Shown here one piece after another: positions 1 to 64,000 of a stretch of DNA of 64,000 nt. Positions within the stretch are counted from its first letter, which is position 1; each line of letters starts with the position of its first letter. The notes beneath the pieces are model-generated. The model was not told the origin of the DNA. It was given only the letters and a program-made list of their open reading frames with translations, and ran no database searches. A program made the position numbers and the translations under genes. Source of the stretch: Clostridia bacterium (lineage in GTDB: Bacteria; Bacillota; Clostridia; Christensenellales; QALW01); assembly GCA_045600145.1 (NCBI GenBank), contig JAZRXI010000023.1, positions 16,192 through 80,191 of the forward strand, read 5' to 3'.

Positions 1-585
1 ATAGTGATGTTTGACCGCCTAACAGAAGAACACGCTTGGTACCCGGAAACGCAAAAAAATCGGCACTATTACGATGGTTGGGCGACAAACAAAGCCCACA
101 AGATAGACAAAAAGGCAATTATACCTTGCCACGGAGTGTTTGACAGTTGGGATGGTAAACCGCGTACATACAATGCTCACGGTATTATCCGAGATATAGA
201 AAAGATATTAAATTTCTTTGATGGGAAAATGGCAGAAGATATTCAAGATGTTGAAAGAACGCTTGATGTGTATTTCCGACAAGGAATAACGAAAAAAGTC
301 CCGTTCAAGTTTTTCTATGCCACATTCTACAAAAAAGGAACGATACATCTCGAATTTAATTGTCCCGAACTGATTGAGCGTTTTAACATTTACGCGGCAC
401 AAAATAAGAAATGGCTTCCACCTTGTTACGGCAAGAAAAAATATGCTGATTTAACCAAAGATGAAAAGGCAGTTATTGATAGTTTTCAAGGTGAAGAAGC
501 ATACAACGAGGTTTTACAAAGAGCCGATTATTATTTGGCGCCGGTAACGAACAAACAGGCACTATTGCCGGAGGCAACAGAATGA
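1..585 (+). CDS. phage protein truncated at its 5' end by the window edge; the C-terminal region resembles the DUF4942-type domain found on phage DNA N6-methyltransferases
   Basis: The frame is open from nt 1. Its stop overlaps the next ATG (ATGA at 582-585). The family call rests on motif recall only. Confidence 0.35.
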   Translation: MVMFDRLTEEHAWYPETQKNRHYYDGWATNKAHKIDKKAIIPCHGVFDSWDGKPRTYNAHGIIRDIEKILNFFDGKMAEDIQDVERTLDVYFRQGITKKVPFKFFYATFYKKGTIHLEFNCPELIERFNIYAAQNKKWLPPCYGKKKYADLTKDEKAVIDSFQGEEAYNEVLQRADYYLAPVTNKQALLPEATE

Positions 586-2393
586 GAGAACTGTTTGTAG
601 ATAATTTCGCAGGCGGTGGCGGTGCATCCACAGGAATAGAATTGGCAATCGGAAAGAGCGTTGATGTTGCAATCAATCACGACCCGGAAGCCATTGTAAT
701 GCACAAAGCGAATCATCCATACACAAAGCATTATTGCGAGGATGTATGGACGGTTGACCCGATAGAAGCGTGCAACGGAAATCCCGTTGCATTGGCTTGG
801 TTTTCGCCCGATTGTACGCATTTCAGTCGGGCGAAAGGCGGGAAACCTGTTGATAAGAACATTCGCGGATTGGCTTGGGTGTCTGTTAAATGGGCGTTCT
901 CGGTAAAGCCGAGGGTAATAATGATGGAAAATGTACCCGAAATACAGACTTGGGGACCTCTTGATGTGGATAACAAGCCTATCAAAGAAAGAATGGGAGA
1001 AACTTTTGAGGGCTTTGTACTTGCTCTAACAAAGGGCATTCCCCGAAATCATCCCGCATTTTCGGAGATGTGTGAAAGTCTGCAAGTGTCAGTAAATTCC
1101 GAAATTGCTTTGGCTTGTGAAAAAGGGCTCGGATATACGCTTGATTATAAGGTACTTAAATCGTGCGATTATGGAGCGCCGACATCAAGAACGCGGTTTT
1201 ATATGATAGCGCGATGCGATGGCAAACAAATCGTATGGCCGAAACCTACGCACGGACCGCAAGGAAGCAAAGCCGTAAAAGAAGGTCGTTTATTACCGTA
1301 CCATACCGCAGCCGAATGCATTGATTGGAGCATTGAAGCGACAAGTATATTTGAACGGAAAAAGCCGCTTGCAGAAAATACACTTAAAAGAATTGCAAAA
1401 GGAATTCAAAAGTTTGTCATCGACAATCCGGAGCCGTTTATCGTAACGGTAAATCATAGCGGGGAGTCTTTCAGAGGTCAAAGCATTGATAAACCGCTTA
1501 AAACGGTAACGGCAAAGCACGGTTACGGAATAGTAACGCCAACGATTATGTGTAATAACACGAACAACAACGGAGCGAGCGCAGACGACCCATTACCGAC
1601 CATTACAACAGGAAACAGGAACTATCTTGTTTCCCCCACCATAACGGCGATAGGTCAGCAATCGGGCGGCGATAGAACACGCTCCGCTGACAATCCTCTT
1701 TCAACGGTCGTGAGCAAAAACGAACATATTCTCGTGGCGCCGACATTGATTCAGTATCATTCCGAAACGAGCAAAGATGAAGTCAGAGGGCAAGAGATAG
1801 ACGAGCCACTTATGACACAAGACACCTCTAACAGATATGCGTTATCGGTCGCAAACATAATGAAAAATTACGGCGGTGGATATAAAGGACATGGGAGTGC
1901 GGTAGATGATCCGCTCGGAACGATAACCGAGCACGACCACAATAGCCTGGTTACTGCACACATTCTTATGATGCGGAATAATCAGTACGGGCAGTCCCCA
2001 TCAGAGCCGTTATCAACAATCGCGTGCAGCGGTGCGCATCACGCAGAAGTTCAAGCGTTTCTGATGAAATATAACCGAACAGGCGGACCGAAAGATGCAA
2101 ACAAACCGATAGACACAATTACTGCTAAGGACAGATTTGCCGTTGTTACCATTCACGGTGAGGAATACATAATCACGGATATTAAAATGCGAATGCTCCA
2201 ACCGAGAGAATTGTTTAATTGTCAAGGCTTTCCGAATGATTATATCATCGACCCGAAGATAGACGGCAAAGAATATCCAAAATATGAGCAAACGCGTAAA
2301 TGTGGGAATGCGGTAACACCACAAGTCCCTGAAGCGTTAGTAAGAGCAAACCTGCCGGAACACTGTAAATTCAGAGTAAGAGAGGCGATATAA
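582..2393 (+). CDS. DNA (cytosine-5)-methyltransferase with a long iterated variable region
   Basis: Motif I FAGGGGAS, PC motif SPDCTHFS, MENVPE, TSRTRFY, NCQGFP and CGNAVTP are present in canonical order. 603 aa. Confidence 0.9.
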   Translation: MRELFVDNFAGGGGASTGIELAIGKSVDVAINHDPEAIVMHKANHPYTKHYCEDVWTVDPIEACNGNPVALAWFSPDCTHFSRAKGGKPVDKNIRGLAWVSVKWAFSVKPRVIMMENVPEIQTWGPLDVDNKPIKERMGETFEGFVLALTKGIPRNHPAFSEMCESLQVSVNSEIALACEKGLGYTLDYKVLKSCDYGAPTSRTRFYMIARCDGKQIVWPKPTHGPQGSKAVKEGRLLPYHTAAECIDWSIEATSIFERKKPLAENTLKRIAKGIQKFVIDNPEPFIVTVNHSGESFRGQSIDKPLKTVTAKHGYGIVTPTIMCNNTNNNGASADDPLPTITTGNRNYLVSPTITAIGQQSGGDRTRSADNPLSTVVSKNEHILVAPTLIQYHSETSKDEVRGQEIDEPLMTQDTSNRYALSVANIMKNYGGGYKGHGSAVDDPLGTITEHDHNSLVTAHILMMRNNQYGQSPSEPLSTIACSGAHHAEVQAFLMKYNRTGGPKDANKPIDTITAKDRFAVVTIHGEEYIITDIKMRMLQPRELFNCQGFPNDYIIDPKIDGKEYPKYEQTRKCGNAVTPQVPEALVRANLPEHCKFRVREAI

Positions 2394-2395
2394 AA

Positions 2396-2833
2396 ATGGC
2401 AGAAAGTTTATGTTTGGTCGTTGACAATACAAAAGACGGCAAATGTTCAAACTGCGGTCAATGCTGTTCCGATATGTTGCCGCTCTCCGAAAAAGAAGTT
2501 CGGACAATCAAAAAGTATGTTAGCCGGAATCATATAAAAGAGCAACGGCACAATGTGGCAACGGGTGTAGATTTGACTTGCCCTTTCCGTGATGAACGGC
2601 AAAGAAAGTGCTTGATTTACGATGTCAGACCGGAAATATGCAGAGAGTTTATGTGCAATCAGAGCATAGACGAAATCCGAAGCCGCAGGGACGGCTTTCA
2701 CGATGTCAATCGCGTAGTGTTTATGAGAACGGAGTTTTACGGCAACACAGAAGATAGCGATTGGTATAACGAGACTGTCACGAAAATGCTCTTAAACGAA
2801 GTTGCAACGAACGGAGAATTGATGTTCAGATGA
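2396..2833 (+). CDS. YkgJ-family cysteine-cluster (zinc/iron-chelating) protein
   Basis: CSNCGQCC near the N-terminus, then CPF...KCLIYDVRPEICREF, which is typical of the CxxCxxCC family. Confidence 0.6.
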   Translation: MAESLCLVVDNTKDGKCSNCGQCCSDMLPLSEKEVRTIKKYVSRNHIKEQRHNVATGVDLTCPFRDERQRKCLIYDVRPEICREFMCNQSIDEIRSRRDGFHDVNRVVFMRTEFYGNTEDSDWYNETVTKMLLNEVATNGELMFR

Positions 2834-3588
2834 AAGCAATACTAAAATATCCGGGCGCAAAGTGGAGAATATCTGATTGGATAATCTCTCATTTCCCCGA
2901 ACACAAAGTATATCTTGAACCGTTCTTCGGCTCTGGCGGCGTTTTCTTCAATAAGCAACCCGCGTACATAGAAACCATAAACGATATTAACGGAGATATT
3001 GTCAATCTGTTTCGGGTGTGCAGAGAGCATCCAAAAGAACTTGCAAGAGTAATAGGGCTTACACCGTTTGCAAGAGATGAATTTCAAAACTGCAAAGATA
3101 CGGTGTCTGACCCTATTGAGCAAGCGAGGCGAACACTTGTAAGGTATCATCAGTCATTTGGAACGAGCAATAGTAGTAAGAACTCTTGGAGAAATGTCCA
3201 AACATACGGTGGACCGCGATGCGCGACTATGTGGAACGATTTGCCGGAGATAATTGTATCGTGTTGCGAAAGATTAAAAAACGCTCAAATCGAAAATACC
3301 GATGCGATAACACTAATATCCAGGTATAACGATGAAAGGACTTTGATATACTGCGACCCGCCATATCTTAAAAGTTTGCGTAAGCGCAATATATACAAAG
3401 ACGAAATGGATGATTTTAAGCACGAAGAATTATTGCGAGAGATTATTAAAAGCAAATCTATGGTAGTCATCAGTGGGTATGACAATGAACTGTATAACGA
3501 ATATCTGAAGGGTTGGAATACAGACTCAATAAGTACTACCGCACAGATGGGGCTTCCGAGAACAGAAAAAATATGGACTAACTTCTGA
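2830..3588 (+). CDS. DNA adenine methyltransferase (Dam family)
   Basis: N-terminal KYPGAKWR, SAM motif EPFFGSGGVFF and catalytic CDPPY. The start overlaps the upstream stop. Confidence 0.85.
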   Translation: MKAILKYPGAKWRISDWIISHFPEHKVYLEPFFGSGGVFFNKQPAYIETINDINGDIVNLFRVCREHPKELARVIGLTPFARDEFQNCKDTVSDPIEQARRTLVRYHQSFGTSNSSKNSWRNVQTYGGPRCATMWNDLPEIIVSCCERLKNAQIENTDAITLISRYNDERTLIYCDPPYLKSLRKRNIYKDEMDDFKHEELLREIIKSKSMVVISGYDNELYNEYLKGWNTDSISTTAQMGLPRTEKIWTNF

Positions 3589-3601
3589 AAGGAGAACTGC
3601 A

Positions 3602-3970
3602 ATGGAATTACATCCTACCAAATGCAATATATGCGGCGGCGAAGTTGAATACATAAGCAATGACAAAATATACGGCAGACCGTTCGGAAGCGGTTATTGT
3701 TACCGTTGCCGAAAATGCGGAGCGCGTGTAGGAACTCACAGGCCGCGCCCAAAAGATGCACTCGGTCTTTTGGCAAACGAGGAAATGCGCGAAATGAAGA
3801 TGAAGTGCCATTCTATCTTTGATTCTCATTGGCATACAAAGAAGCAACGGAAAAAGTGCTACAAAAAACTTGCAGAGGAAATGGGCATAGCAGTATCGAA
3901 CTGTCATTTCGGGTATTTTGATATCGCACAGCTGAACAAGGCTTACGAAATAATCAAAGGATGGTGCTGA
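3602..3970 (+). CDS. zinc-ribbon phage protein (DUF3268-like)
   Basis: CNICGG...CYRCRKCG Cys pairs; GGAG RBS upstream. Confidence 0.5.
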   Translation: MELHPTKCNICGGEVEYISNDKIYGRPFGSGYCYRCRKCGARVGTHRPRPKDALGLLANEEMREMKMKCHSIFDSHWHTKKQRKKCYKKLAEEMGIAVSNCHFGYFDIAQLNKAYEIIKGWC

Positions 3971-3971
3971 T

Positions 3972-4190
3972 ATGGTTGAGCATTGTAAGAACTGCATATT
4001 TGCAAAGAATTGTCTTCATTATGAAACCGGCGCCTGCATCCACAAAGACCAAGATTGCGATTCGTGCGCCGCGGAATGCTTTTTGTGTAAATACGAAGAT
4101 ACCTGTGTCGCAAGTTGCAAAGGGAAAGAATGTACCGAATGCGACTTTTATCAAAAAATTTGTAAGGGCGGTGAACAGTATGATTCGTAA
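3972..4190 (+). CDS. small cysteine-rich protein
   Basis: 72 aa with about 14 Cys (CKNCIFAKNCLHYETGAC...). It reads better than the overlapping 3961 frame. Confidence 0.45.
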   Translation: MVEHCKNCIFAKNCLHYETGACIHKDQDCDSCAAECFLCKYEDTCVASCKGKECTECDFYQKICKGGEQYDS

Positions 4191-4524
4191 TGATTTTACA
4201 ATTCAACTTGTCAAAAATACATTGGCAGAAAAAGCAATGTCGGCGGCTACCCCAAAAAAGTATAGCGGCACAATGTTTGAAGCAGCAGAAATTATAGAGC
4301 AACTGCGCAAAGAACTTGAAAGAGCAAAGTCAGATCTGCAGGATATGGCAAAGACGGTCGAAAATATCCGAATAGAAGCAGAGCCCGAAACAAACGACAA
4401 AACTGACGATATGCTTTCTTCGTTTTGCGAAAGATATTGTAAAAATGCCGGTACGAACTGTTTTAAGGAAGGTGCCGAGCCGTGCATCTGTGATAATTGG
4501 AAATGGAGAGGAGAACGGGAATGA
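4180..4524 (+). CDS. hypothetical phage protein (coiled-coil, Cys-rich C-terminus)
   Basis: Internal ATG of ORF 3961-4524. This ATG overlaps the stop of 3972-4190. The upstream part of the long ORF looks like out-of-frame noise. Confidence 0.4.
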   Translation: MIRNDFTIQLVKNTLAEKAMSAATPKKYSGTMFEAAEIIEQLRKELERAKSDLQDMAKTVENIRIEAEPETNDKTDDMLSSFCERYCKNAGTNCFKEGAEPCICDNWKWRGERE

Positions 4525-5240
4525 GCGAAAATCAATTTGTACTTGAAGCGAAACGCCGTATGGCTATGGCAAAAGCGCGGGAAATGAGATATCGAAAACC
4601 GATGCTTTCCTCTATCGGTTGGTACGAAATCTCGGAAGGACTAAACGATATTGAAACTGCGTGTTCTGAGGTACATTGGTTTTTTGACGATGAAAAAAAT
4701 CTTGTATCTGCGTTTGACGGAAATGATGATGAAGCGTGGGAATTCCGTATGGTTTTTTCCGACATTGAAACAAACGCCGACCGTTTGAGATGCTCGTTAG
4801 ATGAAATCATTCGCGAAATGTATGATGACAGCGAAGACGATATTGAGGATTACTTCAACACTTGCACAGTTGCTCTTCTCGGCAATAGATATGAGGTACT
4901 CGGTTTTGATACATACCAAGAGGATTATTACTCCCTTACACGATATGAAATGAACTTGGCTACCACAGAAGCAGGAAAGAAGCTTATGCGGAAAACCAAA
5001 GCAGAAATAATATCTTCTATCGGGCATTGTATGAGTATTGTTCTTGCGTATTCTGACCTTAAGACGCAATATGACAATATTTCTTCCGCACTCGATATAC
5101 TGCGTGGGACAAATCAAGGCATCCTCGACACAATACAAAAAATCAACGATGCGTATGACAAAGCAAACGATGAATGGGAAGACCAAAAAGAATACAACAA
5201 ACTTCTCCGCAGTTTGCCGGATGAAGTTTGGATATGTTAA
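4521..5240 (+). CDS. hypothetical acidic phage protein
   Basis: The ATG at 4521 overlaps the upstream stop (ATGA) and follows GGAGAGGAG. 239 aa. Confidence 0.5.
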   Translation: MSENQFVLEAKRRMAMAKAREMRYRKPMLSSIGWYEISEGLNDIETACSEVHWFFDDEKNLVSAFDGNDDEAWEFRMVFSDIETNADRLRCSLDEIIREMYDDSEDDIEDYFNTCTVALLGNRYEVLGFDTYQEDYYSLTRYEMNLATTEAGKKLMRKTKAEIISSIGHCMSIVLAYSDLKTQYDNISSALDILRGTNQGILDTIQKINDAYDKANDEWEDQKEYNKLLRSLPDEVWIC

Positions 5241-5259
5241 AGAAAAAGGAGACCGAAAA

Positions 5260-5943
5260 ATGAAACCGATATATGAGCCGCGCGGCGCCGCAAAAGAATA
5301 TGGCGATTTAGCCATAAACATTTACACGGGATGCCCGCACCGATGCTTTTATTGCTTCGCGCCCAGCGTTCTGCGCAAAGAAAAAGAAGCCTTTCATAGT
5401 ATAGTTGAGCCGAGAAAAAACATCGTGGAAGAAGTCAAAAAGCAAATCGAACGAGAACACATAACAGGAAAACTCATTCACCTTTGCTTTACCTGCGACC
5501 CTTACCCTATCGGCTATGACAGTACACCGACACGGGAGATAATCAAAATTATCAAAGAGAGCGGAAACAATGTTCAGATACTAACCAAAGGCGATGGCAG
5601 TAGAGATTTCGACCTGCTCGATGAAAACGATTGGTACGGTATAACGCTTGACGGAATAATGGGCGTTAAAGGATATTCCAAAAGATTGCACAGCATTTTT
5701 GAAGCGAAAAAGAAAGGCATTAAAACTTGGGTATCGTTTGAGCCGGTTACTGACGAAGAAAACTTTTATGACGAATTAGAATTTATTTACACAGTTGTAA
5801 ACAAAGTGAAAATCGGAAAACTCAATTATCATCCGTCTAACATTGATTGGGCAGAATTTGGGCGTAGAGCCGAGAGGATGTGTCAAAACCGAAAAATTGA
5901 ATATTACATCAAAGATTCTCTGCGAAAGGAAATGACGAAATGA
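5260..5943 (+). CDS. radical SAM protein (SplB/COG1533-like)
   Basis: CPHRCFYCF (CxxxCxxC) about 25 aa from the ATG at 5260; AAGGAG RBS. The longer 5038 start is unsupported. Confidence 0.75.
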   Translation: MKPIYEPRGAAKEYGDLAINIYTGCPHRCFYCFAPSVLRKEKEAFHSIVEPRKNIVEEVKKQIEREHITGKLIHLCFTCDPYPIGYDSTPTREIIKIIKESGNNVQILTKGDGSRDFDLLDENDWYGITLDGIMGVKGYSKRLHSIFEAKKKGIKTWVSFEPVTDEENFYDELEFIYTVVNKVKIGKLNYHPSNIDWAEFGRRAERMCQNRKIEYYIKDSLRKEMTK

Positions 5944-6527
5944 AACCTATATTATTTAATACCGATATGGTCGAAGCAATTATGAACGGTCAAAAGACCT
6001 GCACTCGAAGAATTCTCAAAACAAACAAATTCCCCGACAAAGACATTGAGTTTGGATATACTGCATTTACGCCGAAGGGATATATCTCTGTTAGAGGATA
6101 TTACGGCGAACATTATGGTGAAGCGTTTGTCAAACTACCTTATAATCCCGGCGATACTTTGTATGTCAGAGAAACTTTTTCTCCCGTCAATGTTATTCCG
6201 AAGCGATATTTGTATAAGACGCATTGCCCGGAAGCAAATGGACTTCCGATAAGATGGCGCCCATCAATACATATGCCAAAGGAAGCGGCACGGGTTTTCT
6301 TAAAAGTGAAAACCGTAACTGTTCAACGTCTAAAAGATATGGTGCTCGCCGATGTCCTTTGCGAAGGCATTTCAGAAGAAGACACCTACGAGAAAACTTG
6401 GGATAAATGGCACAGATTATGGGATAGTACCGTTCCGGCTGACAAACTTGATGTTTACGGATGCAATGCTAACCCGTATGTATGGGTAATTTCGTTTGAA
6501 AGGGTTGAAAAAGACGATGACCGGTGA
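5940..6527 (+). CDS. ASCH/PUA-like domain protein
   Basis: N-terminal ILFNTDMVEAIMNGQKTCTRR...GDTLYVRETF pattern; coupled start. Confidence 0.55.
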   Translation: MKPILFNTDMVEAIMNGQKTCTRRILKTNKFPDKDIEFGYTAFTPKGYISVRGYYGEHYGEAFVKLPYNPGDTLYVRETFSPVNVIPKRYLYKTHCPEANGLPIRWRPSIHMPKEAARVFLKVKTVTVQRLKDMVLADVLCEGISEEDTYEKTWDKWHRLWDSTVPADKLDVYGCNANPYVWVISFERVEKDDDR

Positions 6528-6975
6528 AGAAAAAAAGAACATAAAAATCGAACTCAAATCAAGAAAAATTGTCGCAAAGAAACTTGAATCGGCAATAAAA
6601 TCTCTCCGAAAAATAACAGATAGGCAAAAAGCGGAACGAGAAGAGCGCAAGCAACATTTGAGCGAATACAAAAACGAAAGGGATTTGCAAGATGCTTACG
6701 GATGGGGCTTTATTGAAGAAGAGGAATATGACCGGCTGCGTAAAGCGATGCAGGACGGAATTGAAACTATTGATTCAGAGAAAACCGCCGAAGAAATTGC
6801 TTTGGAAATCATAAGCGGTTGGAGAAAACTTATGAATTCTGATATATCAGACTTGGAATTTCAACTGCTACCGGCAAAAGAACAAGACCGTATAAGAGAG
6901 CAGAATTATCAAATTATCTTGAAGCGTCAAGCCCGAAATCAGCAAAAGAAAGGAGTGAGAAGCGATGACATATGA
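6517..6975 (+). CDS. hypothetical coiled-coil protein
   Basis: The ATG at 6517 overlaps the upstream stop region. Lys/Glu-rich, 152 aa. Confidence 0.45.
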   Translation: MTGEEKKNIKIELKSRKIVAKKLESAIKSLRKITDRQKAEREERKQHLSEYKNERDLQDAYGWGFIEEEEYDRLRKAMQDGIETIDSEKTAEEIALEIISGWRKLMNSDISDLEFQLLPAKEQDRIREQNYQIILKRQARNQQKKGVRSDDI

Positions 6976-7252
6976 AGATGTAAAAAACATCAGAAAAAGT
7001 CCTACTCACTCAATCGTTGACGGCGGAAGCGATTATAAGGAACTGTCAAGAATGATTGACGATGCCATAGAAAAGCAGATAAAAAAGAAGCCGATTATGG
7101 GGAAATCGAAAAATATATGCTTTGATGATTTTTTTTGCCCATCCTGTAATAAAAGGATAATTTCTCGACTTGATGGAGAATGGATTGTGGGGAAAACACA
7201 AAAGTATTGCGATGAATGCGGTCAAGCATTAGATTGGGGTGATAATGAATGA
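6965..7252 (+). CDS. zinc-ribbon protein, paralog family A (EKQI-KKP ... CPxC ... CxxCGQ)
   Basis: CPSCNKR...CDECGQALDW. Shares MTYE-, EKQIxKKP and CxxCGQ with 10017 and 10318. Confidence 0.55.
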   Translation: MTYEDVKNIRKSPTHSIVDGGSDYKELSRMIDDAIEKQIKKKPIMGKSKNICFDDFFCPSCNKRIISRLDGEWIVGKTQKYCDECGQALDWGDNE

Positions 7253-7386
7253 TATGTTTACTTAAGTTTCTATACTGGGAAGCTTGGAAACAAAGCGGAA
7301 AAAATAAATTTTTATCTTGCGACGAGTGTTATTGTCGAAACGATTGCAAAGATAGAAAAAATGAAACGGGAGGGAAGCAAATATGA
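7249..7386 (+). CDS. small Cys-rich protein (45 aa), absent from the ORF track
   Basis: ATG 7249 overlaps the upstream stop (ATGA), and its own stop overlaps the next ATG at 7383 (ATGA). Sequence ...CDECYCRNDC... Confidence 0.4.
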   Translation: MICLLKFLYWEAWKQSGKNKFLSCDECYCRNDCKDRKNETGGKQI

Positions 7387-7568
7387 AAACCTATGGAATG
7401 TTGTATCAAGAATTTATCAGCAAAACAAAAATAAGCACAAATACAATAGATGATTATAGACCTTGTTGTGAAATGTTTGGTGTTCCCAATATCAACAATG
7501 CTATTCTGATATGGCTTAAAGACGGCACAAAACTCATTTATATATCAAATCAAGAGGGTGAAGAATAA
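7383..7568 (+). CDS. hypothetical protein
   Basis: 61-aa ORF preceded by GGGAGGGAAG RBS. Confidence 0.45.
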   Translation: MKTYGMLYQEFISKTKISTNTIDDYRPCCEMFGVPNINNAILIWLKDGTKLIYISNQEGEE

Positions 7569-7810
7569 TGCCAAGATATGTGGATATAAATGATGTCGAA
7601 AGCGAACTTATGATAAACTCCCCTCTGCTCTATGAAGAAATACAAGAATATCTCAGCAATGTTCCTACCGCTACTGTTCAACCGACTGTTAGAGCAAAAT
7701 GGAACGAAACTCCAACGCAGTTTAAGTGCTCGGTTTGCGGAACAACACAGTTGTTAAAAAGCAATTATTGCCCTCATTGCGGAGCAGATATGCGAGGAGA
7801 TAAACGATGA
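7568..7810 (+). CDS. zinc-ribbon protein
   Basis: CSVCG...CPHCG; coupled start. Confidence 0.5.
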   Translation: MPRYVDINDVESELMINSPLLYEEIQEYLSNVPTATVQPTVRAKWNETPTQFKCSVCGTTQLLKSNYCPHCGADMRGDKR

Positions 7811-8307
7811 ACAGAAAAGATACGACAAAGTTTCTCGGCGAATTGCTTATAAGAGATAAGTTTTCGGGAATGTCAAAGTATTGGGCGAGCGAAGTTACTT
7901 TGGATTACGGCACAAAGGATGTCAAGAGAGTTGACTTTATGCAGTTTGTCCCGGTGAATCAATACTCTATAAGCGGTTTGGAAAAGGGTGTGTTCTGCTG
8001 CTATGAAGTTAAAAGTTGCAAAGCGGACTTCAATAGCGGTTTCGGCAAGAATTTCATAGCAGAAAAGAACTATTTTGTAATGCCGATGGAACTGTATAAA
8101 GAAGTGGTCAACGAAATTCCTCATTATGTTGGTGTCTTATGCCCTATTCATTCTACCAAAGACAAATATGGGGAATTTGAAAAGCCGACAGAATTATACG
8201 AAGATACGGCATATTGGCGATTGGAAACCATAAAACCTGCGGTATCAACAGAACGGAAACGGTCAATCACCGAATTACTATTTTGTATGTTAAGGAGTGG
8301 GAAATAA
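7807..8307 (+). CDS. PD-(D/E)XK nuclease-like protein (MmcB/DUF1052-like)
   Basis: VDFMQF ... CYEVKSCKADF (D...E-x-K arrangement). Family assignment is tentative. Confidence 0.4.
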   Translation: MNRKDTTKFLGELLIRDKFSGMSKYWASEVTLDYGTKDVKRVDFMQFVPVNQYSISGLEKGVFCCYEVKSCKADFNSGFGKNFIAEKNYFVMPMELYKEVVNEIPHYVGVLCPIHSTKDKYGEFEKPTELYEDTAYWRLETIKPAVSTERKRSITELLFCMLRSGK

Positions 8308-8532
8308 ATGGAACTGGATATGGAACTGGATGCGGAAGTGCTACACGAAAAAGCATGCGCAACCTGCGGTATGACAATAGAGGGCAATTATTTCAAAGTG
8401 GGAGACAACTTTTTACAGGTAAAATACTTTGATGACGAGGACACCGAAAATGTGTTTTGCTCAAAAGATTGTTTGTGCAAGGCATTAAGCGTGTTAGAGA
8501 TTGACGAGGAAGGAGAAGCTTACCCAGTATGA
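8308..8532 (+). CDS. hypothetical acidic protein
   Basis: 74-aa ORF immediately after the upstream stop. Confidence 0.4.
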   Translation: MELDMELDAEVLHEKACATCGMTIEGNYFKVGDNFLQVKYFDDEDTENVFCSKDCLCKALSVLEIDEEGEAYPV

Positions 8533-8873
8533 AAGAAACAGTTGGATTTACTATTGCAGGGAACGATGCAGAAGAAATGCTGAATGCTTCCCCACTTTTT
8601 GAAAGTCAAATCGTTAAAATTCAAGAAGCCATTAAGCAAGAAGAAAATAAGGCTTTTTATGAAGCGTGTTATAAAATTCACATTGACCCCGAAATAGTAG
8701 AAAAGCAAGCAAAATTGATAGAAAAACTCCAATTTTCGCTTGACATACTCGGCAATCAATATGTCGGGTGCAATTTTACCGCTTTTATGGATTTGCAACG
8801 AGAAAACATATTGCTTAAAAAACAAATTACCGATATAAAGAAAATTTTGGGAGTGGACGAAAATGACTTGTAA
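8529..8873 (+). CDS. hypothetical protein
   Basis: 114-aa ORF with a coupled start. Confidence 0.4.
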   Translation: MKETVGFTIAGNDAEEMLNASPLFESQIVKIQEAIKQEENKAFYEACYKIHIDPEIVEKQAKLIEKLQFSLDILGNQYVGCNFTAFMDLQRENILLKKQITDIKKILGVDENDL

Positions 8874-9252
8874 AGATTGTTTACATTATGAAGCGTGCAA
8901 AGGCACATATTACGAGATTCACGAATTTGGCAATTTTGACGAAGAAGGTTATGCAAGCAGTAAATGCGACCATTTCAAAGACAAATCAAAAAATATTGAA
9001 GTGCCGTGCAAGGATGGGGATATTATAACAGCTTTATGGGACGTACCGACGACAAGTAAGTATGTTCCATATTTGGCAGAGGTTAAAGAGTTCAGGCAAT
9101 CTAAACGAAACGGCGAGGTTGTATGTACTGTAAGTGTTGAGCCAATTGAGTATCGTGGCAGAAGAAAAGAGTATAGAGTTAACGAATTTGGAAAACTGTT
9201 GTTCTTTTCCTATGATGAAGCGGCAAAATCATTAAAGGATGTGCAGGAATGA
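8863..9252 (+). CDS. hypothetical protein with N-terminal CxxCxHYxxC motif
   Basis: 129-aa ORF starting MTCKDCLHYEACKG. Confidence 0.4.
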   Translation: MTCKDCLHYEACKGTYYEIHEFGNFDEEGYASSKCDHFKDKSKNIEVPCKDGDIITALWDVPTTSKYVPYLAEVKEFRQSKRNGEVVCTVSVEPIEYRGRRKEYRVNEFGKLLFFSYDEAAKSLKDVQE

Positions 9253-9416
9253 AAAATATATTGTGCTTACTCGGATTTCACAAGCCAAGAAAAAATTGGT
9301 GCATTGTTGAGTACCGAGATAACGGCAAACGAAAATGGCAACGAACATACGTTGTTTGCAAGAGATGCGACAAAAAATTATATCCGATATCAAAGGAGCG
9401 TGAAAACAATGCGTGA
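9249..9416 (+). CDS. small zinc-finger protein (55 aa), absent from the ORF track
   Basis: ATG 9249 overlaps the upstream stop (ATGA). Sequence MKNILCLLGFHKPRKNW...CKRCDKK. Its stop overlaps the YopX start. Confidence 0.4.
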   Translation: MKNILCLLGFHKPRKNWCIVEYRDNGKRKWQRTYVVCKRCDKKLYPISKERENNA

Positions 9417-9840
9417 GATATTGTTTAGGGGCAAGAGAACAGATAACGGCGAATGGGTGTATGGAGATTTATTGCAAAGAGATGAGGGTAGAAAAATTAA
9501 AGCAATAATGCCCCCATATCCCGCAAAAAAAGGAATTGTTGTCAAAGAGGATAGTATCGGTCAGTACACCGGCTTAACCGACAAGAACGGTACGCAGATT
9601 TTTGAGGGGGATATATTCATCGACAAAGAAGATGAAGTTATTTCCGTCGTGAAGTTTAGAAATGGGATGTTTTGCCTTGTTGATTACGGGATAAAAGGGG
9701 CTTTAATGCCGTATGGCTATGACGAAAGTGCAGGTGGTTTTGGTGAGTGCGATTGTCAGCCTATGGACAATTATAATATTGACGAAATGCAAATTGACGG
9801 CAACATACACGACAACCCTGAACTTTTGAAAGAGGTGTGA
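9409..9840 (+). CDS. YopX-family phage protein
   Basis: MREILFRGKRTDNGEWVYG...IGQYTGLTDKNGTQIFEGDI; AAGGAG RBS upstream of 9409. Confidence 0.7.
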   Translation: MREILFRGKRTDNGEWVYGDLLQRDEGRKIKAIMPPYPAKKGIVVKEDSIGQYTGLTDKNGTQIFEGDIFIDKEDEVISVVKFRNGMFCLVDYGIKGALMPYGYDESAGGFGECDCQPMDNYNIDEMQIDGNIHDNPELLKEV

Positions 9841-9843
9841 AAA

Positions 9844-10020
9844 ATGACGGTCGTAGTACAAAGAGCAGATGAAGATAAAATCAGAAGAATACCATTTATC
9901 AAAACCGTATATATGAACGGTGGTATTCTTGAAATGGTCGACAAAAACAATGTGTATCGTGGTGGCATAAACCCCGACAAGTGTATCATTTTCAGAATTG
10001 AGGATGGTGATGATGTATGA
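9844..10020 (+). CDS. hypothetical small protein (58 aa)
   Basis: Fills the gap between YopX and the 10017 gene. Its stop overlaps the next ATG. Confidence 0.3.
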   Translation: MTVVVQRADEDKIRRIPFIKTVYMNGGILEMVDKNNVYRGGINPDKCIIFRIEDGDDV

Positions 10021-10316
10021 CTTGTGAAGAAGCGTTGAATACCTGTGAAATGGCATTGAAAGCAATAGGAATGTCCCATTCGCCGCAAAATGATTATAAC
10101 TCGGCCGCTGAGGTCGTCAAAGAAATGTCAAAAGTACACGACATTGAAACTTTGATGATGTGTGTTGAAAGACAAATACCAAAAAAGCCTACACCGGATA
10201 AAGACTTTCATAACTTAAAGCTATGCCCGACTTGCAATGAATGTCTTGATGTGAATGGTGTAAATCACTTTCCGCATTGTGCAAACTGCGGGCAAAAAAT
10301 AGATTGGAGTAATTGA
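10017..10316 (+). CDS. zinc-ribbon protein, paralog family A
   Basis: ERQIPKKP ... CPTCNE ... CANCGQKIDW. Confidence 0.5.
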   Translation: MTCEEALNTCEMALKAIGMSHSPQNDYNSAAEVVKEMSKVHDIETLMMCVERQIPKKPTPDKDFHNLKLCPTCNECLDVNGVNHFPHCANCGQKIDWSN

Positions 10317-10317
10317 A

Positions 10318-10629
10318 ATGACTTACGAAGAAGCATTAAATCAAGGTATCAAAATGACTGATGAATATGCAAGGAATGATTTAGAAAGGTATTTGTTAAG
10401 GAAAGAAGAACCGATACCGAAATCAGTTGCATTAGGGATGAAAGCACTTGAAAAGCAGATACCGAAAACACCGAAAGAAACTGAAAAAGGAAGTTTTTTA
10501 GAACTTGACAACGGTACACAATATGAAATATTAGGTTTGTGTCCAAACTGCTCTGTACCGTTTATCGGTTGCGTACCAAAATACTGTTCCGCTTGTGGTC
10601 AAGCAATAGAATTGAACGGAGAGAACTGA
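10318..10629 (+). CDS. zinc-ribbon protein, paralog family A
   Basis: EKQIPKTP ... CPNCS ... CSACGQAIEL. Confidence 0.5.
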   Translation: MTYEEALNQGIKMTDEYARNDLERYLLRKEEPIPKSVALGMKALEKQIPKTPKETEKGSFLELDNGTQYEILGLCPNCSVPFIGCVPKYCSACGQAIELNGEN

Positions 10630-10701
10630 TATGGAAAATCTTATTTTTTTACTCGGTATGTCCCCGTTTTGGAAACTATCTAAATAGAACGGAGACTCAA
10701 A

Positions 10702-11034
10702 ATGGCAAAAAGCATAATTCAGACGAACAGAGACAGATGTTATCTGTGTGGTGCGCGTGGAACGAGCGGAGATCCGCTTGACGAACATCACGTATTCCCC
10801 GGACCAAACAGGAAAAAATCCGAAAAATATGGATTGAAAGTTTATATTCATCATTTCAAATGCCACATATTCGGAAAAGAAGCGGTACACGTCAATGCTG
10901 ATGTTTGCAGAAAACTGCAAGCAGAAGTACAGGAAATCGCTATGAAGTATTACGGGTGGTCTATACCGGACTTTATTTCGATAATAGGCAGAAACTACAT
11001 AGAAACGGAGAACGAAAACAATGAAAACACTTGA
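10702..11034 (+). CDS. HNH-like zinc-binding protein
   Basis: CYLCG...DEHHVFPG.NRKKSE...HHFKCH...AVH. Family assignment is tentative. Confidence 0.35.
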   Translation: MAKSIIQTNRDRCYLCGARGTSGDPLDEHHVFPGPNRKKSEKYGLKVYIHHFKCHIFGKEAVHVNADVCRKLQAEVQEIAMKYYGWSIPDFISIIGRNYIETENENNENT

Positions 11035-11460
11035 ACAATTAAAATCAACAGCAAACCTACTTATCGCCCGCGTAGGAGCCGATGGCGGCGTTGGGCAAAA
11101 TTCGCCTTAGGAAAACCTTGGGCGTCTGTAATATGGTCTTACGGCGCCGGATGGGAGCATGTAAGCGTTTGCCCTTATAAAAAATCGCACACTCCGACTT
11201 GGGATGAAATGTGCAGAGTAAAAGATATGTTCTTCAACGAGGATGAAACGGTGGTAGAGTATCACCCGGCAAAGAGCGAATATGTAAACAACATTCCGAA
11301 CTGTTTGCACCTGTGGAGACCTCTCAACGAACATATGCCGACACCGCCGAGCATTATGGTTGGCGTTAAAGACGGAGAAACACCGCAACAATTTCTCTCC
11401 GAACTTAAAAAGGCGTTACAGGCCGATGAAAGCAAAGGAGAAAAGCCCGATGAAAAATAA
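11021..11460 (+). CDS. conserved-looking phage protein interrupted by a frameshift (frame change at the A4 run 11097-11100)
   Basis: The 29-aa ORF 11021-11110 stops at TAG. The -1 frame is open from 11035 and encodes GKPWASVIWSYGAGWEHVSV well upstream of its first ATG (11209). Confidence 0.4.
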
Positions 11461-11492
11461 GCATTTTGGAAAATGAAAGCGAGGATGAAACA

Positions 11493-12014
11493 ATGACAGT
11501 TCGGGAATTGAGCAAACTATATTATCTGCACAAACTGATTGAACGGGACACTATTAAACTGTCAGAACTTGAAGCGCAGTTGCAGCCGGGTGGAATGAAC
11601 ATCAGCGGAATGCCGCGTAATCCATCCCCCGAAAATATGATGGAGAAAATCGTTCCTTTGATTATCGAAATCAAAGAGCGCATCGAAAAGCAACAGGAAC
11701 AGTACATACGCGAGCGCATTGCCATTGAGGAGTACATTCAATCTGTTGATGATTACCAAATACGGCTTATTATGTCATACCGTTTCGTTGACCTTATGAC
11801 TTGGCAACAGATTGCTTTCCGAATTGGAGGCAACAATACAGCAGATAGCGTAAGAAAAGCGTGCAATCGTTTCTTGAAAAAACCTTCGTTTGTATCTCCG
11901 AAACCGAATTTAGAGATTGAAAACGAAAATCCTAATTATGACAGAGAAGAGTGTGCTAACTGCGAATGCGATGAAAAACACTGCTCGACTTGCAAATATC
12001 GGCATATATTATAA
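11493..12014 (+). CDS. putative late-gene transcriptional regulator (sigma-70 region-4 / ArpU / DUF1492-like)
   Basis: GMPRNPSP ... IEEYIQSVDDYQIRLIMSYRFVDLMTWQQIA pattern. It is the last gene before the packaging block. Cys-rich tail. Confidence 0.5.
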   Translation: MTVRELSKLYYLHKLIERDTIKLSELEAQLQPGGMNISGMPRNPSPENMMEKIVPLIIEIKERIEKQQEQYIRERIAIEEYIQSVDDYQIRLIMSYRFVDLMTWQQIAFRIGGNNTADSVRKACNRFLKKPSFVSPKPNLEIENENPNYDREECANCECDEKHCSTCKYRHIL

Positions 12015-12049
12015 TTTTTTAACTTTGTCCGTTTTGTCCGTATGGTATG

Positions 12050-12058
12050 TGCTATAAT
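12050..12058 (+). promoter_or_regulatory. extended -10 promoter element TGcTATAAT
   Basis: TGCTATAAT lies 36 nt after the regulator stop. No good -35 at 17 nt spacing. Confidence 0.4.
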
Positions 12059-12084
12059 AATATCATCGAATTCTATCAAAGCAG

Positions 12085-12115
12085 CCGACAGGTCAAAAGC
12101 CTGTCGGTATTTTTA
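12085..12115 (+). terminator. intrinsic terminator
   Basis: CCGACAGG-tcaaaag-CCTGTCGG followed by TATTTTTA. Confidence 0.65.
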
Positions 12116-12229
12116 TGCGAGAGGGAGGATAGAAAAGAGAAATATGGTCGCTATGTTGCTCCTTGCGTAGCGGCGACTTGGGTATCTGTACGCCAACAGA
12201 CACACCGAATTTTTAAGGAGGAAAACACA

Positions 12230-13225
12230 ATGTTTTCAAAACTGAAAAGCCGCTACAAATCAAATCCATCGTTTTACTATTCGATGAGCATTGCGGCAAC
12301 TTGGGCAGGTGCCGGCTCTTTTATCGTAGGCACACAAATAGCAAAAGACTTTGGTATCTTTCCGTGGCTCTTGTGGGCGCTCGGAAACACGCTGACCTGC
12401 ATCGTATTCGGTCTACTCGCACAGAAATTCCCGAAACTTCGCGAGGTGGCGAAAAGCAAGCCTGTTCAAATCCTTATGGGCTTGATGTGCATTTTTCAAA
12501 TATGGGTAAATATGAACGGTATTTATGAAATGCTTGCGCCGACAGTAATCGGTAGCACGGCGGCATATATTATCGTTTATGTTTTGTCTGCATTCTTTAT
12601 TTTGTTTTATCTGAAACGCGCAACATTCCGAAATGTCGCAACGGATAATATGTCTTGGCTTTTGGTTTACGCTCTGATTGCAGGGCTTGTCATTTATTCT
12701 ATGTTTACCAACGGCATTAGCGGCATTCCGACAGTAATTGACCCGATACAGATTAAGAGCAAGGCGTGGCTTTGCGTAACATTGGCTTTCGGTGCGTTCT
12801 TCTATCCTACATTTTGGGAATTGCTCGATTACAATGACGATAACGCAGACGAAGCAAAGAAAATAAATATGAAAAAGCCGTTCGTTATTGGCGGATTGCT
12901 TTTCGGATTTTATCTGTTGTTTGTTCTCGCCGGCTCTCTAACCACCTATTCCCCTGCCGTTGATTTAATCAAAGGAATACTTGTATCGCTCGTGGCTATT
13001 TCTTCCCTTTCATCGTTCATTTACGGTGCAATGGTGAACTTCGGAAAGAAAATAGGCGTTGTGGTCGATGTAGCGGCTGTTGCAACTTGGCAGCTTCTCG
13101 TTCCTATGGGTGTAATGGGTGTTTGGACACTTATGCAGAATGTGCGCATTTGGATGGTTTTGGCGATGTTTGCGGTGGCTCTTGTATGGCACTTCGTTGA
13201 AAAACGAAAGGCGGTGCGGAAATGA
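12230..13225 (+). CDS. polytopic membrane permease (~10 TM; N-terminus resembles sodium:solute-symporter signature)
   Basis: AAGGAGG RBS. MFSKLK...SIAATWAGAGSFIVG, then hydrophobic segments throughout. 331 aa. Confidence 0.6.
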   Translation: MFSKLKSRYKSNPSFYYSMSIAATWAGAGSFIVGTQIAKDFGIFPWLLWALGNTLTCIVFGLLAQKFPKLREVAKSKPVQILMGLMCIFQIWVNMNGIYEMLAPTVIGSTAAYIIVYVLSAFFILFYLKRATFRNVATDNMSWLLVYALIAGLVIYSMFTNGISGIPTVIDPIQIKSKAWLCVTLAFGAFFYPTFWELLDYNDDNADEAKKINMKKPFVIGGLLFGFYLLFVLAGSLTTYSPAVDLIKGILVSLVAISSLSSFIYGAMVNFGKKIGVVVDVAAVATWQLLVPMGVMGVWTLMQNVRIWMVLAMFAVALVWHFVEKRKAVRK

Positions 13226-14010
13226 GCCTCGGCAAGAAAAAGAATATAGACAATGCCGAATGGATAAAGGCAATGTCAGAAATTGAAAGTGCCGTTTCTA
13301 AAAAGGATATCCAAAAACTCAAAAGCAAAACGCTTGACGAAATAAAGCGCATCACAAAGCAAAAGAAAGTCGCGTTTGCTTGGAGTGGCGGCAAAGACAG
13401 CATTGTTCTTGCCGATATTTGCAAGTCTGCGGGAATAGAAAATTCAATGTTCGGCCATACGGACCTTGAATACCCCGAATTTCTCAAATGGTGCCTTGAT
13501 AACAAGCCGAACGAATGCGATGTTATCAATGTCGGTCTTGACCTTGAATGGTTGTCAAAGCATCAGGGAATGTTGTTCCCCAATGACTGCAAGACGGTGT
13601 ACCGTTGGTATCAGTTGGTACAGCAAACCGCCATAAAGAAATATTTCAAAGAACACGAACTTGATATGATAGTTGTCGGACATCGAAAAGCTGACGGCAA
13701 TTATGTAGGCAAAGGCACAAATATCAGTAGCAATGGCGCCGGTATCGTTCGGTACTCTCCGCTTTCGGAGTGGTCGCACGAACAGGTGCTTGCATATATA
13801 CACTATTACGGACTTGCGCTCCCTCCGATATACGAATGGGAGAACGGCTACAAATGTGGGACACATCCCTGGCCTGCAAGAACGCATACTCATAATATCG
13901 AAGACGGCTTCAAAGCGGTTTATGCGATAGACAAAACCATTGTCGAACAGGCAGCGGCGTATATTCCCGAAGCTCGTCATTTCCTTGAGAAAGGGGGTGA
14001 CGAGAAATGA
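13222..14010 (+). CDS. PP-loop ATP pyrophosphatase, PAPS-reductase family
   Basis: AFAWSGGKDS PP-loop; ATGA coupling to the permease. Confidence 0.75.
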   Translation: MSLGKKKNIDNAEWIKAMSEIESAVSKKDIQKLKSKTLDEIKRITKQKKVAFAWSGGKDSIVLADICKSAGIENSMFGHTDLEYPEFLKWCLDNKPNECDVINVGLDLEWLSKHQGMLFPNDCKTVYRWYQLVQQTAIKKYFKEHELDMIVVGHRKADGNYVGKGTNISSNGAGIVRYSPLSEWSHEQVLAYIHYYGLALPPIYEWENGYKCGTHPWPARTHTHNIEDGFKAVYAIDKTIVEQAAAYIPEARHFLEKGGDEK

Positions 14011-14618
14011 TTATTACACGCATTCCGCTTTCGCAATTAAAAAAGCCGAAGCGTAATCCGCGCATCCATTCCGAGAAGCAAATCAAAGAATTGGTAAAGA
14101 GCCTTGAAGCGAACGAGCAGATCCGACCTATCGTAGTTGACGAAGACTACACGATTCTGTGCGGAAACGGTTTGTATGAGGCATTGCTTGCCAAAGGCGA
14201 AACCGAAGCGGATTGTCTTGTGAAAAAAGGGATGACCGAGAACGAAAAGAAGAAGCTTATGTTATCGGACAATAAGATTTACAGTCTTGGTGTCGATGAT
14301 ATGAGCGTATTTGAGGAATTTCTTGCGGAACTCGGAGACGACCTTGATATTCCGGGATATGAAAAAGAGCTGCTCGAAACTCTTACTGCAGATTCGTCTG
14401 ATATTGACGATATGATGTCCGGTTACGGCATTATATCCGATGAAACGAAAGAGCAAATCGAAACTACCGCCAAAAAGTATGAAGCGGATGATACCGCCTA
14501 TGCAAATGAAGCGGAAGAAATAAAGCCGGCGCAAATCGCGGATGAAACTCCTGAGCCTGAAAAACTTGACAGGCGATACATTGTATGCCCAAAATGCGGC
14601 GAACGCATTTGGATTTGA
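14007..14618 (+). CDS. ParB/Srx N-terminal-domain protein with C-terminal CPKCG zinc motif
   Basis: RNPRIHSEKQIKELVKSL...IRPIVVDEDYTILCGNGLYEAL; acidic linker. Confidence 0.7.
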   Translation: MIITRIPLSQLKKPKRNPRIHSEKQIKELVKSLEANEQIRPIVVDEDYTILCGNGLYEALLAKGETEADCLVKKGMTENEKKKLMLSDNKIYSLGVDDMSVFEEFLAELGDDLDIPGYEKELLETLTADSSDIDDMMSGYGIISDETKEQIETTAKKYEADDTAYANEAEEIKPAQIADETPEPEKLDRRYIVCPKCGERIWI

Positions 14619-14627
14619 GGTATCGCT

Positions 14628-15794
14628 ATGGCAATTAAAAAGGTTGAAGGAAAAATGAATGTCGTTGAAGCGGCAGAACAAAGAATAAAGAATGTCTTTT
14701 CAAACGGCGTCAAGGTCTATCTTGCGTTTTCGGGTGGTAAAGACACTCTTTGTATGTGCAACCTTGTTTATGAGCTTGCGATGCGCGGCGAAATAAACCC
14801 GAAAATGCTTACTGTCGTTTTCATAGACGAAGAAGCACTATACGAATCAATGTTCCAAATGGCGTTGAGATGGCGAAAAAGGTTTATCGCTCTCGGCGCA
14901 CAATTCCGTTGGTATTGTCTCCCCGTTTATCAAGTGTCTATGCTTCATCATCTTGCCGATGACGAAAGTTGGGTAACTTGGGAGCCGGGCAAAGAAAATG
15001 TGTGGATAAGAAAACCGCCGCCCTTTGCTATTCTACGCGACCCCGCGATAGAATACGCAGGTCAGATGAATTATCAAACATTTTTGCCGAAAGTGTGCAA
15101 AGACGGTTTAATGATGGTTGGCGTAAGAGCAGCAGAATCTGTTCAGCGCGTTAAATATCTTAGCACGGTCAATATGACAGAGGGACACACAACGGGAAAC
15201 AACATCGTATATCCGATATATGATTGGAAAGACAGCGATGTTTGGTTGTATATCAAAGAACGAAAACTTGACTTTCCGCAGGCTTATATAGACCTGTACC
15301 GTGTGGGCGTAAAGAAATCACAACTTCGGTTGTGTAATTTTTTTGCTTCGGAAAGCATTGCCGGACTTCGATATATAGCGGAGACAGACCCAAACTTGTG
15401 GGACCGAATTCAGAAGCGAGAGCCAAACGCATACCTGGCTCTGCTTTATTGGGATAGCGAGATGTTCCACAGGAGCACGGCGAAGCGAAAAGCACTTGAA
15501 AGCGGAGAGCCGAAAAAAGATTATAAGGAACTCTGCAAAAAGGTACTTTTCGAAGAGCCGGAGAAATACTTTACAAATCCCAAAACAAAAGAAGTTGCGA
15601 GGGCATATCGGCAATTATACGTCAAAGGGTTTTCTTTTATGACGCAGCGGCATTTCAAAAAGATGTACGAAGCGGTAATGGCAAGAGACCCGAAAAAGCG
15701 TTCCTTGCGAGCGATTTATACAGACATATTTATGGACTATACCAAGTACAGTAAGCAAACTGATGCGGGTAAGGGGGTGAATATGAATGGATGA
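14628..15794 (+). CDS. IbrA-like PAPS-reductase-family protein (PP-loop + DUF3440-like C-terminal domain)
   Basis: AFSGGKDT PP-loop. 388 aa with a long C-terminal extension. Confidence 0.75.
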   Translation: MAIKKVEGKMNVVEAAEQRIKNVFSNGVKVYLAFSGGKDTLCMCNLVYELAMRGEINPKMLTVVFIDEEALYESMFQMALRWRKRFIALGAQFRWYCLPVYQVSMLHHLADDESWVTWEPGKENVWIRKPPPFAILRDPAIEYAGQMNYQTFLPKVCKDGLMMVGVRAAESVQRVKYLSTVNMTEGHTTGNNIVYPIYDWKDSDVWLYIKERKLDFPQAYIDLYRVGVKKSQLRLCNFFASESIAGLRYIAETDPNLWDRIQKREPNAYLALLYWDSEMFHRSTAKRKALESGEPKKDYKELCKKVLFEEPEKYFTNPKTKEVARAYRQLYVKGFSFMTQRHFKKMYEAVMARDPKKRSLRAIYTDIFMDYTKYSKQTDAGKGVNMNG

Positions 15795-16311
15795 ATCGCT
15801 ATTTGCTCCATTATCCTCTTTGCATTGGGTTGAGCGCGAAAAGTTAAAGGCGAACGACTACAACCCGAATAAAGTAAGCGAGGACAATCTGCAACTTTTG
15901 ACACAATCAATCCTTACGAACGGATGGACGCTTCCGATAGTCGTGCGTCCGGACTACACAATCATCGACGGCTTTCACAGATGGACGGTATCAGGCAGAG
16001 AGCCGCTGCTTTCAAAACTCGGCGGCAAAGTGCCTGTTGTTATCGTGCATCACGATGACGAAGCCGGTGATATATACGGAACAATTACGCATAACCGCGC
16101 AAGAGGAACGCATCTCCTTGAGCCTATGAAAGTTATCGTGCAGAAACTCATTGACGAGGGAAAGACGGTAAGCGAAATCGGAAAGCAACTCGGAATGAAA
16201 CCCGAAGAAGTATTCCGTCTGTCGAACTTCACCCGCGATGATTTCCTTGAAATGATGACAAAAGGCGTTGACGGTTATAGCAAAGCGGGAATGTTCAAGA
16301 AGATACTTTGA
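15787..16311 (+). CDS. IbrB-like ParB/Srx-domain protein
   Basis: NDYNPNKV...LPIVVRPDYTIIDGFHRW; overlaps the upstream stop. Confidence 0.7.
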   Translation: MDESLFAPLSSLHWVEREKLKANDYNPNKVSEDNLQLLTQSILTNGWTLPIVVRPDYTIIDGFHRWTVSGREPLLSKLGGKVPVVIVHHDDEAGDIYGTITHNRARGTHLLEPMKVIVQKLIDEGKTVSEIGKQLGMKPEEVFRLSNFTRDDFLEMMTKGVDGYSKAGMFKKIL

Positions 16312-16330
16312 CCGTATAAGCCATTTCCAA

Positions 16331-16399
16331 CCCCATATAGCGTTTTACAGTTTGGCGCGAGCGTGAACTCGGTTAAACAATGTAATGCGCTATATGGGG
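16331..16399. repeat. large inverted repeat (12-bp perfect core CCCCATATAGCG / CGCTATATGGGG, extendable to ~19 bp)
   Basis: Arms at 16331-16342 and 16388-16399 in the 170-nt gap between the ParB-like gene and the packaging genes. Confidence 0.6.
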
Positions 16400-16481
16400 C
16401 GTTTCCGTGCGTTGCAATGGATTGTAGACATCCCATAAGAAAAAGAAAACAAAATATCACACTAACGCAAGGAGGAATAGC

Positions 16482-16673
16482 TTGAAAAACAGAAACGGCG
16501 TTGAATACATAAAAGTATTCAACGACTACAAAGACGGAAAAACCGTATGCATTTGCAAGAGGGACAAAAAGCGATGCAACAAGCGATGTACTCCCGATGT
16601 GGTAGAGCGAGACAAATATCGCGGATGGGAAGATACATTCCACGTCAACAAATACGGAAAGTCGAAAGGTTAA
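16482..16673 (+). CDS. hypothetical small basic protein (TTG start)
   Basis: GGAGG RBS 8 nt upstream of TTG. 63 aa. Confidence 0.3.
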   Translation: MKNRNGVEYIKVFNDYKDGKTVCICKRDKKRCNKRCTPDVVERDKYRGWEDTFHVNKYGKSKG

Positions 16674-16737
16674 AAGTCTTGATAATTCCCTACCTTGTAA
16701 TCCCCCGCAAAATTGTTAAAGAAAAGGAGAGGAGGGA

Positions 16738-17256
16738 ATGACAAATAATATCAATCATATCAGTGCTTGGGAACGCCAAGAAAACGAAAGCGAGCCTGCA
16801 TTTCAGGCGTTTGTCACCTACCGAGATAAAGGTCTCGACCGTACCCTAATCTCCGTTTCGCAAGAGTTGCACAAAAGTTATACCCTCATTCGCAGATGGG
16901 CTGACACTTGGAGTTGGTCTGAAAGAGTCCGAGAGTATGACAACGAATTGGAGCGCAAAGCCAAAAAGGAAGCCGAGAAGCAACGCAAAGATATGTACAC
17001 TCGGCACGCGAAGATTGCAACAACATTTCAAAAAAAGGCAATGGAAGCCCTTAATGAACTTGACCCGAAGATGATGTCGGCAAAGAGCATACGGGAATTC
17101 ATTGAAATGGCAACTGAACTCGAACGCCAAAGCAGAGCAATGGCGGTAGAAGAATACGAAAAGGAAGACGAGGCAACGAACTCGTCTGTTGTTATTATCT
17201 GCGATATACCGAGAGACACACAAGGAGATGCGAAAGCAGATGAAGATAAACGCTGA
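16738..17256 (+). CDS. terS: terminase small subunit
   Basis: ESEPAFQAFVTYRDKGLDRTL...IRRWADTWSWSERV HTH-like N-terminus. Sits immediately upstream of the large terminase. Confidence 0.65.
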   Translation: MTNNINHISAWERQENESEPAFQAFVTYRDKGLDRTLISVSQELHKSYTLIRRWADTWSWSERVREYDNELERKAKKEAEKQRKDMYTRHAKIATTFQKKAMEALNELDPKMMSAKSIREFIEMATELERQSRAMAVEEYEKEDEATNSSVVIICDIPRDTQGDAKADEDKR

Positions 17257-18496
17257 AAACGGTGTGCGCCTTTCAAACATAATTGCTCCGCAGTTTTACG
17301 GAGTGCATTGGGATATTGTGGATGAAAAGCACACTTATTACGATTTGTATGGCGGTCGTGGTAGCACGAAGTCCTCTTTCATCGGAACGGAAATCCCGCT
17401 TGGAATTATGCAAGATCCGAACGCAAACGGAATGGTGTTCCGAAAAGTAGGCTCCACCATAGGAACGAGCGTGTTCGAGCAGATGTTATGGGGAATAAAC
17501 GAACTCGGTGCAAATGACCTATGGAAAGCAACGACAAGCCCATATAAACTTACATACCGCCCGACCGGGCAGGTTATTATATTTCGCGGACTTGATAAGG
17601 CAAAGAAGTTAAAGTCCGTAAAGGTTGCGCGTGGATATTTCAAATATCTGTGGTTTGAGGAACTTGACGAATTCTCCGGCGAAGAAGAAATCCGAAGCGT
17701 TCAGCAGTCTGTTATGCGTGGCGGCACGAAGTTTGTTGTATTCAAATCATTCAACCCGCCGATAAGCAAAAGCAATTGGGCAAATCAATATGTGCTGAAA
17801 CCGAGAGACGATTCGCTTCGGCACAAATCTTGCTATTTAGATGTCCCGGAAGAATGGCTCGGAGAACAGTTTCTCAACGATGCCGAATATCTGAAAGACA
17901 CAAATCCGAGAGCATACGAACACGAATACCTCGGCAATCCCGTAGGAACGGGCGGCGAAGTATTTGAAAACCTTGATATCCGCGTAATAACAAATAACGA
18001 GATTGCTCGTTTCGATAACATCTATATGGGTATCGACTGGGGATGGTACCCCGACCCGTATCATTGGTGCAAAGTACATTACGACCCTGCACGCCTTACT
18101 CTTTATGTGTTCGATGAATTGAGAGCCAACAAAAAGAGCAACCGCGAGACATGGGAAATACTTCAAACCGAAAAAGGTGTTACCGGCGCCGATTTGATAA
18201 CGGCAGATAGCGCAGAGCCAAAGAGCGTGGGAGATTATCGGGAATACGGCTCGAATTGTAGAGGTGCGGAAAAAGGTCCGGACTCTGTTCGATACGGTAT
18301 CAAGTGGTTGCAATCTCTCAAATCAATAGTGATTGACCCTGTCCGCTGCCCCGCTACCGCAGAGGAATTCCAAAAGTACGAATATGACCGTACATCTGAC
18401 GGCGAGATTATAAGCGGATATCCCGATGAAAACAATCACTCGATAGATGCAATTAGATATAGTATGGAAAGAGTATGGAAACGAAGAGGGCGTTGA
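17240..18496 (+). CDS. terL: terminase large subunit (PBSX/XtmB-like)
   Basis: Walker A-like YGGRGSTKS, then WFEELDEF, with a nuclease-half D residues pattern. 418 aa. Confidence 0.9.
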   Translation: MKINAENGVRLSNIIAPQFYGVHWDIVDEKHTYYDLYGGRGSTKSSFIGTEIPLGIMQDPNANGMVFRKVGSTIGTSVFEQMLWGINELGANDLWKATTSPYKLTYRPTGQVIIFRGLDKAKKLKSVKVARGYFKYLWFEELDEFSGEEEIRSVQQSVMRGGTKFVVFKSFNPPISKSNWANQYVLKPRDDSLRHKSCYLDVPEEWLGEQFLNDAEYLKDTNPRAYEHEYLGNPVGTGGEVFENLDIRVITNNEIARFDNIYMGIDWGWYPDPYHWCKVHYDPARLTLYVFDELRANKKSNRETWEILQTEKGVTGADLITADSAEPKSVGDYREYGSNCRGAEKGPDSVRYGIKWLQSLKSIVIDPVRCPATAEEFQKYEYDRTSDGEIISGYPDENNHSIDAIRYSMERVWKRRGR

Positions 18497-18503
18497 TTTC
18501 ATT

Positions 18504-19100
18504 ATGAATGAAAAAGTTTTATATTTTAACGGATTAAAGTTTACACGGGATGATAAGACTGGGTATTACTTGAATTCGACAGTCAGAAAGAGAATGCACA
18601 GATATGTATGGGAATTCTTTAATGGTCCTATTCCAAAGTTTTATCAAGTGCATCACAAAGATGGGGATAAAAGTAATAATGACATTTCAAATCTTGAACT
18701 GATACGCATTGGAGAACATCAAAGTCAACACAATGAGCAGTTATCGGATATTGAAAGACAATGGAGACGGGACAACCTTATTAAAAACGCAATTCCAAAA
18801 GCGAAAGAATGGCATAAAAGCAAATCCGGAAAAGAATGGCACAAACAACACGCAAAGAAGTCGGAAGCACAAAGACCTTTATTGCATTTTAGTTGTGAGG
18901 TATGCGGAAAAGAGTTTGATAGCAGAAACACAAGAAGCCGCTTTTGCTCTGATGCTTGCAAATCTGCGTGGAGAAGGTCAACAGGTAAAAACAAAATTGA
19001 GAAAATATGTTCCGTATGCGGAAACACATTTATGACAGATAAATACAAAAACGCAAAAACCTGTTCCCGTTCTTGTGCAAACAAGATGAGAGCCACATAA
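18504..19100 (+). CDS. HNH endonuclease with two C-terminal CxxC...CxxxC modules
   Basis: VHHKDGDKSNNDISNLELI...H. CEVCGKEF...CSDAC and CSVCGNTF...CSRSC. Confidence 0.8.
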   Translation: MNEKVLYFNGLKFTRDDKTGYYLNSTVRKRMHRYVWEFFNGPIPKFYQVHHKDGDKSNNDISNLELIRIGEHQSQHNEQLSDIERQWRRDNLIKNAIPKAKEWHKSKSGKEWHKQHAKKSEAQRPLLHFSCEVCGKEFDSRNTRSRFCSDACKSAWRRSTGKNKIEKICSVCGNTFMTDKYKNAKTCSRSCANKMRAT

Positions 19101-19123
19101 TCTCTCAAAAGGCGGTTGAATAT

Positions 19124-20587
19124 ATGTTTTCAAGACTAAAAGAAATGATAAGAACGGTGGTGAGGAAATTGATACCGTATAAAGACATAGAAAAAGCAGA
19201 ACAGTTAGAAAGTCCGTTATCGAGCGATATGACAAATGCGCTTGACCTGTGGTACAAAATGTATCTCGACCAGGCGCCGTGGGTGGATAACGATTCGGTA
19301 TATTCCCTTAACCTGCCGGCTCTTATATGCTCGGAGATTGCACGACAGACTTTGCTTGAAATGAAATGGAATATATCAGGTCCTGTCAAAGAGGGAGCCG
19401 CAGAGGAAACCGAAAGCAAACGCGCGGTGTATCTCCACGATGAATTTGAGAAGCTCGTAACAAACCTGCGTACCAAACTTGAACAAGGATGCGCTTCGGG
19501 CGGTATGACAATAAAGCCATACTGCAAAGACGGTCATATCTATTTCGATTGGACTATGGCGTGGAGCCTTTACCCTGTTTCGTTCGGAGATGACGGCGAA
19601 CTTACCGATTGTATCTTCAGAGACACATTCATCAAAGGCAAAACGACTTACACGCGCTTGGAGCGCCATACGGTAGAGGGTACGGATGTAAAAATCACTC
19701 AACGCGCTTTCAAGTCCGAAACAAAGGACACTCTCGGTACGGAAATACCTTTGGCAGAAGTGCCACAATGGGAAGGACTGCAACCGGAAGCGATAGTCAA
19801 AGATGCAGAAGGTCAGATGTTCGGTTGGTACAAAACGCCTAACGCGAACAATATTGATATTGACTGTCCTATGGGTGTCAGCGTGTTCTCCAAAGCGACA
19901 AATGTTATCAAACAGGCAGATATGCAGTATAGCCGTTTGCTTTGGGAATATGAGGGCTCGGAACTTGCGGTTGATGTTGACCCGAACGCGCTCAAACCGA
20001 AGCCGAATGCTGACGGAAGTATGGATGTGCCGAAACTCAATAAGCGGTTGTTTCGCGGCGTTGATTTGGGAGAAGATAGTACATATCGGGTATTTAATCC
20101 GCCCATCCGCGACACTTCCATTCTTGCCGGTCTTAATCAGCTATTAACGCGCATCGAAGACCTTGTCGGTATGGGGCGCGGTACATTTGCAGAGCCGAAT
20201 CAAGACGCTAAAACGGCTACGGAACTGCGCATCAACAAACAAAGGTCTTATTCCACTATAAAGGATAATCAAGACGCATTGGAACGGTGCTTGCGCGATG
20301 TTGTTCGTGCTATGGATAAGTACGCAACACTTTACAAACTCGCGCCGAAAGGCGAATATGAGGTTTCTTTTGAGTGGGATGACAGTATCATAACCGATAC
20401 GGGCGAACAGTTAAAAGAACGGATTGAATTATTCCAAAACGGTATAGTTGGTAAACCCGAACTTCGTCAATGGTATTTTGGGGAGACGGAGGCACAAGCT
20501 GTTGCCGCAATAGCCGCCATTGAGAAAGAAAAAGAAAATCAATTGGTAGGGGTAGAAGACCTTTTGCCGACATTGCCGAGTGATTGA
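19124..20587 (+). CDS. portal protein (SPP1 gp6-like)
   Basis: Position after the terminase, size 487 aa, N-terminal LDLWYKMY...APW pattern. Confidence 0.8.
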   Translation: MFSRLKEMIRTVVRKLIPYKDIEKAEQLESPLSSDMTNALDLWYKMYLDQAPWVDNDSVYSLNLPALICSEIARQTLLEMKWNISGPVKEGAAEETESKRAVYLHDEFEKLVTNLRTKLEQGCASGGMTIKPYCKDGHIYFDWTMAWSLYPVSFGDDGELTDCIFRDTFIKGKTTYTRLERHTVEGTDVKITQRAFKSETKDTLGTEIPLAEVPQWEGLQPEAIVKDAEGQMFGWYKTPNANNIDIDCPMGVSVFSKATNVIKQADMQYSRLLWEYEGSELAVDVDPNALKPKPNADGSMDVPKLNKRLFRGVDLGEDSTYRVFNPPIRDTSILAGLNQLLTRIEDLVGMGRGTFAEPNQDAKTATELRINKQRSYSTIKDNQDALERCLRDVVRAMDKYATLYKLAPKGEYEVSFEWDDSIITDTGEQLKERIELFQNGIVGKPELRQWYFGETEAQAVAAIAAIEKEKENQLVGVEDLLPTLPSD

Positions 20588-20592
20588 AAATT

Positions 20593-22116
20593 ATGGCTGA
20601 TTATAAATTTGATTGGGATAAATACAGTTCAGGAACAGAATCAACCGACAAACTTGTTGACAAGATTATCGGCAGACTTGACGAAGTAAATACAATATAC
20701 ATTAAAAAAATTGCAGAACAAATAAAGACAATCGGCGAACTTAATCCGTCAAGTTTGAACAAAATCGAAATGATGTCGGATATGGGTACGGATGTTGCCG
20801 ATATAAATCGCAGACTTCAAGAATTCGCAAGATTAAGTCGAAAAGATTTATATAAATTGTATGATAAAGCATTAAACGAAACTTATTCCGATTCTCGTTT
20901 TGAAGAAGCAATCAAAGAAAAAGGTGTATCAAAAGAAGGAAAAGAAAGACTTGAACGCTTTGCCCGTAACATAAGTATTCAAACGGCAAACGAAATGCAA
21001 AACTTCTCTAATACAACAGTAATATCCGAAAATTATCGAAATGCCGTTGACAAAGCGATAATGGCTGTTTATTCCGGCGTTACGGATTATAACAGTGCTG
21101 TAAGGGATATAATAAGAGAGATAGGTTATAACGGGTTGCAACTTGAATATGAAAGCGGATACCACAGAAGAATGGACACCGCATTGAAACAAAATATTAT
21201 TGACGGCGTTCGACAAATAAGACAAACATCCGCATTGATGTTAGGTGAAGAACTCGGTTATGATGCAGTTGAACTTTCTGCACACTTGCGTTCTGCTCCA
21301 GACCACGAACCTGTACAGGGACGCGTATTTCTTAAAGCAGAATTTGAGAAAATGCAAAATGGCGAAAACTTCAAGGATGTTGACGGAAACAACTATTCCG
21401 GATTTGAACGCCCAATAGGTCAATGGAACTGCCGCCATTTGTTTTCAGCTTTTTCAACGAAGTATTCAATCAGAGCATATACTGATGAGCAACTTGAAGA
21501 GTATAAACGACTTAATCACAAGGGATGCGAAATAGACAGTAAACATTATACTATTTATGAAGCATCGCAACTGATGAGGCGTATAGAAACTGAAATAAGA
21601 CGGCAAAAAGGGGCTTCTGTTGTCGCAAAAACTTCCGGCGATACAGAACTTCGTAAAGAATGCCAAAGAAAAATAAATGTCCTTTCAGCTAAATATTATC
21701 AAATAGCCAACAAATCAAATATAAGACCGAGCGGAGACAGATTGACGGTTGAAGGATTTAGGGCAGTAAAATTGACATTTACTCAGAAAGATGGTATAAT
21801 AAGCAACGGAAAAGCCGATATACCGGAAGCAAAACTTACAAAGTATCTTCTAAAGTCGGGAACAACGCACTATTCAGAATTTACCTCAGTAGGATATTCA
21901 CAAAAAAGCACTTCTTTGCTTGCGGAAACCTTGCTAAAACAATTTGATATGAATAAAGCAAGAGATTTTAAGGATTACCCAAAAGGCGGGACAGGATTCG
22001 TTATTGAGATGCAACTCGGAAAAGAAAAAACAAAGCCATTTACTACCGTATGGCAAACTCTTCCGAACGGAAATCCGAGATTTGTTACTGCGTATAGAAA
22101 GGGTGTGGGAAAATGA
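20593..22116 (+). CDS. MuF/SPP1 gp7-like head morphogenesis protein with an extra C-terminal domain
   Basis: Follows the portal. Central HEPVQGRVF...NCRH MuF-type motif. The last ~95 aa (KLTKYLLKSG...PRFVTAYRK) form a separate DUF6883-like module. Confidence 0.75.
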   Translation: MADYKFDWDKYSSGTESTDKLVDKIIGRLDEVNTIYIKKIAEQIKTIGELNPSSLNKIEMMSDMGTDVADINRRLQEFARLSRKDLYKLYDKALNETYSDSRFEEAIKEKGVSKEGKERLERFARNISIQTANEMQNFSNTTVISENYRNAVDKAIMAVYSGVTDYNSAVRDIIREIGYNGLQLEYESGYHRRMDTALKQNIIDGVRQIRQTSALMLGEELGYDAVELSAHLRSAPDHEPVQGRVFLKAEFEKMQNGENFKDVDGNNYSGFERPIGQWNCRHLFSAFSTKYSIRAYTDEQLEEYKRLNHKGCEIDSKHYTIYEASQLMRRIETEIRRQKGASVVAKTSGDTELRKECQRKINVLSAKYYQIANKSNIRPSGDRLTVEGFRAVKLTFTQKDGIISNGKADIPEAKLTKYLLKSGTTHYSEFTSVGYSQKSTSLLAETLLKQFDMNKARDFKDYPKGGTGFVIEMQLGKEKTKPFTTVWQTLPNGNPRFVTAYRKGVGK

Positions 22117-22316
22117 TTGAATTATATAAAAAGGCAATATTAAAAAAGCATAATCTGATTGTCACTGTTGTAGATAATATAGGCGACACAAATGATGGAG
22201 ATAAATACTACTATGTAGAAACAGAAGAACCACATCCCGAAATTGTAGACGGAGAAGTAACAGGCGCATTTCACGCATTTGTTGTTTCCGAGGATGAATT
22301 GGAAGAAATAAAATAA
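22113..22316 (+). CDS. small acidic protein
   Basis: ATGA coupling to the MuF gene. 67 aa, Asp/Glu-rich. Confidence 0.45.
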   Translation: MIELYKKAILKKHNLIVTVVDNIGDTNDGDKYYYVETEEPHPEIVDGEVTGAFHAFVVSEDELEEIK

Positions 22317-22353
22317 TAATTGAAAAACATAAATAAATCAAAACAATAGTACA

Positions 22354-22392
22354 AGCCTGATTTATACGAAAGTATAAACCGGGCTTTTATTA
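22354..22392 (+). terminator. intrinsic terminator (imperfect stem)
   Basis: AGCC..TTTATAC-gaaa-GTATAAA..GGCT followed by TTTTATTA. Confidence 0.45.
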
Positions 22393-22529
22393 TGCCCAAA
22401 AACGGTATTAGGTCGAAAGACTTGATATAAATACCCTACCGTGCCGGGAAATAAATGCACGGGCACCACATCCGGAGAGTGGCTTCGGAAATACAAAATA
22501 AATCAATGGTAGCGAAACAGGAGGAAATT

Positions 22530-23195
22530 ATGGAATTTCTGAAAAAATTATTCAACGGCGAGGCACTTACCTTTGAACAACTCGAAGAAAAGGTAAAGGC
22601 CGAAAAACTCAACATTGTCGATATCTCGCAGGGCGGATATGTCAGTCGTGAAAAATTCGATGACAAAACGGGCGCTCTCAATCAGCAGATTGCTGATTTG
22701 CAGGGACAGATTGCACAGCGCGACACCGATATGAACGACCTCAAGACAAAACTTGCCGATGCACAGGCAGACGCGGGCAAACTCGGCGCAGTTCAGCAGT
22801 CCCTTACGGACTTGCAGACGAAATATGATGCCGATAAGCAGAGTTACGAAAGCAAACTCACCAAACAGGCGTATGAATTTGCGGTGCGTGAAAAGGCAAA
22901 CGGCTTGAAGTTTACTTCCAACGGCGCAAAGCGTGCATTTGTTCAGGATGCTATCGCAAAAGGCTTCACAATGGATGGCGAAACTCTGTTGGGCTTCGAT
23001 GACTATGTAGCCAAGTATAAGACAGATGACCCCGATGCATTTAAGCCCGAAGCGGATCCGGCAGACCCCGGCACTCCGACTATCGTTCTCCCTGCAGGAA
23101 AACAGGCTCCGACCGGAAAAGCGAAAAGCCTTATCGAAATGATGAAAGCAAAAAACGAAAATCCGAATATGGAAGTCAACTTTGAAAACAAGTAA
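22530..23195 (+). CDS. capsid scaffolding protein
   Basis: CAGGAGG RBS. MEFLKKLF...coiled-coil QQIADLQGQIAQRD. Directly upstream of the capsid gene. Confidence 0.7.
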   Translation: MEFLKKLFNGEALTFEQLEEKVKAEKLNIVDISQGGYVSREKFDDKTGALNQQIADLQGQIAQRDTDMNDLKTKLADAQADAGKLGAVQQSLTDLQTKYDADKQSYESKLTKQAYEFAVREKANGLKFTSNGAKRAFVQDAIAKGFTMDGETLLGFDDYVAKYKTDDPDAFKPEADPADPGTPTIVLPAGKQAPTGKAKSLIEMMKAKNENPNMEVNFENK

Positions 23196-23216
23196 TCAAT
23201 CAAAAGGAGGATAATT

Positions 23217-24620
23217 ATGTCTGAAGTATTCAACCACAAAATCTTTAACGGAGAGGTCTTTCAGAAATACATTGACCGTCTCCCCAACACCAACCGCACA
23301 GAACTGATTAAGTCCCGCGCAATTCGTCAGCGCCCCGAACTCGCAAGCTCTATGGCAGACCAGAACGGCGGCAACTACATCACCACCCCTCTCAAAGGTC
23401 TTATCAGCGGAAGCGTTCCGCAGAACTATGACGGAAGCACCAACCTTGATTCCAACGATACCTACACTTTCAGCCACTCCCGTGTGGTTGTAGGTCGTAT
23501 GAACTCTTGGAATGAGCGCGATTTCTCCTATGACATCACAAGCGGCGAAGACTTCCTCGAAAATGTTGCGGAACAGGTCTCTGAATATTGGGATGAAGTC
23601 GACCAGGCAACACTTGTTCACATTCTGAACGGTATTTTCAAGATGTCTGATGAGGAAGGTCTCAAATTCGTTTCCGCGCACACTTACGATGTTTCTGCGA
23701 AGCTCAACAGCGAGGGAACTCTCGGCAATATGGACGGTACCACTCTCAATACCTGTATGCAGAGAGCCTGCGGCGATAACAAGGGTAAGTTCAGCCTTGC
23801 TATTATGCACTCGTTTGTTGCGACCAATATGGAAAACCTTAAACTGTTGGCATATCTCAAATATACCGACAAAGACGGTATCACCCGCGACCTTGCAATC
23901 GGCACTCTCAATGGCCGTACTGTCCTCGTTGATGACAATATGCCCGTTGCCGAAACCGTTGTTACCGCAGAAGTCAAGGGCGTACATACCATTACCGTAA
24001 ACACTCCCGGTGTAGCCGGCGATAAGGTTTCCTTTGGTGGCGTAGAGTACACTTTCGACACCGCAACAAGTTACGAAAACAAGACCATTGCGGTCGGCTC
24101 TTCTGCATCCGACCAGGCAACCGCTATCAAAACTGTTCTTGCAACACAGTATGACGGAATTTTCTCCATCACAAAGAGTGGCGCGGTTGTTACGCTTACT
24201 CAGGTTGTCGGCGGTACCGGCGATAAACCTGCAATCGAAATTCCCGATGGCGATACCGTTGAAATCACCGCTGCGACTACCACCGTTGGTGTTGCCCGTG
24301 TTGTAAAAACCGTTTACACCACCTATGTTCTCGGTGATGGCGCTATCGAATACACCGACTGCGGTGCAAAGGTGCCTTATGAGATGGACCGCAACCCCGA
24401 AAAGCACGGCGGCGAGGAAACCCTTTATTCTCGTCAGAGAAAGTCGTTTGCTCCTTACGGCATCAGCTTTACCAAAGCGCAGATGGCGAAGCCGTCTCCT
24501 ACCGACATCGAACTTGAACTCGGCATCAACTGGGAACTCGTCAATTCGCAGGAGACCGATGACAAGAAGTATATCGCGCATAAGTCTATTCCGATTGCGC
24601 GTGTACTGTCGTTGGGTTAA
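23217..24620 (+). CDS. major capsid protein
   Basis: AAGGAGG RBS, 467 aa, position after the scaffold, strong codon bias. Confidence 0.8.
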   Translation: MSEVFNHKIFNGEVFQKYIDRLPNTNRTELIKSRAIRQRPELASSMADQNGGNYITTPLKGLISGSVPQNYDGSTNLDSNDTYTFSHSRVVVGRMNSWNERDFSYDITSGEDFLENVAEQVSEYWDEVDQATLVHILNGIFKMSDEEGLKFVSAHTYDVSAKLNSEGTLGNMDGTTLNTCMQRACGDNKGKFSLAIMHSFVATNMENLKLLAYLKYTDKDGITRDLAIGTLNGRTVLVDDNMPVAETVVTAEVKGVHTITVNTPGVAGDKVSFGGVEYTFDTATSYENKTIAVGSSASDQATAIKTVLATQYDGIFSITKSGAVVTLTQVVGGTGDKPAIEIPDGDTVEITAATTTVGVARVVKTVYTTYVLGDGAIEYTDCGAKVPYEMDRNPEKHGGEETLYSRQRKSFAPYGISFTKAQMAKPSPTDIELELGINWELVNSQETDDKKYIAHKSIPIARVLSLG

Positions 24621-24643
24621 TCTTTCACAGGAGGTAAGGAACA

Positions 24644-25030
24644 ATGCACAATCGGTATCTTTCATACACCGAATACACAACTCGCGGTGGCTCCTTGCCT
24701 CAGACGGAGTTTGACATAGCCGAATTCCGCGCAAGAAAACGCATTGATTATTTAACCGATTCTCGTGTGCAGAATATGAAAACTGTGCCGGAATCGGTTA
24801 AATTGTGCGTATTCAGCCTTATAGGTCTTGATAGTGTTGTCGGAACGGAAGCACAGGTCAAAAATCCTGTCGTTACATCGTATAGCACGGATGGATATTC
24901 CGAGAACTACGGAAAGGCAATGGGGACACAGGAAGCGGAAAGAAGTATGAATGCTCTCGTTAATTCCTATTTGTTCGGTGAGCTTGATGACAATGGCACT
25001 CCCTTGCTATACAGGGGGGTGAGGGGTTGA
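24644..25030 (+). CDS. head-tail connector / adaptor protein
   Basis: Position and size (128 aa); CAGGAGG RBS. Confidence 0.5.
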   Translation: MHNRYLSYTEYTTRGGSLPQTEFDIAEFRARKRIDYLTDSRVQNMKTVPESVKLCVFSLIGLDSVVGTEAQVKNPVVTSYSTDGYSENYGKAMGTQEAERSMNALVNSYLFGELDDNGTPLLYRGVRG

Positions 25031-25440
25031 AACTCTGCAACGAAACAATAACCGTCTATAACGCAAAGTATGACAAGACCGCCGATGCGGATGTTTATAT
25101 CAAAACGGTAATAATCGGCGTTTCTTGGTTTTGCGAAATCGCTACTAATGTAGATAAAGACGGTCTTAAAGCGGCGAATAAGTTTATTATACGAATTCCC
25201 GAAGATGCTGATTTCGGTGGAAAGGATTACGCAAAGCCATCGGATTATGCGAAAGCACAGGATGTATCAAAACTGTTCACGCTCAAAGCCGGAGATATTG
25301 TTGTCAAAGGTATTGCTACGGAAACATCCCCAAAGCCTGCCGATTTGCACAAACTGTACAACGATGTAACGACCATTCTCGGAGTAACGGACAACAGACG
25401 TGCGCCGCATGGGAAGCATTGGAAAGTGGTAGGTGCGTAA
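25027..25440 (+). CDS. head-tail joining protein (putative)
   Basis: Coupled non-ATG start. 137 aa in the head-tail module. Confidence 0.4.
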   Translation: MKLCNETITVYNAKYDKTADADVYIKTVIIGVSWFCEIATNVDKDGLKAANKFIIRIPEDADFGGKDYAKPSDYAKAQDVSKLFTLKAGDIVVKGIATETSPKPADLHKLYNDVTTILGVTDNRRAPHGKHWKVVGA

Positions 25441-25895
25441 TGAGCAAGATTATAAGCGCAAAGTTTGAATGGAACAACGGCGCAGACCTATCGAAGCTCT
25501 GTGGACTTGATAAAGACGGCCGCGTTCAAAAGGCTATCGACAATGCGGTAATAGCACATTGCATTCCGTATTGTCCGATGGATACGGGAACATTGGCGAA
25601 AAGCCCATATTCCGCAAGTACGCCCGGAAAGGTCGTTTATCCCGGTCCGTATGCGCGTTATCTGTACTACGGCAAGGTAATGGGTCCGAACATACCCGTT
25701 TTCGATGACAATAGCGGAGAGCCGACACGGTTTTTCTCACCGCCCGGACAGAAAAAACATCTCACAGGCAAAGACCTTACTTATAGGACTGACAAAAACC
25801 CACTCGCAGGGGCGTTTTGGTTTGAACGAATGAAAGCAGACCACTCAAAAGATATTCTGAAGGAGGCGAAAGCAGTTGCCGGAAGTAGAAAATAA
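25440..25895 (+). CDS. HK97 gp10-like tail-completion / minor capsid protein
   Basis: ATG 25440 overlaps the upstream TAA. IPYCPMDTGTLAKS motif. Confidence 0.5.
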   Translation: MSKIISAKFEWNNGADLSKLCGLDKDGRVQKAIDNAVIAHCIPYCPMDTGTLAKSPYSASTPGKVVYPGPYARYLYYGKVMGPNIPVFDDNSGEPTRFFSPPGQKKHLTGKDLTYRTDKNPLAGAFWFERMKADHSKDILKEAKAVAGSRK

Positions 25896-26316
25896 CTATG
25901 ATAATCTGCGTAAATGGTTTCGCGGATGCCCGGCGCTTTCTGCCGACAATCGCTTTCGTATAGACTTCCTTTCGGAAGACCCCACCGAATATGCTCTGTA
26001 TGCAGTTCCTACGGTTATCAAATACCGCGAAAATGTGTTGGGTGAAGCCATTCCGCAAAGAATACAGGAACTCAACTTTATTTTTGCATCCAAAGAGCAG
26101 TATGGCGCAGATGTTCAACAGAATCTCGCAAATCTCGGCTTTTATGACGAGGTTGTGAATTGGGTAATCGAACAGAACGCCGAAAGGAATTTCCCTACCA
26201 TCAACGAGGGAACTGTTATCTCAATCATACCAACGCTTACGCAGTATGCCGCTGAGGTTGGCAGCGACAGCGCAAAATATCAAATCCAACTAAAACTCAC
26301 ATACAAACGCAAATAA
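25876..26316 (+). CDS. tail terminator-like structural protein (putative)
   Basis: 146-aa ORF with a TTG start between the head-tail genes and the tail tube gene. Confidence 0.4.
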   Translation: MPEVENNYDNLRKWFRGCPALSADNRFRIDFLSEDPTEYALYAVPTVIKYRENVLGEAIPQRIQELNFIFASKEQYGADVQQNLANLGFYDEVVNWVIEQNAERNFPTINEGTVISIIPTLTQYAAEVGSDSAKYQIQLKLTYKRK

Positions 26317-26344
26317 ATTCATATCACGAAAGGAAATATTTATT

Positions 26345-26863
26345 ATGGGAAAACTTGACCGTAACAGATTGATGTTCTTCGCAGGTTTCTTGCAGGAGGG
26401 TCAAAGCAAATCCGCTCCCGGCGATGTTGATTGGGAAGTTCTCGGCGTTGACAACGACGACCTCTCCAAAGAACTCAACCCCGACACTGAAACTTCAAAG
26501 AATGTCCTTCTTGAAGCAACATTCAAACATAAGGGTTATGAGCCGGAAGTTTCGGTAGATCCGTACTATGCCGATGAAGACTCTGCCCTTTATGAAAAAC
26601 TGCTCGCAGCGGCAGTACAGGAAAAATTCGGTGATTCCGATATCAAAGGTTACTTTGTTGAGGTTGTTTTCAGCACCGCAACGGCGACCACTCTCACCGG
26701 CACTGGTTATATGCGTGAGGCTTATATCGTTCCTCAGTCCACAGGCGGCGGAACGGAAGGTCTCGGCATTCCGTTTAATGTAAACCCTGTTGGTCCTATG
26801 ACCGCGGTTACTGTTACCTACACGATTTCTACCCGTGCGGTAACTATCGCTATCCCCACATAA
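26345..26863 (+). CDS. major tail (tube) protein
   Basis: 172 aa, upstream of the chaperone and tape-measure genes, followed by a hairpin. Confidence 0.6.
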   Translation: MGKLDRNRLMFFAGFLQEGQSKSAPGDVDWEVLGVDNDDLSKELNPDTETSKNVLLEATFKHKGYEPEVSVDPYYADEDSALYEKLLAAAVQEKFGDSDIKGYFVEVVFSTATATTLTGTGYMREAYIVPQSTGGGTEGLGIPFNVNPVGPMTAVTVTYTISTRAVTIAIPT

Positions 26864-26880
26864 TCAGAAATCATAAAATA

Positions 26881-26914
26881 AAGGCAGGTTTGGGTTTCGG
26901 CTCAAATCTGCCTT
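26881..26914 (+). terminator. hairpin after the major tail gene (weak U tract)
   Basis: AAGGCAGGTTTG...CAAATCTGCCTT. Confidence 0.35.
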
Positions 26915-26939
26915 TATCATAATATCGGGAGGATTAAAT

Positions 26940-27455
26940 ATGTCTGATAAAAATATTCTTCGCGCCGTTGTTGATGACGGTACACGCGAAATTCCGATTG
27001 TAAATAAATTCGGAAAAACTATCTGCAAGGTTTATTTCAGACCTGCGGATTATTCCATCATTGACCGATATAACGAACTTGTAAAAGAGTTTGATACATT
27101 GGTAGAGCCTCTTAAGGATATCTCAATCAAGAATGACGGTACGGCCGTATTTGAAAAGGATTGGGAGATTCTCAAAAATGTTGAAAATGTCGTAAAGCAG
27201 AAGCTTAATGAACTGTTCGATATGGAAGAAGCAGACGAAATCTTTGCAAAGAGAAACGCCTTTTCTTCTGTCGGCGGTGAGTTTTTCTGTTTGCACGTAA
27301 TCAATGCACTTGGCGATGTTATCACGACCGCCATTTCAAACGAAGCAAAGTTGTCAAAAAAGCGTATGGACAAATACCTTGCCGACATTGAGCCTATCAG
27401 TGTCCCGGAGGTGAATGACAATGCTGGGGCAACTTCCGACAACGCTGACAATTAA
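26940..27455 (+). CDS. tail assembly chaperone
   Basis: Position between the tube and tape-measure genes; acidic C-terminus; GGGAGG RBS. Confidence 0.55.
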   Translation: MSDKNILRAVVDDGTREIPIVNKFGKTICKVYFRPADYSIIDRYNELVKEFDTLVEPLKDISIKNDGTAVFEKDWEILKNVENVVKQKLNELFDMEEADEIFAKRNAFSSVGGEFFCLHVINALGDVITTAISNEAKLSKKRMDKYLADIEPISVPEVNDNAGATSDNADN

Positions 27456-27996
27456 CGGTACTGACTACGAAATTCGTTCCGATTACCGCAACATTTTGCG
27501 TATTTTTATTGCGTTTAATTCGGATGAACTCAGCGACGAGGAAAAGGCGCTCATATTCCTTAGGCGAATGTATGTAAAACCGATTAAAGAATCGGATATA
27601 GTCGAAGCATACAACGCGGCGTGTGATTTCATAGAAAATCACGAACATTCAAGTAAACATCATCCGAAATTGGTTGATTGGGAAAAGGATGAGGCATTAG
27701 TATTTGCCGCTATCAACAAAGTAGCCGGTAAAGAAGTACGGTCCGTTGAATATATGCATTGGTGGACTTTCCTCGGGTATTTTCAGTGCATAGACCGTGA
27801 AGATACTTGGGGAGCCGTTCTCACTATACGGCAGAAACGCGCCCGCCATAAAAAATTAGAAAAATACGAAAGCGAATTCTTTAATGCCAACAGAGAGATA
27901 TGCGAACTGGGAAGCAGCGCAAATCGCAAAAAGGAGGCAGACGACTTCGCGAAAAGACTTCAAAAAGAACTTTTGGAAGAAGGGGGTGATTTGTGA
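27421..27996 (+). CDS. Gp15-like tail assembly protein
   Basis: LPTTLTINGTDYEIRSDYRNILRI pattern. GGAGGTG RBS 7 nt upstream of ATG 27421. Confidence 0.55.
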   Translation: MLGQLPTTLTINGTDYEIRSDYRNILRIFIAFNSDELSDEEKALIFLRRMYVKPIKESDIVEAYNAACDFIENHEHSSKHHPKLVDWEKDEALVFAAINKVAGKEVRSVEYMHWWTFLGYFQCIDREDTWGAVLTIRQKRARHKKLEKYESEFFNANREICELGSSANRKKEADDFAKRLQKELLEEGGDL

Positions 27997-30900
27997 TGCC
28001 AGGTAATGGTTCAGACGGCTCGATTACCATTGATACCGAACTTGACAAAACAGGTTTTGATAAAGGCTCCGATAAACTTTTGAATGCAGTAAAAGACCTA
28101 ACGAGTGCCGTTGACAATCTCGGAGATAATATGATGTCCTCGTTCTCACAAGTCATTCCCCTGCTTTCAAATATATCAAGTGCCGCATCTCGCGTTAACG
28201 GAGAGATGACAAAGACCGCCACACAGACGGCGGATGCAAACGAGCGTGTTGTTACATCAGAGCAACAGGTCGCACAGGCGGCAAATCAAGCGGCAAGCGC
28301 GGTTGACCGTCAAGGTAGCGGAATGAGTACGCTTGTTTCGGGAGCGACCGGCGCACAGAATAGTATCTCCGCACTCGAACGAGAGGTCAATTCTTTATCT
28401 TCGGGTATGTCGCAGTTATCCAATAGTGCCGAAACGGGTTTTGCAACGGGCAATAGCGTGCTTTCTTTTGATACCAAGTTGTCCGATATGGAAAGCCGTT
28501 TAGACGCCGCACGGGCGAAATTAGAGGCCTTTGGAGCAACGAAGATACCGACAGAAGATTATCAATGGTTGACAGAATCACTTGCCAAAGCCGAAGAACA
28601 GTATAACAAACTGCTTGAACGCCAAGCGAAGTACGAAGATACGGGAGTAAAACAAAACTCAAAGGCGTGGCAAAGCCTTGCGTACGACATTCAACAAGCA
28701 AGGGCGCAAATAAACGATTACAAAGGTGAAATGGCGTATATGGAAGAACAAGGCACCGCCTTTACTTCCGGCGCCGATACCGAAGAATACGCTCGGATGA
28801 AATCGTCTATTGACGAAACCGCCGCATCATTGGAGAGAAACCGGAAACTGATTGATTCGGAAGCACTTGCACAGGCGCGTTTGAATGTTCAAGCGGCGCA
28901 AGAGCAAGTTATCAGAGCACAGACCGCAGAACAGAAAGCGGCGGCACAGGCACAATTACGCGATGCGCAACAAGAGCTCAACGACCTTGCCGATTCAATG
29001 TCAAACAAAGACACAGGGCCATCGGATGAGGCTGTGTCCGGGTGGCAGAAATTCGGCGGTGTTATGAAAGGTGTCGGCGCGGCTGCGGTGAAAGTAGTCG
29101 GTACGCTCGGAAAAGCAACTTTCAAATTGTTATCAAAGGGCGTACAGGCGGCGACAAATAAACTCAAAGATTATATCAAGCAATCAAAACAGGCATCACT
29201 CACATCCAATGCGTTGGTAAAATCGCTTACAAGTTTGAAGCGAATGCTGATTACTCGTATAAAGCGAATGTTTATCAGCGCAATTTTTAATGAGGTCAAA
29301 GAGGGATTAAAGGAACTCACAAAATATTCCGCTGAATTTGACAGAGCCATGAGCAACATCAAAAATTCAGCAAAAGGCGTATCGGGTAATCTTACCATAT
29401 CTCTCGGAAACCTTATAAGCACCATTGAGCCGGCACTAACCGCCGTGCTTAATATGCTGACATCTGCAATTACTCAATTCAATGCTTTTTATGCTGCATT
29501 AAGCGGTAAGAAAACCGTAACGGTAGCAAAAAAGCAAACGGCATCTTACGCCGCTTCGTTGGAAGATGCCGCAGATGCCGCAGAAGATGTAAAAAATCAG
29601 TTAATGGGCTTCGATAAGATAAACAAACTCAACGATGATTCGAGCAAGTCAAGCGGCGGCTCGGATATGTATGAGGATGTTCCCATTGAATCTACCATAG
29701 GCGAATTCTTCACAAAGATAAAGAATGCCTTTGAAAAAGGACAATGGAACGAAATCGGAAGAACTATCGCTGACGGTCTGAATACGGGTATGAAAACCGT
29801 AGATGATTGGTTTAATACTAAACTCCATCCGCTTGGCGTAACTTGGGCAGGGCGCGTAGCCGATATGCTTAATGGATTAACTGACGGTTTCAGTTGGAGC
29901 GGACTCGGCAAAACAATCGGAGACGGCTTTAATACGGCTTTTGATACTGCATACACATTCTTAACTACATACAACTTCCTGCACTTAGGACAGGGCGTTG
30001 CAACGGCTATAAACAGTTGGTTTGAGCAAACAGACTTCTCCCTTATCGGAAAAACGCTCGGCGCAAAACTTCGGGCGGCGATTGACCTTGGTTTTGGATT
30101 TGTAACAACTCTTGATTTTGAAAACATCGGTCAGAATATCGCAGATTCAATTAACGGCTACTTTGAGGAAATGGGAAAGATAAACCCCGAAACCGGTCTT
30201 AGCGGTTGGCAGGAACTCGGAAGAGGAATAGCCCTATCGCTTAACGGTATCAAAGATGCGGTTGTAACGGCGGTCAAAAACATAGATTGGGATGAAGTAA
30301 AGAAAGGTCTTGGCGATGCAATTTCTGAACTGTGGGGAAATCTTGATGTTGAATTAAAGGTTGCCCTCGTTGTTTCGTTAGCCGCCATCACTATTGGCAG
30401 TATTGCAAAAATCCTTATCGAACAGGCGGTATTATCAAAAATAGCGTCTTCCTTTGCAAAGAAGATAGCCGCCGCATTTGCCGCAGAGGGCGCAGCTGAA
30501 ACGGGAGCAGCAATAACAGAATCCATCGGAACGGAAGTAGCGGCATCTGCAGGAACATCATCCACGCTTCTTGCCGCAGGTAAATGGATAGGTGCCGCAC
30601 TTGTAGGCGCGGTCATCGGCGGTATCGTAGGCGAAGGCATTGACAAGATAATCGGCTCGTTTGATTTTGACGGTAATGAGTATTTCAAGAATTTCCATTG
30701 GTTTGGCGATGATGAGTATTCATTTATCGGTCAAGCGAAAAATGTTTTCAGCAATCTCGATGTTTTGTACGATGAAACATTCGGAAAACTCGGAGAATGG
30801 CTCGGCAACGGTATTTGGAGCGCGTGGGAATCGACCTCTCAAAAGTGGACTGAAATCAAAAGTTCAGTATCTACAAAGTGGGATGAAATCAAAACAGGAA

Positions 30901-31973
30901 CATCTCAAAAATGGGGAGAAATCAAGACGGCAGTTTCCGACAAGTTTACCGAAATCAAAACCGATGTATCTACATCCGTAGGAAATGTCGCAACGACAAT
31001 CTCTACTAAATGGGGAGAAATCAAAACAACTGCTTCTGAAAAATGGGCGGGCATAAAAACATCCATTTCTACCTCGTGGAACAATATTAAAACGGATGTC
31101 TCGACAAAAGTAGGAAGTGTTGCCACAAGCGTTTCAAAGAAATGGGATGAGATCAAAACCAGCGTTTCCACAACCGTAGGCAATATCGCCACAACCGTAT
31201 CGAACAAGTGGAATGACATCAAAACCACCGCGTCGAATAAGTGGAATGACATCAAAACCACGATCTCGACAAAGTGGGACGGCCTGAAAGACACTCTGAA
31301 AAACACAGATTGGACTTCCATCGGCTCAAATCTTGTGTCCGGCTTGAAAAGCGGTATCACAAACGCTTGGGACAGTTTGAAGAAGAAAGTCGGCGGGTTA
31401 TGTTCTGATTTGGTAAGCGGTGTAAAAGATTTCTTCGGCATCGCTTCTCCGTCAAAAGTATTTGCCGCAATCGGTCGCTTCTTAGGACTTGGTCTTGGAG
31501 AGGGCGTTGACGACACGAAAAAGGATGTTTTAAGCACCGTTTCTAATTTGGCACAGTCTGTAACGGATGAAATGGAAGATACCGAATTAAAGCCGTTGCA
31601 ACTGTCAGAAGACAGTACCGTGAGAGGTCTTGACCTTGTTGCAGATAAACTCGCGGGAATAGCCGAAACATTCAAGGCGATAACAGGTATGCTTTCCTCT
31701 ATGGGTGGATTGAGAGTGCCCGAAATTGCCGCAGGTCGTGTTGTCCCGATTAAGACAAGAGTGGATGCATCAAGCACGGGAGATACTTCGGATATGTACA
31801 GAGGATTCTCCCTCGCAGAATGGAAACGCGCTTTGCGTGAAGTGTTGCACGAATACGGAATGGATGGAGACATTGTTGTTCCTGTAAGTCTTGACGGCGA
31901 TATTATCTACAAGGTGGTCGTTAAAAAGAATCGCGACCATACTATCAGAACGGGGGTGAACGCACTTGGCTAA
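27996..31973 (+). CDS. tail tape measure protein
   Basis: 1325 aa, coiled-coil N-terminus, Gly/Ala-rich TM-like core, C-terminal 11-residue W-x-x-I-K-T repeats. Confidence 0.9.
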   Translation: MPGNGSDGSITIDTELDKTGFDKGSDKLLNAVKDLTSAVDNLGDNMMSSFSQVIPLLSNISSAASRVNGEMTKTATQTADANERVVTSEQQVAQAANQAASAVDRQGSGMSTLVSGATGAQNSISALEREVNSLSSGMSQLSNSAETGFATGNSVLSFDTKLSDMESRLDAARAKLEAFGATKIPTEDYQWLTESLAKAEEQYNKLLERQAKYEDTGVKQNSKAWQSLAYDIQQARAQINDYKGEMAYMEEQGTAFTSGADTEEYARMKSSIDETAASLERNRKLIDSEALAQARLNVQAAQEQVIRAQTAEQKAAAQAQLRDAQQELNDLADSMSNKDTGPSDEAVSGWQKFGGVMKGVGAAAVKVVGTLGKATFKLLSKGVQAATNKLKDYIKQSKQASLTSNALVKSLTSLKRMLITRIKRMFISAIFNEVKEGLKELTKYSAEFDRAMSNIKNSAKGVSGNLTISLGNLISTIEPALTAVLNMLTSAITQFNAFYAALSGKKTVTVAKKQTASYAASLEDAADAAEDVKNQLMGFDKINKLNDDSSKSSGGSDMYEDVPIESTIGEFFTKIKNAFEKGQWNEIGRTIADGLNTGMKTVDDWFNTKLHPLGVTWAGRVADMLNGLTDGFSWSGLGKTIGDGFNTAFDTAYTFLTTYNFLHLGQGVATAINSWFEQTDFSLIGKTLGAKLRAAIDLGFGFVTTLDFENIGQNIADSINGYFEEMGKINPETGLSGWQELGRGIALSLNGIKDAVVTAVKNIDWDEVKKGLGDAISELWGNLDVELKVALVVSLAAITIGSIAKILIEQAVLSKIASSFAKKIAAAFAAEGAAETGAAITESIGTEVAASAGTSSTLLAAGKWIGAALVGAVIGGIVGEGIDKIIGSFDFDGNEYFKNFHWFGDDEYSFIGQAKNVFSNLDVLYDETFGKLGEWLGNGIWSAWESTSQKWTEIKSSVSTKWDEIKTGTSQKWGEIKTAVSDKFTEIKTDVSTSVGNVATTISTKWGEIKTTASEKWAGIKTSISTSWNNIKTDVSTKVGSVATSVSKKWDEIKTSVSTTVGNIATTVSNKWNDIKTTASNKWNDIKTTISTKWDGLKDTLKNTDWTSIGSNLVSGLKSGITNAWDSLKKKVGGLCSDLVSGVKDFFGIASPSKVFAAIGRFLGLGLGEGVDDTKKDVLSTVSNLAQSVTDEMEDTELKPLQLSEDSTVRGLDLVADKLAGIAETFKAITGMLSSMGGLRVPEIAAGRVVPIKTRVDASSTGDTSDMYRGFSLAEWKRALREVLHEYGMDGDIVVPVSLDGDIIYKVVVKKNRDHTIRTGVNALG
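30838..31295 (+). repeat. tandem 33-nt (11-codon) repeats inside the tape measure gene
   Basis: About 14 units of S-x-K-W-x-E/D-I-K-T-x-x. Adjacent units at 31201-31266 are nearly identical at the nucleotide level. Confidence 0.8.
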
Positions 31974-32346
31974 TTACAACATAGCGGTATTAGACGGTGT
32001 CGTTCTCCCTGTTCCTGCGGAGAACGGCATAACGGTAGGATATAAAAAGATTTGGTCGAAGAACACCGGGCGCGGCTCTACCGGTCTTATGGTTGGCGAC
32101 ATTGTGGCTATTAAGCAGACGGTTGACATCAAATGGACCGGGATAGGAACTGCCGAATACGACAAAATTCATAACATTGTCGATAATCAGCAAAAAGCCT
32201 TTGTGTCGTTGACATTAAAAAGGAATAGTGCAGACCCCGGCGATACCATCGTGATTTATTCCGGCGACACCACATATCCAATCGACCATATTGTCGATGA
32301 TGAAACCTGTTATGCCGACATAACGATAAACTTTGTGGAGCAGTGA
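31966..32346 (+). CDS. distal tail component (putative, TTG start)
   Basis: 126-aa ORF overlapping the tape-measure stop. Confidence 0.4.
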   Translation: MANYNIAVLDGVVLPVPAENGITVGYKKIWSKNTGRGSTGLMVGDIVAIKQTVDIKWTGIGTAEYDKIHNIVDNQQKAFVSLTLKRNSADPGDTIVIYSGDTTYPIDHIVDDETCYADITINFVEQ

Positions 32347-32352
32347 GAGATT

Positions 32353-34212
32353 ATGTACGAAACATCAGCGGCCGTAGCAGCTGCAATAGAACAATATTCC
32401 CGCACTTTCCGCGCAAAACTTGTATTTGAGGATGATGGATATGTAATCGGCGGCGATACGGAGCGTACCGTTGTCGATTACAAACTCCAAGGCGGAAGTT
32501 GCGCAACACACGATTTGAAAATCGGCTCTACAATGTGCGCAACAATAGAAATGCATCTCGGCTACAAAGAAACAGTTTCCTTGCTTCGCCGAGATTGCAA
32601 AATGTATATCAGCATATTGCTTAATTCCGTATTTGTTGATATACCGTTCGGAAAATACACTATCCGAGATTCCGATTCGGCAAGCGGACAGACGGTTTTA
32701 TACTTGGCGGACTATATGTATAAACTTGACCGCGACTATAAGACGTCTCTTGTATTTCCGAACACAGTAGAAAATATCGTGGCAGACATATCGCACCAAT
32801 TCGGCTTTGATTACGATGTCGGAACATTGCACGGCCTTGTTATCGGCAATGTGCCGGTTGGTATGTCTTACCGAAACATAATCGGTCATATCGCCGCGAT
32901 GAACGGAAAATTCGCCGTATTTGACAGAGATGGCACATTACGCTATAAGTGGTATGAGGCGGCGAATTACACTATCAATAATGATATCATTACAGACCCA
33001 ACGGTTTCGGAAGCGGATTATGTGGTAGGCTTCCTCGATGTTCAGCTTGCTGACGGAAGTTACAAAACGCTCCCGGAAGAAGCGGAATCAGAGCAAGGAA
33101 TATCTATTGCAAATCCGTTTATGAGCGATAGCGCAATGCAAATAGCGTGGAATACTGTCAAAGATTTTGCGTATCGCCCTGCAACAGTAAAAATGCTTTT
33201 GGGAGATCCTCGCATCGACCCGTGGGATATTCTTACGCTAAATGTAGGCGATGCTGAATATAGCGTGCCGGTAATGACCTTATCTTTTGAGTTTGACGGT
33301 GGGCTTTCGTGCGAATTGGCGGCAACTGCCACAACCGAAGACAGCGAATACCAAACTCCTACTCAAAGGCAACAGTCGCAAACACAGGCAGATATCAAGA
33401 GCGCAACATATGTAATATTCGCAAACAATGTTATTGATGTGGATATTGATATGTCGAGCAAAAGGCTTCTCCGTCTCGCGTTTGCGGTAACGGAAAATGC
33501 AACGCCGTATATGATTGTTACGGCACAGGTTGAAATCACAACGCCCGGCACATTGCTATTCACCGTAACCGTAAACGGAAGTGCATACACATACCATAGG
33601 CAGTTATGTGCAGAGGGTGATAATCTTATTACTTTTATGGTGCCCTTTGTTTCGCTATCCACAACGGGTAGCCATTCGGTAGAAGTGCTTATTTCAAGCG
33701 AAGACGCAGCGGGTATCATTCTCAACGATAATGCAAAAGCAATTCTGACAGGTAGCGGAACATCCGGCGCGGGCGCATGGGATGGTCTTATTACCGTTTC
33801 GGATGGTGTACGCGCAATCCGCGTGAACATTCCGGAAGCAATTCGCTCTATTATCTCCCCGTTCTCCGACAATGCCGATGTCGGCACGGTTGCACCGGGA
33901 AGCGTTGCACAATCGGATAATATCAGCGCAATTCGCGTTGATATACCGTCTGCAACGGTTGTATCGTTCAGCGGAATTATGGACCGTATGCGCTATTATC
34001 CCGTTGTCCGTCAAGCAATCATCTACCCCGCGAATGAAGCGGAATATATTTATAACCGCGACTTTATTGATATATCAGAAAACACCTTCAAATTGCGCAG
34101 AGCATACGAATATCACGGAACGGCGCAGACGGTGGATAGCGGTCAACTGACAAGTGTATCGTTACCGCTTAATGTGTTTGATTCCGTATCGGAAGTGGAG
34201 GTTGAAGAATGA
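32353..34212 (+). CDS. tail-associated (Tal-like) baseplate protein
   Basis: 619 aa; sits right after the distal tail gene. Confidence 0.5.
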   Translation: MYETSAAVAAAIEQYSRTFRAKLVFEDDGYVIGGDTERTVVDYKLQGGSCATHDLKIGSTMCATIEMHLGYKETVSLLRRDCKMYISILLNSVFVDIPFGKYTIRDSDSASGQTVLYLADYMYKLDRDYKTSLVFPNTVENIVADISHQFGFDYDVGTLHGLVIGNVPVGMSYRNIIGHIAAMNGKFAVFDRDGTLRYKWYEAANYTINNDIITDPTVSEADYVVGFLDVQLADGSYKTLPEEAESEQGISIANPFMSDSAMQIAWNTVKDFAYRPATVKMLLGDPRIDPWDILTLNVGDAEYSVPVMTLSFEFDGGLSCELAATATTEDSEYQTPTQRQQSQTQADIKSATYVIFANNVIDVDIDMSSKRLLRLAFAVTENATPYMIVTAQVEITTPGTLLFTVTVNGSAYTYHRQLCAEGDNLITFMVPFVSLSTTGSHSVEVLISSEDAAGIILNDNAKAILTGSGTSGAGAWDGLITVSDGVRAIRVNIPEAIRSIISPFSDNADVGTVAPGSVAQSDNISAIRVDIPSATVVSFSGIMDRMRYYPVVRQAIIYPANEAEYIYNRDFIDISENTFKLRRAYEYHGTAQTVDSGQLTSVSLPLNVFDSVSEVEVEE

Positions 34213-35282
34213 ACTATAAAAGCGTACAGGATATGATAGCGGCAGGCAAAACGAATATGATTACCTTGCTGAACAATGTGGCTTATGATGATAACGCCTA
34301 CACTATCACAAATATACCGTCTTGGGTGAAATTCAACGGTCATACTTCATCCACGATGCAGGCAAGCGGTAACTCTTGGCTTGGCTTCGGAAATTATGGA
34401 GAGCAGTTCAAATTCAACCGCCGCGATGCGAAAATGTTTTATCTGTGGTATGAAACGGGAACGATTTTCAATTATATAAAGTTTATGAAAATCAGATGGC
34501 GCGGTTATTCGCAGTATAATAGCGCATATTGGCAAGAATGGGAAACGGTATGGTTTGATACGGGCGATGTTATGATACACGCGGTAGAGATACCGGCTGC
34601 TTATTATAACGGCTCTTTCAACATTATCGCCGGTGGTGCAACAACCATAACCTATTCGTACAACGCTTTAACCGCCGCCTCTCCGTATGTAACATTCTAT
34701 TCGCAAGATGAGGAAAACACTACATTCCAAATAGCGTATGAATTGGCGAACATTCGCGTACCGTGGCACGATAAATGGCTCATTGAGAATGAGGGCGTTT
34801 ATTACAATATCATAGACGGTGAATTAAATCCGTTGGAGATAACGGAGATTACCGCACAAAATATGATAGATTACGGTATGGATGATGCGCCGAGCGGTGC
34901 GCTCCTGCTCAATATGAGCGCACCTAAACTTCATAGGTGGAATGATAGCGAACAGTATGTAGAAGTGCCGTTGCAACCCGTAATAACGGCTCATATTGCC
35001 GCTTTACCGTATGAGCAGGTAATGGAATGTCATATTGATATGAGTGATACCACAATCAAAGGAATTGAAAAGGTAACGGCTCTGTATTCGGGCATTACTC
35101 AAATATGTTATTCGCTCGATGACGGCGACACATATACACAGTATATGCCGATGACAGATTTCCTCGACCTCGATTTTGCAGAAATATATCGGCTATTGCC
35201 GAACAGTAAAATTCTTCGCCTGCGCTTTTACTTTCAAGAGAACGATGTACTTACGCGGCAGACGATAACCTATATCAATTAA
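34209..35282 (+). CDS. baseplate/tail structural protein
   Basis: 357 aa, ATGA coupling. Confidence 0.45.
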   Translation: MNYKSVQDMIAAGKTNMITLLNNVAYDDNAYTITNIPSWVKFNGHTSSTMQASGNSWLGFGNYGEQFKFNRRDAKMFYLWYETGTIFNYIKFMKIRWRGYSQYNSAYWQEWETVWFDTGDVMIHAVEIPAAYYNGSFNIIAGGATTITYSYNALTAASPYVTFYSQDEENTTFQIAYELANIRVPWHDKWLIENEGVYYNIIDGELNPLEITEITAQNMIDYGMDDAPSGALLLNMSAPKLHRWNDSEQYVEVPLQPVITAHIAALPYEQVMECHIDMSDTTIKGIEKVTALYSGITQICYSLDDGDTYTQYMPMTDFLDLDFAEIYRLLPNSKILRLRFYFQENDVLTRQTITYIN

Positions 35283-35294
35283 GGAGGATTGTTT

Positions 35295-36683
35295 ATGCTT
35301 AAAGGTAAAACACGGTTTGAACTTACCGATGTAAACACAGGCGAAAGAAAAGTATTTGAAAAGCACAATATGGTGACAAACACACTCAGTAATCTTTTTA
35401 ATGGTCTTAATTCGCATTTGTATCATCCGTTGGAAACAACCACTCATTTGTGGAGTATTGTAAACAACTTAATGCCGATATACGATAAGGCGTTTGGCGG
35501 TCTACTTTTGTTTGACGGATTGCTTGATGAATCGCAAAACACGGTTTATCAAAACGGAAATGTTCACATTGTAGGAAGCGCATATAACGCTTATTCGGGG
35601 ACAAGTGTGTGGCGCGGGTCAAGAAACAACAATGAAAGCGGTTTGCTTTATGATGGAACAAAGGCAATCGGATATCGCTTTGTTTGGGACTTCGGAACAG
35701 ATAAAGCAAACGGAAATATACAAGCGGCCGCGCTGACAAGTTCCGCTGGCGGAAGCGGAGGCTGTATGAATATTGATATGGCAACAGAATCCGAGGCGGA
35801 TGCTTCAATGGCTTCTGTAATGGGCTCTTCGTTTACCGTTTTTCAATCTGCAATAACATCTTCTTCGCATAGAATATTGAGAATATCCGGAAACGATATT
35901 TTTTATAGCAACGGTTCAAACCTCTATAAGACATCTGTATTTTATCCGAGCGAAGTTAAAATTATAGATTCGTATAAAGCATTCAGTACCGCAGAACTAA
36001 TAAAGACTTTTGGCTATTCTTTGAATAATGCAAATATTATGCCAAATGGGAATATTGCGGTTACTTTCGCAGAAACGGGAAAGTTCACAACGCATATTAT
36101 CTCTGTTTCTGATTGGACAGAAACAACGGTTGAAACGCCTTTCGATGATGCAAGTACATATACAAGTACGGCATTTTATTATGATAGCGCAAAGCTCTAT
36201 TTAGTAAACGCCAACGGAGTGAAAATACTTGATGCAACAACAGGAGATTTACTGCATAACTCAACCACTTTTAAGTTAAGTAGTCCAAGTTCAAGCTATG
36301 TAGTATGTGTCGGAGATTATCTGTTATTTGCGAATGTTATAAATCGTTATGAATCAACCACATACAAACGAGGAATAGCGATAAGCAGAATAACAAATGC
36401 AATATCGAATGTAAATGCTCCGTTTCACAAAAACACATCTACAAGTTATTATTATTATCACAGATATAGGCAAATTTCTTGCGATGATGTTCTCTCACCA
36501 TATATTCTGTTTGATGATTATTACCATAGTAGCAGTGATTACTTTTATGTGACGGCGGTTCGTATGTCTCCATACATACTTACGGTACAAAACCTCGGCT
36601 CTCCCGGTGTAACGAAAACGAATGCGCAGACAATGAAAGTTACATACGAAATCACCGAAGATTTAGAGCCGGAAAACATCTAA
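35295..36683 (+). CDS. tail structural protein
   Basis: AAGGAGG RBS 7 nt upstream of ATG 35295. 462 aa, Ser/Thr/Asn-rich. Confidence 0.45.
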   Translation: MLKGKTRFELTDVNTGERKVFEKHNMVTNTLSNLFNGLNSHLYHPLETTTHLWSIVNNLMPIYDKAFGGLLLFDGLLDESQNTVYQNGNVHIVGSAYNAYSGTSVWRGSRNNNESGLLYDGTKAIGYRFVWDFGTDKANGNIQAAALTSSAGGSGGCMNIDMATESEADASMASVMGSSFTVFQSAITSSSHRILRISGNDIFYSNGSNLYKTSVFYPSEVKIIDSYKAFSTAELIKTFGYSLNNANIMPNGNIAVTFAETGKFTTHIISVSDWTETTVETPFDDASTYTSTAFYYDSAKLYLVNANGVKILDATTGDLLHNSTTFKLSSPSSSYVVCVGDYLLFANVINRYESTTYKRGIAISRITNAISNVNAPFHKNTSTSYYYYHRYRQISCDDVLSPYILFDDYYHSSSDYFYVTAVRMSPYILTVQNLGSPGVTKTNAQTMKVTYEITEDLEPENI

Positions 36684-36733
36684 TCACAAATGTCAGATAA
36701 CTGACTGTGAATATTTCAAAAGGAGGGCTTACA

Positions 36734-36964
36734 ATGAAAGCGATATCTACAAAATTGGTTGGCTACAAAGACAACGGCAAAAGAATTATGGAAGCGTTGA
36801 TTACTTCCGATGAAACACCCGATGAGCTTCCCGTTACCGGCAGAGATGTTATTGGTATGAGCGAAGACGAATGTTTTGCACCTATGTCAATTCTTTACAT
36901 TATCGGAAACGCTGATGTAAAAGTTTACATTGCAAACGAATCGGGAATGTTCATCGCGCAGTAA
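36734..36964 (+). CDS. hypothetical small structural-module protein
   Basis: AAGGAGGG RBS. 76 aa. Confidence 0.45.
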   Translation: MKAISTKLVGYKDNGKRIMEALITSDETPDELPVTGRDVIGMSEDECFAPMSILYIIGNADVKVYIANESGMFIAQ

Positions 36965-36981
36965 GAAAGGAGTGGTAAAAT

Positions 36982-39900
36982 ATGAATTCTGAAGAAATGA
37001 CCCCTGCGATTATTTTTTCGACATTGGCAGAGAAAAAAGCCGTTAAAAAGGCAAAAGAATATACCGATGCCGCTATTGCCGCTCTCCCGAACGGTCTTGT
37101 ATATAAGGGCGCCGTTGCTTATTTTGACAATCTCCCGACATCCCAAGTGGAAATCGGAGATTGCTATACTGTAAAATATAAAGGCAGTACGGGAACGGAA
37201 GCAGACGGTACCGAATATGCTTGGGGAACTTTTGAGGGAGTAAATCAATGGATTCCTGTCGGTCCGGATATCACAGGCAAAGCGGATAAAGTTAAAAACG
37301 CAGTATCAGACAATCTCGCTGCATTGGATGCTGACGGTAATATCAAAGATTCGGGCGTTCCGAAAAATGATATTGCAAATGCGGTCAGTTATTCGGCACA
37401 GACGGGAAAAACCGATGCAGAAAAAACACAGGCGCGTGAGAATATTGAAGCGGAGCATAAGCACCCGTACATTTCGCTGCGCCGTATCGACTCATATTTA
37501 TATGAGGCAACATTTCAAGCACTTGCGCCGGAAATTGACCTCGATGTAGTAACGGGCGGTATGTGCAGTTCTTATGTTCAAGGCGGGAAACTTTATTCCA
37601 ATCTTGATTGGAATTACGCAGAAACGGCATCGTTCCACATCATCTGTCCCGGATTTGAGGGTATGGCGTTCTTGGGCTCTTTAACCGATACACAGCTTGA
37701 CGATAGGCTGATAGGTCAACTGCCGTATCACATTCGTGATGGTAGGAATGAAAACGGCATTATGGTTGCAACCCACATTCTTTATAATGATTGGGATGCA
37801 CACGGCAGCGGCGAAATCCCGCTTACGAAACTGCCGTATATCGCCTTGACACGCATTAAGTCTATGGCGACTATTGAGGATGACCTTGACGGAGTGCTTG
37901 ACAATCTTCACACAACTCCGGCTATGGATGCGGCGGAATATCTTATTCAAGTTATCGTATCAGACGGTACGACAACTTGTGTACTGCGACCCGGCAACAG
38001 TTCTGCGGGTACTTACGAAATTGTTGACATCACCGCAAATCCGAAGTTAACGAATTTCCGTTGGGTAAGCAATCCCACCGTAGCACGCACCAATCTGCAG
38101 AACAGACCGACAGGCGTTGAACGGTGGAATGAAATGCCGGAAGCGTTATCAGACCTTCGTTTTACAAAAGCCTATGAATCACCCATCCGTCTTTCAGAGT
38201 TTATCGGCATTAACCATACAACGAAAGACAGCACCGATGCAGAACTGACCGAAATTTATAATACGGCTCACGATTTGTACGAACAGCGTAGCAGAGACGG
38301 CTCGACCTGGCAGACAATGCATAGCGTTATCTATTCTCCGCACGGTATCGAACACCTTTGGGTGCAGGAGGATTGGTCGCGTGATTATGTAGGTATAGCG
38401 GGAGTGCCGACAAAACTTTCTGATTTGGAAAGTGATTCGCTACACCGTACCGTTACCGATGCAGAAAAAACGGCTTGGAACGGTAAAGCAGAAAAGGACA
38501 CCGAAGCAGAAAAAGGAAATGTCGCAATATTCGATATTGACGGTAATCCCTCTGATTCGGGATATAAGTATGCTCCCGAACAGAAAACCGCAAGTATGAA
38601 ACAAAGTGTCGGCGTTGACACAGAGGGTAAATTGTGGGTAGAAACCGATTCCGGCAAACCTCGCTTTGGTGTAACAGGTGTCGGCAAATCACCCACAACT
38701 CTTACACGCATATGGGATTCTACCGGCTTCACCGCAACGCCGAGCACCGATGCCGCCGCAGGCCATTCGGACTTTGACTCTTTCAAACCGTTCAACCGCA
38801 ATAAATGTGTCGGCTCTTGGGCGCTCGTTGGAGATAAAGCGGTATTTACTCCACAGGCATATTATGGCGATGTTGATTATGCCGAAGATGGCACTATGGG
38901 CGATTATGTCGCTATTGATGTAACACCGTTCTTTTGGTATCACGATAACAATTCGGGAACATTTGCTGTATCTGAAGGATGGCATTCGGGATGGGAGTAT
39001 CACCCTGTTTGCCTTGACGCTGACGGTAAGCCGAGAGAACACACCTATCTGCCGGCGTATGAACTCGGAATGGTAAACGGAAAACCTGTTTCACTTCCCG
39101 GATGTCATCCCGAATTCGGAGCATACAAAGCACTGTGGGATAAATGCAGATTGTATGGCGATGGCGGAAATATCAAAAACAAGTGCATTATGGAGCCGTC
39201 TGACGTCAACCATTACAATTGGTTGCTGATGACTATTGAATTTACAACGACCAATATGCGGGCCATAATGCAAGGTGCAACAAGTATGCGTTATTCATCC
39301 GATGCCGTTCAGCTTTCGGGTACGGATGTCAACTCTGTAGTCCTTACAAGCAGTGTTGGCGATGCCTATGTTGTAGGTCAATCAATCTACTTAGGCTCCG
39401 CACATTCGGACACGCCATCAAGTGTAGCGGCATACAATGTTGTTACAGCAATCGAAAAGTGCGATTCTGATGGGACATTAAATCCGTCCGGCACATACCG
39501 CAAAATTACCTTTGACGGAACACCGCGAACGGTAACTGCCGCAAGCACAAAAATCGGCTCACGCCCGTGGATAACCGGCTCAACAAATTCCGTGCTCGGT
39601 CATACCGGCTCACCTGTTTCCAACACGGACAGCAAGCACCCCTGCAAGTATCGTTGGCTTGAAAATCCTTATGGAAGTATCAATAAGACTTGCATCGACC
39701 TTATGGATGCGCGTGTAGAAGACGGCGACAGTTTCAAACTTCGGTGGTACTACAATAGCGAATACAAGCACAACGGCGCAACGGCAACATCCAATCCGTC
39801 ATCGGAAAGCGCGTTCACGGAAGCGGCAGGATGGCATTTGCTTTCTGTCGAAACCGATAAAGAACACTATGTCAACGGTTACATCAAAGAACTGTCGGCG

Positions 39901-40128
39901 GATGCTGATTATCCGACTGTTTTTGTCCCGACCAACACAACGGGTGGCTCTGCGACTACATATTACGCAGATTACGCCTACCTCGTGCATTCCCACGCGG
40001 TGCGTGCTGTTCGGCGCGGTGGCGACCTGGCCTTTGGCGCGTCCTATGGTCCGTGCTACTTCTACGCGGACTCCGCGCCCTCGTCCTCGCATTGGACGTA
40101 CGGCGCCGGGCTTTTCTTTGCCCAGTAG
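36982..40128 (+). CDS. tail fibre / receptor-binding protein; DGR target gene (variable C-terminus)
   Basis: 1048 aa. The last ~50 codons are the VR copy of the downstream TR, and the C-terminus has the RRGG...YGP.YF...W.YGAG pattern. Confidence 0.8.
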   Translation: MNSEEMTPAIIFSTLAEKKAVKKAKEYTDAAIAALPNGLVYKGAVAYFDNLPTSQVEIGDCYTVKYKGSTGTEADGTEYAWGTFEGVNQWIPVGPDITGKADKVKNAVSDNLAALDADGNIKDSGVPKNDIANAVSYSAQTGKTDAEKTQARENIEAEHKHPYISLRRIDSYLYEATFQALAPEIDLDVVTGGMCSSYVQGGKLYSNLDWNYAETASFHIICPGFEGMAFLGSLTDTQLDDRLIGQLPYHIRDGRNENGIMVATHILYNDWDAHGSGEIPLTKLPYIALTRIKSMATIEDDLDGVLDNLHTTPAMDAAEYLIQVIVSDGTTTCVLRPGNSSAGTYEIVDITANPKLTNFRWVSNPTVARTNLQNRPTGVERWNEMPEALSDLRFTKAYESPIRLSEFIGINHTTKDSTDAELTEIYNTAHDLYEQRSRDGSTWQTMHSVIYSPHGIEHLWVQEDWSRDYVGIAGVPTKLSDLESDSLHRTVTDAEKTAWNGKAEKDTEAEKGNVAIFDIDGNPSDSGYKYAPEQKTASMKQSVGVDTEGKLWVETDSGKPRFGVTGVGKSPTTLTRIWDSTGFTATPSTDAAAGHSDFDSFKPFNRNKCVGSWALVGDKAVFTPQAYYGDVDYAEDGTMGDYVAIDVTPFFWYHDNNSGTFAVSEGWHSGWEYHPVCLDADGKPREHTYLPAYELGMVNGKPVSLPGCHPEFGAYKALWDKCRLYGDGGNIKNKCIMEPSDVNHYNWLLMTIEFTTTNMRAIMQGATSMRYSSDAVQLSGTDVNSVVLTSSVGDAYVVGQSIYLGSAHSDTPSSVAAYNVVTAIEKCDSDGTLNPSGTYRKITFDGTPRTVTAASTKIGSRPWITGSTNSVLGHTGSPVSNTDSKHPCKYRWLENPYGSINKTCIDLMDARVEDGDSFKLRWYYNSEYKHNGATATSNPSSESAFTEAAGWHLLSVETDKEHYVNGYIKELSADADYPTVFVPTNTTGGSATTYYADYAYLVHSHAVRAVRRGGDLAFGASYGPCYFYADSAPSSSHWTYGAGLFFAQ
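39974..40110 (+). other. DGR variable region (VR)
   Basis: 137 nt, 121 identical to 40297-40433. Fifteen of the 16 mismatches fall at TR adenines. Confidence 0.85.
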
Positions 40129-40148
40129 GGGTGAATGCCGTAGGCAGA

Positions 40149-40187
40149 GGGGGTCGCAACCCCCTTGTTATCCGCGCGTAAGCGCGG
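40149..40187 (+). promoter_or_regulatory. two GC-rich tetraloop hairpins just 3' of VR and the fibre stop
   Basis: GGGGGT-cgca-ACCCCC (40149-40164) and CCGCGC-gtaa-GCGCGG (40172-40187). Confidence 0.6.
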
Positions 40188-40296
40188 TAATGATTTTCGT
40201 TATTTTATAACGAAGCAAAGACATTTCATATAAAATGCCTTATACTATATGATAACGGGATTATAATGTGCTTAGTGGGTGGCTTTTGTCCTCTCC

Positions 40297-40433
40297 ACGC
40301 CTACCTCGTGCATTCCCACGCGGTGCGTGCTGTTCGGCGCGGTGGCAACCTGAACAATGGCGCGAACTATGGTCCGTGCTACTTCAACGCGAACAACGCG
40401 CCCTCGAACTCGAATTGGAATTACGGCGCCGGG
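40297..40433 (+). ncRNA. DGR template region (TR)
   Basis: Invariant copy carrying 10 AAC/AAT codons where VR differs. It lies 130 nt upstream of the RT start. Confidence 0.85.
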
Positions 40434-40563
40434 ATTCCCTATACAGTCGAAATGCGAATGTTAGTATTGCACATTATTCTTCCGTGGTTCCTTTGGAATC
40501 GAAATGCCATCCGACTGGATCGGCTTGGTAGGTTTACTCTCGAAGAGCCGAAAGGATGAAAAG

Positions 40564-41823
40564 ATGAAACGTGCCGGGTATATTTGGGAAAAGTTTTGCA
40601 CAGTAGAAAATGCAACGAAAGCAATATATCGCGGTACCGAAAATAAGCGCAAAGACAGAGTCGTTGTTCGTCTATTCGGCAGCGGCTCTGCTTCGCATAC
40701 AGGAGAACTTGACCCGGACAAAGTCAGACGCTATGCCGAAAAATTGGTCGAATGTCTTGAAAGCGGAAATTGGCATCATCAAGAAGGTCTAAAGAAACCT
40801 ATTGTGTCAGGCGGAAAAGCAAGAGAAATCGAAATAGCAAAACTGCAAGACCATTTTATTCAATGGATGGCTATACTTGCCATTGAAGATTTGTTGCTCA
40901 AAAAGATGTATCGTTATTCTTGTGGGAATGTTCCCGGTCGTGGTATAGAATACGCAAGAAAAACGGTTGAAAAATGGGCAAGGTCGGGAGATTGCAAGTA
41001 TTTTGTTAAGCTCGATATCAGACACTTTTATCAAAATATAGATGCCGCGAGATTAGCAAGTATCATTCACGGTATGATAAAAGATAAGAGATTTTTGAGT
41101 GTCATTGACGAAATCATATATTCTACGGCCGTACCGGCAGAAGACGGAACTATGCGCGGTTTGGCAATAGGATATTATTCAAGCCCATGGCTCGCAAATA
41201 CATATCTGAACTCTCTTGACAGATTTATCACATCGGACTTATACAAGGAACGCAGAGGGAAACGCGTACATTATGTAAAACATTATTTGCGTAATGTAGA
41301 CGACCTGCTTCTTATGGGAAATTCCAAAAGTGATTTGAAAAAAGCCGTTAAACAGGTAATAGTTTTCTGCAAAGAAAATCTTGGTCTTGAAATCAAACCC
41401 GCTTGGGAGATATGTGCCATAGGAACTATGACGACCGATGGAAATGGAAAACAGATTGTTGCTCCTGGAACAAAAAAGATTGATATTGTCGGCTATACTT
41501 TTACAACCACTACAACAACGGTGCGCGACTATAATTTTCTCCGTTGCAGGAGATTGGCGAAAACTATTGCGAAACGATTGGAAGAAAGAAATGTCGTATT
41601 CCTTAGGAACGCCCGTGCGCTCGAAAGTAGATGCGGTTGGTTTTCACACGCCGATTCAGCATATTTCTTCAAGAATTACATTGACCCATATATTGACCGA
41701 AATTTTATTAAAGAGGTGATTTCTTATGCGGATAAGAACGGAATTATCGGAGATGCCGCCCGCGTTTACTGTCGCCAAAGAGGAGACGAAGGCGGTTATT
41801 ACATTTTATACGGATGTTGCTGA
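40564..41823 (+). CDS. DGR-type reverse transcriptase
   Basis: MKRAGYIWEKF...N-terminus, KLDIRHFYQNID, GLAIGYYSSPWLANTYLNSLD, LRNVDDLLL, IVGYTF. AAAGGA RBS upstream of ATG 40564. Confidence 0.9.
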   Translation: MKRAGYIWEKFCTVENATKAIYRGTENKRKDRVVVRLFGSGSASHTGELDPDKVRRYAEKLVECLESGNWHHQEGLKKPIVSGGKAREIEIAKLQDHFIQWMAILAIEDLLLKKMYRYSCGNVPGRGIEYARKTVEKWARSGDCKYFVKLDIRHFYQNIDAARLASIIHGMIKDKRFLSVIDEIIYSTAVPAEDGTMRGLAIGYYSSPWLANTYLNSLDRFITSDLYKERRGKRVHYVKHYLRNVDDLLLMGNSKSDLKKAVKQVIVFCKENLGLEIKPAWEICAIGTMTTDGNGKQIVAPGTKKIDIVGYTFTTTTTTVRDYNFLRCRRLAKTIAKRLEERNVVFLRNARALESRCGWFSHADSAYFFKNYIDPYIDRNFIKEVISYADKNGIIGDAARVYCRQRGDEGGYYILYGCC

Positions 41824-42214
41824 GGAACAACGCGAGGAAGGAAAGGCATACACCGCTATATCGTGGACTATCGAAAGATATTGGTCCCCCGATATAGAGC
41901 AGCGCATCGCAAACAACTTGTCGAAGTGGCTTGCAGAAGCGCAAGACGAATGTTACAACAAAGCCGCAGAAATCGTAAGAGCGGAAAGAAATGCGCTACT
42001 TACGAACAGCGACAAAGATATGGCGTTCGACAGGCTCAATATTGACCTGCCCGAAAACATTGCTGCCATAAACTTGCTCACTTCGTTTATTTCTTTTATC
42101 AAGTCTCTTAAAGAGATTATGACGGGCGCAGTGGCAAAATACAGACAGGCATTGAGAGACATACCGGAACAGGAAGGTTTCCCGTATGATGTAAAATGGC
42201 CTGAAAAGAAATAA
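41726..42214 (+). CDS. tail fibre assembly / chaperone-like protein
   Basis: C-terminus KYRQALRDIPEQEGFPYDVKWPEKK is typical of tail-fibre assembly proteins. AGAGGTG RBS. Overlaps the RT 3' end by 98 nt. Confidence 0.5.
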   Translation: MRIRTELSEMPPAFTVAKEETKAVITFYTDVAEEQREEGKAYTAISWTIERYWSPDIEQRIANNLSKWLAEAQDECYNKAAEIVRAERNALLTNSDKDMAFDRLNIDLPENIAAINLLTSFISFIKSLKEIMTGAVAKYRQALRDIPEQEGFPYDVKWPEKK

Positions 42215-42229
42215 AAAGGAGTATTTGAA

Positions 42230-42436
42230 ATGACACAATTAGAACTTATAGATTGCTTATGCAACATAATGGAAATGCAATCAAAAATCATACGCGAACA
42301 GGCGCTTTTCATTGAAGAACAGCTGACGGTCGATGATGCGCTCAAAAGAGAGTTTGCAAAAAAGCGAATTGCAGTAGATGATGAGCTTGACCGCGTGGAG
42401 TATAATATGCGCTCATTTCACAATACTTCGAACTGA
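42230..42436 (+). CDS. hypothetical helical protein
   Basis: AAAGGAG RBS. 68 aa. Confidence 0.45.
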   Translation: MTQLELIDCLCNIMEMQSKIIREQALFIEEQLTVDDALKREFAKKRIAVDDELDRVEYNMRSFHNTSN

Positions 42437-42454
42437 CAACAAAGTACAGATTTT

Positions 42455-42484
42455 CCCCGATGAAAATTCATCGGGGTATTTTTA
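42455..42484 (+). terminator. intrinsic terminator
   Basis: CCCCGATGA-aaat-TCATCGGGG followed by TATTTTTA. Confidence 0.7.
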
Positions 42485-42503
42485 TGCCCGGAGGTAAAAG
42501 AAA

Positions 42504-42785
42504 GTGGAAAACGGAATAAACATCACGCCACAAGGAATCATTACAACCGCCGCAGTAATATCGGCGGTTGCGGCTATTTTAGGCATCATATTTGCGGTGT
42601 ATCGTTGGTATCTGAAACAAAACAAACAGGATGAAGATATCAAAGAAATAAAAGATGAGCAAACAATACTCACTTATGGCGTTTTGGCTTGTCTGAAAGG
42701 ACTTGCCGAGCAGGGTTGTGATGGTCCTGTAAAAGATGCCATAAACACGATTGAAAAACACATTAACAAACAGGCGCACAGGTAG
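42504..42785 (+). CDS. single-TM membrane protein (holin-associated, GTG start)
   Basis: GGAGGT RBS. One TM segment (ITTAAVISAVAAILGIIFAVY). Confidence 0.4.
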   Translation: MENGINITPQGIITTAAVISAVAAILGIIFAVYRWYLKQNKQDEDIKEIKDEQTILTYGVLACLKGLAEQGCDGPVKDAINTIEKHINKQAHR

Positions 42786-42793
42786 GTGAAAAT

Positions 42794-43087
42794 ATGAAGA
42801 AAAAGCGATTTAATAAAATGGACTTCTTCCTTTTGCTTATCGCCGTTGCTCTTATTGTATTCACTATCGAAATGATAGGTATATTCAAGGAAACAGGTAT
42901 GATACCCGATACGCTTGTTACTTGTGTGTTCGCCGCGCTCGGTGGTGAATGCGGCGCGATGGCGTGGATAAAAACCACAAAAGAACGTCAAAGAGACCGC
43001 AAAGAAATGTTAGAAGACCGCGCACACGATGAAGCGCGGGAGGATGCAAAATCTAAAAACACGGAGGATTATCACTATGGGACTTAA
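42794..43087 (+). CDS. holin (two TM)
   Basis: Two hydrophobic segments followed by a charged C-terminus. Directly upstream of, and overlapping, the endolysin gene. Confidence 0.55.
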   Translation: MKKKRFNKMDFFLLLIAVALIVFTIEMIGIFKETGMIPDTLVTCVFAALGGECGAMAWIKTTKERQRDRKEMLEDRAHDEAREDAKSKNTEDYHYGT

Positions 43088-44831
43088 AGGCGCAACGAAC
43101 GAAGAAAAGATTTGGAATTTCCTTATCGAAAAAGGTTTCAATGCATACGGTGTAGCCGGACTTATGGGAAACCTTTACGCCGAAAGCGGACTTCGTTCTG
43201 ACAATCTCCAAAACACCTACGAAAAGAAACTCGGTTATAACGATGCGGGTTATACTTCCGCCGTTGATAGTGGCGCGTATAACAACTTTGTGCGTGATTC
43301 GGCGGGGTACGGTTTGGCACAATGGACATATTGGTCGCGCAAGCAAAATCTTCTGAATTATGCAAAGAGTGTCGGCAAAAGCATAGGCGACCTCGAAATG
43401 CAACTCGGATTTCTTTATAAGGAATTGTCTGAAGGTTACAAGAGCCTGTGTCAGTTGCTGAAATCTGCCACATCGGTCAAAGATGCGTCAACGGCAGTTC
43501 TCACACAATTTGAACGCCCTGCAAACCAAAGCGAAAGCGCAAAGAATACAAGGGCTTCATACGGTCAGAAATACTATGACAAGTATTCAAAAACAGAAAC
43601 AAAAAAGGAGACGAAAACTATGTCGAAAATCTCAACGGCTGCTGAACTTGCAGAAAGGGCTATTGATGCAGCCAAAAATCACAAAACCCTTTATGTTATG
43701 GGCGGTATCGGATATCCGTTAAATGAACGCGGAAAGCAGAGAAGCCAAAACAATTCGTGGAATACCACGCCGGACCGCAAAGCATTCATTAACGCCGCAA
43801 CAGATGACACTTTCGCTTTTGACTGCGTGTGTTTTATCAAAAGTTTGCTTTGGGGATGGCGCGGCGACAAAACAAAGACTTACGGTGGTGCAGAATACGA
43901 GAGCAACGGAGTACCTGACATCGGTGCCGATACGATGATTACACGGTGTTCAGATGTCTCTACCGATTTTTCCAAAATTTCGGTTGGCGAAGCCGTATGG
44001 ATGCAGGGACACATCGGCATTTATGTCGGCAACGGTCTTGCGGTTGAATGTACTCCTGCGTGGGCTAACAAAGTACAGATTACCGCTTGCAACTGCACAA
44101 AGAGCGGATATAACCGCCGTAATTGGACAAAGCACGGTAAACTCCCGTATGTGAAATACGAAGCAGAAGCCGCCCCTGTGGTCGAGCCGGCAAAGCCTGC
44201 AGATACAAGCCTTAAATTCAAGGTTGGCGACATCGTCAATTTTACAGGAAAAACACATTACAAAAATGCAAACGCTGCGACCGGCACCGCCACCAAAGCA
44301 AGCAAAGCGAAGATTACTGCCGTATCTGCTTCCGGTAAACATCCGTATCATTGCCGCGCCGTAAACGATGGCGGTGCTTTTGTTGGCGGTGTTTACGGTT
44401 GGGTAAATGCCGCCGATGTTTCTGCCATCTCCGTTCCGAAACCTGCGGCTACTTCTGCAAAAAGCGTTGACGAACTTGCAAAGGAAGTTATTAACGGTAA
44501 ATGGGGTAACGGAGAAGAGCGCAAAAAGAAGCTCACCGAAGCGGGTTATGATTATGCCGAAGTTCAAAGCAAAGTAAACGAACTATGCGCAGCGCCGGCA
44601 AAGGCGGCACCGTGGACTCCTGCTATCGGAGACAAGGTCAACTATAAAGGCAAGGTGCATTATAAAAACGCAAATGCGCCAAGCGGATATGATTGCCGAG
44701 GCGGTTTGGCTACCATTACCGCAATTTATCAACTCGGAAAGAGTAAGCATCCGTATCATCTTGTAAAGGTGTCCGGCTCCGGCGCAACCGTTTACGGTTG
44801 GGTAGATGCAGGTACATTTGAAAAGGCGTAA
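43077..44831 (+). CDS. multidomain endolysin (lysozyme-like N-domain, NlpC/P60-like domain, SH3-like repeats, CW_7-like motif)
   Basis: GVAGLMGNLYAESG...YGLAQWT, then FDCVCFIKS...GHIGIYVG. Two repeats of VGD.VN..GK.HYKNANA...KHPYH. INGKWGNGEERKKKL. Confidence 0.85.
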   Translation: MGLKGATNEEKIWNFLIEKGFNAYGVAGLMGNLYAESGLRSDNLQNTYEKKLGYNDAGYTSAVDSGAYNNFVRDSAGYGLAQWTYWSRKQNLLNYAKSVGKSIGDLEMQLGFLYKELSEGYKSLCQLLKSATSVKDASTAVLTQFERPANQSESAKNTRASYGQKYYDKYSKTETKKETKTMSKISTAAELAERAIDAAKNHKTLYVMGGIGYPLNERGKQRSQNNSWNTTPDRKAFINAATDDTFAFDCVCFIKSLLWGWRGDKTKTYGGAEYESNGVPDIGADTMITRCSDVSTDFSKISVGEAVWMQGHIGIYVGNGLAVECTPAWANKVQITACNCTKSGYNRRNWTKHGKLPYVKYEAEAAPVVEPAKPADTSLKFKVGDIVNFTGKTHYKNANAATGTATKASKAKITAVSASGKHPYHCRAVNDGGAFVGGVYGWVNAADVSAISVPKPAATSAKSVDELAKEVINGKWGNGEERKKKLTEAGYDYAEVQSKVNELCAAPAKAAPWTPAIGDKVNYKGKVHYKNANAPSGYDCRGGLATITAIYQLGKSKHPYHLVKVSGSGATVYGWVDAGTFEKA

Positions 44832-44833
44832 TT

Positions 44834-45019
44834 ATGGATGAGATTATGGATTTTGTGTTGCTCGTTCTGATAATCGTCTGCTATGCCGTATGGATTGTGA
44901 GCCTTGCAAAATATGATGGGAAATGCCCGTGTGAGCCAAAGGATTGCAAAAACTGCGTGTATAGCGGTACAGGATGTAAGACAGATCCGAAAACAAAAGG
45001 AGAAGATTGTAATGATTAA
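44834..45019 (+). CDS. small membrane protein with Cys-rich tail
   Basis: 61 aa, one TM, CPCEPKDCKNC. Confidence 0.35.
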   Translation: MDEIMDFVLLVLIIVCYAVWIVSLAKYDGKCPCEPKDCKNCVYSGTGCKTDPKTKGEDCND

Positions 45020-45323
45020 CAGTATTTTCATTTCGGGTATATCCTTAACGGGATTGCTCGGATTTGCGGCGTTCTTAACTTCCGCGATAGTCGAAGTTAC
45101 AAAAAAGATTAAACCGTTTTCCCTTATGCCTACGCAACTGTGGTGTATGATTGTATCTTTTGTCGTATGTGTTTTGGCATACTTCGGGTACAGTGCATAC
45201 TCGGCGATACCTGTTCATTGGTATTTTGTCGCTTGCGTTGTTGTAGCATCGTTTATCGTGGCATATATCGCAATGTATGGATGGGACACGCTTAAAACAT
45301 TGTATGAACGATTTAACAAATAA
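45012..45323 (+). CDS. three-TM membrane protein (second holin-like protein)
   Basis: 103 aa from ATG 45012, with three hydrophobic segments. Confidence 0.5.
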   Translation: MINSIFISGISLTGLLGFAAFLTSAIVEVTKKIKPFSLMPTQLWCMIVSFVVCVLAYFGYSAYSAIPVHWYFVACVVVASFIVAYIAMYGWDTLKTLYERFNK

Positions 45324-45342
45324 ATAAAGAGTAAAAAACGAA

Positions 45343-45390
45343 AGCCCTGTACGCGCTAAATAATAGCGTTTACAGGGCTTTTTCTTTTTA
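45343..45390. terminator. bidirectional terminator between convergent units
   Basis: AGCCCTGTA..CGCTA-loop-TAGCG..TACAGGGCT flanked by an A-run and a T-run. Confidence 0.65.
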
Positions 45391-45403
45391 TCCGGTGTAA
45401 ACC

Positions 45404-45667
45404 TTATCGAATGTCTTTCCTACCGTTGCAACGGGCGTATGCGCGAACTGCGTGCCATTCTGTAATTAAATCTGCACATCCGCTACAATCGTGCAATGCT
45501 TCATCCATTCCGCACTGTTCACAAACATACACATCGGCTCGTCTGCTCAAACAGTTATTATGGAGTTTTTCGCGCATAGTCTTTTCTCCGCATCGTGGGC
45601 ATATCTCAAAATCTCCGCTTTGCTGTTCTTCGGCAATTTTTTCTATTATTTTTATCGCTTCAATCAT
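45404..45667 (-). CDS. zinc-ribbon protein
   Basis: GGGAGG RBS. CPRCGE...CEQCG...CSGC. 87 aa. Confidence 0.5.
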   Translation of the reverse strand: MIEAIKIIEKIAEEQQSGDFEICPRCGEKTMREKLHNNCLSRRADVYVCEQCGMDEALHDCSGCADLITEWHAVRAYARCNGRKDIR

Positions 45668-45686
45668 CGTCTTATACCTCCCACTG

Positions 45687-45860
45687 TTAGTTATTAAGAC
45701 CATCATACAATTCACCAACAACATTAGCAACGAATTGTATTGCCGGATAGTAATGAAGTTCTCTACTCAGTTCTAAAGCATATTCTTTTGCTGCTTCCAA
45801 TGTATTGAATCTTAGGTCTTTGTTTCTGTCAACAAAATAGTAACAAATTTCATAATCCAT
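45687..45860 (-). CDS. hypothetical small protein
   Basis: ATG 45860 lies 5 nt after the upstream stop, with a GGGGTG RBS. 57 aa. Confidence 0.4.
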   Translation of the reverse strand: MDYEICYYFVDRNKDLRFNTLEAAKEYALELSRELHYYPAIQFVANVVGELYDGLNN

Positions 45861-45865
45861 ATTAT

Positions 45866-46303
45866 TCACCCCTTTATCCAATAGTTTCCGATACATCCGC
45901 TTGTACTGTCCCATATATCATATACCTTAAATTCGAAATCTTTTACAATGCAAACAGTGTGATGACCGCCTATGTTACATACGATGCGCTTATTACGATT
46001 ATCGTTTTCGTTTAACCATTTGCACCACTCTTTTCCTGTGTATTTTGTTCCGTCTTTTTTTCTTGGTTGAGGTTGTTTCTTCCACCCTTTTGCTTCGAGA
46101 TATTTTGCTATCCCTTTTGTGTCTGCGTTGTCAAAACCTGTTATACACTGCATTTCTGCCTGTTCCATAACGCATTGATTGTAAGGTATTTCAAGAGCAG
46201 TACATAATGCTCTTGTTACACAATCCCCTGTGATTCGATTATGGGGATTTGCATTGTAATAATGAAATGTGCTTGTGTCAGAGAATTTCTCTTGTCTTGT
46301 CAT
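45866..46303 (-). CDS. putative papain-fold (Cys-His-Asp) protein
   Basis: NRITGDCVTRAL (Cys), GGHHTVCI (His), DIWD (Asp) in canonical order. Family assignment is tentative. Confidence 0.45.
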   Translation of the reverse strand: MTRQEKFSDTSTFHYYNANPHNRITGDCVTRALCTALEIPYNQCVMEQAEMQCITGFDNADTKGIAKYLEAKGWKKQPQPRKKDGTKYTGKEWCKWLNENDNRNKRIVCNIGGHHTVCIVKDFEFKVYDIWDSTSGCIGNYWIKG

Positions 46304-46334
46304 TTTTATTACTTCCTTTCATAATGTGCGATTG

Positions 46335-46571
46335 TTAGGTATAATCTTCGATGTCGCACTGTGCCGACTCAAGATTGCTTATACAATATTCGATGTTTGA
46401 TATCATTTCATCAATTGTATCATATCTTTCTTGCTCTTTGTCCGTCATATCGCGGTCGTTGTCTAACGCTTTCTCTTCGATTGAATCCCGCTTTTCTTCA
46501 AGTTTTTCAATTTTTGTGTTGAGTTCGTCTATGATATTTTGGATTGAATTGTATTCCTTTGTAAGTTTCAT
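46335..46571 (-). CDS. hypothetical acidic coiled-coil protein
   Basis: 78-aa ORF. Confidence 0.45.
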   Translation of the reverse strand: MKLTKEYNSIQNIIDELNTKIEKLEEKRDSIEEKALDNDRDMTDKEQERYDTIDEMISNIEYCISNLESAQCDIEDYT

Positions 46572-46595
46572 TTCTTATATTCCTTTCAATCATCA

Positions 46596-46859
46596 TTAAA
46601 GATTCGCCATTATTTGTTTTGTCTCGTTATATGAGGGGAAAACGATTTTTACAAGATATCCTTTTTTATCTCCTACGATATATTTGCCTTTGATGTGTTG
46701 AAATCTTCCACCGTTCTTTTCAACCCATTTCTTGATTTTTTCTTCAACCGTGTCCATGTAAATGTTTTTGTTGTTTTTTGCTATACCACAGAAATATGTG
46801 TCTGCGTATTCGGTCATCGGTTTAAGATGACTTAAAAGGTTTTTATCAGTTAGTGTCAT
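46596..46859 (-). CDS. hypothetical protein
   Basis: ATG at 46859 preceded by GAAAGGAAG. 87 aa. Confidence 0.45.
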   Translation of the reverse strand: MTLTDKNLLSHLKPMTEYADTYFCGIAKNNKNIYMDTVEEKIKKWVEKNGGRFQHIKGKYIVGDKKGYLVKIVFPSYNETKQIMANL

Positions 46860-46873
46860 TTCGTGTCTTCCTT

Positions 46874-47050
46874 TCACGCTTCAATTATTTCGGCTCTTTC
46901 AAGGCGTATGCCTTCGGCTTTTAACTGTTCTCTGTAAATCTTTTTTGCTTCGGTTTTGTTCTTTGCGGTAACATACTCAACATAGCAATCGTGGTAGCGC
47001 GTACCGCCCGATACATAACTGATAAATGCGTGAATTTCAAACTCTTTCAT
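46874..47050 (-). CDS. hypothetical small protein (58 aa), absent from the ORF track
   Basis: Strong AAGGAGG RBS 8 nt upstream of ATG 47050. Sequence MKEFEIHAFISYVSGG... Confidence 0.5.
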   Translation of the reverse strand: MKEFEIHAFISYVSGGTRYHDCYVEYVTAKNKTEAKKIYREQLKAEGIRLERAEIIEA

Positions 47051-47065
47051 TTTTCGTCTGCCTCC

Positions 47066-47094
47066 TTGACTTTTTTGCCTTACCGTGTTATAAT
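47066..47094 (+). promoter_or_regulatory. near-consensus sigma-70-type promoter TTGACT-17-TATAAT
   Basis: -35 at 47066-47071 and -10 at 47089-47094, with exactly 17 nt spacing. Confidence 0.6.
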
Positions 47095-47100
47095 CAAGGC

Positions 47101-47177
47101 GGTCGGGGTAAGGCTCCCGACTCGCCTTTGAGCGTTGAGTGAGTGGTTACTGTGGTAGGTGGCACTCACTCTTTTTT
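47101..47177 (+). ncRNA. candidate ~77-nt small RNA, antisense to an intergenic part of the minus-strand operon
   Basis: Starts ~7 nt after the -10. Hairpin 1 is GTCGGG/CCCGAC. Hairpin 2 is GAGTGAGTG/CACTCACTC (47137-47171), followed by T6. Confidence 0.45.
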
Positions 47178-47295
47178 ACTTTTCATCGTTCATTATGCGT
47201 TTTACGCTTTCCCGAAGTTCTTCGAGCGTTTCGCACTTTTCGATGAGTTCCAAGATTGCTTTGAGCAATGCCTGCGTTACATTCAAATCGTTCAT
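47176..47295 (-). CDS. hypothetical 39-aa protein, first ORF of the minus-strand operon
   Basis: GTGAGGAA RBS. Sequence MNDLNVTQALLKAILELIEK... Confidence 0.3.
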   Translation of the reverse strand: MNDLNVTQALLKAILELIEKCETLEELRESVKRIMNDEK

Positions 47296-47343
47296 TTCCT
47301 CACTTCCTTTCGTAAGAGGTTTTGTCCTCTGCCTTACAAGTAT

Positions 47344-47372
47344 ATAATACACTATTTAGTGTATTTTGTCAA
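47344..47372 (-). promoter_or_regulatory. leftward promoter TTGACA-17-TATTAT overlapping the 16-bp palindrome TACACTAttTAGTGTA (47348-47363)
   Basis: -35 complement at 47367-47372 and -10 complement at 47344-47349. The palindrome sits in the spacer. Confidence 0.55.
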
Positions 47373-47421
47373 GTGTTTTTTGATAAAAAATCAAAAAAAT
47401 TTTTATATTTTCTAAAAATCG

Positions 47422-47450
47422 TTGACAAAATACATTTTTTAGTGTAAAAT
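47422..47450 (+). promoter_or_regulatory. rightward promoter TTGACA-17-TAAAAT with a related half-operator TAGTGTA
   Basis: Both promoters share the 13-nt string TTGACAAAATACA and the TAGTGTA element at the same spacing. Confidence 0.55.
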
Positions 47451-47478
47451 ACAAGCAACGATAAAACGAAAGGTCGGA

Positions 47479-47700
47479 ATGAATATGTCAATGGCTGAAA
47501 AAATCCGAATTCTCCGCGTAAAAAAGGGCAATCTGTCAGAGAGAGAATTGGCGGTGCGTATGGGCGACACTCCGCAAAATCTCAACAACAAGATGAAGCG
47601 CGATGATTTTAAGATAAGCGAACTGACGAAAGTAGCGGATGCGCTCGGCGTGGAACTTGTTGTTAAGTTCGTTGATAGAGAAACAGGCGAAGAATTGTAA
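47479..47700 (+). CDS. XRE-family HTH protein (Cro-like)
   Basis: EKIRILRVKKGNLSERELAVRMGDTPQNLNNKMKR. Confidence 0.7.
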   Translation: MNMSMAEKIRILRVKKGNLSERELAVRMGDTPQNLNNKMKRDDFKISELTKVADALGVELVVKFVDRETGEEL

Positions 47701-47707
47701 AATAAAA

Positions 47708-47731
47708 GACCGAAGCCGCGAAGCTCCGGTC
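47708..47731. terminator. hairpin between convergent HTH genes
   Basis: GACCGAAGC-cgcgaa-GCTCCGGTC. Confidence 0.45.
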
Positions 47732-47749
47732 CTTTATGTAAGGAACTGA

Positions 47750-48013
47750 CTAATCATCATCTTTGTGCGGTGCGTGGCCTGCTCGCGTTTTTGTTGTAGT
47801 GTACGGGGAAGGTACTCTTACAATAATTTCCGACAGTTCGCAGCCTAACGCCTCACAGATTAGGTCAAGATGTTCAAGGTTTACTCTCTCGGCTATTTCG
47901 TGATACAATTCATTTATTGTGGATGGTCGTATCCCGGTAGCACGAGCGAGGTCTGCTTGAGTCCACCGAAGTTCGCCCAACTTCGTGGATAATCGAATTC
48001 TAATCATAGCCAT
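47750..48013 (-). CDS. XRE-family HTH regulator
   Basis: LGELRWTQADLARATGIRPSTINELYH; AAAGGAG RBS. Confidence 0.7.
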   Translation of the reverse strand: MAMIRIRLSTKLGELRWTQADLARATGIRPSTINELYHEIAERVNLEHLDLICEALGCELSEIIVRVPSPYTTTKTRAGHAPHKDDD

Positions 48014-48072
48014 GCTCGCTCCTTTCGTTAAATTCTAACAGGTTTTGGTGATACTTGCTTGAATTTGTTAGA

Positions 48073-48093
48073 TTATAACGAAATGCGTTATAA
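48073..48093. promoter_or_regulatory. 21-bp palindrome TTATAACG-n5-CGTTATAA overlapping a minus-strand TATAAT
   Basis: Lies 60-80 nt upstream of the 47750-48013 gene start. Candidate autoregulatory operator. Confidence 0.4.
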
Positions 48094-48114
48094 GTTCGTA
48101 AGCATAGCAAAAGC

Positions 48115-48149
48115 AAAAAGCATTTAGGTATAAAACCTAAATGCTTTTT
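48115..48149. terminator. bidirectional terminator hairpin (15-bp stem)
   Basis: AAAAAGCATTTAGGT-ataaa-ACCTAAATGCTTTTT, downstream of the tRNA on the minus strand. Confidence 0.7.
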
Positions 48150-48229
48150 CTACTTGCGCAAACCCTTGCAACGAGATATCCGGCAAAGAAAAACACCTGC
48201 CAATTATCTGTGTTCAAATTTGCGCCACT

Positions 48230-48321
48230 TGGCGGAGAGAAAGGGATTCGAACCCTTGAATGGGTATTAGCCATTACACGATTTCCAGTCGTGCGCCTTA
48301 GACCAACTCAGCCATCTCTCC
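48230..48321 (-). tRNA. tRNA-Ser (anticodon GGA), CCA encoded
   Basis: Acceptor GGAGAGA/TCTCTCC, anticodon loop CTGGAAA, long variable arm, T-loop GTTCGAATC, 3' GCCA. Confidence 0.85.
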
Positions 48322-48468
48322 AAGCCATGGTATAGTATAAGCGGAAGAAGAAAATTTGTCAAGCGTAATTTCTTAAATTAAATGCGGCGTATAAAAAAAC
48401 ACTTTCAATTTTCGGTGATCTCTGCTATAATATGTACAGTGGAATATTATCACCTAAGGAGCTTTGAC

Positions 48469-49335
48469 ATGTCCAAGGCAGACAATATAAAAATATATGA
48501 AAATGATACAATAAATTGGTATCCGGGACATATGGCGGCGGCAAAACGCATGATGCAGGAGAATATGAAGCTGATCGATATAATAATCGAGCTTCGCGAC
48601 GCACGTATACCTTTTTCAAGCGCTAATCCCGATATAGAAGAATTTACCAAGCCGCGTATCATAGTTCTCAGCAAATCGGATCTTGCGGATGCGAAAAAGA
48701 CAAATATGTGGCTTGACTATTTCAAAAGCAAAGAGATCCCGGCTATCGCGGTATGCTCGAAATCCAAGCAAAATGAAATATTCGGTAAAATTGACGCTAT
48801 TTGTGCTCAAAAAGCGGAATATTTCGCTTCAAGGGGCATTGAACGCAATATACGAGCACTCGTTGCCGGAATACCCAATTCGGGCAAATCGACGCTCATA
48901 AATTCAATATGCGGTCAGGTACGTGCCAAGACCGGCGACAAGCCTGGTGTCACGCGCGGTAAGCAATGGATAAAGACCCCGAAACTCGATTTGCTGGACA
49001 GCCCCGGAATACTGTGGCCGAAGCTCGATGACCAAATGTGCGCGAAGTATCTTTCATTTACGGGAGCAATAAATGATCAGGTACTGAAGCTTGAAGAGCT
49101 TGCACTTGAGCTTATCGCACTCATAAATTCGCTCTATCCGAACGCACTGCCGGAACGCTATAAAATTACCGCGTCCGGGACGGCAATAGATGATTACGAG
49201 GCTATATGCAAAAAAAGAGGCTTTATCTTAAAAGGTAATCAATACGATTATTCACGCTGTGCACGTGTTTTGCTTGATGAATACAGAGGCGGTGTCCTCG
49301 GCAGAATGACGTTGGAGACTCCTAATGGATTATGA
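48469..49335 (+). CDS. rbgA: ribosome biogenesis GTPase A (YlqF/RbgA)
   Basis: INWYPGHMAAAKR, circularly permuted GTPase motifs (LSKSD ... GIPNSGKST ... DSPG). Confidence 0.85.
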   Translation: MSKADNIKIYENDTINWYPGHMAAAKRMMQENMKLIDIIIELRDARIPFSSANPDIEEFTKPRIIVLSKSDLADAKKTNMWLDYFKSKEIPAIAVCSKSKQNEIFGKIDAICAQKAEYFASRGIERNIRALVAGIPNSGKSTLINSICGQVRAKTGDKPGVTRGKQWIKTPKLDLLDSPGILWPKLDDQMCAKYLSFTGAINDQVLKLEELALELIALINSLYPNALPERYKITASGTAIDDYEAICKKRGFILKGNQYDYSRCARVLLDEYRGGVLGRMTLETPNGL

Positions 49336-49942
49336 AATCGAGAACTCGCTGATAAAAGCCGGATACAAACTGATAGGCGGAATAGACGAAGCGGGCAGAG
49401 GTCCGCTTGCGGGACCCGTGGCGGCGGCGTGCGTTATCCTCGATCCGTCGAATATCCCGAAAGGGATAAACGATTCCAAAAAACTTTCGGCAAAAAAGCG
49501 CGGACAACTTTTTGATGAAATATATGCTTCGGCAATAGCCGTTTCGTGCGTGACGGTAGATGAAAAAGTCATAGATGAGATAAACATTTTGAATGCCACT
49601 AAGCTTGCGATGCGCAACGCAGTGGCTGATATCGCGATAAAACCGGATTTTCTCATAATTGACGGTAATTTTACGATAGGACTTTCGGAAAGCGAAAGGT
49701 GCGTGATAGGAGGCGATGCGCTGTCGCTGAGTATTGCTGCCGCTTCGATAATAGCTAAGGTCACGCGTGACCGCATCGCAATGAAAATGGATGAGGAATT
49801 TCCGATGTACGGATTTAAGGATCACAAGGGCTACGGAACAAAGGCACATACGGAAGCGTTAAGAAAATACGGTCCCTGTAAATATCATAGGACGAGCTTT
49901 TTGAAAAAAATCTTATCGGACGGTAACAAATATGAACAATAA
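49325..49942 (+). CDS. rnhB: ribonuclease HII
   Basis: GIDEAGRGPLAGPV, DSKKLS, KGYGT. Confidence 0.9.
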   Translation: MDYEIENSLIKAGYKLIGGIDEAGRGPLAGPVAAACVILDPSNIPKGINDSKKLSAKKRGQLFDEIYASAIAVSCVTVDEKVIDEINILNATKLAMRNAVADIAIKPDFLIIDGNFTIGLSESERCVIGGDALSLSIAAASIIAKVTRDRIAMKMDEEFPMYGFKDHKGYGTKAHTEALRKYGPCKYHRTSFLKKILSDGNKYEQ

Positions 49943-50285
49943 AGAGACGGGCAATTACGGTGAAAGCATTGCCGCCGACTATTTGAAGAAAAACGGGTAT
50001 AAAATCATTACGACGAATTTCCGTGTGCATAATACAGCCGAAATAGATATTATTGCATCGGACAAGGATATACTTGCGTTTATTGAGGTAAAGTTCCGCA
50101 ATTCGGTCAAATACGGTTACGGTAGAGAAGCGGTAACGAAGGCAAAGCAGAAGAAAATCAGGTTTGCCGCGGAATATTATTTGATGATGCAAAAAATCAA
50201 GGATAAATTCTGCCGGTTTGACGTGGTTGAGATAACGGCGTTGGGAGAAAGCCTTGATATAGAGCTCATAAAAGATGCCTTTTAG
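49932..50285 (+). CDS. yraN: YraN-family (UPF0102) endonuclease
   Basis: GNYGESIAADYLKKNGYKII...EIDIIA...AFIEVK. Confidence 0.8.
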   Translation: MNNKETGNYGESIAADYLKKNGYKIITTNFRVHNTAEIDIIASDKDILAFIEVKFRNSVKYGYGREAVTKAKQKKIRFAAEYYLMMQKIKDKFCRFDVVEITALGESLDIELIKDAF

Positions 50286-50326
50286 AGATTGCATATGAAC
50301 ATTTTTTTAATACGGAGAGGAATAAA

Positions 50327-53300
50327 ATGAAAAAACGGATAATAAGCGCATTGCTTATCATAATGCTTTTACTGCTTTGTTCATGCGGGCAGGAAAAACA
50401 AGCGGAAAATGTAAATCTGCTTAAAAACGGGAGCTTCGAGACTGTAAACGGTACTTTGCCGGAGCAATGGACGCTTGAACGCTACGATTCAAGCGACCCC
50501 GTTGACAATTACGGTATAGTCAACCGCGCTGATTCGCCGGACGGGGCAAACGCCGTAAGATTGCAAAATGATGCGCCGAATGATACCAGATTCATTCAAG
50601 AGGTCGCGGTAGAACCGAATACGTATTATAAGCTGTCTGCAATGGTGAAAACCGGAAGCGTTTACGGCGAAAACGCCACGGGTGCGAATATTTCCTGTAT
50701 GCAGACTTATTGCGTGAGCGATTTTGTTACAGCCGATGAGGAATGGACGCGCGTTACCGTTTACGGTAAAACAGACCGCAAAACTAAATCAGTGACCGTA
50801 GCCGTACGCCTTGGATATTATAGTGCCGAGTGCAGTGGATGCGCGTATTTTGATGATATTTCACTTGAAAAGATTTCAAAGCTTCCGGAGGACGAGGAAG
50901 CACATTCAATGGCAAAATTTGAGTTTTCGGCACCCAAAACCGAAAAAAAATCGTCCGAAGTCGCAGATATAGAGATCTCCGTTTTGTTCAGAGCGGGGTT
51001 GTATTTCGTGCTGCTCGCGTTATTTGTGTATCTTGCACTTCAGAACAAGGATAAATTTTCGGTAAAAACCGCATATATAATAATCGCTGTTTCGGTGCTT
51101 GTGCGGCTTGTTGCGTCGGTCATGTACACCGGATTTAAGGTGGATATAAACTGCTTCTCCGTTTGGGGCAGACATATGGCAAATGTTGGTCCGTTTAAGT
51201 TCTATTCGGAGGATTATTTCTGCGATTATCCTCCGCTGTATATGCTTGTCATAGGACTTATTTCGGCGATATTCTCGAAAATATCACTTTCGCAGGGAAT
51301 AGGACTCATGATACTTAAGCTTCCCGCTGTGGCTTGCGACGCGCTTGGAGCTTTGATAATACTTAAGGAAGCCAAAAAGCACGCGGATGAACGCATCGCT
51401 TCGATACTTGCGATAGTTTATGCCGTTCTGCCTACCGCGATACTCAATTCCGCGATATGGGGGCAGGTGGATTCGGTACTTGTGCTGTTTATGCTGCTTA
51501 CATTTGCGCTGCTTGACAATGACAAATTCGGTTTAAGCGTCGTAACGTATTTTATCGGTTTGCTGTTCAAGCCTCAGGCGATACTTTTTGCGCCTGTCAT
51601 GGCGCTTGCCGCATTCAGGGAATTTCAGGAGATCTTTACCGATAAGACGACGGCAAAAAGGCGCTTGCTCGGCGGCTTCGGCGGTTTGGCGGTATCGACT
51701 GCCGTATTTGCGTTTTTGTCGATTTTGATGCGCAACGGACAAAGACCGCTGTGGCTTGTTGAAAAATACACGGAAACGCTCGGCTCATACGATTACGCCA
51801 CGCTTAATTCATTCGGATTCATGGGTCTCATAGGCGGGCAATGGGCGGACACGGCAAAAACCACGGTTTTCGGCATAAGCTATTCACTGCTGGGGACATT
51901 GCTTTTGATATTCGTTGTTGCCGCGTCACTGATTCTGTTCATACTTGCGTCAAAAAAAACCGGTGGCAAGGCGGACAGAAAATATTTGTGGCTTGTTGCG
52001 GTATTACTGCTTTCGGGGGTCGTAACTTTTGCAACGCGCACACATGAAAGATATATTTTCCCCGTCATGGCGTTGTTGATCGTCTGTGCATTCCGCTTTG
52101 ATGACATGCGCTATCTGTGGCTTACTGTCGCATACGGTTTTGTTAATTTCGTAAATACGGCGGCAGTATTGTATATTTACGAAGACCTCACTGTCTATAT
52201 GAGCAAAAACGACGCGCTGTTTATATGCGGCTCGCTTGCCGCGACGCTTTTGTTCGTTTTGACGGCAATATTTGCTTTCGATACTGTTCTTGGAAATAAA
52301 AAGATAACACTTGACACAAAGAAAAGCAAAGAGGCGGAGAATATTTCCGGAAAGGCTGACAAGTCCGGGAAGGCTGTCAAGCTTGAACGTCTTTTTGCGC
52401 GCAAAAGATTTAAGCTCCCGAGGGTAACGTGGAAGGATATCGTTGTCTGCACGCTTATTACCGTAATATACGCAGGCGTTGCATTTACGAAGCTCGGTGA
52501 TACGAAAGCTCCTGAGACGCAGTGGCACACGAAACTTTCACCCGTTTATGTCACTGCGGATCTGGGCGAAGATACACAGATAGATGATATTTTATTCAGT
52601 TCCGCGGCTTCGCACGGAAGCTTTACACTGTCGTATTCGTCCGATGGCGAAAAATATTCGGACTACGGCACTTATTCTCCGTCGGCAATAAGCGTTTGGC
52701 AGAGCTGTAACGGAAATCCGTTTTCGGCACGGTATGTAAGGCTTACCGCACGTTCGGCAATTTCACTGAACGAGCTTGCGTTTATGCACGACGGAAAGCG
52801 TATAATACCCGAAAACGTAGATACGTTCGTTACTCCTATGGATTCGACCTGCGGAAAGGGCGATTATCTTTTTGATTATACAGGTGATGTCGCCATGGAT
52901 GAAAAGCTCGACGTTCCCGTTACGGAATGGACTTCAGGCGGAAAATACATTCTTCATTTTCCGTCACCCGTTTCAATTTATGAGATCCGGGGCTATATCA
53001 CGTATTCTGAGCCGGACGCAAGCGTGGATATCATGATCCCGACAGAGGACGGTTGGACGCTTGCTGTACAGCTTATGCCTTACGGCAATATACCGGATTG
53101 GTGCGAAATGAGCTATGCCGTTCCCGCTGATGACCTCAACGACATTACAGAAATAATGCTTGACGGCGGCGACGGTGCCGTGCATGTGGCTGAAATAGCG
53201 GTCTTGACTGAAAACGGTTTATTGGAAAATATGACATTTGAGCCGCTTGACGGAGCGGACGAAACACAGATAAAGAATTGCTTTGACGAGCAGGAATCAT

Positions 53301-55126
53301 TTGAGGCCTCAAGAGAGATCTCCGAGAGATTTATGTCATCAACGCCGTGGAAGATCACCTCGTGCGCTGATTACGTTATTGCCGATTTCGGAGAAATAAA
53401 GCATATCTACCGCGGCACATACTATGCAAGTGTATGCTCGGGCGTGTTCTCGGTATATTATTCATATGACGGAGTAAATTGGTCTGAAAAGGAAAAGCAT
53501 ACGGAAAATGCGGGTGACTTGTACTATTGGCGCGGATTGCCGTCAAACGAAGGAACATACGATGCTCTTGAAACACGTTATGTTGCCATATGCGGCGAAA
53601 CGCAGAATATGCGCTTCATCGAGTTTGCGTTTTTTGAAGCCGCGGATTCGACAACGCCGATCCCCATAGTAAACATTATGGCTTCGTCCGAGGGTGAGAA
53701 CGGCGGCAAAAATATTTTTGATGAGCAGACGCTTGTGCCTACCCGCGCTTCGTACATGAACAGCATGTATTTTGATGAAATATATCATGCCCGTACTGCG
53801 TATGAAAGTGCAAACGGGCTGAGCATCTATGAATGGACGCATCCGCCACTGGGAAAAGATATGATATCGTGGTGCGTTTCACTTATGGGAATGAATCCGT
53901 TCGCGTGGCGCTTTGCGGGAACACTCGCGGGCGTACTGATGATACCCGCAATGTATTTCATCGGACTTTTGATGTTCCGCAAGACGTCGTGGGCGGCTTG
54001 TACCGCAGCACTTATATCACTTGATGGTATGCACTTTGTACAGACCCGCATCGCCACGATAGATTCGTTCTCGGTAATGTGGATAATATATATGTTCCTG
54101 TTCATGTATTGGTATTACAGCATCAGCTTCTATGACAAAAAGCTGTCGAAGACGTTCGTTCCGCTCGGACTGTGCGGACTGTGCTTCGGGCTCGGCGCGG
54201 CAAGTAAATGGATATGCCTCTATGCCGGTGCCGGACTTGCGATACTCTTCTTTATAACGGTGTACCGCAGGTTTGACGAATATCGCACTGCAAAAGCTAT
54301 GCTTGATGATTCAAGCGGCACCGAAAGAGAATATCTTGAGCATGTTTGCGATTCGTTTGTTCCGAACCTTTGCAAAACGATACTGTTCTGCATACTTGTA
54401 TTTGTGATAATTCCCGTTATCATATACTGTGCGTCATATTATCCGTATTTCCATGCCGAGGGCGAAACACGCGCATGGTATAAGATAATTCTTGACAATC
54501 AGACGGCTATGTTCAATTATCATTCAAAGCTCGATGCGACGCATCCGTTTCAATCCGATTGGTACACTTGGCCTGTCATCTACCGTCCGATGTTCTTCTA
54601 TTCGGGCAAGAATCTTCCCAAAGGGAGGATGGAATGTATTTCAACATTCGGAAACCCCGCCGTATGGTACGCAGGGCTTGCATGCACGCTTATCGGCATA
54701 GTGATATTAGTAATGCGTTTCTTGGGCGAAAAGCTTCCTGCGGACGCACGCAAATCGGGATTTGCTTCACTGTTTGCGCCGGGCGATGAAACATTGAATG
54801 ACAGAGATGAGCGCGATACAAGATTGCTTATTTTCCTGCTTATCGGTGTTGCGTGCAACCTGTTGCCGTGGGTAGGTGTAAGCAGATGTATATTCATCTA
54901 CCACTACTTTGCCACAGTGCCGTTTATTATCATGTTTACGGTATACGTTGTCCGCTACCTCTGCCGTAAGTACAGAAAAAGCGGGATCGCGGTGCTTGCG
55001 GTGCTTCTTATAGCGGCACTTGTACTGTTCATAATGTTCAAGCCGGTTTGGAGCGGCACTGAGGTCTCAAAGGAATATGTAAACACATATCTGCGCTGGT
55101 TTGACAGTTGGGTGTTCGGAAGCTGA
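50327..55126 (+). CDS. giant membrane glycosyltransferase: lipoprotein signal + CBM-like domain + GT-C module + discoidin-like domains + GT39/PMT-like module
   Basis: LLLLCSCG lipobox; NLLKNGSFE CBM start; DYPPLY multi-TM block; ...ARYVRLTA... discoidin-like ends; YFDEIYHARTAYE...HPPLGK PMT signature. Confidence 0.65.
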   Translation: MKKRIISALLIIMLLLLCSCGQEKQAENVNLLKNGSFETVNGTLPEQWTLERYDSSDPVDNYGIVNRADSPDGANAVRLQNDAPNDTRFIQEVAVEPNTYYKLSAMVKTGSVYGENATGANISCMQTYCVSDFVTADEEWTRVTVYGKTDRKTKSVTVAVRLGYYSAECSGCAYFDDISLEKISKLPEDEEAHSMAKFEFSAPKTEKKSSEVADIEISVLFRAGLYFVLLALFVYLALQNKDKFSVKTAYIIIAVSVLVRLVASVMYTGFKVDINCFSVWGRHMANVGPFKFYSEDYFCDYPPLYMLVIGLISAIFSKISLSQGIGLMILKLPAVACDALGALIILKEAKKHADERIASILAIVYAVLPTAILNSAIWGQVDSVLVLFMLLTFALLDNDKFGLSVVTYFIGLLFKPQAILFAPVMALAAFREFQEIFTDKTTAKRRLLGGFGGLAVSTAVFAFLSILMRNGQRPLWLVEKYTETLGSYDYATLNSFGFMGLIGGQWADTAKTTVFGISYSLLGTLLLIFVVAASLILFILASKKTGGKADRKYLWLVAVLLLSGVVTFATRTHERYIFPVMALLIVCAFRFDDMRYLWLTVAYGFVNFVNTAAVLYIYEDLTVYMSKNDALFICGSLAATLLFVLTAIFAFDTVLGNKKITLDTKKSKEAENISGKADKSGKAVKLERLFARKRFKLPRVTWKDIVVCTLITVIYAGVAFTKLGDTKAPETQWHTKLSPVYVTADLGEDTQIDDILFSSAASHGSFTLSYSSDGEKYSDYGTYSPSAISVWQSCNGNPFSARYVRLTARSAISLNELAFMHDGKRIIPENVDTFVTPMDSTCGKGDYLFDYTGDVAMDEKLDVPVTEWTSGGKYILHFPSPVSIYEIRGYITYSEPDASVDIMIPTEDGWTLAVQLMPYGNIPDWCEMSYAVPADDLNDITEIMLDGGDGAVHVAEIAVLTENGLLENMTFEPLDGADETQIKNCFDEQESFEASREISERFMSSTPWKITSCADYVIADFGEIKHIYRGTYYASVCSGVFSVYYSYDGVNWSEKEKHTENAGDLYYWRGLPSNEGTYDALETRYVAICGETQNMRFIEFAFFEAADSTTPIPIVNIMASSEGENGGKNIFDEQTLVPTRASYMNSMYFDEIYHARTAYESANGLSIYEWTHPPLGKDMISWCVSLMGMNPFAWRFAGTLAGVLMIPAMYFIGLLMFRKTSWAACTAALISLDGMHFVQTRIATIDSFSVMWIIYMFLFMYWYYSISFYDKKLSKTFVPLGLCGLCFGLGAASKWICLYAGAGLAILFFITVYRRFDEYRTAKAMLDDSSGTEREYLEHVCDSFVPNLCKTILFCILVFVIIPVIIYCASYYPYFHAEGETRAWYKIILDNQTAMFNYHSKLDATHPFQSDWYTWPVIYRPMFFYSGKNLPKGRMECISTFGNPAVWYAGLACTLIGIVILVMRFLGEKLPADARKSGFASLFAPGDETLNDRDERDTRLLIFLLIGVACNLLPWVGVSRCIFIYHYFATVPFIIMFTVYVVRYLCRKYRKSGIAVLAVLLIAALVLFIMFKPVWSGTEVSKEYVNTYLRWFDSWVFGS

Positions 55127-55153
55127 TATCGCGGAAACGGGAAAGGAAATAAT

Positions 55154-57640
55154 ATGAAAACTCTTTTGATTGACGGCAACAGCCTTATTAACCGCGCGTT
55201 CTACGCTCTGCCCGTGCTTTCGACCGATGACGGTATATATACCAACGCGGTGTACGGCTTTTTGAAAATGTTCTATAAGGCGGCAGACGAATACGCGCCC
55301 GACAACATCGTGTGCGCGTTCGACTTGAAATCGCCTACGTTCCGTCATAAGCGTTATCCCGAATATAAGGCGGGACGCAAGAAAATGCCGGATGAGCTTG
55401 TACCGCAGATACCGCTTTTAAGGGAAGTGCTGACGCTTCTCGGCGTAAAATGCGTAAGCGTCGAGGGCTTTGAGGCAGATGATATCATCGGTACCTATTC
55501 GCTGATGTCGGATCTGTCGGGCGGCGAGACGGCTATAATCACGGGCGACCGTGATTCGTTTCAGCTCATAAGCGAGCATACGAGTGTATGGTACACCAAA
55601 AAAGGCATTTCGGATATACTTAAGCTTACGCCGGATAACATAAAGGATAATTACGGCGTTACCGAAAAACAGGTGTGCGACCTGAAAGGCTTGATGGGCG
55701 ACAGCTCGGATAATATCCCGGGCATAGCGGGCGTAGGAGAAAAGACAGCACTGACATTGCTTGAAAAATACGGTACTCTTGAAAGCGTGCTTGAGCATGC
55801 CGACGAAGTAAAGGGTAAGCTCGGCGAAAAGCTCCGCGACGGACGCGAGGCGGCAACCGAAAGTAAGTTTTTGGCGACCATAGTGCGCAATGTGCCGGTA
55901 GAACCGCTTTCGGAATGCGCGTATAAGCCTGTTTCCGACGAGGTAGCCGCGGAGATATTTGCAAAATACCAATTTAAGTCATTGCTTGAACGTGTAGGTG
56001 CAAAGAAAACCGTCTTTGAGCCGCATACTGCGGATTTTTGTGATTTGTCATTTATCGGGGATTCTGTCGCGGTATATGTTACCGATTTCGAGATTCTTAT
56101 AGCGGCGGATGAAAATAAACAGTATCGCATTTCGCTTGTCGTGGATCTGCTCACCGCGGGAATGCCGCTTGATACGGCGGTCGAAACACTTCGCCCCGTA
56201 ATGGAAAATGAAAGCGTAAAAAAATACTTTTATGACTGTAAGTCCGCAATGAAGCTTTGGAATATCAAAAATATCTGCGGAGATATAATGCTTGCCGAAT
56301 ACTTGCTCGATGCGGGCAATGACGATTTTTCGTTCGCACACATCGCGGAGCGATATTCGGTTTCCGAGGGGGCCGCGTCAATATTCCGCGTGCACGAGAA
56401 GCAGGCGAAAGCGCTTGAAGCGCAGAAGCTTACTTCACTTTATTACGATATGGAATTACCGCTCGCCGCTGTGCTTGATTCAATGGAAAAGGCGGGCTTC
56501 CGCGTCGATGCTCCGACACTCCGCAGTTTAGGAAGCGAGTTCTCCGAAAAGCTTTCTTCGCTCACGGGTGAAATATATGCGTTTGCGGGAAAGGAATTCA
56601 ATATCAATTCGCCGCAGCAGCTCGGAAGCGTATTGTTTGAAGACCTTGCACTTCCCGCCAAAAAGAAGAACAAACGCGGTTACTCCACCGATAATGACGT
56701 GCTTGAACAGCTTGAGCATCCGATAATTCCGCTTATAATGGAATACCGTCAGCTTCAGAAGCTTAAAAGTACTTATGTCGATGCCATGTTTGGATTGCTT
56801 TCTTCCGATGGACGCATACATTCCACTTTTAAGCAGGCGGCCGCGGCAACGGGCAGAATATCAAGCACCGAGCCGAATTTACAGAATATACCCGTTCGCT
56901 ATGAGGCAGGCAGAGCTATCCGCAAGGCATTTTTGGCGGATGAGGGCAAGGTGCTTATAAATGCGGATTATTCGCAGATAGAGCTTCGCATACTTGCGCA
57001 TCTTTCGGGCGACGAGACTCTGATAAGCTCATTTAACAACAACGAGGATATCCATGCCCGCACCGCCGCTGAAGTGATGGGGATAGATATTTCGGAGGTC
57101 ACAAGGGAACAGCGAAGCCAAGCAAAAGCCGTAAACTTCGGAATAGTTTACGGGATCAGTGATTTCGGACTTGCAAAGAACATAAACATTTCCCGTAAAG
57201 AAGCGGGAGAGTTCATAGAAAGGTATTTTGAACGTTATCCGCGGATAAAGCAATATATGGACGAATGTGTCAGCGAAGCAAAGCGCTCAGGCTATACTAC
57301 GACGATTTTTTCAAGACGCCGCGCGATACCTCAGCTTAAGGCACAGAGCTTTCATGTGCGTGCTTTCGGCGAGCGTGTTGCGATGAATACCCCGATACAG
57401 GGAAGTGCTGCCGATATAATCAAGCTTGCGATGCTGAACGTACACAGAGAGCTTGAAAAGGAGCCTCGGCTCGGTAAACTGATTTTGCAGGTGCATGATG
57501 AGTTGATAATCGAGGCGGATGAAGCAGTCGCCGCCGATACCGAAAAAATGCTCAGGGACGTAATGGAAAACGTTACGAAGCTTTCGGTGCCGCTTAAAGC
57601 GGAAACAAATGTGGGAAGGACATGGCTTGATCTGAAATGA
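55154..57640 (+). CDS. polA: DNA polymerase I
   Basis: 5' nuclease N-terminus (LIDGNSL, GDRDS), polymerase motifs DYSQIELR, RSQAKAVNFGIVYG, QVHDE. Confidence 0.95.
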   Translation: MKTLLIDGNSLINRAFYALPVLSTDDGIYTNAVYGFLKMFYKAADEYAPDNIVCAFDLKSPTFRHKRYPEYKAGRKKMPDELVPQIPLLREVLTLLGVKCVSVEGFEADDIIGTYSLMSDLSGGETAIITGDRDSFQLISEHTSVWYTKKGISDILKLTPDNIKDNYGVTEKQVCDLKGLMGDSSDNIPGIAGVGEKTALTLLEKYGTLESVLEHADEVKGKLGEKLRDGREAATESKFLATIVRNVPVEPLSECAYKPVSDEVAAEIFAKYQFKSLLERVGAKKTVFEPHTADFCDLSFIGDSVAVYVTDFEILIAADENKQYRISLVVDLLTAGMPLDTAVETLRPVMENESVKKYFYDCKSAMKLWNIKNICGDIMLAEYLLDAGNDDFSFAHIAERYSVSEGAASIFRVHEKQAKALEAQKLTSLYYDMELPLAAVLDSMEKAGFRVDAPTLRSLGSEFSEKLSSLTGEIYAFAGKEFNINSPQQLGSVLFEDLALPAKKKNKRGYSTDNDVLEQLEHPIIPLIMEYRQLQKLKSTYVDAMFGLLSSDGRIHSTFKQAAAATGRISSTEPNLQNIPVRYEAGRAIRKAFLADEGKVLINADYSQIELRILAHLSGDETLISSFNNNEDIHARTAAEVMGIDISEVTREQRSQAKAVNFGIVYGISDFGLAKNINISRKEAGEFIERYFERYPRIKQYMDECVSEAKRSGYTTTIFSRRRAIPQLKAQSFHVRAFGERVAMNTPIQGSAADIIKLAMLNVHRELEKEPRLGKLILQVHDELIIEADEAVAADTEKMLRDVMENVTKLSVPLKAETNVGRTWLDLK

Positions 57641-58218
57641 TTCTCGGACTGACGGGCGGAATAGCTTCCGGCAAAAGCACGGTATCGGAATATTTTATTT
57701 CAAAAGGGATACCCGTTATAGACGCCGATGCCATTTCGCACAATATAACTCAAAATGGGAACAGAGGAGCGGAGGCTGTGCGGGAAACATTCGGCGATGA
57801 GTTTTTCGTTCAAGGAGAGCTCGACAGGAAAAAACTCGCAATGTTTTGCTTCGGGAATAGCCAAAACACCGAAAAGCTGAATGAGTTGCTTCATCCCATT
57901 ATCATTGAGGAAATAGAAGATCTTATAAAAAGGTACGCGGGTGAAAAGCTGGTAGTGCTCGACGCTCCGCTGCTTATAGAATCAAAGCTTTACAAAAAGT
58001 GCGATAAGGTGCTTTCGATAATATGCGACCGTGAGATCCGCATAAAACGTGCGATGCTTCGTTCGTCGATAAGCGAAAGCGAGGTGCGTGCGCGTATGGA
58101 TAAGCAGATATCCGATGACGAACGGATGCGGTATTCCGATTTTATCATTGATAACAGCGGAACGGTTGAGGATACGCTTGCACAGACGGATAATATACTA
58201 AAGGAGCTTTTCGGATGA
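57637..58218 (+). CDS. coaE: dephospho-CoA kinase
   Basis: GLTGGIASGKST P-loop. 193 aa, follows polA. Confidence 0.9.
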   Translation: MILGLTGGIASGKSTVSEYFISKGIPVIDADAISHNITQNGNRGAEAVRETFGDEFFVQGELDRKKLAMFCFGNSQNTEKLNELLHPIIIEEIEDLIKRYAGEKLVVLDAPLLIESKLYKKCDKVLSIICDREIRIKRAMLRSSISESEVRARMDKQISDDERMRYSDFIIDNSGTVEDTLAQTDNILKELFG

Positions 58219-58787
58219 AAAGAAAAAGAAAGAGCTTTTTTCAGAGCAACGTGCTCAAAATGATCATCACCGCAATACTGCTTTTTGCTTTTGTGTATGT
58301 GGCGTTCATATGGAGCAATACATATATAAAGCAAAAGCTTCCGGTAAAATTCAGCGAACAGGTCGAAATGTATTCGGATGAATACGGGCTTGACAGATAT
58401 CTTGTATATTCGGTAATAAGCGTCGAAAGCGATTTCGATAAAAATGCCGAATCGAGTGCGGGTGCGCTCGGACTTATGCAGATAATGCCGGAAACAGCCG
58501 ATTGGATGAACAGCAAATATTCACTTGCAATAAATGATATCGACCTTTTTTCGCCCGATACGAACATCCGTATCGGATGCTGTTATCTTTCGTATCTGAC
58601 AAAGCGTTTTGGAAGCACTGAGCTTGCACTTATCGCGTACAATGGCGGAGAAGGCAACGTAAGAGAATGGCTTAAGAAGTATTCCTCCGACGGCGTGACG
58701 CTTGATACGATCCCTTATAAGGAAACCGCAAATTATGTCAAAAAGGTGACTACCCGTTATGAGATTTATTCACGCATTTATTCGTAA
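58215..58787 (+). CDS. lytic transglycosylase (SLT domain), membrane-anchored
   Basis: VISVESDFD...GALGLMQIMPETA...AYNGG. Confidence 0.8.
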   Translation: MKRKRKSFFQSNVLKMIITAILLFAFVYVAFIWSNTYIKQKLPVKFSEQVEMYSDEYGLDRYLVYSVISVESDFDKNAESSAGALGLMQIMPETADWMNSKYSLAINDIDLFSPDTNIRIGCCYLSYLTKRFGSTELALIAYNGGEGNVREWLKKYSSDGVTLDTIPYKETANYVKKVTTRYEIYSRIYS

Positions 58788-60378
58788 TTTTACGCGCGTA
58801 ACAGCACTTGCACTTACGGTGATACTGCTTTGTTCCTGCGGTGATGACGGTAACGGCATCATTATTCCGCCGTCATCGTCGGGAAGCACGGACGATACGC
58901 AGGAGGCGGAGGCAGGCGGAACATTACGTATACCCATGACGCTTTCGCCGTATTCGATGCACCCGTTATATATAAAAGAAGCGCAGATGCGGAATATCTA
59001 TTCGATGATCTTTGAGCCGCTGATAGAATTTGACGACAATATGGAACCGTGCGCCTGCATTGCCGAAAGTTGGAAATATGAAGGTGATTCATGGGTGATC
59101 AAGCTGCGCTCCAATGTCCATTGGCACGGCACACTCGGTGAAATAAGCGCAGCGGATGCCGCTTACACGATAAATGCAATACTTTCTGACCCAGAGAGCA
59201 TATATTATTCGAATCTTTCGGCATATGCAGTAAGCGCCGAGGGATATGACACTACGCTGACAGTGCATACGCGCACACCGTCGTATGCCGCCATTTACGC
59301 GCTTAATATTCCGGTTATTCCGGAAAAATATTATTCCGGCAAATCGAAAACATGCCGCGATATACCGCTCGGAAGCGGATGCTATGCTGTGGATTCGCTT
59401 ACCTTTGATGGCGAAACAAGAATGCAGTTATCGGCATTTTCACGCTGGTGGAAGAAGCTCCCGTATATTTCCGCCGTTACGGCAGTCGGCTATAAGGACA
59501 GCGAAAGCATTTTCGGTGCATTCACATCCGGCGAGCTTGATTGCGTGCCTACATCACTCAAAACTACGGAAATATACGAGATACTCGACGGAGTGAATGA
59601 AAAAAGCTATCTTTCACATAACTATGTATTTCTTGCATTCAATATGGCACGCCCGATAATGCAGAATGCCGATTTTCGGCATGCACTTGCATATGCGGTA
59701 AACCGCACAAAGATAATAAACAACGTGTATCTGTCAAAGGCATCCGGCGCCGAACAGCCGCTTTTTAATGATTCGTCCTTATCAAGCGCGGCAGTGACAC
59801 GATATGACCATAATGCGACTCGCGCAAGGGAAATAATCGACAGCCTGTATTATACCGATGATGACCTTGACGGCTTCGTCGAAGCAAACGGTGCAAAAAT
59901 AACACTTACGATTGCCGTACGCAATGTTCCTGAAAATCCCGTGCGTCTTGAAGCCGCCGAATCCATAAAAGCAGATCTTGCAGAGGTCGGGATCGACGTG
60001 GAAATACATTCTTTATCAGAATCGGAGCTGCAAGCTGCCGTGCAAAAGAGAGAATATGATATCATTTTAAGCGGATATTACCTTTCCGATACTCCGAATT
60101 TACGATTTGCGTTTTTGGGTGACGGAAATCTTTCATCATATTCATCCGCGGCACTGAATAGCGCACTTGACGGTATTGATGCGGCCGAATCTCCTCAAAA
60201 ACTAAAGTCGGCAGTTCTTACTTTGCAGCAGGTGCTTGCTGATGAATTACCGCACATCGGGCTGTTCTTTGAAATGAATACGTTCCTTTACGGTGAAAAG
60301 CTTCATATCGGCAAGATCCAACGTGAATCAAACGTGTATTCAACAATAAACACATGGTGGATAGAAAACGAGAAATAA
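58759..60378 (+). CDS. ABC transporter substrate-binding lipoprotein (family 5, peptide/nickel type)
   Basis: LLCSCG lipobox. Size 539 aa with a family-5 type layout. Confidence 0.7.
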   Translation: MRFIHAFIRNFTRVTALALTVILLCSCGDDGNGIIIPPSSSGSTDDTQEAEAGGTLRIPMTLSPYSMHPLYIKEAQMRNIYSMIFEPLIEFDDNMEPCACIAESWKYEGDSWVIKLRSNVHWHGTLGEISAADAAYTINAILSDPESIYYSNLSAYAVSAEGYDTTLTVHTRTPSYAAIYALNIPVIPEKYYSGKSKTCRDIPLGSGCYAVDSLTFDGETRMQLSAFSRWWKKLPYISAVTAVGYKDSESIFGAFTSGELDCVPTSLKTTEIYEILDGVNEKSYLSHNYVFLAFNMARPIMQNADFRHALAYAVNRTKIINNVYLSKASGAEQPLFNDSSLSSAAVTRYDHNATRAREIIDSLYYTDDDLDGFVEANGAKITLTIAVRNVPENPVRLEAAESIKADLAEVGIDVEIHSLSESELQAAVQKREYDIILSGYYLSDTPNLRFAFLGDGNLSSYSSAALNSALDGIDAAESPQKLKSAVLTLQQVLADELPHIGLFFEMNTFLYGEKLHIGKIQRESNVYSTINTWWIENEK

Positions 60379-60550
60379 TGTGCGGCTTTGCGTAGGGCAT
60401 TATTACTCTGATTGCAGTGTGCACACGGTGCGTCAAGGATGTCGCATCCTACAAAATACATTAAATAAAGTGTAAAGCGTTACACGGTAATAGCGGGTGG
60501 CAGAGGAACGCTGTCACCGTGCCGCACGGAGCGGAGCTGCACAACGGAAG

Positions 60551-60579
60551 TTGACAGCATAATGACCGTATGCTATAAT
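60551..60579 (+). promoter_or_regulatory. consensus promoter TTGACA-17-TATAAT (with TG extension)
   Basis: -35 at 60551-60556 and -10 at 60574-60579. Confidence 0.55.
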
Positions 60580-60696
60580 ATATACATCGGCATTGCAATG
60601 CGTTATTGTGATTTTGACTTGTTCCACCGTGTCGTTAAAATATTCGTTTTGTCGATGCCGATAATATTAAAATACGTGATGAAGAAGGGTAATATC

Positions 60697-60924
60697 ATGG
60701 ATATTAAAGCAAAGGCAGAAGAAATCGTAGCAAAAATCAAAAACGATAAAGACATTAAGGCAAAGTTTGAAAAAGACCCGGCAAAGACCGTTGAAGAGCT
60801 TTTGGGAATAGACATTCCGGGCGACACGCTCAACAATATCGTTGATATTGTCAAAGCAAAGCTTACCGCAAACGATATATCGGGTATCGCATCTAAAATA
60901 GGCGGACTTTTCGGCAAAAAGTAA
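60697..60924 (+). CDS. hypothetical small Lys-rich protein
   Basis: ATG 60697 after GAAGAAGGG. 75 aa. The upstream part of ORF 60562 overlaps the promoter. Confidence 0.45.
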   Translation: MDIKAKAEEIVAKIKNDKDIKAKFEKDPAKTVEELLGIDIPGDTLNNIVDIVKAKLTANDISGIASKIGGLFGKK

Positions 60925-61022
60925 TATCATGCTTTGGTGAAGGCTATCGTGCGGAGAGGATTCCGACACGGTAGCTCTTTTTATATTTGATCACAGATTT
61001 TGAATATTTTTTCATAAATTGG

Positions 61023-61051
61023 TTGACATTTTCGCATAAATGTTGTATTAT
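61023..61051 (+). promoter_or_regulatory. arg operon promoter TTGACA-17-TATTAT
   Basis: -35 at 61023-61028 and -10 at 61046-61051. TGCATA-containing AT-rich repeats in and after the spacer. Confidence 0.45.
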
Positions 61052-61083
61052 TATTGCATATTTATACAAGGAAGTGATGATTC

Positions 61084-62001
61084 TTGCCAAAAATATTCAT
61101 CGACGGAAGTGCCGGTACGACCGGCTTACGCATATATGACAGACTTATCGGGCGCAAGGACATTGAACTTGTTACGCTCCCTGACGAAATGCGCAAATCG
61201 CCCGAAGCGCGGCGTGATGCTCTCAATAATGCGGATATCGCATTTTTGTGCCTGCCCGACATCGCCGCTGTAGAGTCGGTTTCACTTATCGAAAATGATT
61301 CAACGGCAGTGATAGACACTTCTACTGCGCACAGAACGAATGATGCGTGGGTTTACGGATTCCCCGAGCTTACGGGTCAGCGCGAAAAAATAAAAGCTTC
61401 AAAGCGTATAGCCAATCCCGGCTGTCATGCAAGCGGTTTCGTATCGCTCGTCGCGCCGCTTGTTGAAAACGGAGTGATCAAAAAAGATGCGAAGCTTACA
61501 TGCTTTTCACTGACGGGCTATTCCGGCGGCGGCAAAAAGATGATAGCCGAATATGAGGACGAGTGCCGTGACGCGCTGCTCGACGCGCCGCGTATGTACG
61601 GCAACACACAGGCACACAAGCATCTGCCCGAAATGGCGAAAATCACAGGACTTGATATGCCTGTGTTTTGTCCGATAGTAGCGCCGTATTACTCGGGCAT
61701 GCAGGTAACAGTTCCGTTGTTTTCTTCTGATATCGACGGCGATATCACAAAAATAAAAGAGATATATTCCGCATACTATAACAGCGGGGTCGTTCACTTT
61801 GCCGACAAAGAGGAAGCATTTCTTTCAGCCGCTGCGCTTAAGGACAGCGACGCGATGGAAATAAACGTATACGGCAATGAAGAACGGATATTGCTAGTTT
61901 CGCGCTTTGATAATCTCGGCAAGGGCGCGTCGGGCTCGGCAATACAAAACATGAACATATTGCTTGGCATCGGTGAGACCGAGGGCTTGAACATAATCTG
62001 A
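61084..62001 (+). CDS. argC: N-acetyl-gamma-glutamyl-phosphate reductase (short form, TTG start)
   Basis: IDGSAGTTGLRI, ANPGCHASG active-site Cys-His. Confidence 0.9.
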   Translation: MPKIFIDGSAGTTGLRIYDRLIGRKDIELVTLPDEMRKSPEARRDALNNADIAFLCLPDIAAVESVSLIENDSTAVIDTSTAHRTNDAWVYGFPELTGQREKIKASKRIANPGCHASGFVSLVAPLVENGVIKKDAKLTCFSLTGYSGGGKKMIAEYEDECRDALLDAPRMYGNTQAHKHLPEMAKITGLDMPVFCPIVAPYYSGMQVTVPLFSSDIDGDITKIKEIYSAYYNSGVVHFADKEEAFLSAAALKDSDAMEINVYGNEERILLVSRFDNLGKGASGSAIQNMNILLGIGETEGLNII

Positions 62002-62020
62002 ATTGAAAGGACGACAAATA

Positions 62021-63235
62021 ATGAAATTCATTGACGGCGGCATATGTGCCGCAAAGGGTTTTTCGGCTTCCGGCATTCATTGCGGAATACGCAAAAACAA
62101 GACAAAGAAAGATTTATCGCTTATTTTCAGCAGTGTGCCGGCATCGGCGGCTGCTGTATATACCACTAATCTCGTAAAGGGGGCACCGCTTACCGTAACG
62201 AAAAAGCATCTTGAAAACGGAACGGCACAGGCGATCATCTGCAACAGCGGAAACGCCAATACCTGCAATGCGAACGGGATCGAAATAGCGGAAAAGATGA
62301 GCACACTCGTCGGTGAGGCGCTGAATATCAGCGCGAAAGACGTTGTTGTCGCATCCACGGGCGTTATCGGCCAGCCACTCGACATCGAGCCTATCGCCGC
62401 GGGCATACCGAAGCTTGCGAAAGTGCTTTCACCCGAAGGTGGCGCGGATGCCGCAGAGGGCATAATGACGACGGACACCGTAAAAAAAGAGGTTGCAATA
62501 GAATTTGAGCTCGGTGGCAAGATCTGCAAAATAGGCGGTATAGCCAAGGGCAGCGGCATGATACATCCCAATATGGCGACGATGCTCGTATTTATCACGT
62601 CGGATGCGGCGATAGCTCCCGATATGCTTCAAAAAGCACTTTCGGAGGATATCGAGGATACCTTCAACATGGTCAGCATTGACGGTGATACATCGACAAA
62701 TGACATGGTGACGGTGCTTGCGAACGGAATGGCGGGAAATGAAAAAATCGTTTCCGACGGTAAGGATTTCCAAACGTTCAAAAAAGCGCTTAACGAGATC
62801 ACCGTTCGCCTTTGCCGCATGATAGCGGGCGACGGAGAGGGCGCGACGAAGCTTCTTGAGTGCATCGTTGACGGCGCGAAAGATAAGCGGTGCGCCAAGA
62901 CCGTTGCCAAGAGCGTTGTATGCTCGTCGCTTCTCAAGGCGGCGATGTTCGGCGCGGACGCGAATTGGGGTCGTGTGCTTTGTGCCATAGGCTACAGTGG
63001 TGCTGATGTGGATGTGAATAAGATAGACGTGCTTTTCAAGAGCGTCGCGGGTGAGATATCCGTATGCGAAAACGGTGCGGGTGTCGATTTTTCCGAGGAG
63101 ACAGCAAAAAAAATACTTTCGGAAAACGCAATAGAGATAATCGTTCACTTGAACAGCGGAGAGTATTCCGCTACCGCTCGCGGCTGTGATCTTACATACG
63201 ATTATGTAAAGATAAACGGCGATTACCGTACCTGA
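62021..63235 (+). CDS. argJ: bifunctional glutamate N-acetyltransferase / amino-acid acetyltransferase
   Basis: GFSASGIHCGIRK, ATMLVFITSDA autocleavage region, NGDYRT C-terminus. Confidence 0.9.
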   Translation: MKFIDGGICAAKGFSASGIHCGIRKNKTKKDLSLIFSSVPASAAAVYTTNLVKGAPLTVTKKHLENGTAQAIICNSGNANTCNANGIEIAEKMSTLVGEALNISAKDVVVASTGVIGQPLDIEPIAAGIPKLAKVLSPEGGADAAEGIMTTDTVKKEVAIEFELGGKICKIGGIAKGSGMIHPNMATMLVFITSDAAIAPDMLQKALSEDIEDTFNMVSIDGDTSTNDMVTVLANGMAGNEKIVSDGKDFQTFKKALNEITVRLCRMIAGDGEGATKLLECIVDGAKDKRCAKTVAKSVVCSSLLKAAMFGADANWGRVLCAIGYSGADVDVNKIDVLFKSVAGEISVCENGAGVDFSEETAKKILSENAIEIIVHLNSGEYSATARGCDLTYDYVKINGDYRT

Positions 63236-63260
63236 TACAGCGGCAAAAGGAGCGAATATT

Positions 63261-64000
63261 ATGTATAATGAATTTTCGAACGCGGAGCGTGCCGAGGTAC
63301 TGACACAGGCACTCCCGTACATACGGAGATATACCGGAAAGACAATCGTTGTAAAGTACGGCGGCAACGCCATGATAAACAGTCAGCTCAAACAGCAGGT
63401 TATGGAGGATATCGTTCTTCTGCACTTGATAGGCGTGAAGATCGTGCTTGTTCACGGCGGAGGCCCTGAGATAAACGAGCTTATGGATAAGCTCGGTAAG
63501 AAGCCTGAGTTCGTTGACGGACTTCGCGTTACCGATCGTGAGACCGTGGATATAGTGCAGATGGTGCTTGCAGGCAAGGTAAATAAAACGCTTGTTAATC
63601 TGCTTGAGATACAGGGCGGCAGAGCGATAGGGCTTTCGGGCATCGACGGCAGGCTTATCGAGGCGCGCACGAAGAACGAAAAGCTCGGATATGTCGGCGA
63701 GATAACCGATATAAATATCGCACCGGTGACGGATATCCTTGAAAAAGGATATATTCCGGTGATTTCTACTGTTGCCTGCGACAGAGACGGCAACACATAT
63801 AACATCAACGGTGATACCGCCGCAGCGCGCATCGCCGGTGCACTCAATGCCGAACGCCTCATAATGATGACGGATATCGCGGGTATTCTCACAGATAAGG
63901 ACGACCCGGCAACGCTCATACCCGAAATAACTGTTGCCGAAGCCGAAAAGCTTTTTGACAATGGTATAGTTTCGGGCGGCATGATACCCAAGGTAAAATG
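63261..64000 (+). CDS. argB: acetylglutamate kinase (3' end beyond the window)
   Basis: IVVKYGGNAM, LVHGGGPEI, NINGDTAA. Open to the window end and absent from the ORF track because it has no stop. Confidence 0.9.
   Translation, partial: MYNEFSNAERAEVLTQALPYIRRYTGKTIVVKYGGNAMINSQLKQQVMEDIVLLHLIGVKIVLVHGGGPEINELMDKLGKKPEFVDGLRVTDRETVDIVQMVLAGKVNKTLVNLLEIQGGRAIGLSGIDGRLIEARTKNEKLGYVGEITDINIAPVTDILEKGYIPVISTVACDRDGNTYNINGDTAAARIAGALNAERLIMMTDIAGILTDKDDPATLIPEITVAEAEKLFDNGIVSGGMIPKVK

Follow-up and report, generated by a model that had tools for sequence, protein, structure and literature searches.

A probably functional diversity-generating retroelement without Avd at the tail-fibre gene of a siphovirus-like prophage

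The window (the whole 64-kb stretch of DNA that was analysed) very probably contains a functional diversity-generating retroelement (DGR) of compact, accessory-gene-free layout, in which the target gene with its variable repeat (VR), the template repeat (TR), and the reverse transcriptase (RT) follow one another in the tail module of a siphovirus-like, Bacillota-type prophage. Judged from its sequence, the element is a genuine and probably active DGR, and it is a fairly ordinary example of a well-known class, of which thousands of examples are known. Its core features and one neighbouring gene are the following:

36982..40128, + strand: DGR target gene, 1048 aa, of tail-fibre or receptor-binding type, with the VR at its C-terminus
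39974..40110, + strand: VR, the last 137 nt of homology to the TR, coding for ...AYLVHSHAVRAVRRGGDLAFGASYGPCYFYADSAPSSSHWTYGAG
40297..40433, + strand: TR, containing 27 A in all; its 3' 87 nt hold ten AAC/AAT codons
40564..41823, + strand: DGR reverse transcriptase, 419 aa, intact ORF (Pfam RVT_1, 7e-17; PHROG 1423, 2.6e-75)
41726..42214, + strand: tail-fibre assembly/chaperone-like neighbour, part of the context and not a DGR component (Pfam Phage_tail_APC, 7e-15)

The repeat pair and its target gene

An ungapped comparison at an offset of 323, with a repeat finder recovering the same pair, gives 121 identical positions out of 137 between 39974-40110 and 40297-40433, as a preliminary description made from the letters had counted. 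The 5' 50 nt are free of differences. Of the 16 mismatches, which are confined to the 3' 87 nt, 15 fall on adenines of the TR, and the sole exception is T40421, which is G40098 in the gene. The codon series given in that description was reproduced too: the ten AAC/AAT codons of the TR read GAC, GCC, TTT, TCC, TAC, GAC, TCC, TCC, CAT, and ACG in the VR. All 15 adenine mismatches are at codon positions 1-2 of these ten codons, every one of which is changed, yet no stop codon is created. The adenine bias has a binomial P of 3.4e-10 (15/16, given 27 A in 137 nt), or 9e-11 when position 40434/40111 is added (16/17 over 140 nt). The TR adenines are distributed with 23 in the 3' 87 nt and four in the 5' 50 nt. 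The GC content of the VR is 0.69 vs 0.48 for the whole target gene, and from the VR end to the TAG stop (40126-40128) of the target ORF there are 18 nt. No further TR-like copy is present within the 64-kb window. The TR had been called non-coding, which needs qualification because in the VR frame a 97-aa ORF (40266-40559) runs across it; this ORF has no family match.

Direct repeats of ~140 nt can also arise by segmental duplication of the 3' end of a gene, in which case the two copies would simply have drifted apart next to an RT that is there by chance. Drift, however, would not put 15 of 16 differences on the adenines of one copy and at codon positions 1-2 (P ~3e-10), and the same oriented VR-TR-RT unit, with adenine-biased mismatches, is found in 98 of the 138 RT-relative sequences; such a duplication is effectively refuted and keeps a vanishingly small probability. 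Across 93 unique VR/TR pairs of this family, pre-filtered at >=80% adenine bias, 1387 of 1471 mismatches are at TR adenines. Where independent contigs have the same TR and differing VRs (nine groups), TR adenines account for 120 of the 125 variable columns, and one of these groups (L012/13/14) belongs to the window's own IGxxxSP clade. A look-up of the exact RT protein yielded no contig; its cluster mates led to three contigs of 97-99% identity, each of which ends between VR and TR or inside the TR, and none of them is a VR-bearing close relative. Exact and degenerate pattern scans of metagenome and viral contigs gave no match to the constant 5' segment that VR and TR share, nor to the peptide just before the VR; a shorter form of the upstream peptide pattern matched only L156, an unrelated DGR.

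The placement of the target at the tail tip of a prophage, also proposed beforehand, agrees with the Pfam and PHROG matches of its neighbours, which put the VR-bearing ORF inside a prophage tail module. Upstream of it are a 1326-aa tape-measure-like ORF and tail proteins, and downstream are a tail-fibre-assembly-like gene (41726..42214, which also matches several PHROG tail-fibre-assembly families) and an endolysin. Residues 548-1046 of the target match the PHROG 'tail protein' families phrog_5302 (1.2e-21) and phrog_17147 (1e-30), while its BFVD fold matches are unnamed or 'tail collar fiber' proteins. The prophage is siphovirus-like, and its host, judged by gene content and by the MAG titles of relatives, is probably a Bacillota-type bacterium. 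When the 5.2-kb DGR region was compared by megablast with 50,697 phage records, nothing matched, so none of these named phages is close.

A profile built from 54 target C-termini and searched against the whole PDB had its best matches, which are weak, in the VR segments of the DGR proteins TaqVP (5vf4, E 1.2e-3) and Mtd (1yu4 and others, E 0.014-2.8). An hhalign comparison of the target C-terminus with Mtd gave E 0.0034 at a probability of only 9.5%. AlphaFold models of this C-terminus were of low confidence (pLDDT 61.8 and 64.3; alignments of 14 and 119 sequences), and Foldseek searches of these models against the PDB gave no C-type lectin match. A C-type lectin fold, as suggested beforehand, is accordingly a tentative reading, favoured by the weak profile matches and not confirmed by the predicted structures.

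Flanking hairpins and the TR-RT spacer

The DNA between the end of the VR and the RT start comprises a boundary region, three hairpins, a promoter-like site, and a structured spacer:

40099..40125, + strand: IMH-like 3' VR boundary, with the invariant GC-rich TACGGCGCCGGG at 40099-40110 (from alignment and BPP-1 analogy)
40422-40448: IMH* counterpart, a TR flank that only partly matches the VR flank (from alignment)
40136..40146, + strand: hairpin 1, TGCC-GTA-GGCA, after the stop codon
40148..40165, + strand: hairpin 2, GC-rich inverted repeat AGGGGGT-CGCA-ACCCCCT with a 7-bp stem and a 4-nt loop
40172..40187, + strand: hairpin 3, CCGCGC-GTAA-GCGCGG followed by a T-rich tail, terminator-like
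40218..40253, + strand: pair of overlapping matches to a sigma-70-like promoter, ~45-80 nt before the TR (consensus match only)
40434..40563, + strand: TR-RT spacer, structured RNA of 130 nt (from covariation)
40443-40448/40513-40518: spacer helix 1, long-range, 94.8% paired, 4/6 pairs compensatory
40486-40491/40495-40500: spacer hairpin, 99.2% paired, 5/6 pairs compensatory
40509-40512/40554-40557 and 40520-40525/40546-40551: further spacer helices
40501-40505: invariant GAAAU of the spacer

As had been described, the VR and TR copies are only partly alike 3' of the shared TACGGCGCCGGG, and the ~15 nt that follow it show a partial match with non-adenine differences and an indel. By likeness to BPP-1 (PMC3240598, PMC5758913), 40099..40125 may be taken as an IMH/IMH*-type boundary. 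Hairpin 1 is preceded by TAGGGGTGAAT, which is conserved across the RT-relative family, and in the relatives the hairpin keeps its position and its pairing while the stem sequence changes. Hairpin 2 lies 35-38 nt from the VR. Across 26 relatives, 95.5% of its cells are paired with compensatory changes at four of the seven pairs, and none of 500 shuffles reached a score as high as that observed. It is a candidate target-recognition hairpin or cruciform by analogy with BPP-1 (PMC3240598). Phage DGR hairpins are described with a stem of 7-10 bp and a GRNA loop at 4-34 bp from the VR, and the CGCA loop of hairpin 2 is outside that GRNA consensus (PMC3240598); the loop of hairpin 3 is GTAA. Hairpin 3, from its terminator-like form, probably ends transcription of the target gene. 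The region holds four promoter-like sites vs 1.0 +/- 0.9 in shuffles, and 40218..40253 is a possible promoter of a TR-spacer-RT transcript.

Within the spacer, positions 40486-40565 match the Rfam family RT-18 (RF03021) over the full length of the model with 27.4 bits (E 0.004 in a 181-nt search), the gathering threshold being 41.3 bits. RT-18 was also the best match, again sub-threshold (28-32 bits), directly before the RT start in four relatives; at the gathering threshold no RT-18 match was obtained in 13 relatives, and only the permissive search finds it. Because these scores of 27-32 bits are below 41.3, the spacer is regarded as a divergent relative of RT-18 and not as a certified member. 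The minimum free energy fold of the TR-spacer RNA is no stabler than that of shuffled sequences (z -1.28), so the structure given here is drawn from covariation only.

Reverse transcriptase, template history, and absence of Avd

The most likely start codon of the RT is ATG 40564, where an AAAGGA ribosome-binding site is present and the predicted N-terminus agrees with the MKRxG found in homologues; the ORF's first ATG, at 40504, is not taken as the start. The earlier figure of 130 nt between TR and RT holds because the start is at 40564 and not at 40504. In a neighbor-joining tree of 34 RTs, which included no retron or Abi RTs, a split that puts the enzyme together with known DGR RTs and leaves the group II intron RTs on the other side has the support of 100% of 200 bootstraps. 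The DGR side of this tree consists of BPP-1-type bRT, VHML, ANMV-1, Hankyphage, Idris, FP_Epona, and the window family.

An origin of the RT from a group II intron, a retron, or a defence system (DRT/Abi), with the repeat pair unrelated to it, might be suggested by its best-scoring NCBIfam and PDB sequence matches, which are group II intron RTs, and by the weak generic RT/DRT matches of PADLOC. The scores, however, are far under the cut-offs of the NCBIfam group II, retron, Abi, and Drt models (93.5 bits vs 300 for group II), a search of the window turned up neither intron nor retron RNA families, and the RT aligns with bRT, including the N-terminus and thumb (BLASTP, 23% identity over residues 65-369, E 1e-17). 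Together with the separation from group II RTs in the tree, these results leave such an origin hardly any probability.

The placement in the DGR clade agrees with the earlier reading of the gene as a DGR RT, and all the refuting tests proposed with that reading that could be run spoke for a DGR. Two canonical motifs, motif 4 and the catalytic box, nevertheless deviate. Motif 4 is IGYYSSPWLAN, i.e., IGxxxSP and not IGxxxSQ. The form [LIV]GxxxSQ is an often-quoted signature of DGR RTs but not an operational definition, and group II introns have QGxxxSP. The hydrophobic first residue of the motif in the window is DGR-like, and its Q is replaced by P. This P variant occurs at 33 loci of the family, 21 of which have adenine-biased TR/VR pairs, so the Q is not needed for the DGR signature in this RT family. 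Among these 21 are L012/13/14, which have one TR in common and differing VRs. The catalytic box is NVDD in place of YxDD with the DD pair present; its first residue is Y in 118 of 123 family RTs and N in five. The SP and NVDD variants suggest that two textbook RT motifs are dispensable for the adenine-mutagenesis signature.

The template has its own history. Where the TR of the window has TAC/CAT/CAC, the TRs of the 97-99% identical relatives have AAC/AAT/A(A/C)C, and the window TR has thereby lost three of 13 ancestral AAY codons and kept ten. It appears that sequence from a diversified VR has replaced the 5' third of the TR, and this would account for the 50 identical 5' bases of the pair. 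The presence of such VR-like bases suggests that the products of a template can in turn edit it.

The departures from the family pattern allow a reading of the element as a decaying or inactive relic, in which the RT (with its Y-to-N change) or the VR-converted TR no longer retrohomes and the VR is a frozen allele. The rare NVDD box, the loss of three AAY codons, and the one non-adenine mismatch of the pair would all fit this reading. Against it, the 419-aa ORF is intact and keeps all invariant residues of the family, including the DD pair, and the RT has pN/pS values of 0.13-0.23 against four close NVDD-carrying relatives, which argues for continued purifying selection in the NVDD lineage and hence for a protein that is still functional. 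In L035, where NVDD/NIDD has arisen independently, 15 of 18 VR/TR mismatches are still at adenines. The ten AAY codons left in the TR are moreover all altered in the VR with no stop, and the post-VR hairpins and spacer RNA are intact. A relic is therefore considered improbable, and a working DGR remains the preferred reading.

The 20-50 kb part of the window has 53 ORFs with lengths of 85-190 aa, and none of them matches the Avd Pfam family. Neither the VR-TR gap nor the TR-RT gap could hold a gene, with only 168 nt from the stop codon to the TR. The idea that the C-terminal tail of the RT is a fused Avd found no support, the RT profile being without similarity to BIP-1 Avd (probability 0.15%). 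According to Wu et al. (2018; PMC5758913), Avd is found in 74% of DGRs, so it is not universal, and of 372 curated DGRs 29% have the avd-less 'architecture A'. The missing Avd does not exclude membership of the class because of this share of avd-less elements. The lack of Avd does speak against a working element in so far as the bRT of BPP-1 is inactive on its own (PMC6182149).

Proposed mechanism and comparison with known systems

Transcription would start between hairpin 3 and the TR and carry the TR, the 130-nt spacer, and probably the RT mRNA. In this RNA the spacer would fold, by the covarying pairs, into an RT-18-like domain, with the long-range helix joining the spacer to the immediate 3' flank of the TR, which may play a part like that of Sp folding onto the TR in BPP-1. 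The mismatch pattern suggests that the RT copies the TR and misincorporates opposite adenines. The cDNA would then replace the VR by retrohoming, with a 3' boundary at the GC-rich GGCGCCGGG/IMH-like end beside the conserved GC-rich hairpins, and, from its absence, Avd would not be involved. By the sequence, the ten Asn codons could become codons for any of 15 amino acids, corresponding to ~6e11 variants, or up to ~1e16 when all 27 adenines are counted. This variation would fall on the C-terminal tip of the 1048-aa tail fibre, a putative receptor-binding part that resembles Mtd, and may change the host range. In a Bacillota prophage of gut or rumen type, as yet uncultured, the element would mark the tip that binds the receptor, and the roughly ten residues predicted to set host range might aid host-range prediction and phage engineering.

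A more far-reaching proposal is put forward tentatively and is, as a whole, rather doubtful. The RT family would represent an Avd-independent DGR mode. In this mode an IGxxxSP RT, which tolerates NVDD and has a conserved C-terminal tail of ~50 aa, would work directly with the RT-18-like spacer. The covarying long-range helix to the 3' flank of the TR would bring an internal priming nucleotide into place, as is the case for Sp A56 in BPP-1. The TR would not be immutable, with TAC/CAT/CAC having replaced ancestral AAC/AAT/AAC and permanently fixed three formerly variable residues of the tail fibre. The family of ~100 compact VR-TR-RT units, with conserved post-VR hairpins, covarying spacer RNA, and no Avd, is of more use than the one element of the window: it offers a comparative set that bears on a question left by Wu et al. 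(2018), namely how avd-less DGRs prime and target their cDNA.

The prototype is the DGR of Bordetella phage BPP-1/BIP-1 (mtd-avd-TR-brt), for which the comparison draws on PMC3240598, PMC6182149, and PMC5758913. In both elements the VR is at the extreme 3' end of a tail-fibre gene, the TR is ~135 nt long and ~130-140 nt upstream of the RT, and the mutable units are Asn AAY codons. Both also have an identical GC-rich 3' end followed by a diverged IMH/IMH*-like stretch, and a GC-rich hairpin with a 4-nt loop downstream of the VR. The VR scaffold of BPP-1, GGxWxxGxxxG...PSxSxxxIGAR, aligns with GGxLxxGxxxG...PSxSxWxYGAG of the window. The window element differs in being without avd and in its RT, which has 419 aa vs 328 aa, with internal insertions and ~50 extra C-terminal residues, carries IGxxxSP vs IGxxxSQ in motif 4 and NVDD vs YMDD in the catalytic box, and has the above-mentioned identity of only 23% to bRT. 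Its hairpin loop is CGCA vs GAAA.

The spacers differ as well, that of the window being like RT-18 whereas the TR-RT region of BPP-1 has the RT-10 motif; other RT motifs were speculated by Weinberg et al. (2017) to serve other DGRs (PMC5737381). No match to Rfam RT-10 was reported in the window spacer. Its likeness to the RT-18 RNA (RF03021) consists of a match immediately 5' of the RT start codon, on the same strand and over the full model length, with the hairpin, GAAAU, UAGUAG, and GAAA elements all present, while the extra long-range helix of the window family to the TR 3' flank lies outside the model.

Among described architectures, a close one is 'Architecture A1' (avd-less Lineage 3) of Wu et al. 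(2018), which has the order target-TR-RT without avd, HRDC, MSL, or CH1 (PMC5758913). The same paper states that ~20% of DGR RTs bear C-terminal extensions and already infers Avd-independent retrohoming. The window clade differs in pairing the SP motif 4 with a conserved RT-18-like spacer, and no mention of either was found in the searched passages of that paper (PMC5758913).

The nearest annotated phage RTs are those of Butyrivibrio phage Idris/Closwp03 and Faecalibacterium phage FP_Epona (28-29% identity, E 3e-38 and 3e-28). Compared by RT and gene order, these phages are distant in sequence and have the canonical SQ and YMDD motifs, but they share the order of the window: a tail protein, a gap of ~375-445 nt, the RT, small genes, and an endolysin.

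The repeat pair and its prophage setting

The element is a genuine diversity-generating retroelement (DGR) that targets a prophage tail fibre. Its accessory-free architecture is already known, and the window adds one example; of modest specialist interest are the SP and NVDD variants of its reverse transcriptase (RT), the RT-18-like spacer with a helix flanking the template in a family lacking Avd (accessory variability determinant), and the evidence that the template itself was rewritten. The variable repeat (VR, 39974-40110) lies at the 3' end of a 1048-aa ORF (36982-40128), ending 18 nt short of its stop codon, and the template repeat (TR) lies at 40297-40433. The preliminary description of this pair was reproduced in every count: compared at offset 323, the copies share 121 of 137 positions, with no mismatch in the first 50 nt; all 16 differences are confined to the last 87 nt, and 15 of them fall at an A of the downstream copy, the single exception being T40421 in the TR against G40098 in the VR. 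Ten AAC/AAT codons of the TR read GAC, GCC, TTT, TCC, TAC, GAC, TCC, TCC, CAT and ACG in the ORF, in whose frame every adenine change is located at codon position 1 or 2. Given 27 A per 137 nt of TR, the binomial probability of 15 of 16 mismatches at A is 3.4e-10; the adenine bias is real, and chance is excluded. The pair is the sole long repeat family detected by a repeat finder in the window, which holds no third VR/TR copy. A 97-aa ATG ORF (40266-40559, +) with no Pfam match spans the TR in the frame of the VR and extends into the spacer; its counterpart was annotated by gene callers in the relative L140, and it is probably a by-product of the coding ancestry of the TR.

The C-terminal half of the 1048-aa protein is matched by PHROG "tail protein" families. 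Preceding its gene are genes for a terminase, an SPP1-type portal, a minor capsid protein and tail proteins, as well as a 1326-aa tape-measure-like ORF; genes downstream encode a protein resembling tail-fibre assembly factors and an endolysin bearing CW_7 repeats. A tRNA-Ser(GGA) gene (48230-48321, -) lies near the probable prophage end and is followed by bacterial core genes (rbgA-like GTPase, RNase HII, polA, coaE, argC and argJ). The phage gene set, together with the host genes beyond the tRNA, therefore places the element within a prophage. The CW_7 lysin and the origin of the RT relatives, which come from Clostridia, Oscillospiraceae and Lachnospiraceae MAGs, support a Bacillota host. The probable prophage end (44800-48400) has no integrase and carries small HTH regulators (47479-47700, +; 47750-48013, -) adjoining the tRNA-Ser; in the 98.7% identical relative L138, a 518-aa serine recombinase directly follows the holin.

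Other features were recorded along the window. The Rfam GP20-a RNA (RF02991) matches 22430-22527 (+) with 64.7 bits against a threshold of 47.2, where ORF 22455-23195 of the head-morphogenesis module begins. The early prophage region encodes a C5 cytosine methylase, a radical-SAM protein and a PAPS-reductase-like protein (582-2393, 5038-5943 and 14628-15794), which may serve DNA modification or anti-restriction. The host gene at 50327-55126 (+) encodes a 1599-aa protein in which F5/8 type C (discoidin) domains are fused to the C-terminal region of a PMT-family O-mannosyltransferase, an architecture unusual in a bacterium.

The reverse transcriptase and the adenine signature of its family

The RT ORF (40564-41823) contains Pfam RVT_1. 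A ribosome-binding site and agreement with homologues, whose N-termini read MKRxG, point to ATG 40564 as its most likely start; this start gives a 419-aa RT and a 130-nt spacer, in line with the spacing of about 130 nt noted earlier. None of the NCBIfam models for group II, retron, Abi and Drt RTs comes near its cut-off, and a PDB search returned LtrA, other group II RTs and a 328-aa "Reverse transcriptase" at comparable weak E-values, so that sequence searches alone leave a DGR RT and another RT class undecided. The RT aligns with bRT, the RT of the Bordetella phage BPP-1-type DGR, over residues 65-369 (E 1e-17) and extends about 50 aa beyond the bRT end. In tblastn against phage genomes it matched 109 records, mostly phages known or annotated with such RTs (Bordetella BPP-1-type, VHML, Hankyphage p00, ANMV-1, crAss-like, FP_Epona and Idris). 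In a neighbor-joining tree (345 columns, 200 bootstraps) of phage RTs, plasmid group II RTs and 19 family members, the known DGR RTs and the window family split from the group II and group II-like RTs with 100% bootstrap support, upholding the proposed DGR-clade membership.

The strongest evidence for a DGR RT is the adenine signature carried by its family. Loci with RT relatives were fetched (137, or 138 sequences including the window) and searched by self-comparison for repeat pairs upstream of the RT and on its strand; a pair counted when the copy nearer the RT had an adenine at 80% or more of the mismatched positions. The VR-TR-RT order with such a pair was found in 98 of 138 sequences; in the other loci the RT often sits at the edge of its contig. 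The 93 unique pairs have 1471 mismatches in all, 1387 of them at TR adenines, a figure that is descriptive only since the pairs were pre-filtered at 80%. A filter-free test used nine groups of independent contigs with identical TRs and differing VRs: 120 of 125 variable VR columns lie at TR adenines. The predicted confinement of variation to these positions thus held at the family level, and one group (L012/13/14) falls in the window's own sub-clade. The comparison indicates natural, ongoing adenine-directed diversification in the RT family. For close relatives of the window element, pattern scans of metagenome and viral collections were empty and no VR-bearing contig was found; three near-identical contigs stop at window-equivalent 40151, 40272 and 40341, where assemblies break on the repeat. 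Present-day activity of the window copy is therefore an inference, and a probable one.

Two motifs of the RT deviate from the common form. The usual DGR motif-4 signature ends in SQ; the window RT has IGYYSSPWLAN, and relatives at 45-50% identity have IGxYTSQWFAN. The P variant occurs in 33 loci, 21 of which carry adenine-biased pairs, so the DGR signature does not require the Q. The catalytic box (41293-41304, residues 244-247) is NVDD, not YxDD. The N is restricted to the window lineage, including three 97-99% identical relatives, and to the family locus L035, where it occurs independently (NIDD). RTs at 97-99% identity are present in SRR1221442, ERZ27247137 and JGI 3300001598. A pN/pS of 0.13-0.23 within the NVDD lineage suggests that this RT is still under selection as a working protein.

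Apparent template rewriting and the RNA features of an Avd-less layout

In the TRs of two 97-99% identical relatives, and in 12 TRs among 16 compared from more distant relatives, the encoded stretch is ...ANLVNSN...; in four family loci (L011, L021, L027 and L083) one non-Asn position differs. The window TR encodes ...AYLVHSH..., the same as its VR: three ancestral AAY codons (AAC/AAT/AAC) became TAC, CAT and CAC (40297-40346 of the window aligned to L138 26-75 and L140 148-197). The changes cluster in 16 nt, and overall divergence in the lineage is just 1-3%. Three point mutations could be proposed, but a single VR-to-TR conversion of the 5' third of the TR appears the better explanation. Such a conversion, which could proceed by recombination or mis-homing of mutagenised cDNA, would account for the identity of the first 50 nt of VR and TR. 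The family locus L036, and in part L030, behaves likewise, and one further AAY codon has changed in each of the L138 and L140 TRs. From these alignments the template in the window lineage would not be strictly invariant, and the window element is down three of 13 variable codons.

The stop codon and the TR are just 168 nt apart, and the tight stop-TR-RT spacing is common to the whole RT family. None of the 53 ORFs of 85-190 aa in 20-50 kb of the window matches the Avd family. In Wu et al. (PMC5758913), accessory-free Architecture A, whose lack of Avd the window shares, makes up 29% of 372 DGRs, an avd-less lineage is noted with Avd-independent retrohoming inferred, and C-terminal extensions occur in about 20% of DGR RTs. 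The stop codon of the target ORF lies within the family-conserved TAGGGGTGAAT, and the following features were located between it and the TR.

Features between the VR and the TR
40136-40146, hairpin 1, post-VR
40148-40165, hairpin 2, post-VR (AGGGGGT-CGCA-ACCCCCT)
40172-40187, hairpin 3, post-VR (CCGCGC-GTAA-GCGCGG), with a T-rich tail, terminator-like
40218-40253, promoter-like hexamers

Hairpin 2 is 95.5% paired over 26 relatives, and four of its seven pairs show compensatory changes. Target recognition in BPP-1 needs a GC-rich hairpin/cruciform with a 4-nt loop (PMC3240598), and hairpin 2 fits this apart from its loop sequence. The hexamers could drive a TR-spacer-RT transcript. The Rfam RT-18 motif gives a full-length, sub-threshold match at 40486-40565 (27.4 bits against 41.3) and is also the best match immediately 5' of the RT start in four relatives. 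In a 26-spacer alignment, a spacer hairpin (40486-91/40495-500) is 99% paired with five of six pairs covarying, and a long-range helix joining 40443-48, just 3' of the TR, to 40513-18 is 95% paired with four of six covarying. In BPP-1 the spacer folds back onto the TR 3' end, and the 2'-OH of Sp A56 primes cDNA (PMC6182149); Weinberg et al. placed an RT-10 motif in that spacer and speculated on other RT motifs for other DGRs (PMC5737381). By analogy, the long-range helix may set the cDNA priming site in the window element, with the priming nucleotide predicted beside its 40513-18 strand. L007, a related viral contig that carries a DGR, has a type II hammerhead ribozyme at 11175-11240 (-) with an above-threshold score of 48.2 bits.

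Evidence on the fold of the tail-fibre tip

The target C-termini of the family share ...GGSxTTYYxDY...VRxVRxGGxxxxGxxxGxxxxxAxxAxSxxxWxxGxxL. The C-type lectin fold suggested for the tip is plausible but not demonstrated. In its favour, the top PDB matches of a 54-target C-terminal profile are the VR segments of the DGR variable protein TaqVP (5vf4, E 1.2e-3) and of several alleles of Mtd, the BPP-1 target protein (E 0.014-2.8), aligned in register (GGxW...G...S...IGAR); hhalign against Mtd gave E 0.0034 with low probability. AlphaFold models from two runs (pLDDT 61.8 and 64.3) had no meaningful Foldseek match in the PDB; in BFVD they matched viral proteins that are unnamed or called "tail collar fiber" (best E 8.7e-4, TM 0.47). 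The shared GGSATTYYAD peptide pattern also led to L156, an unrelated viral contig; at 300-1100 it has two similar C-terminal coding copies about 260 nt apart, the downstream one more adenine-rich by eye, and looks like another DGR on a similar target scaffold.
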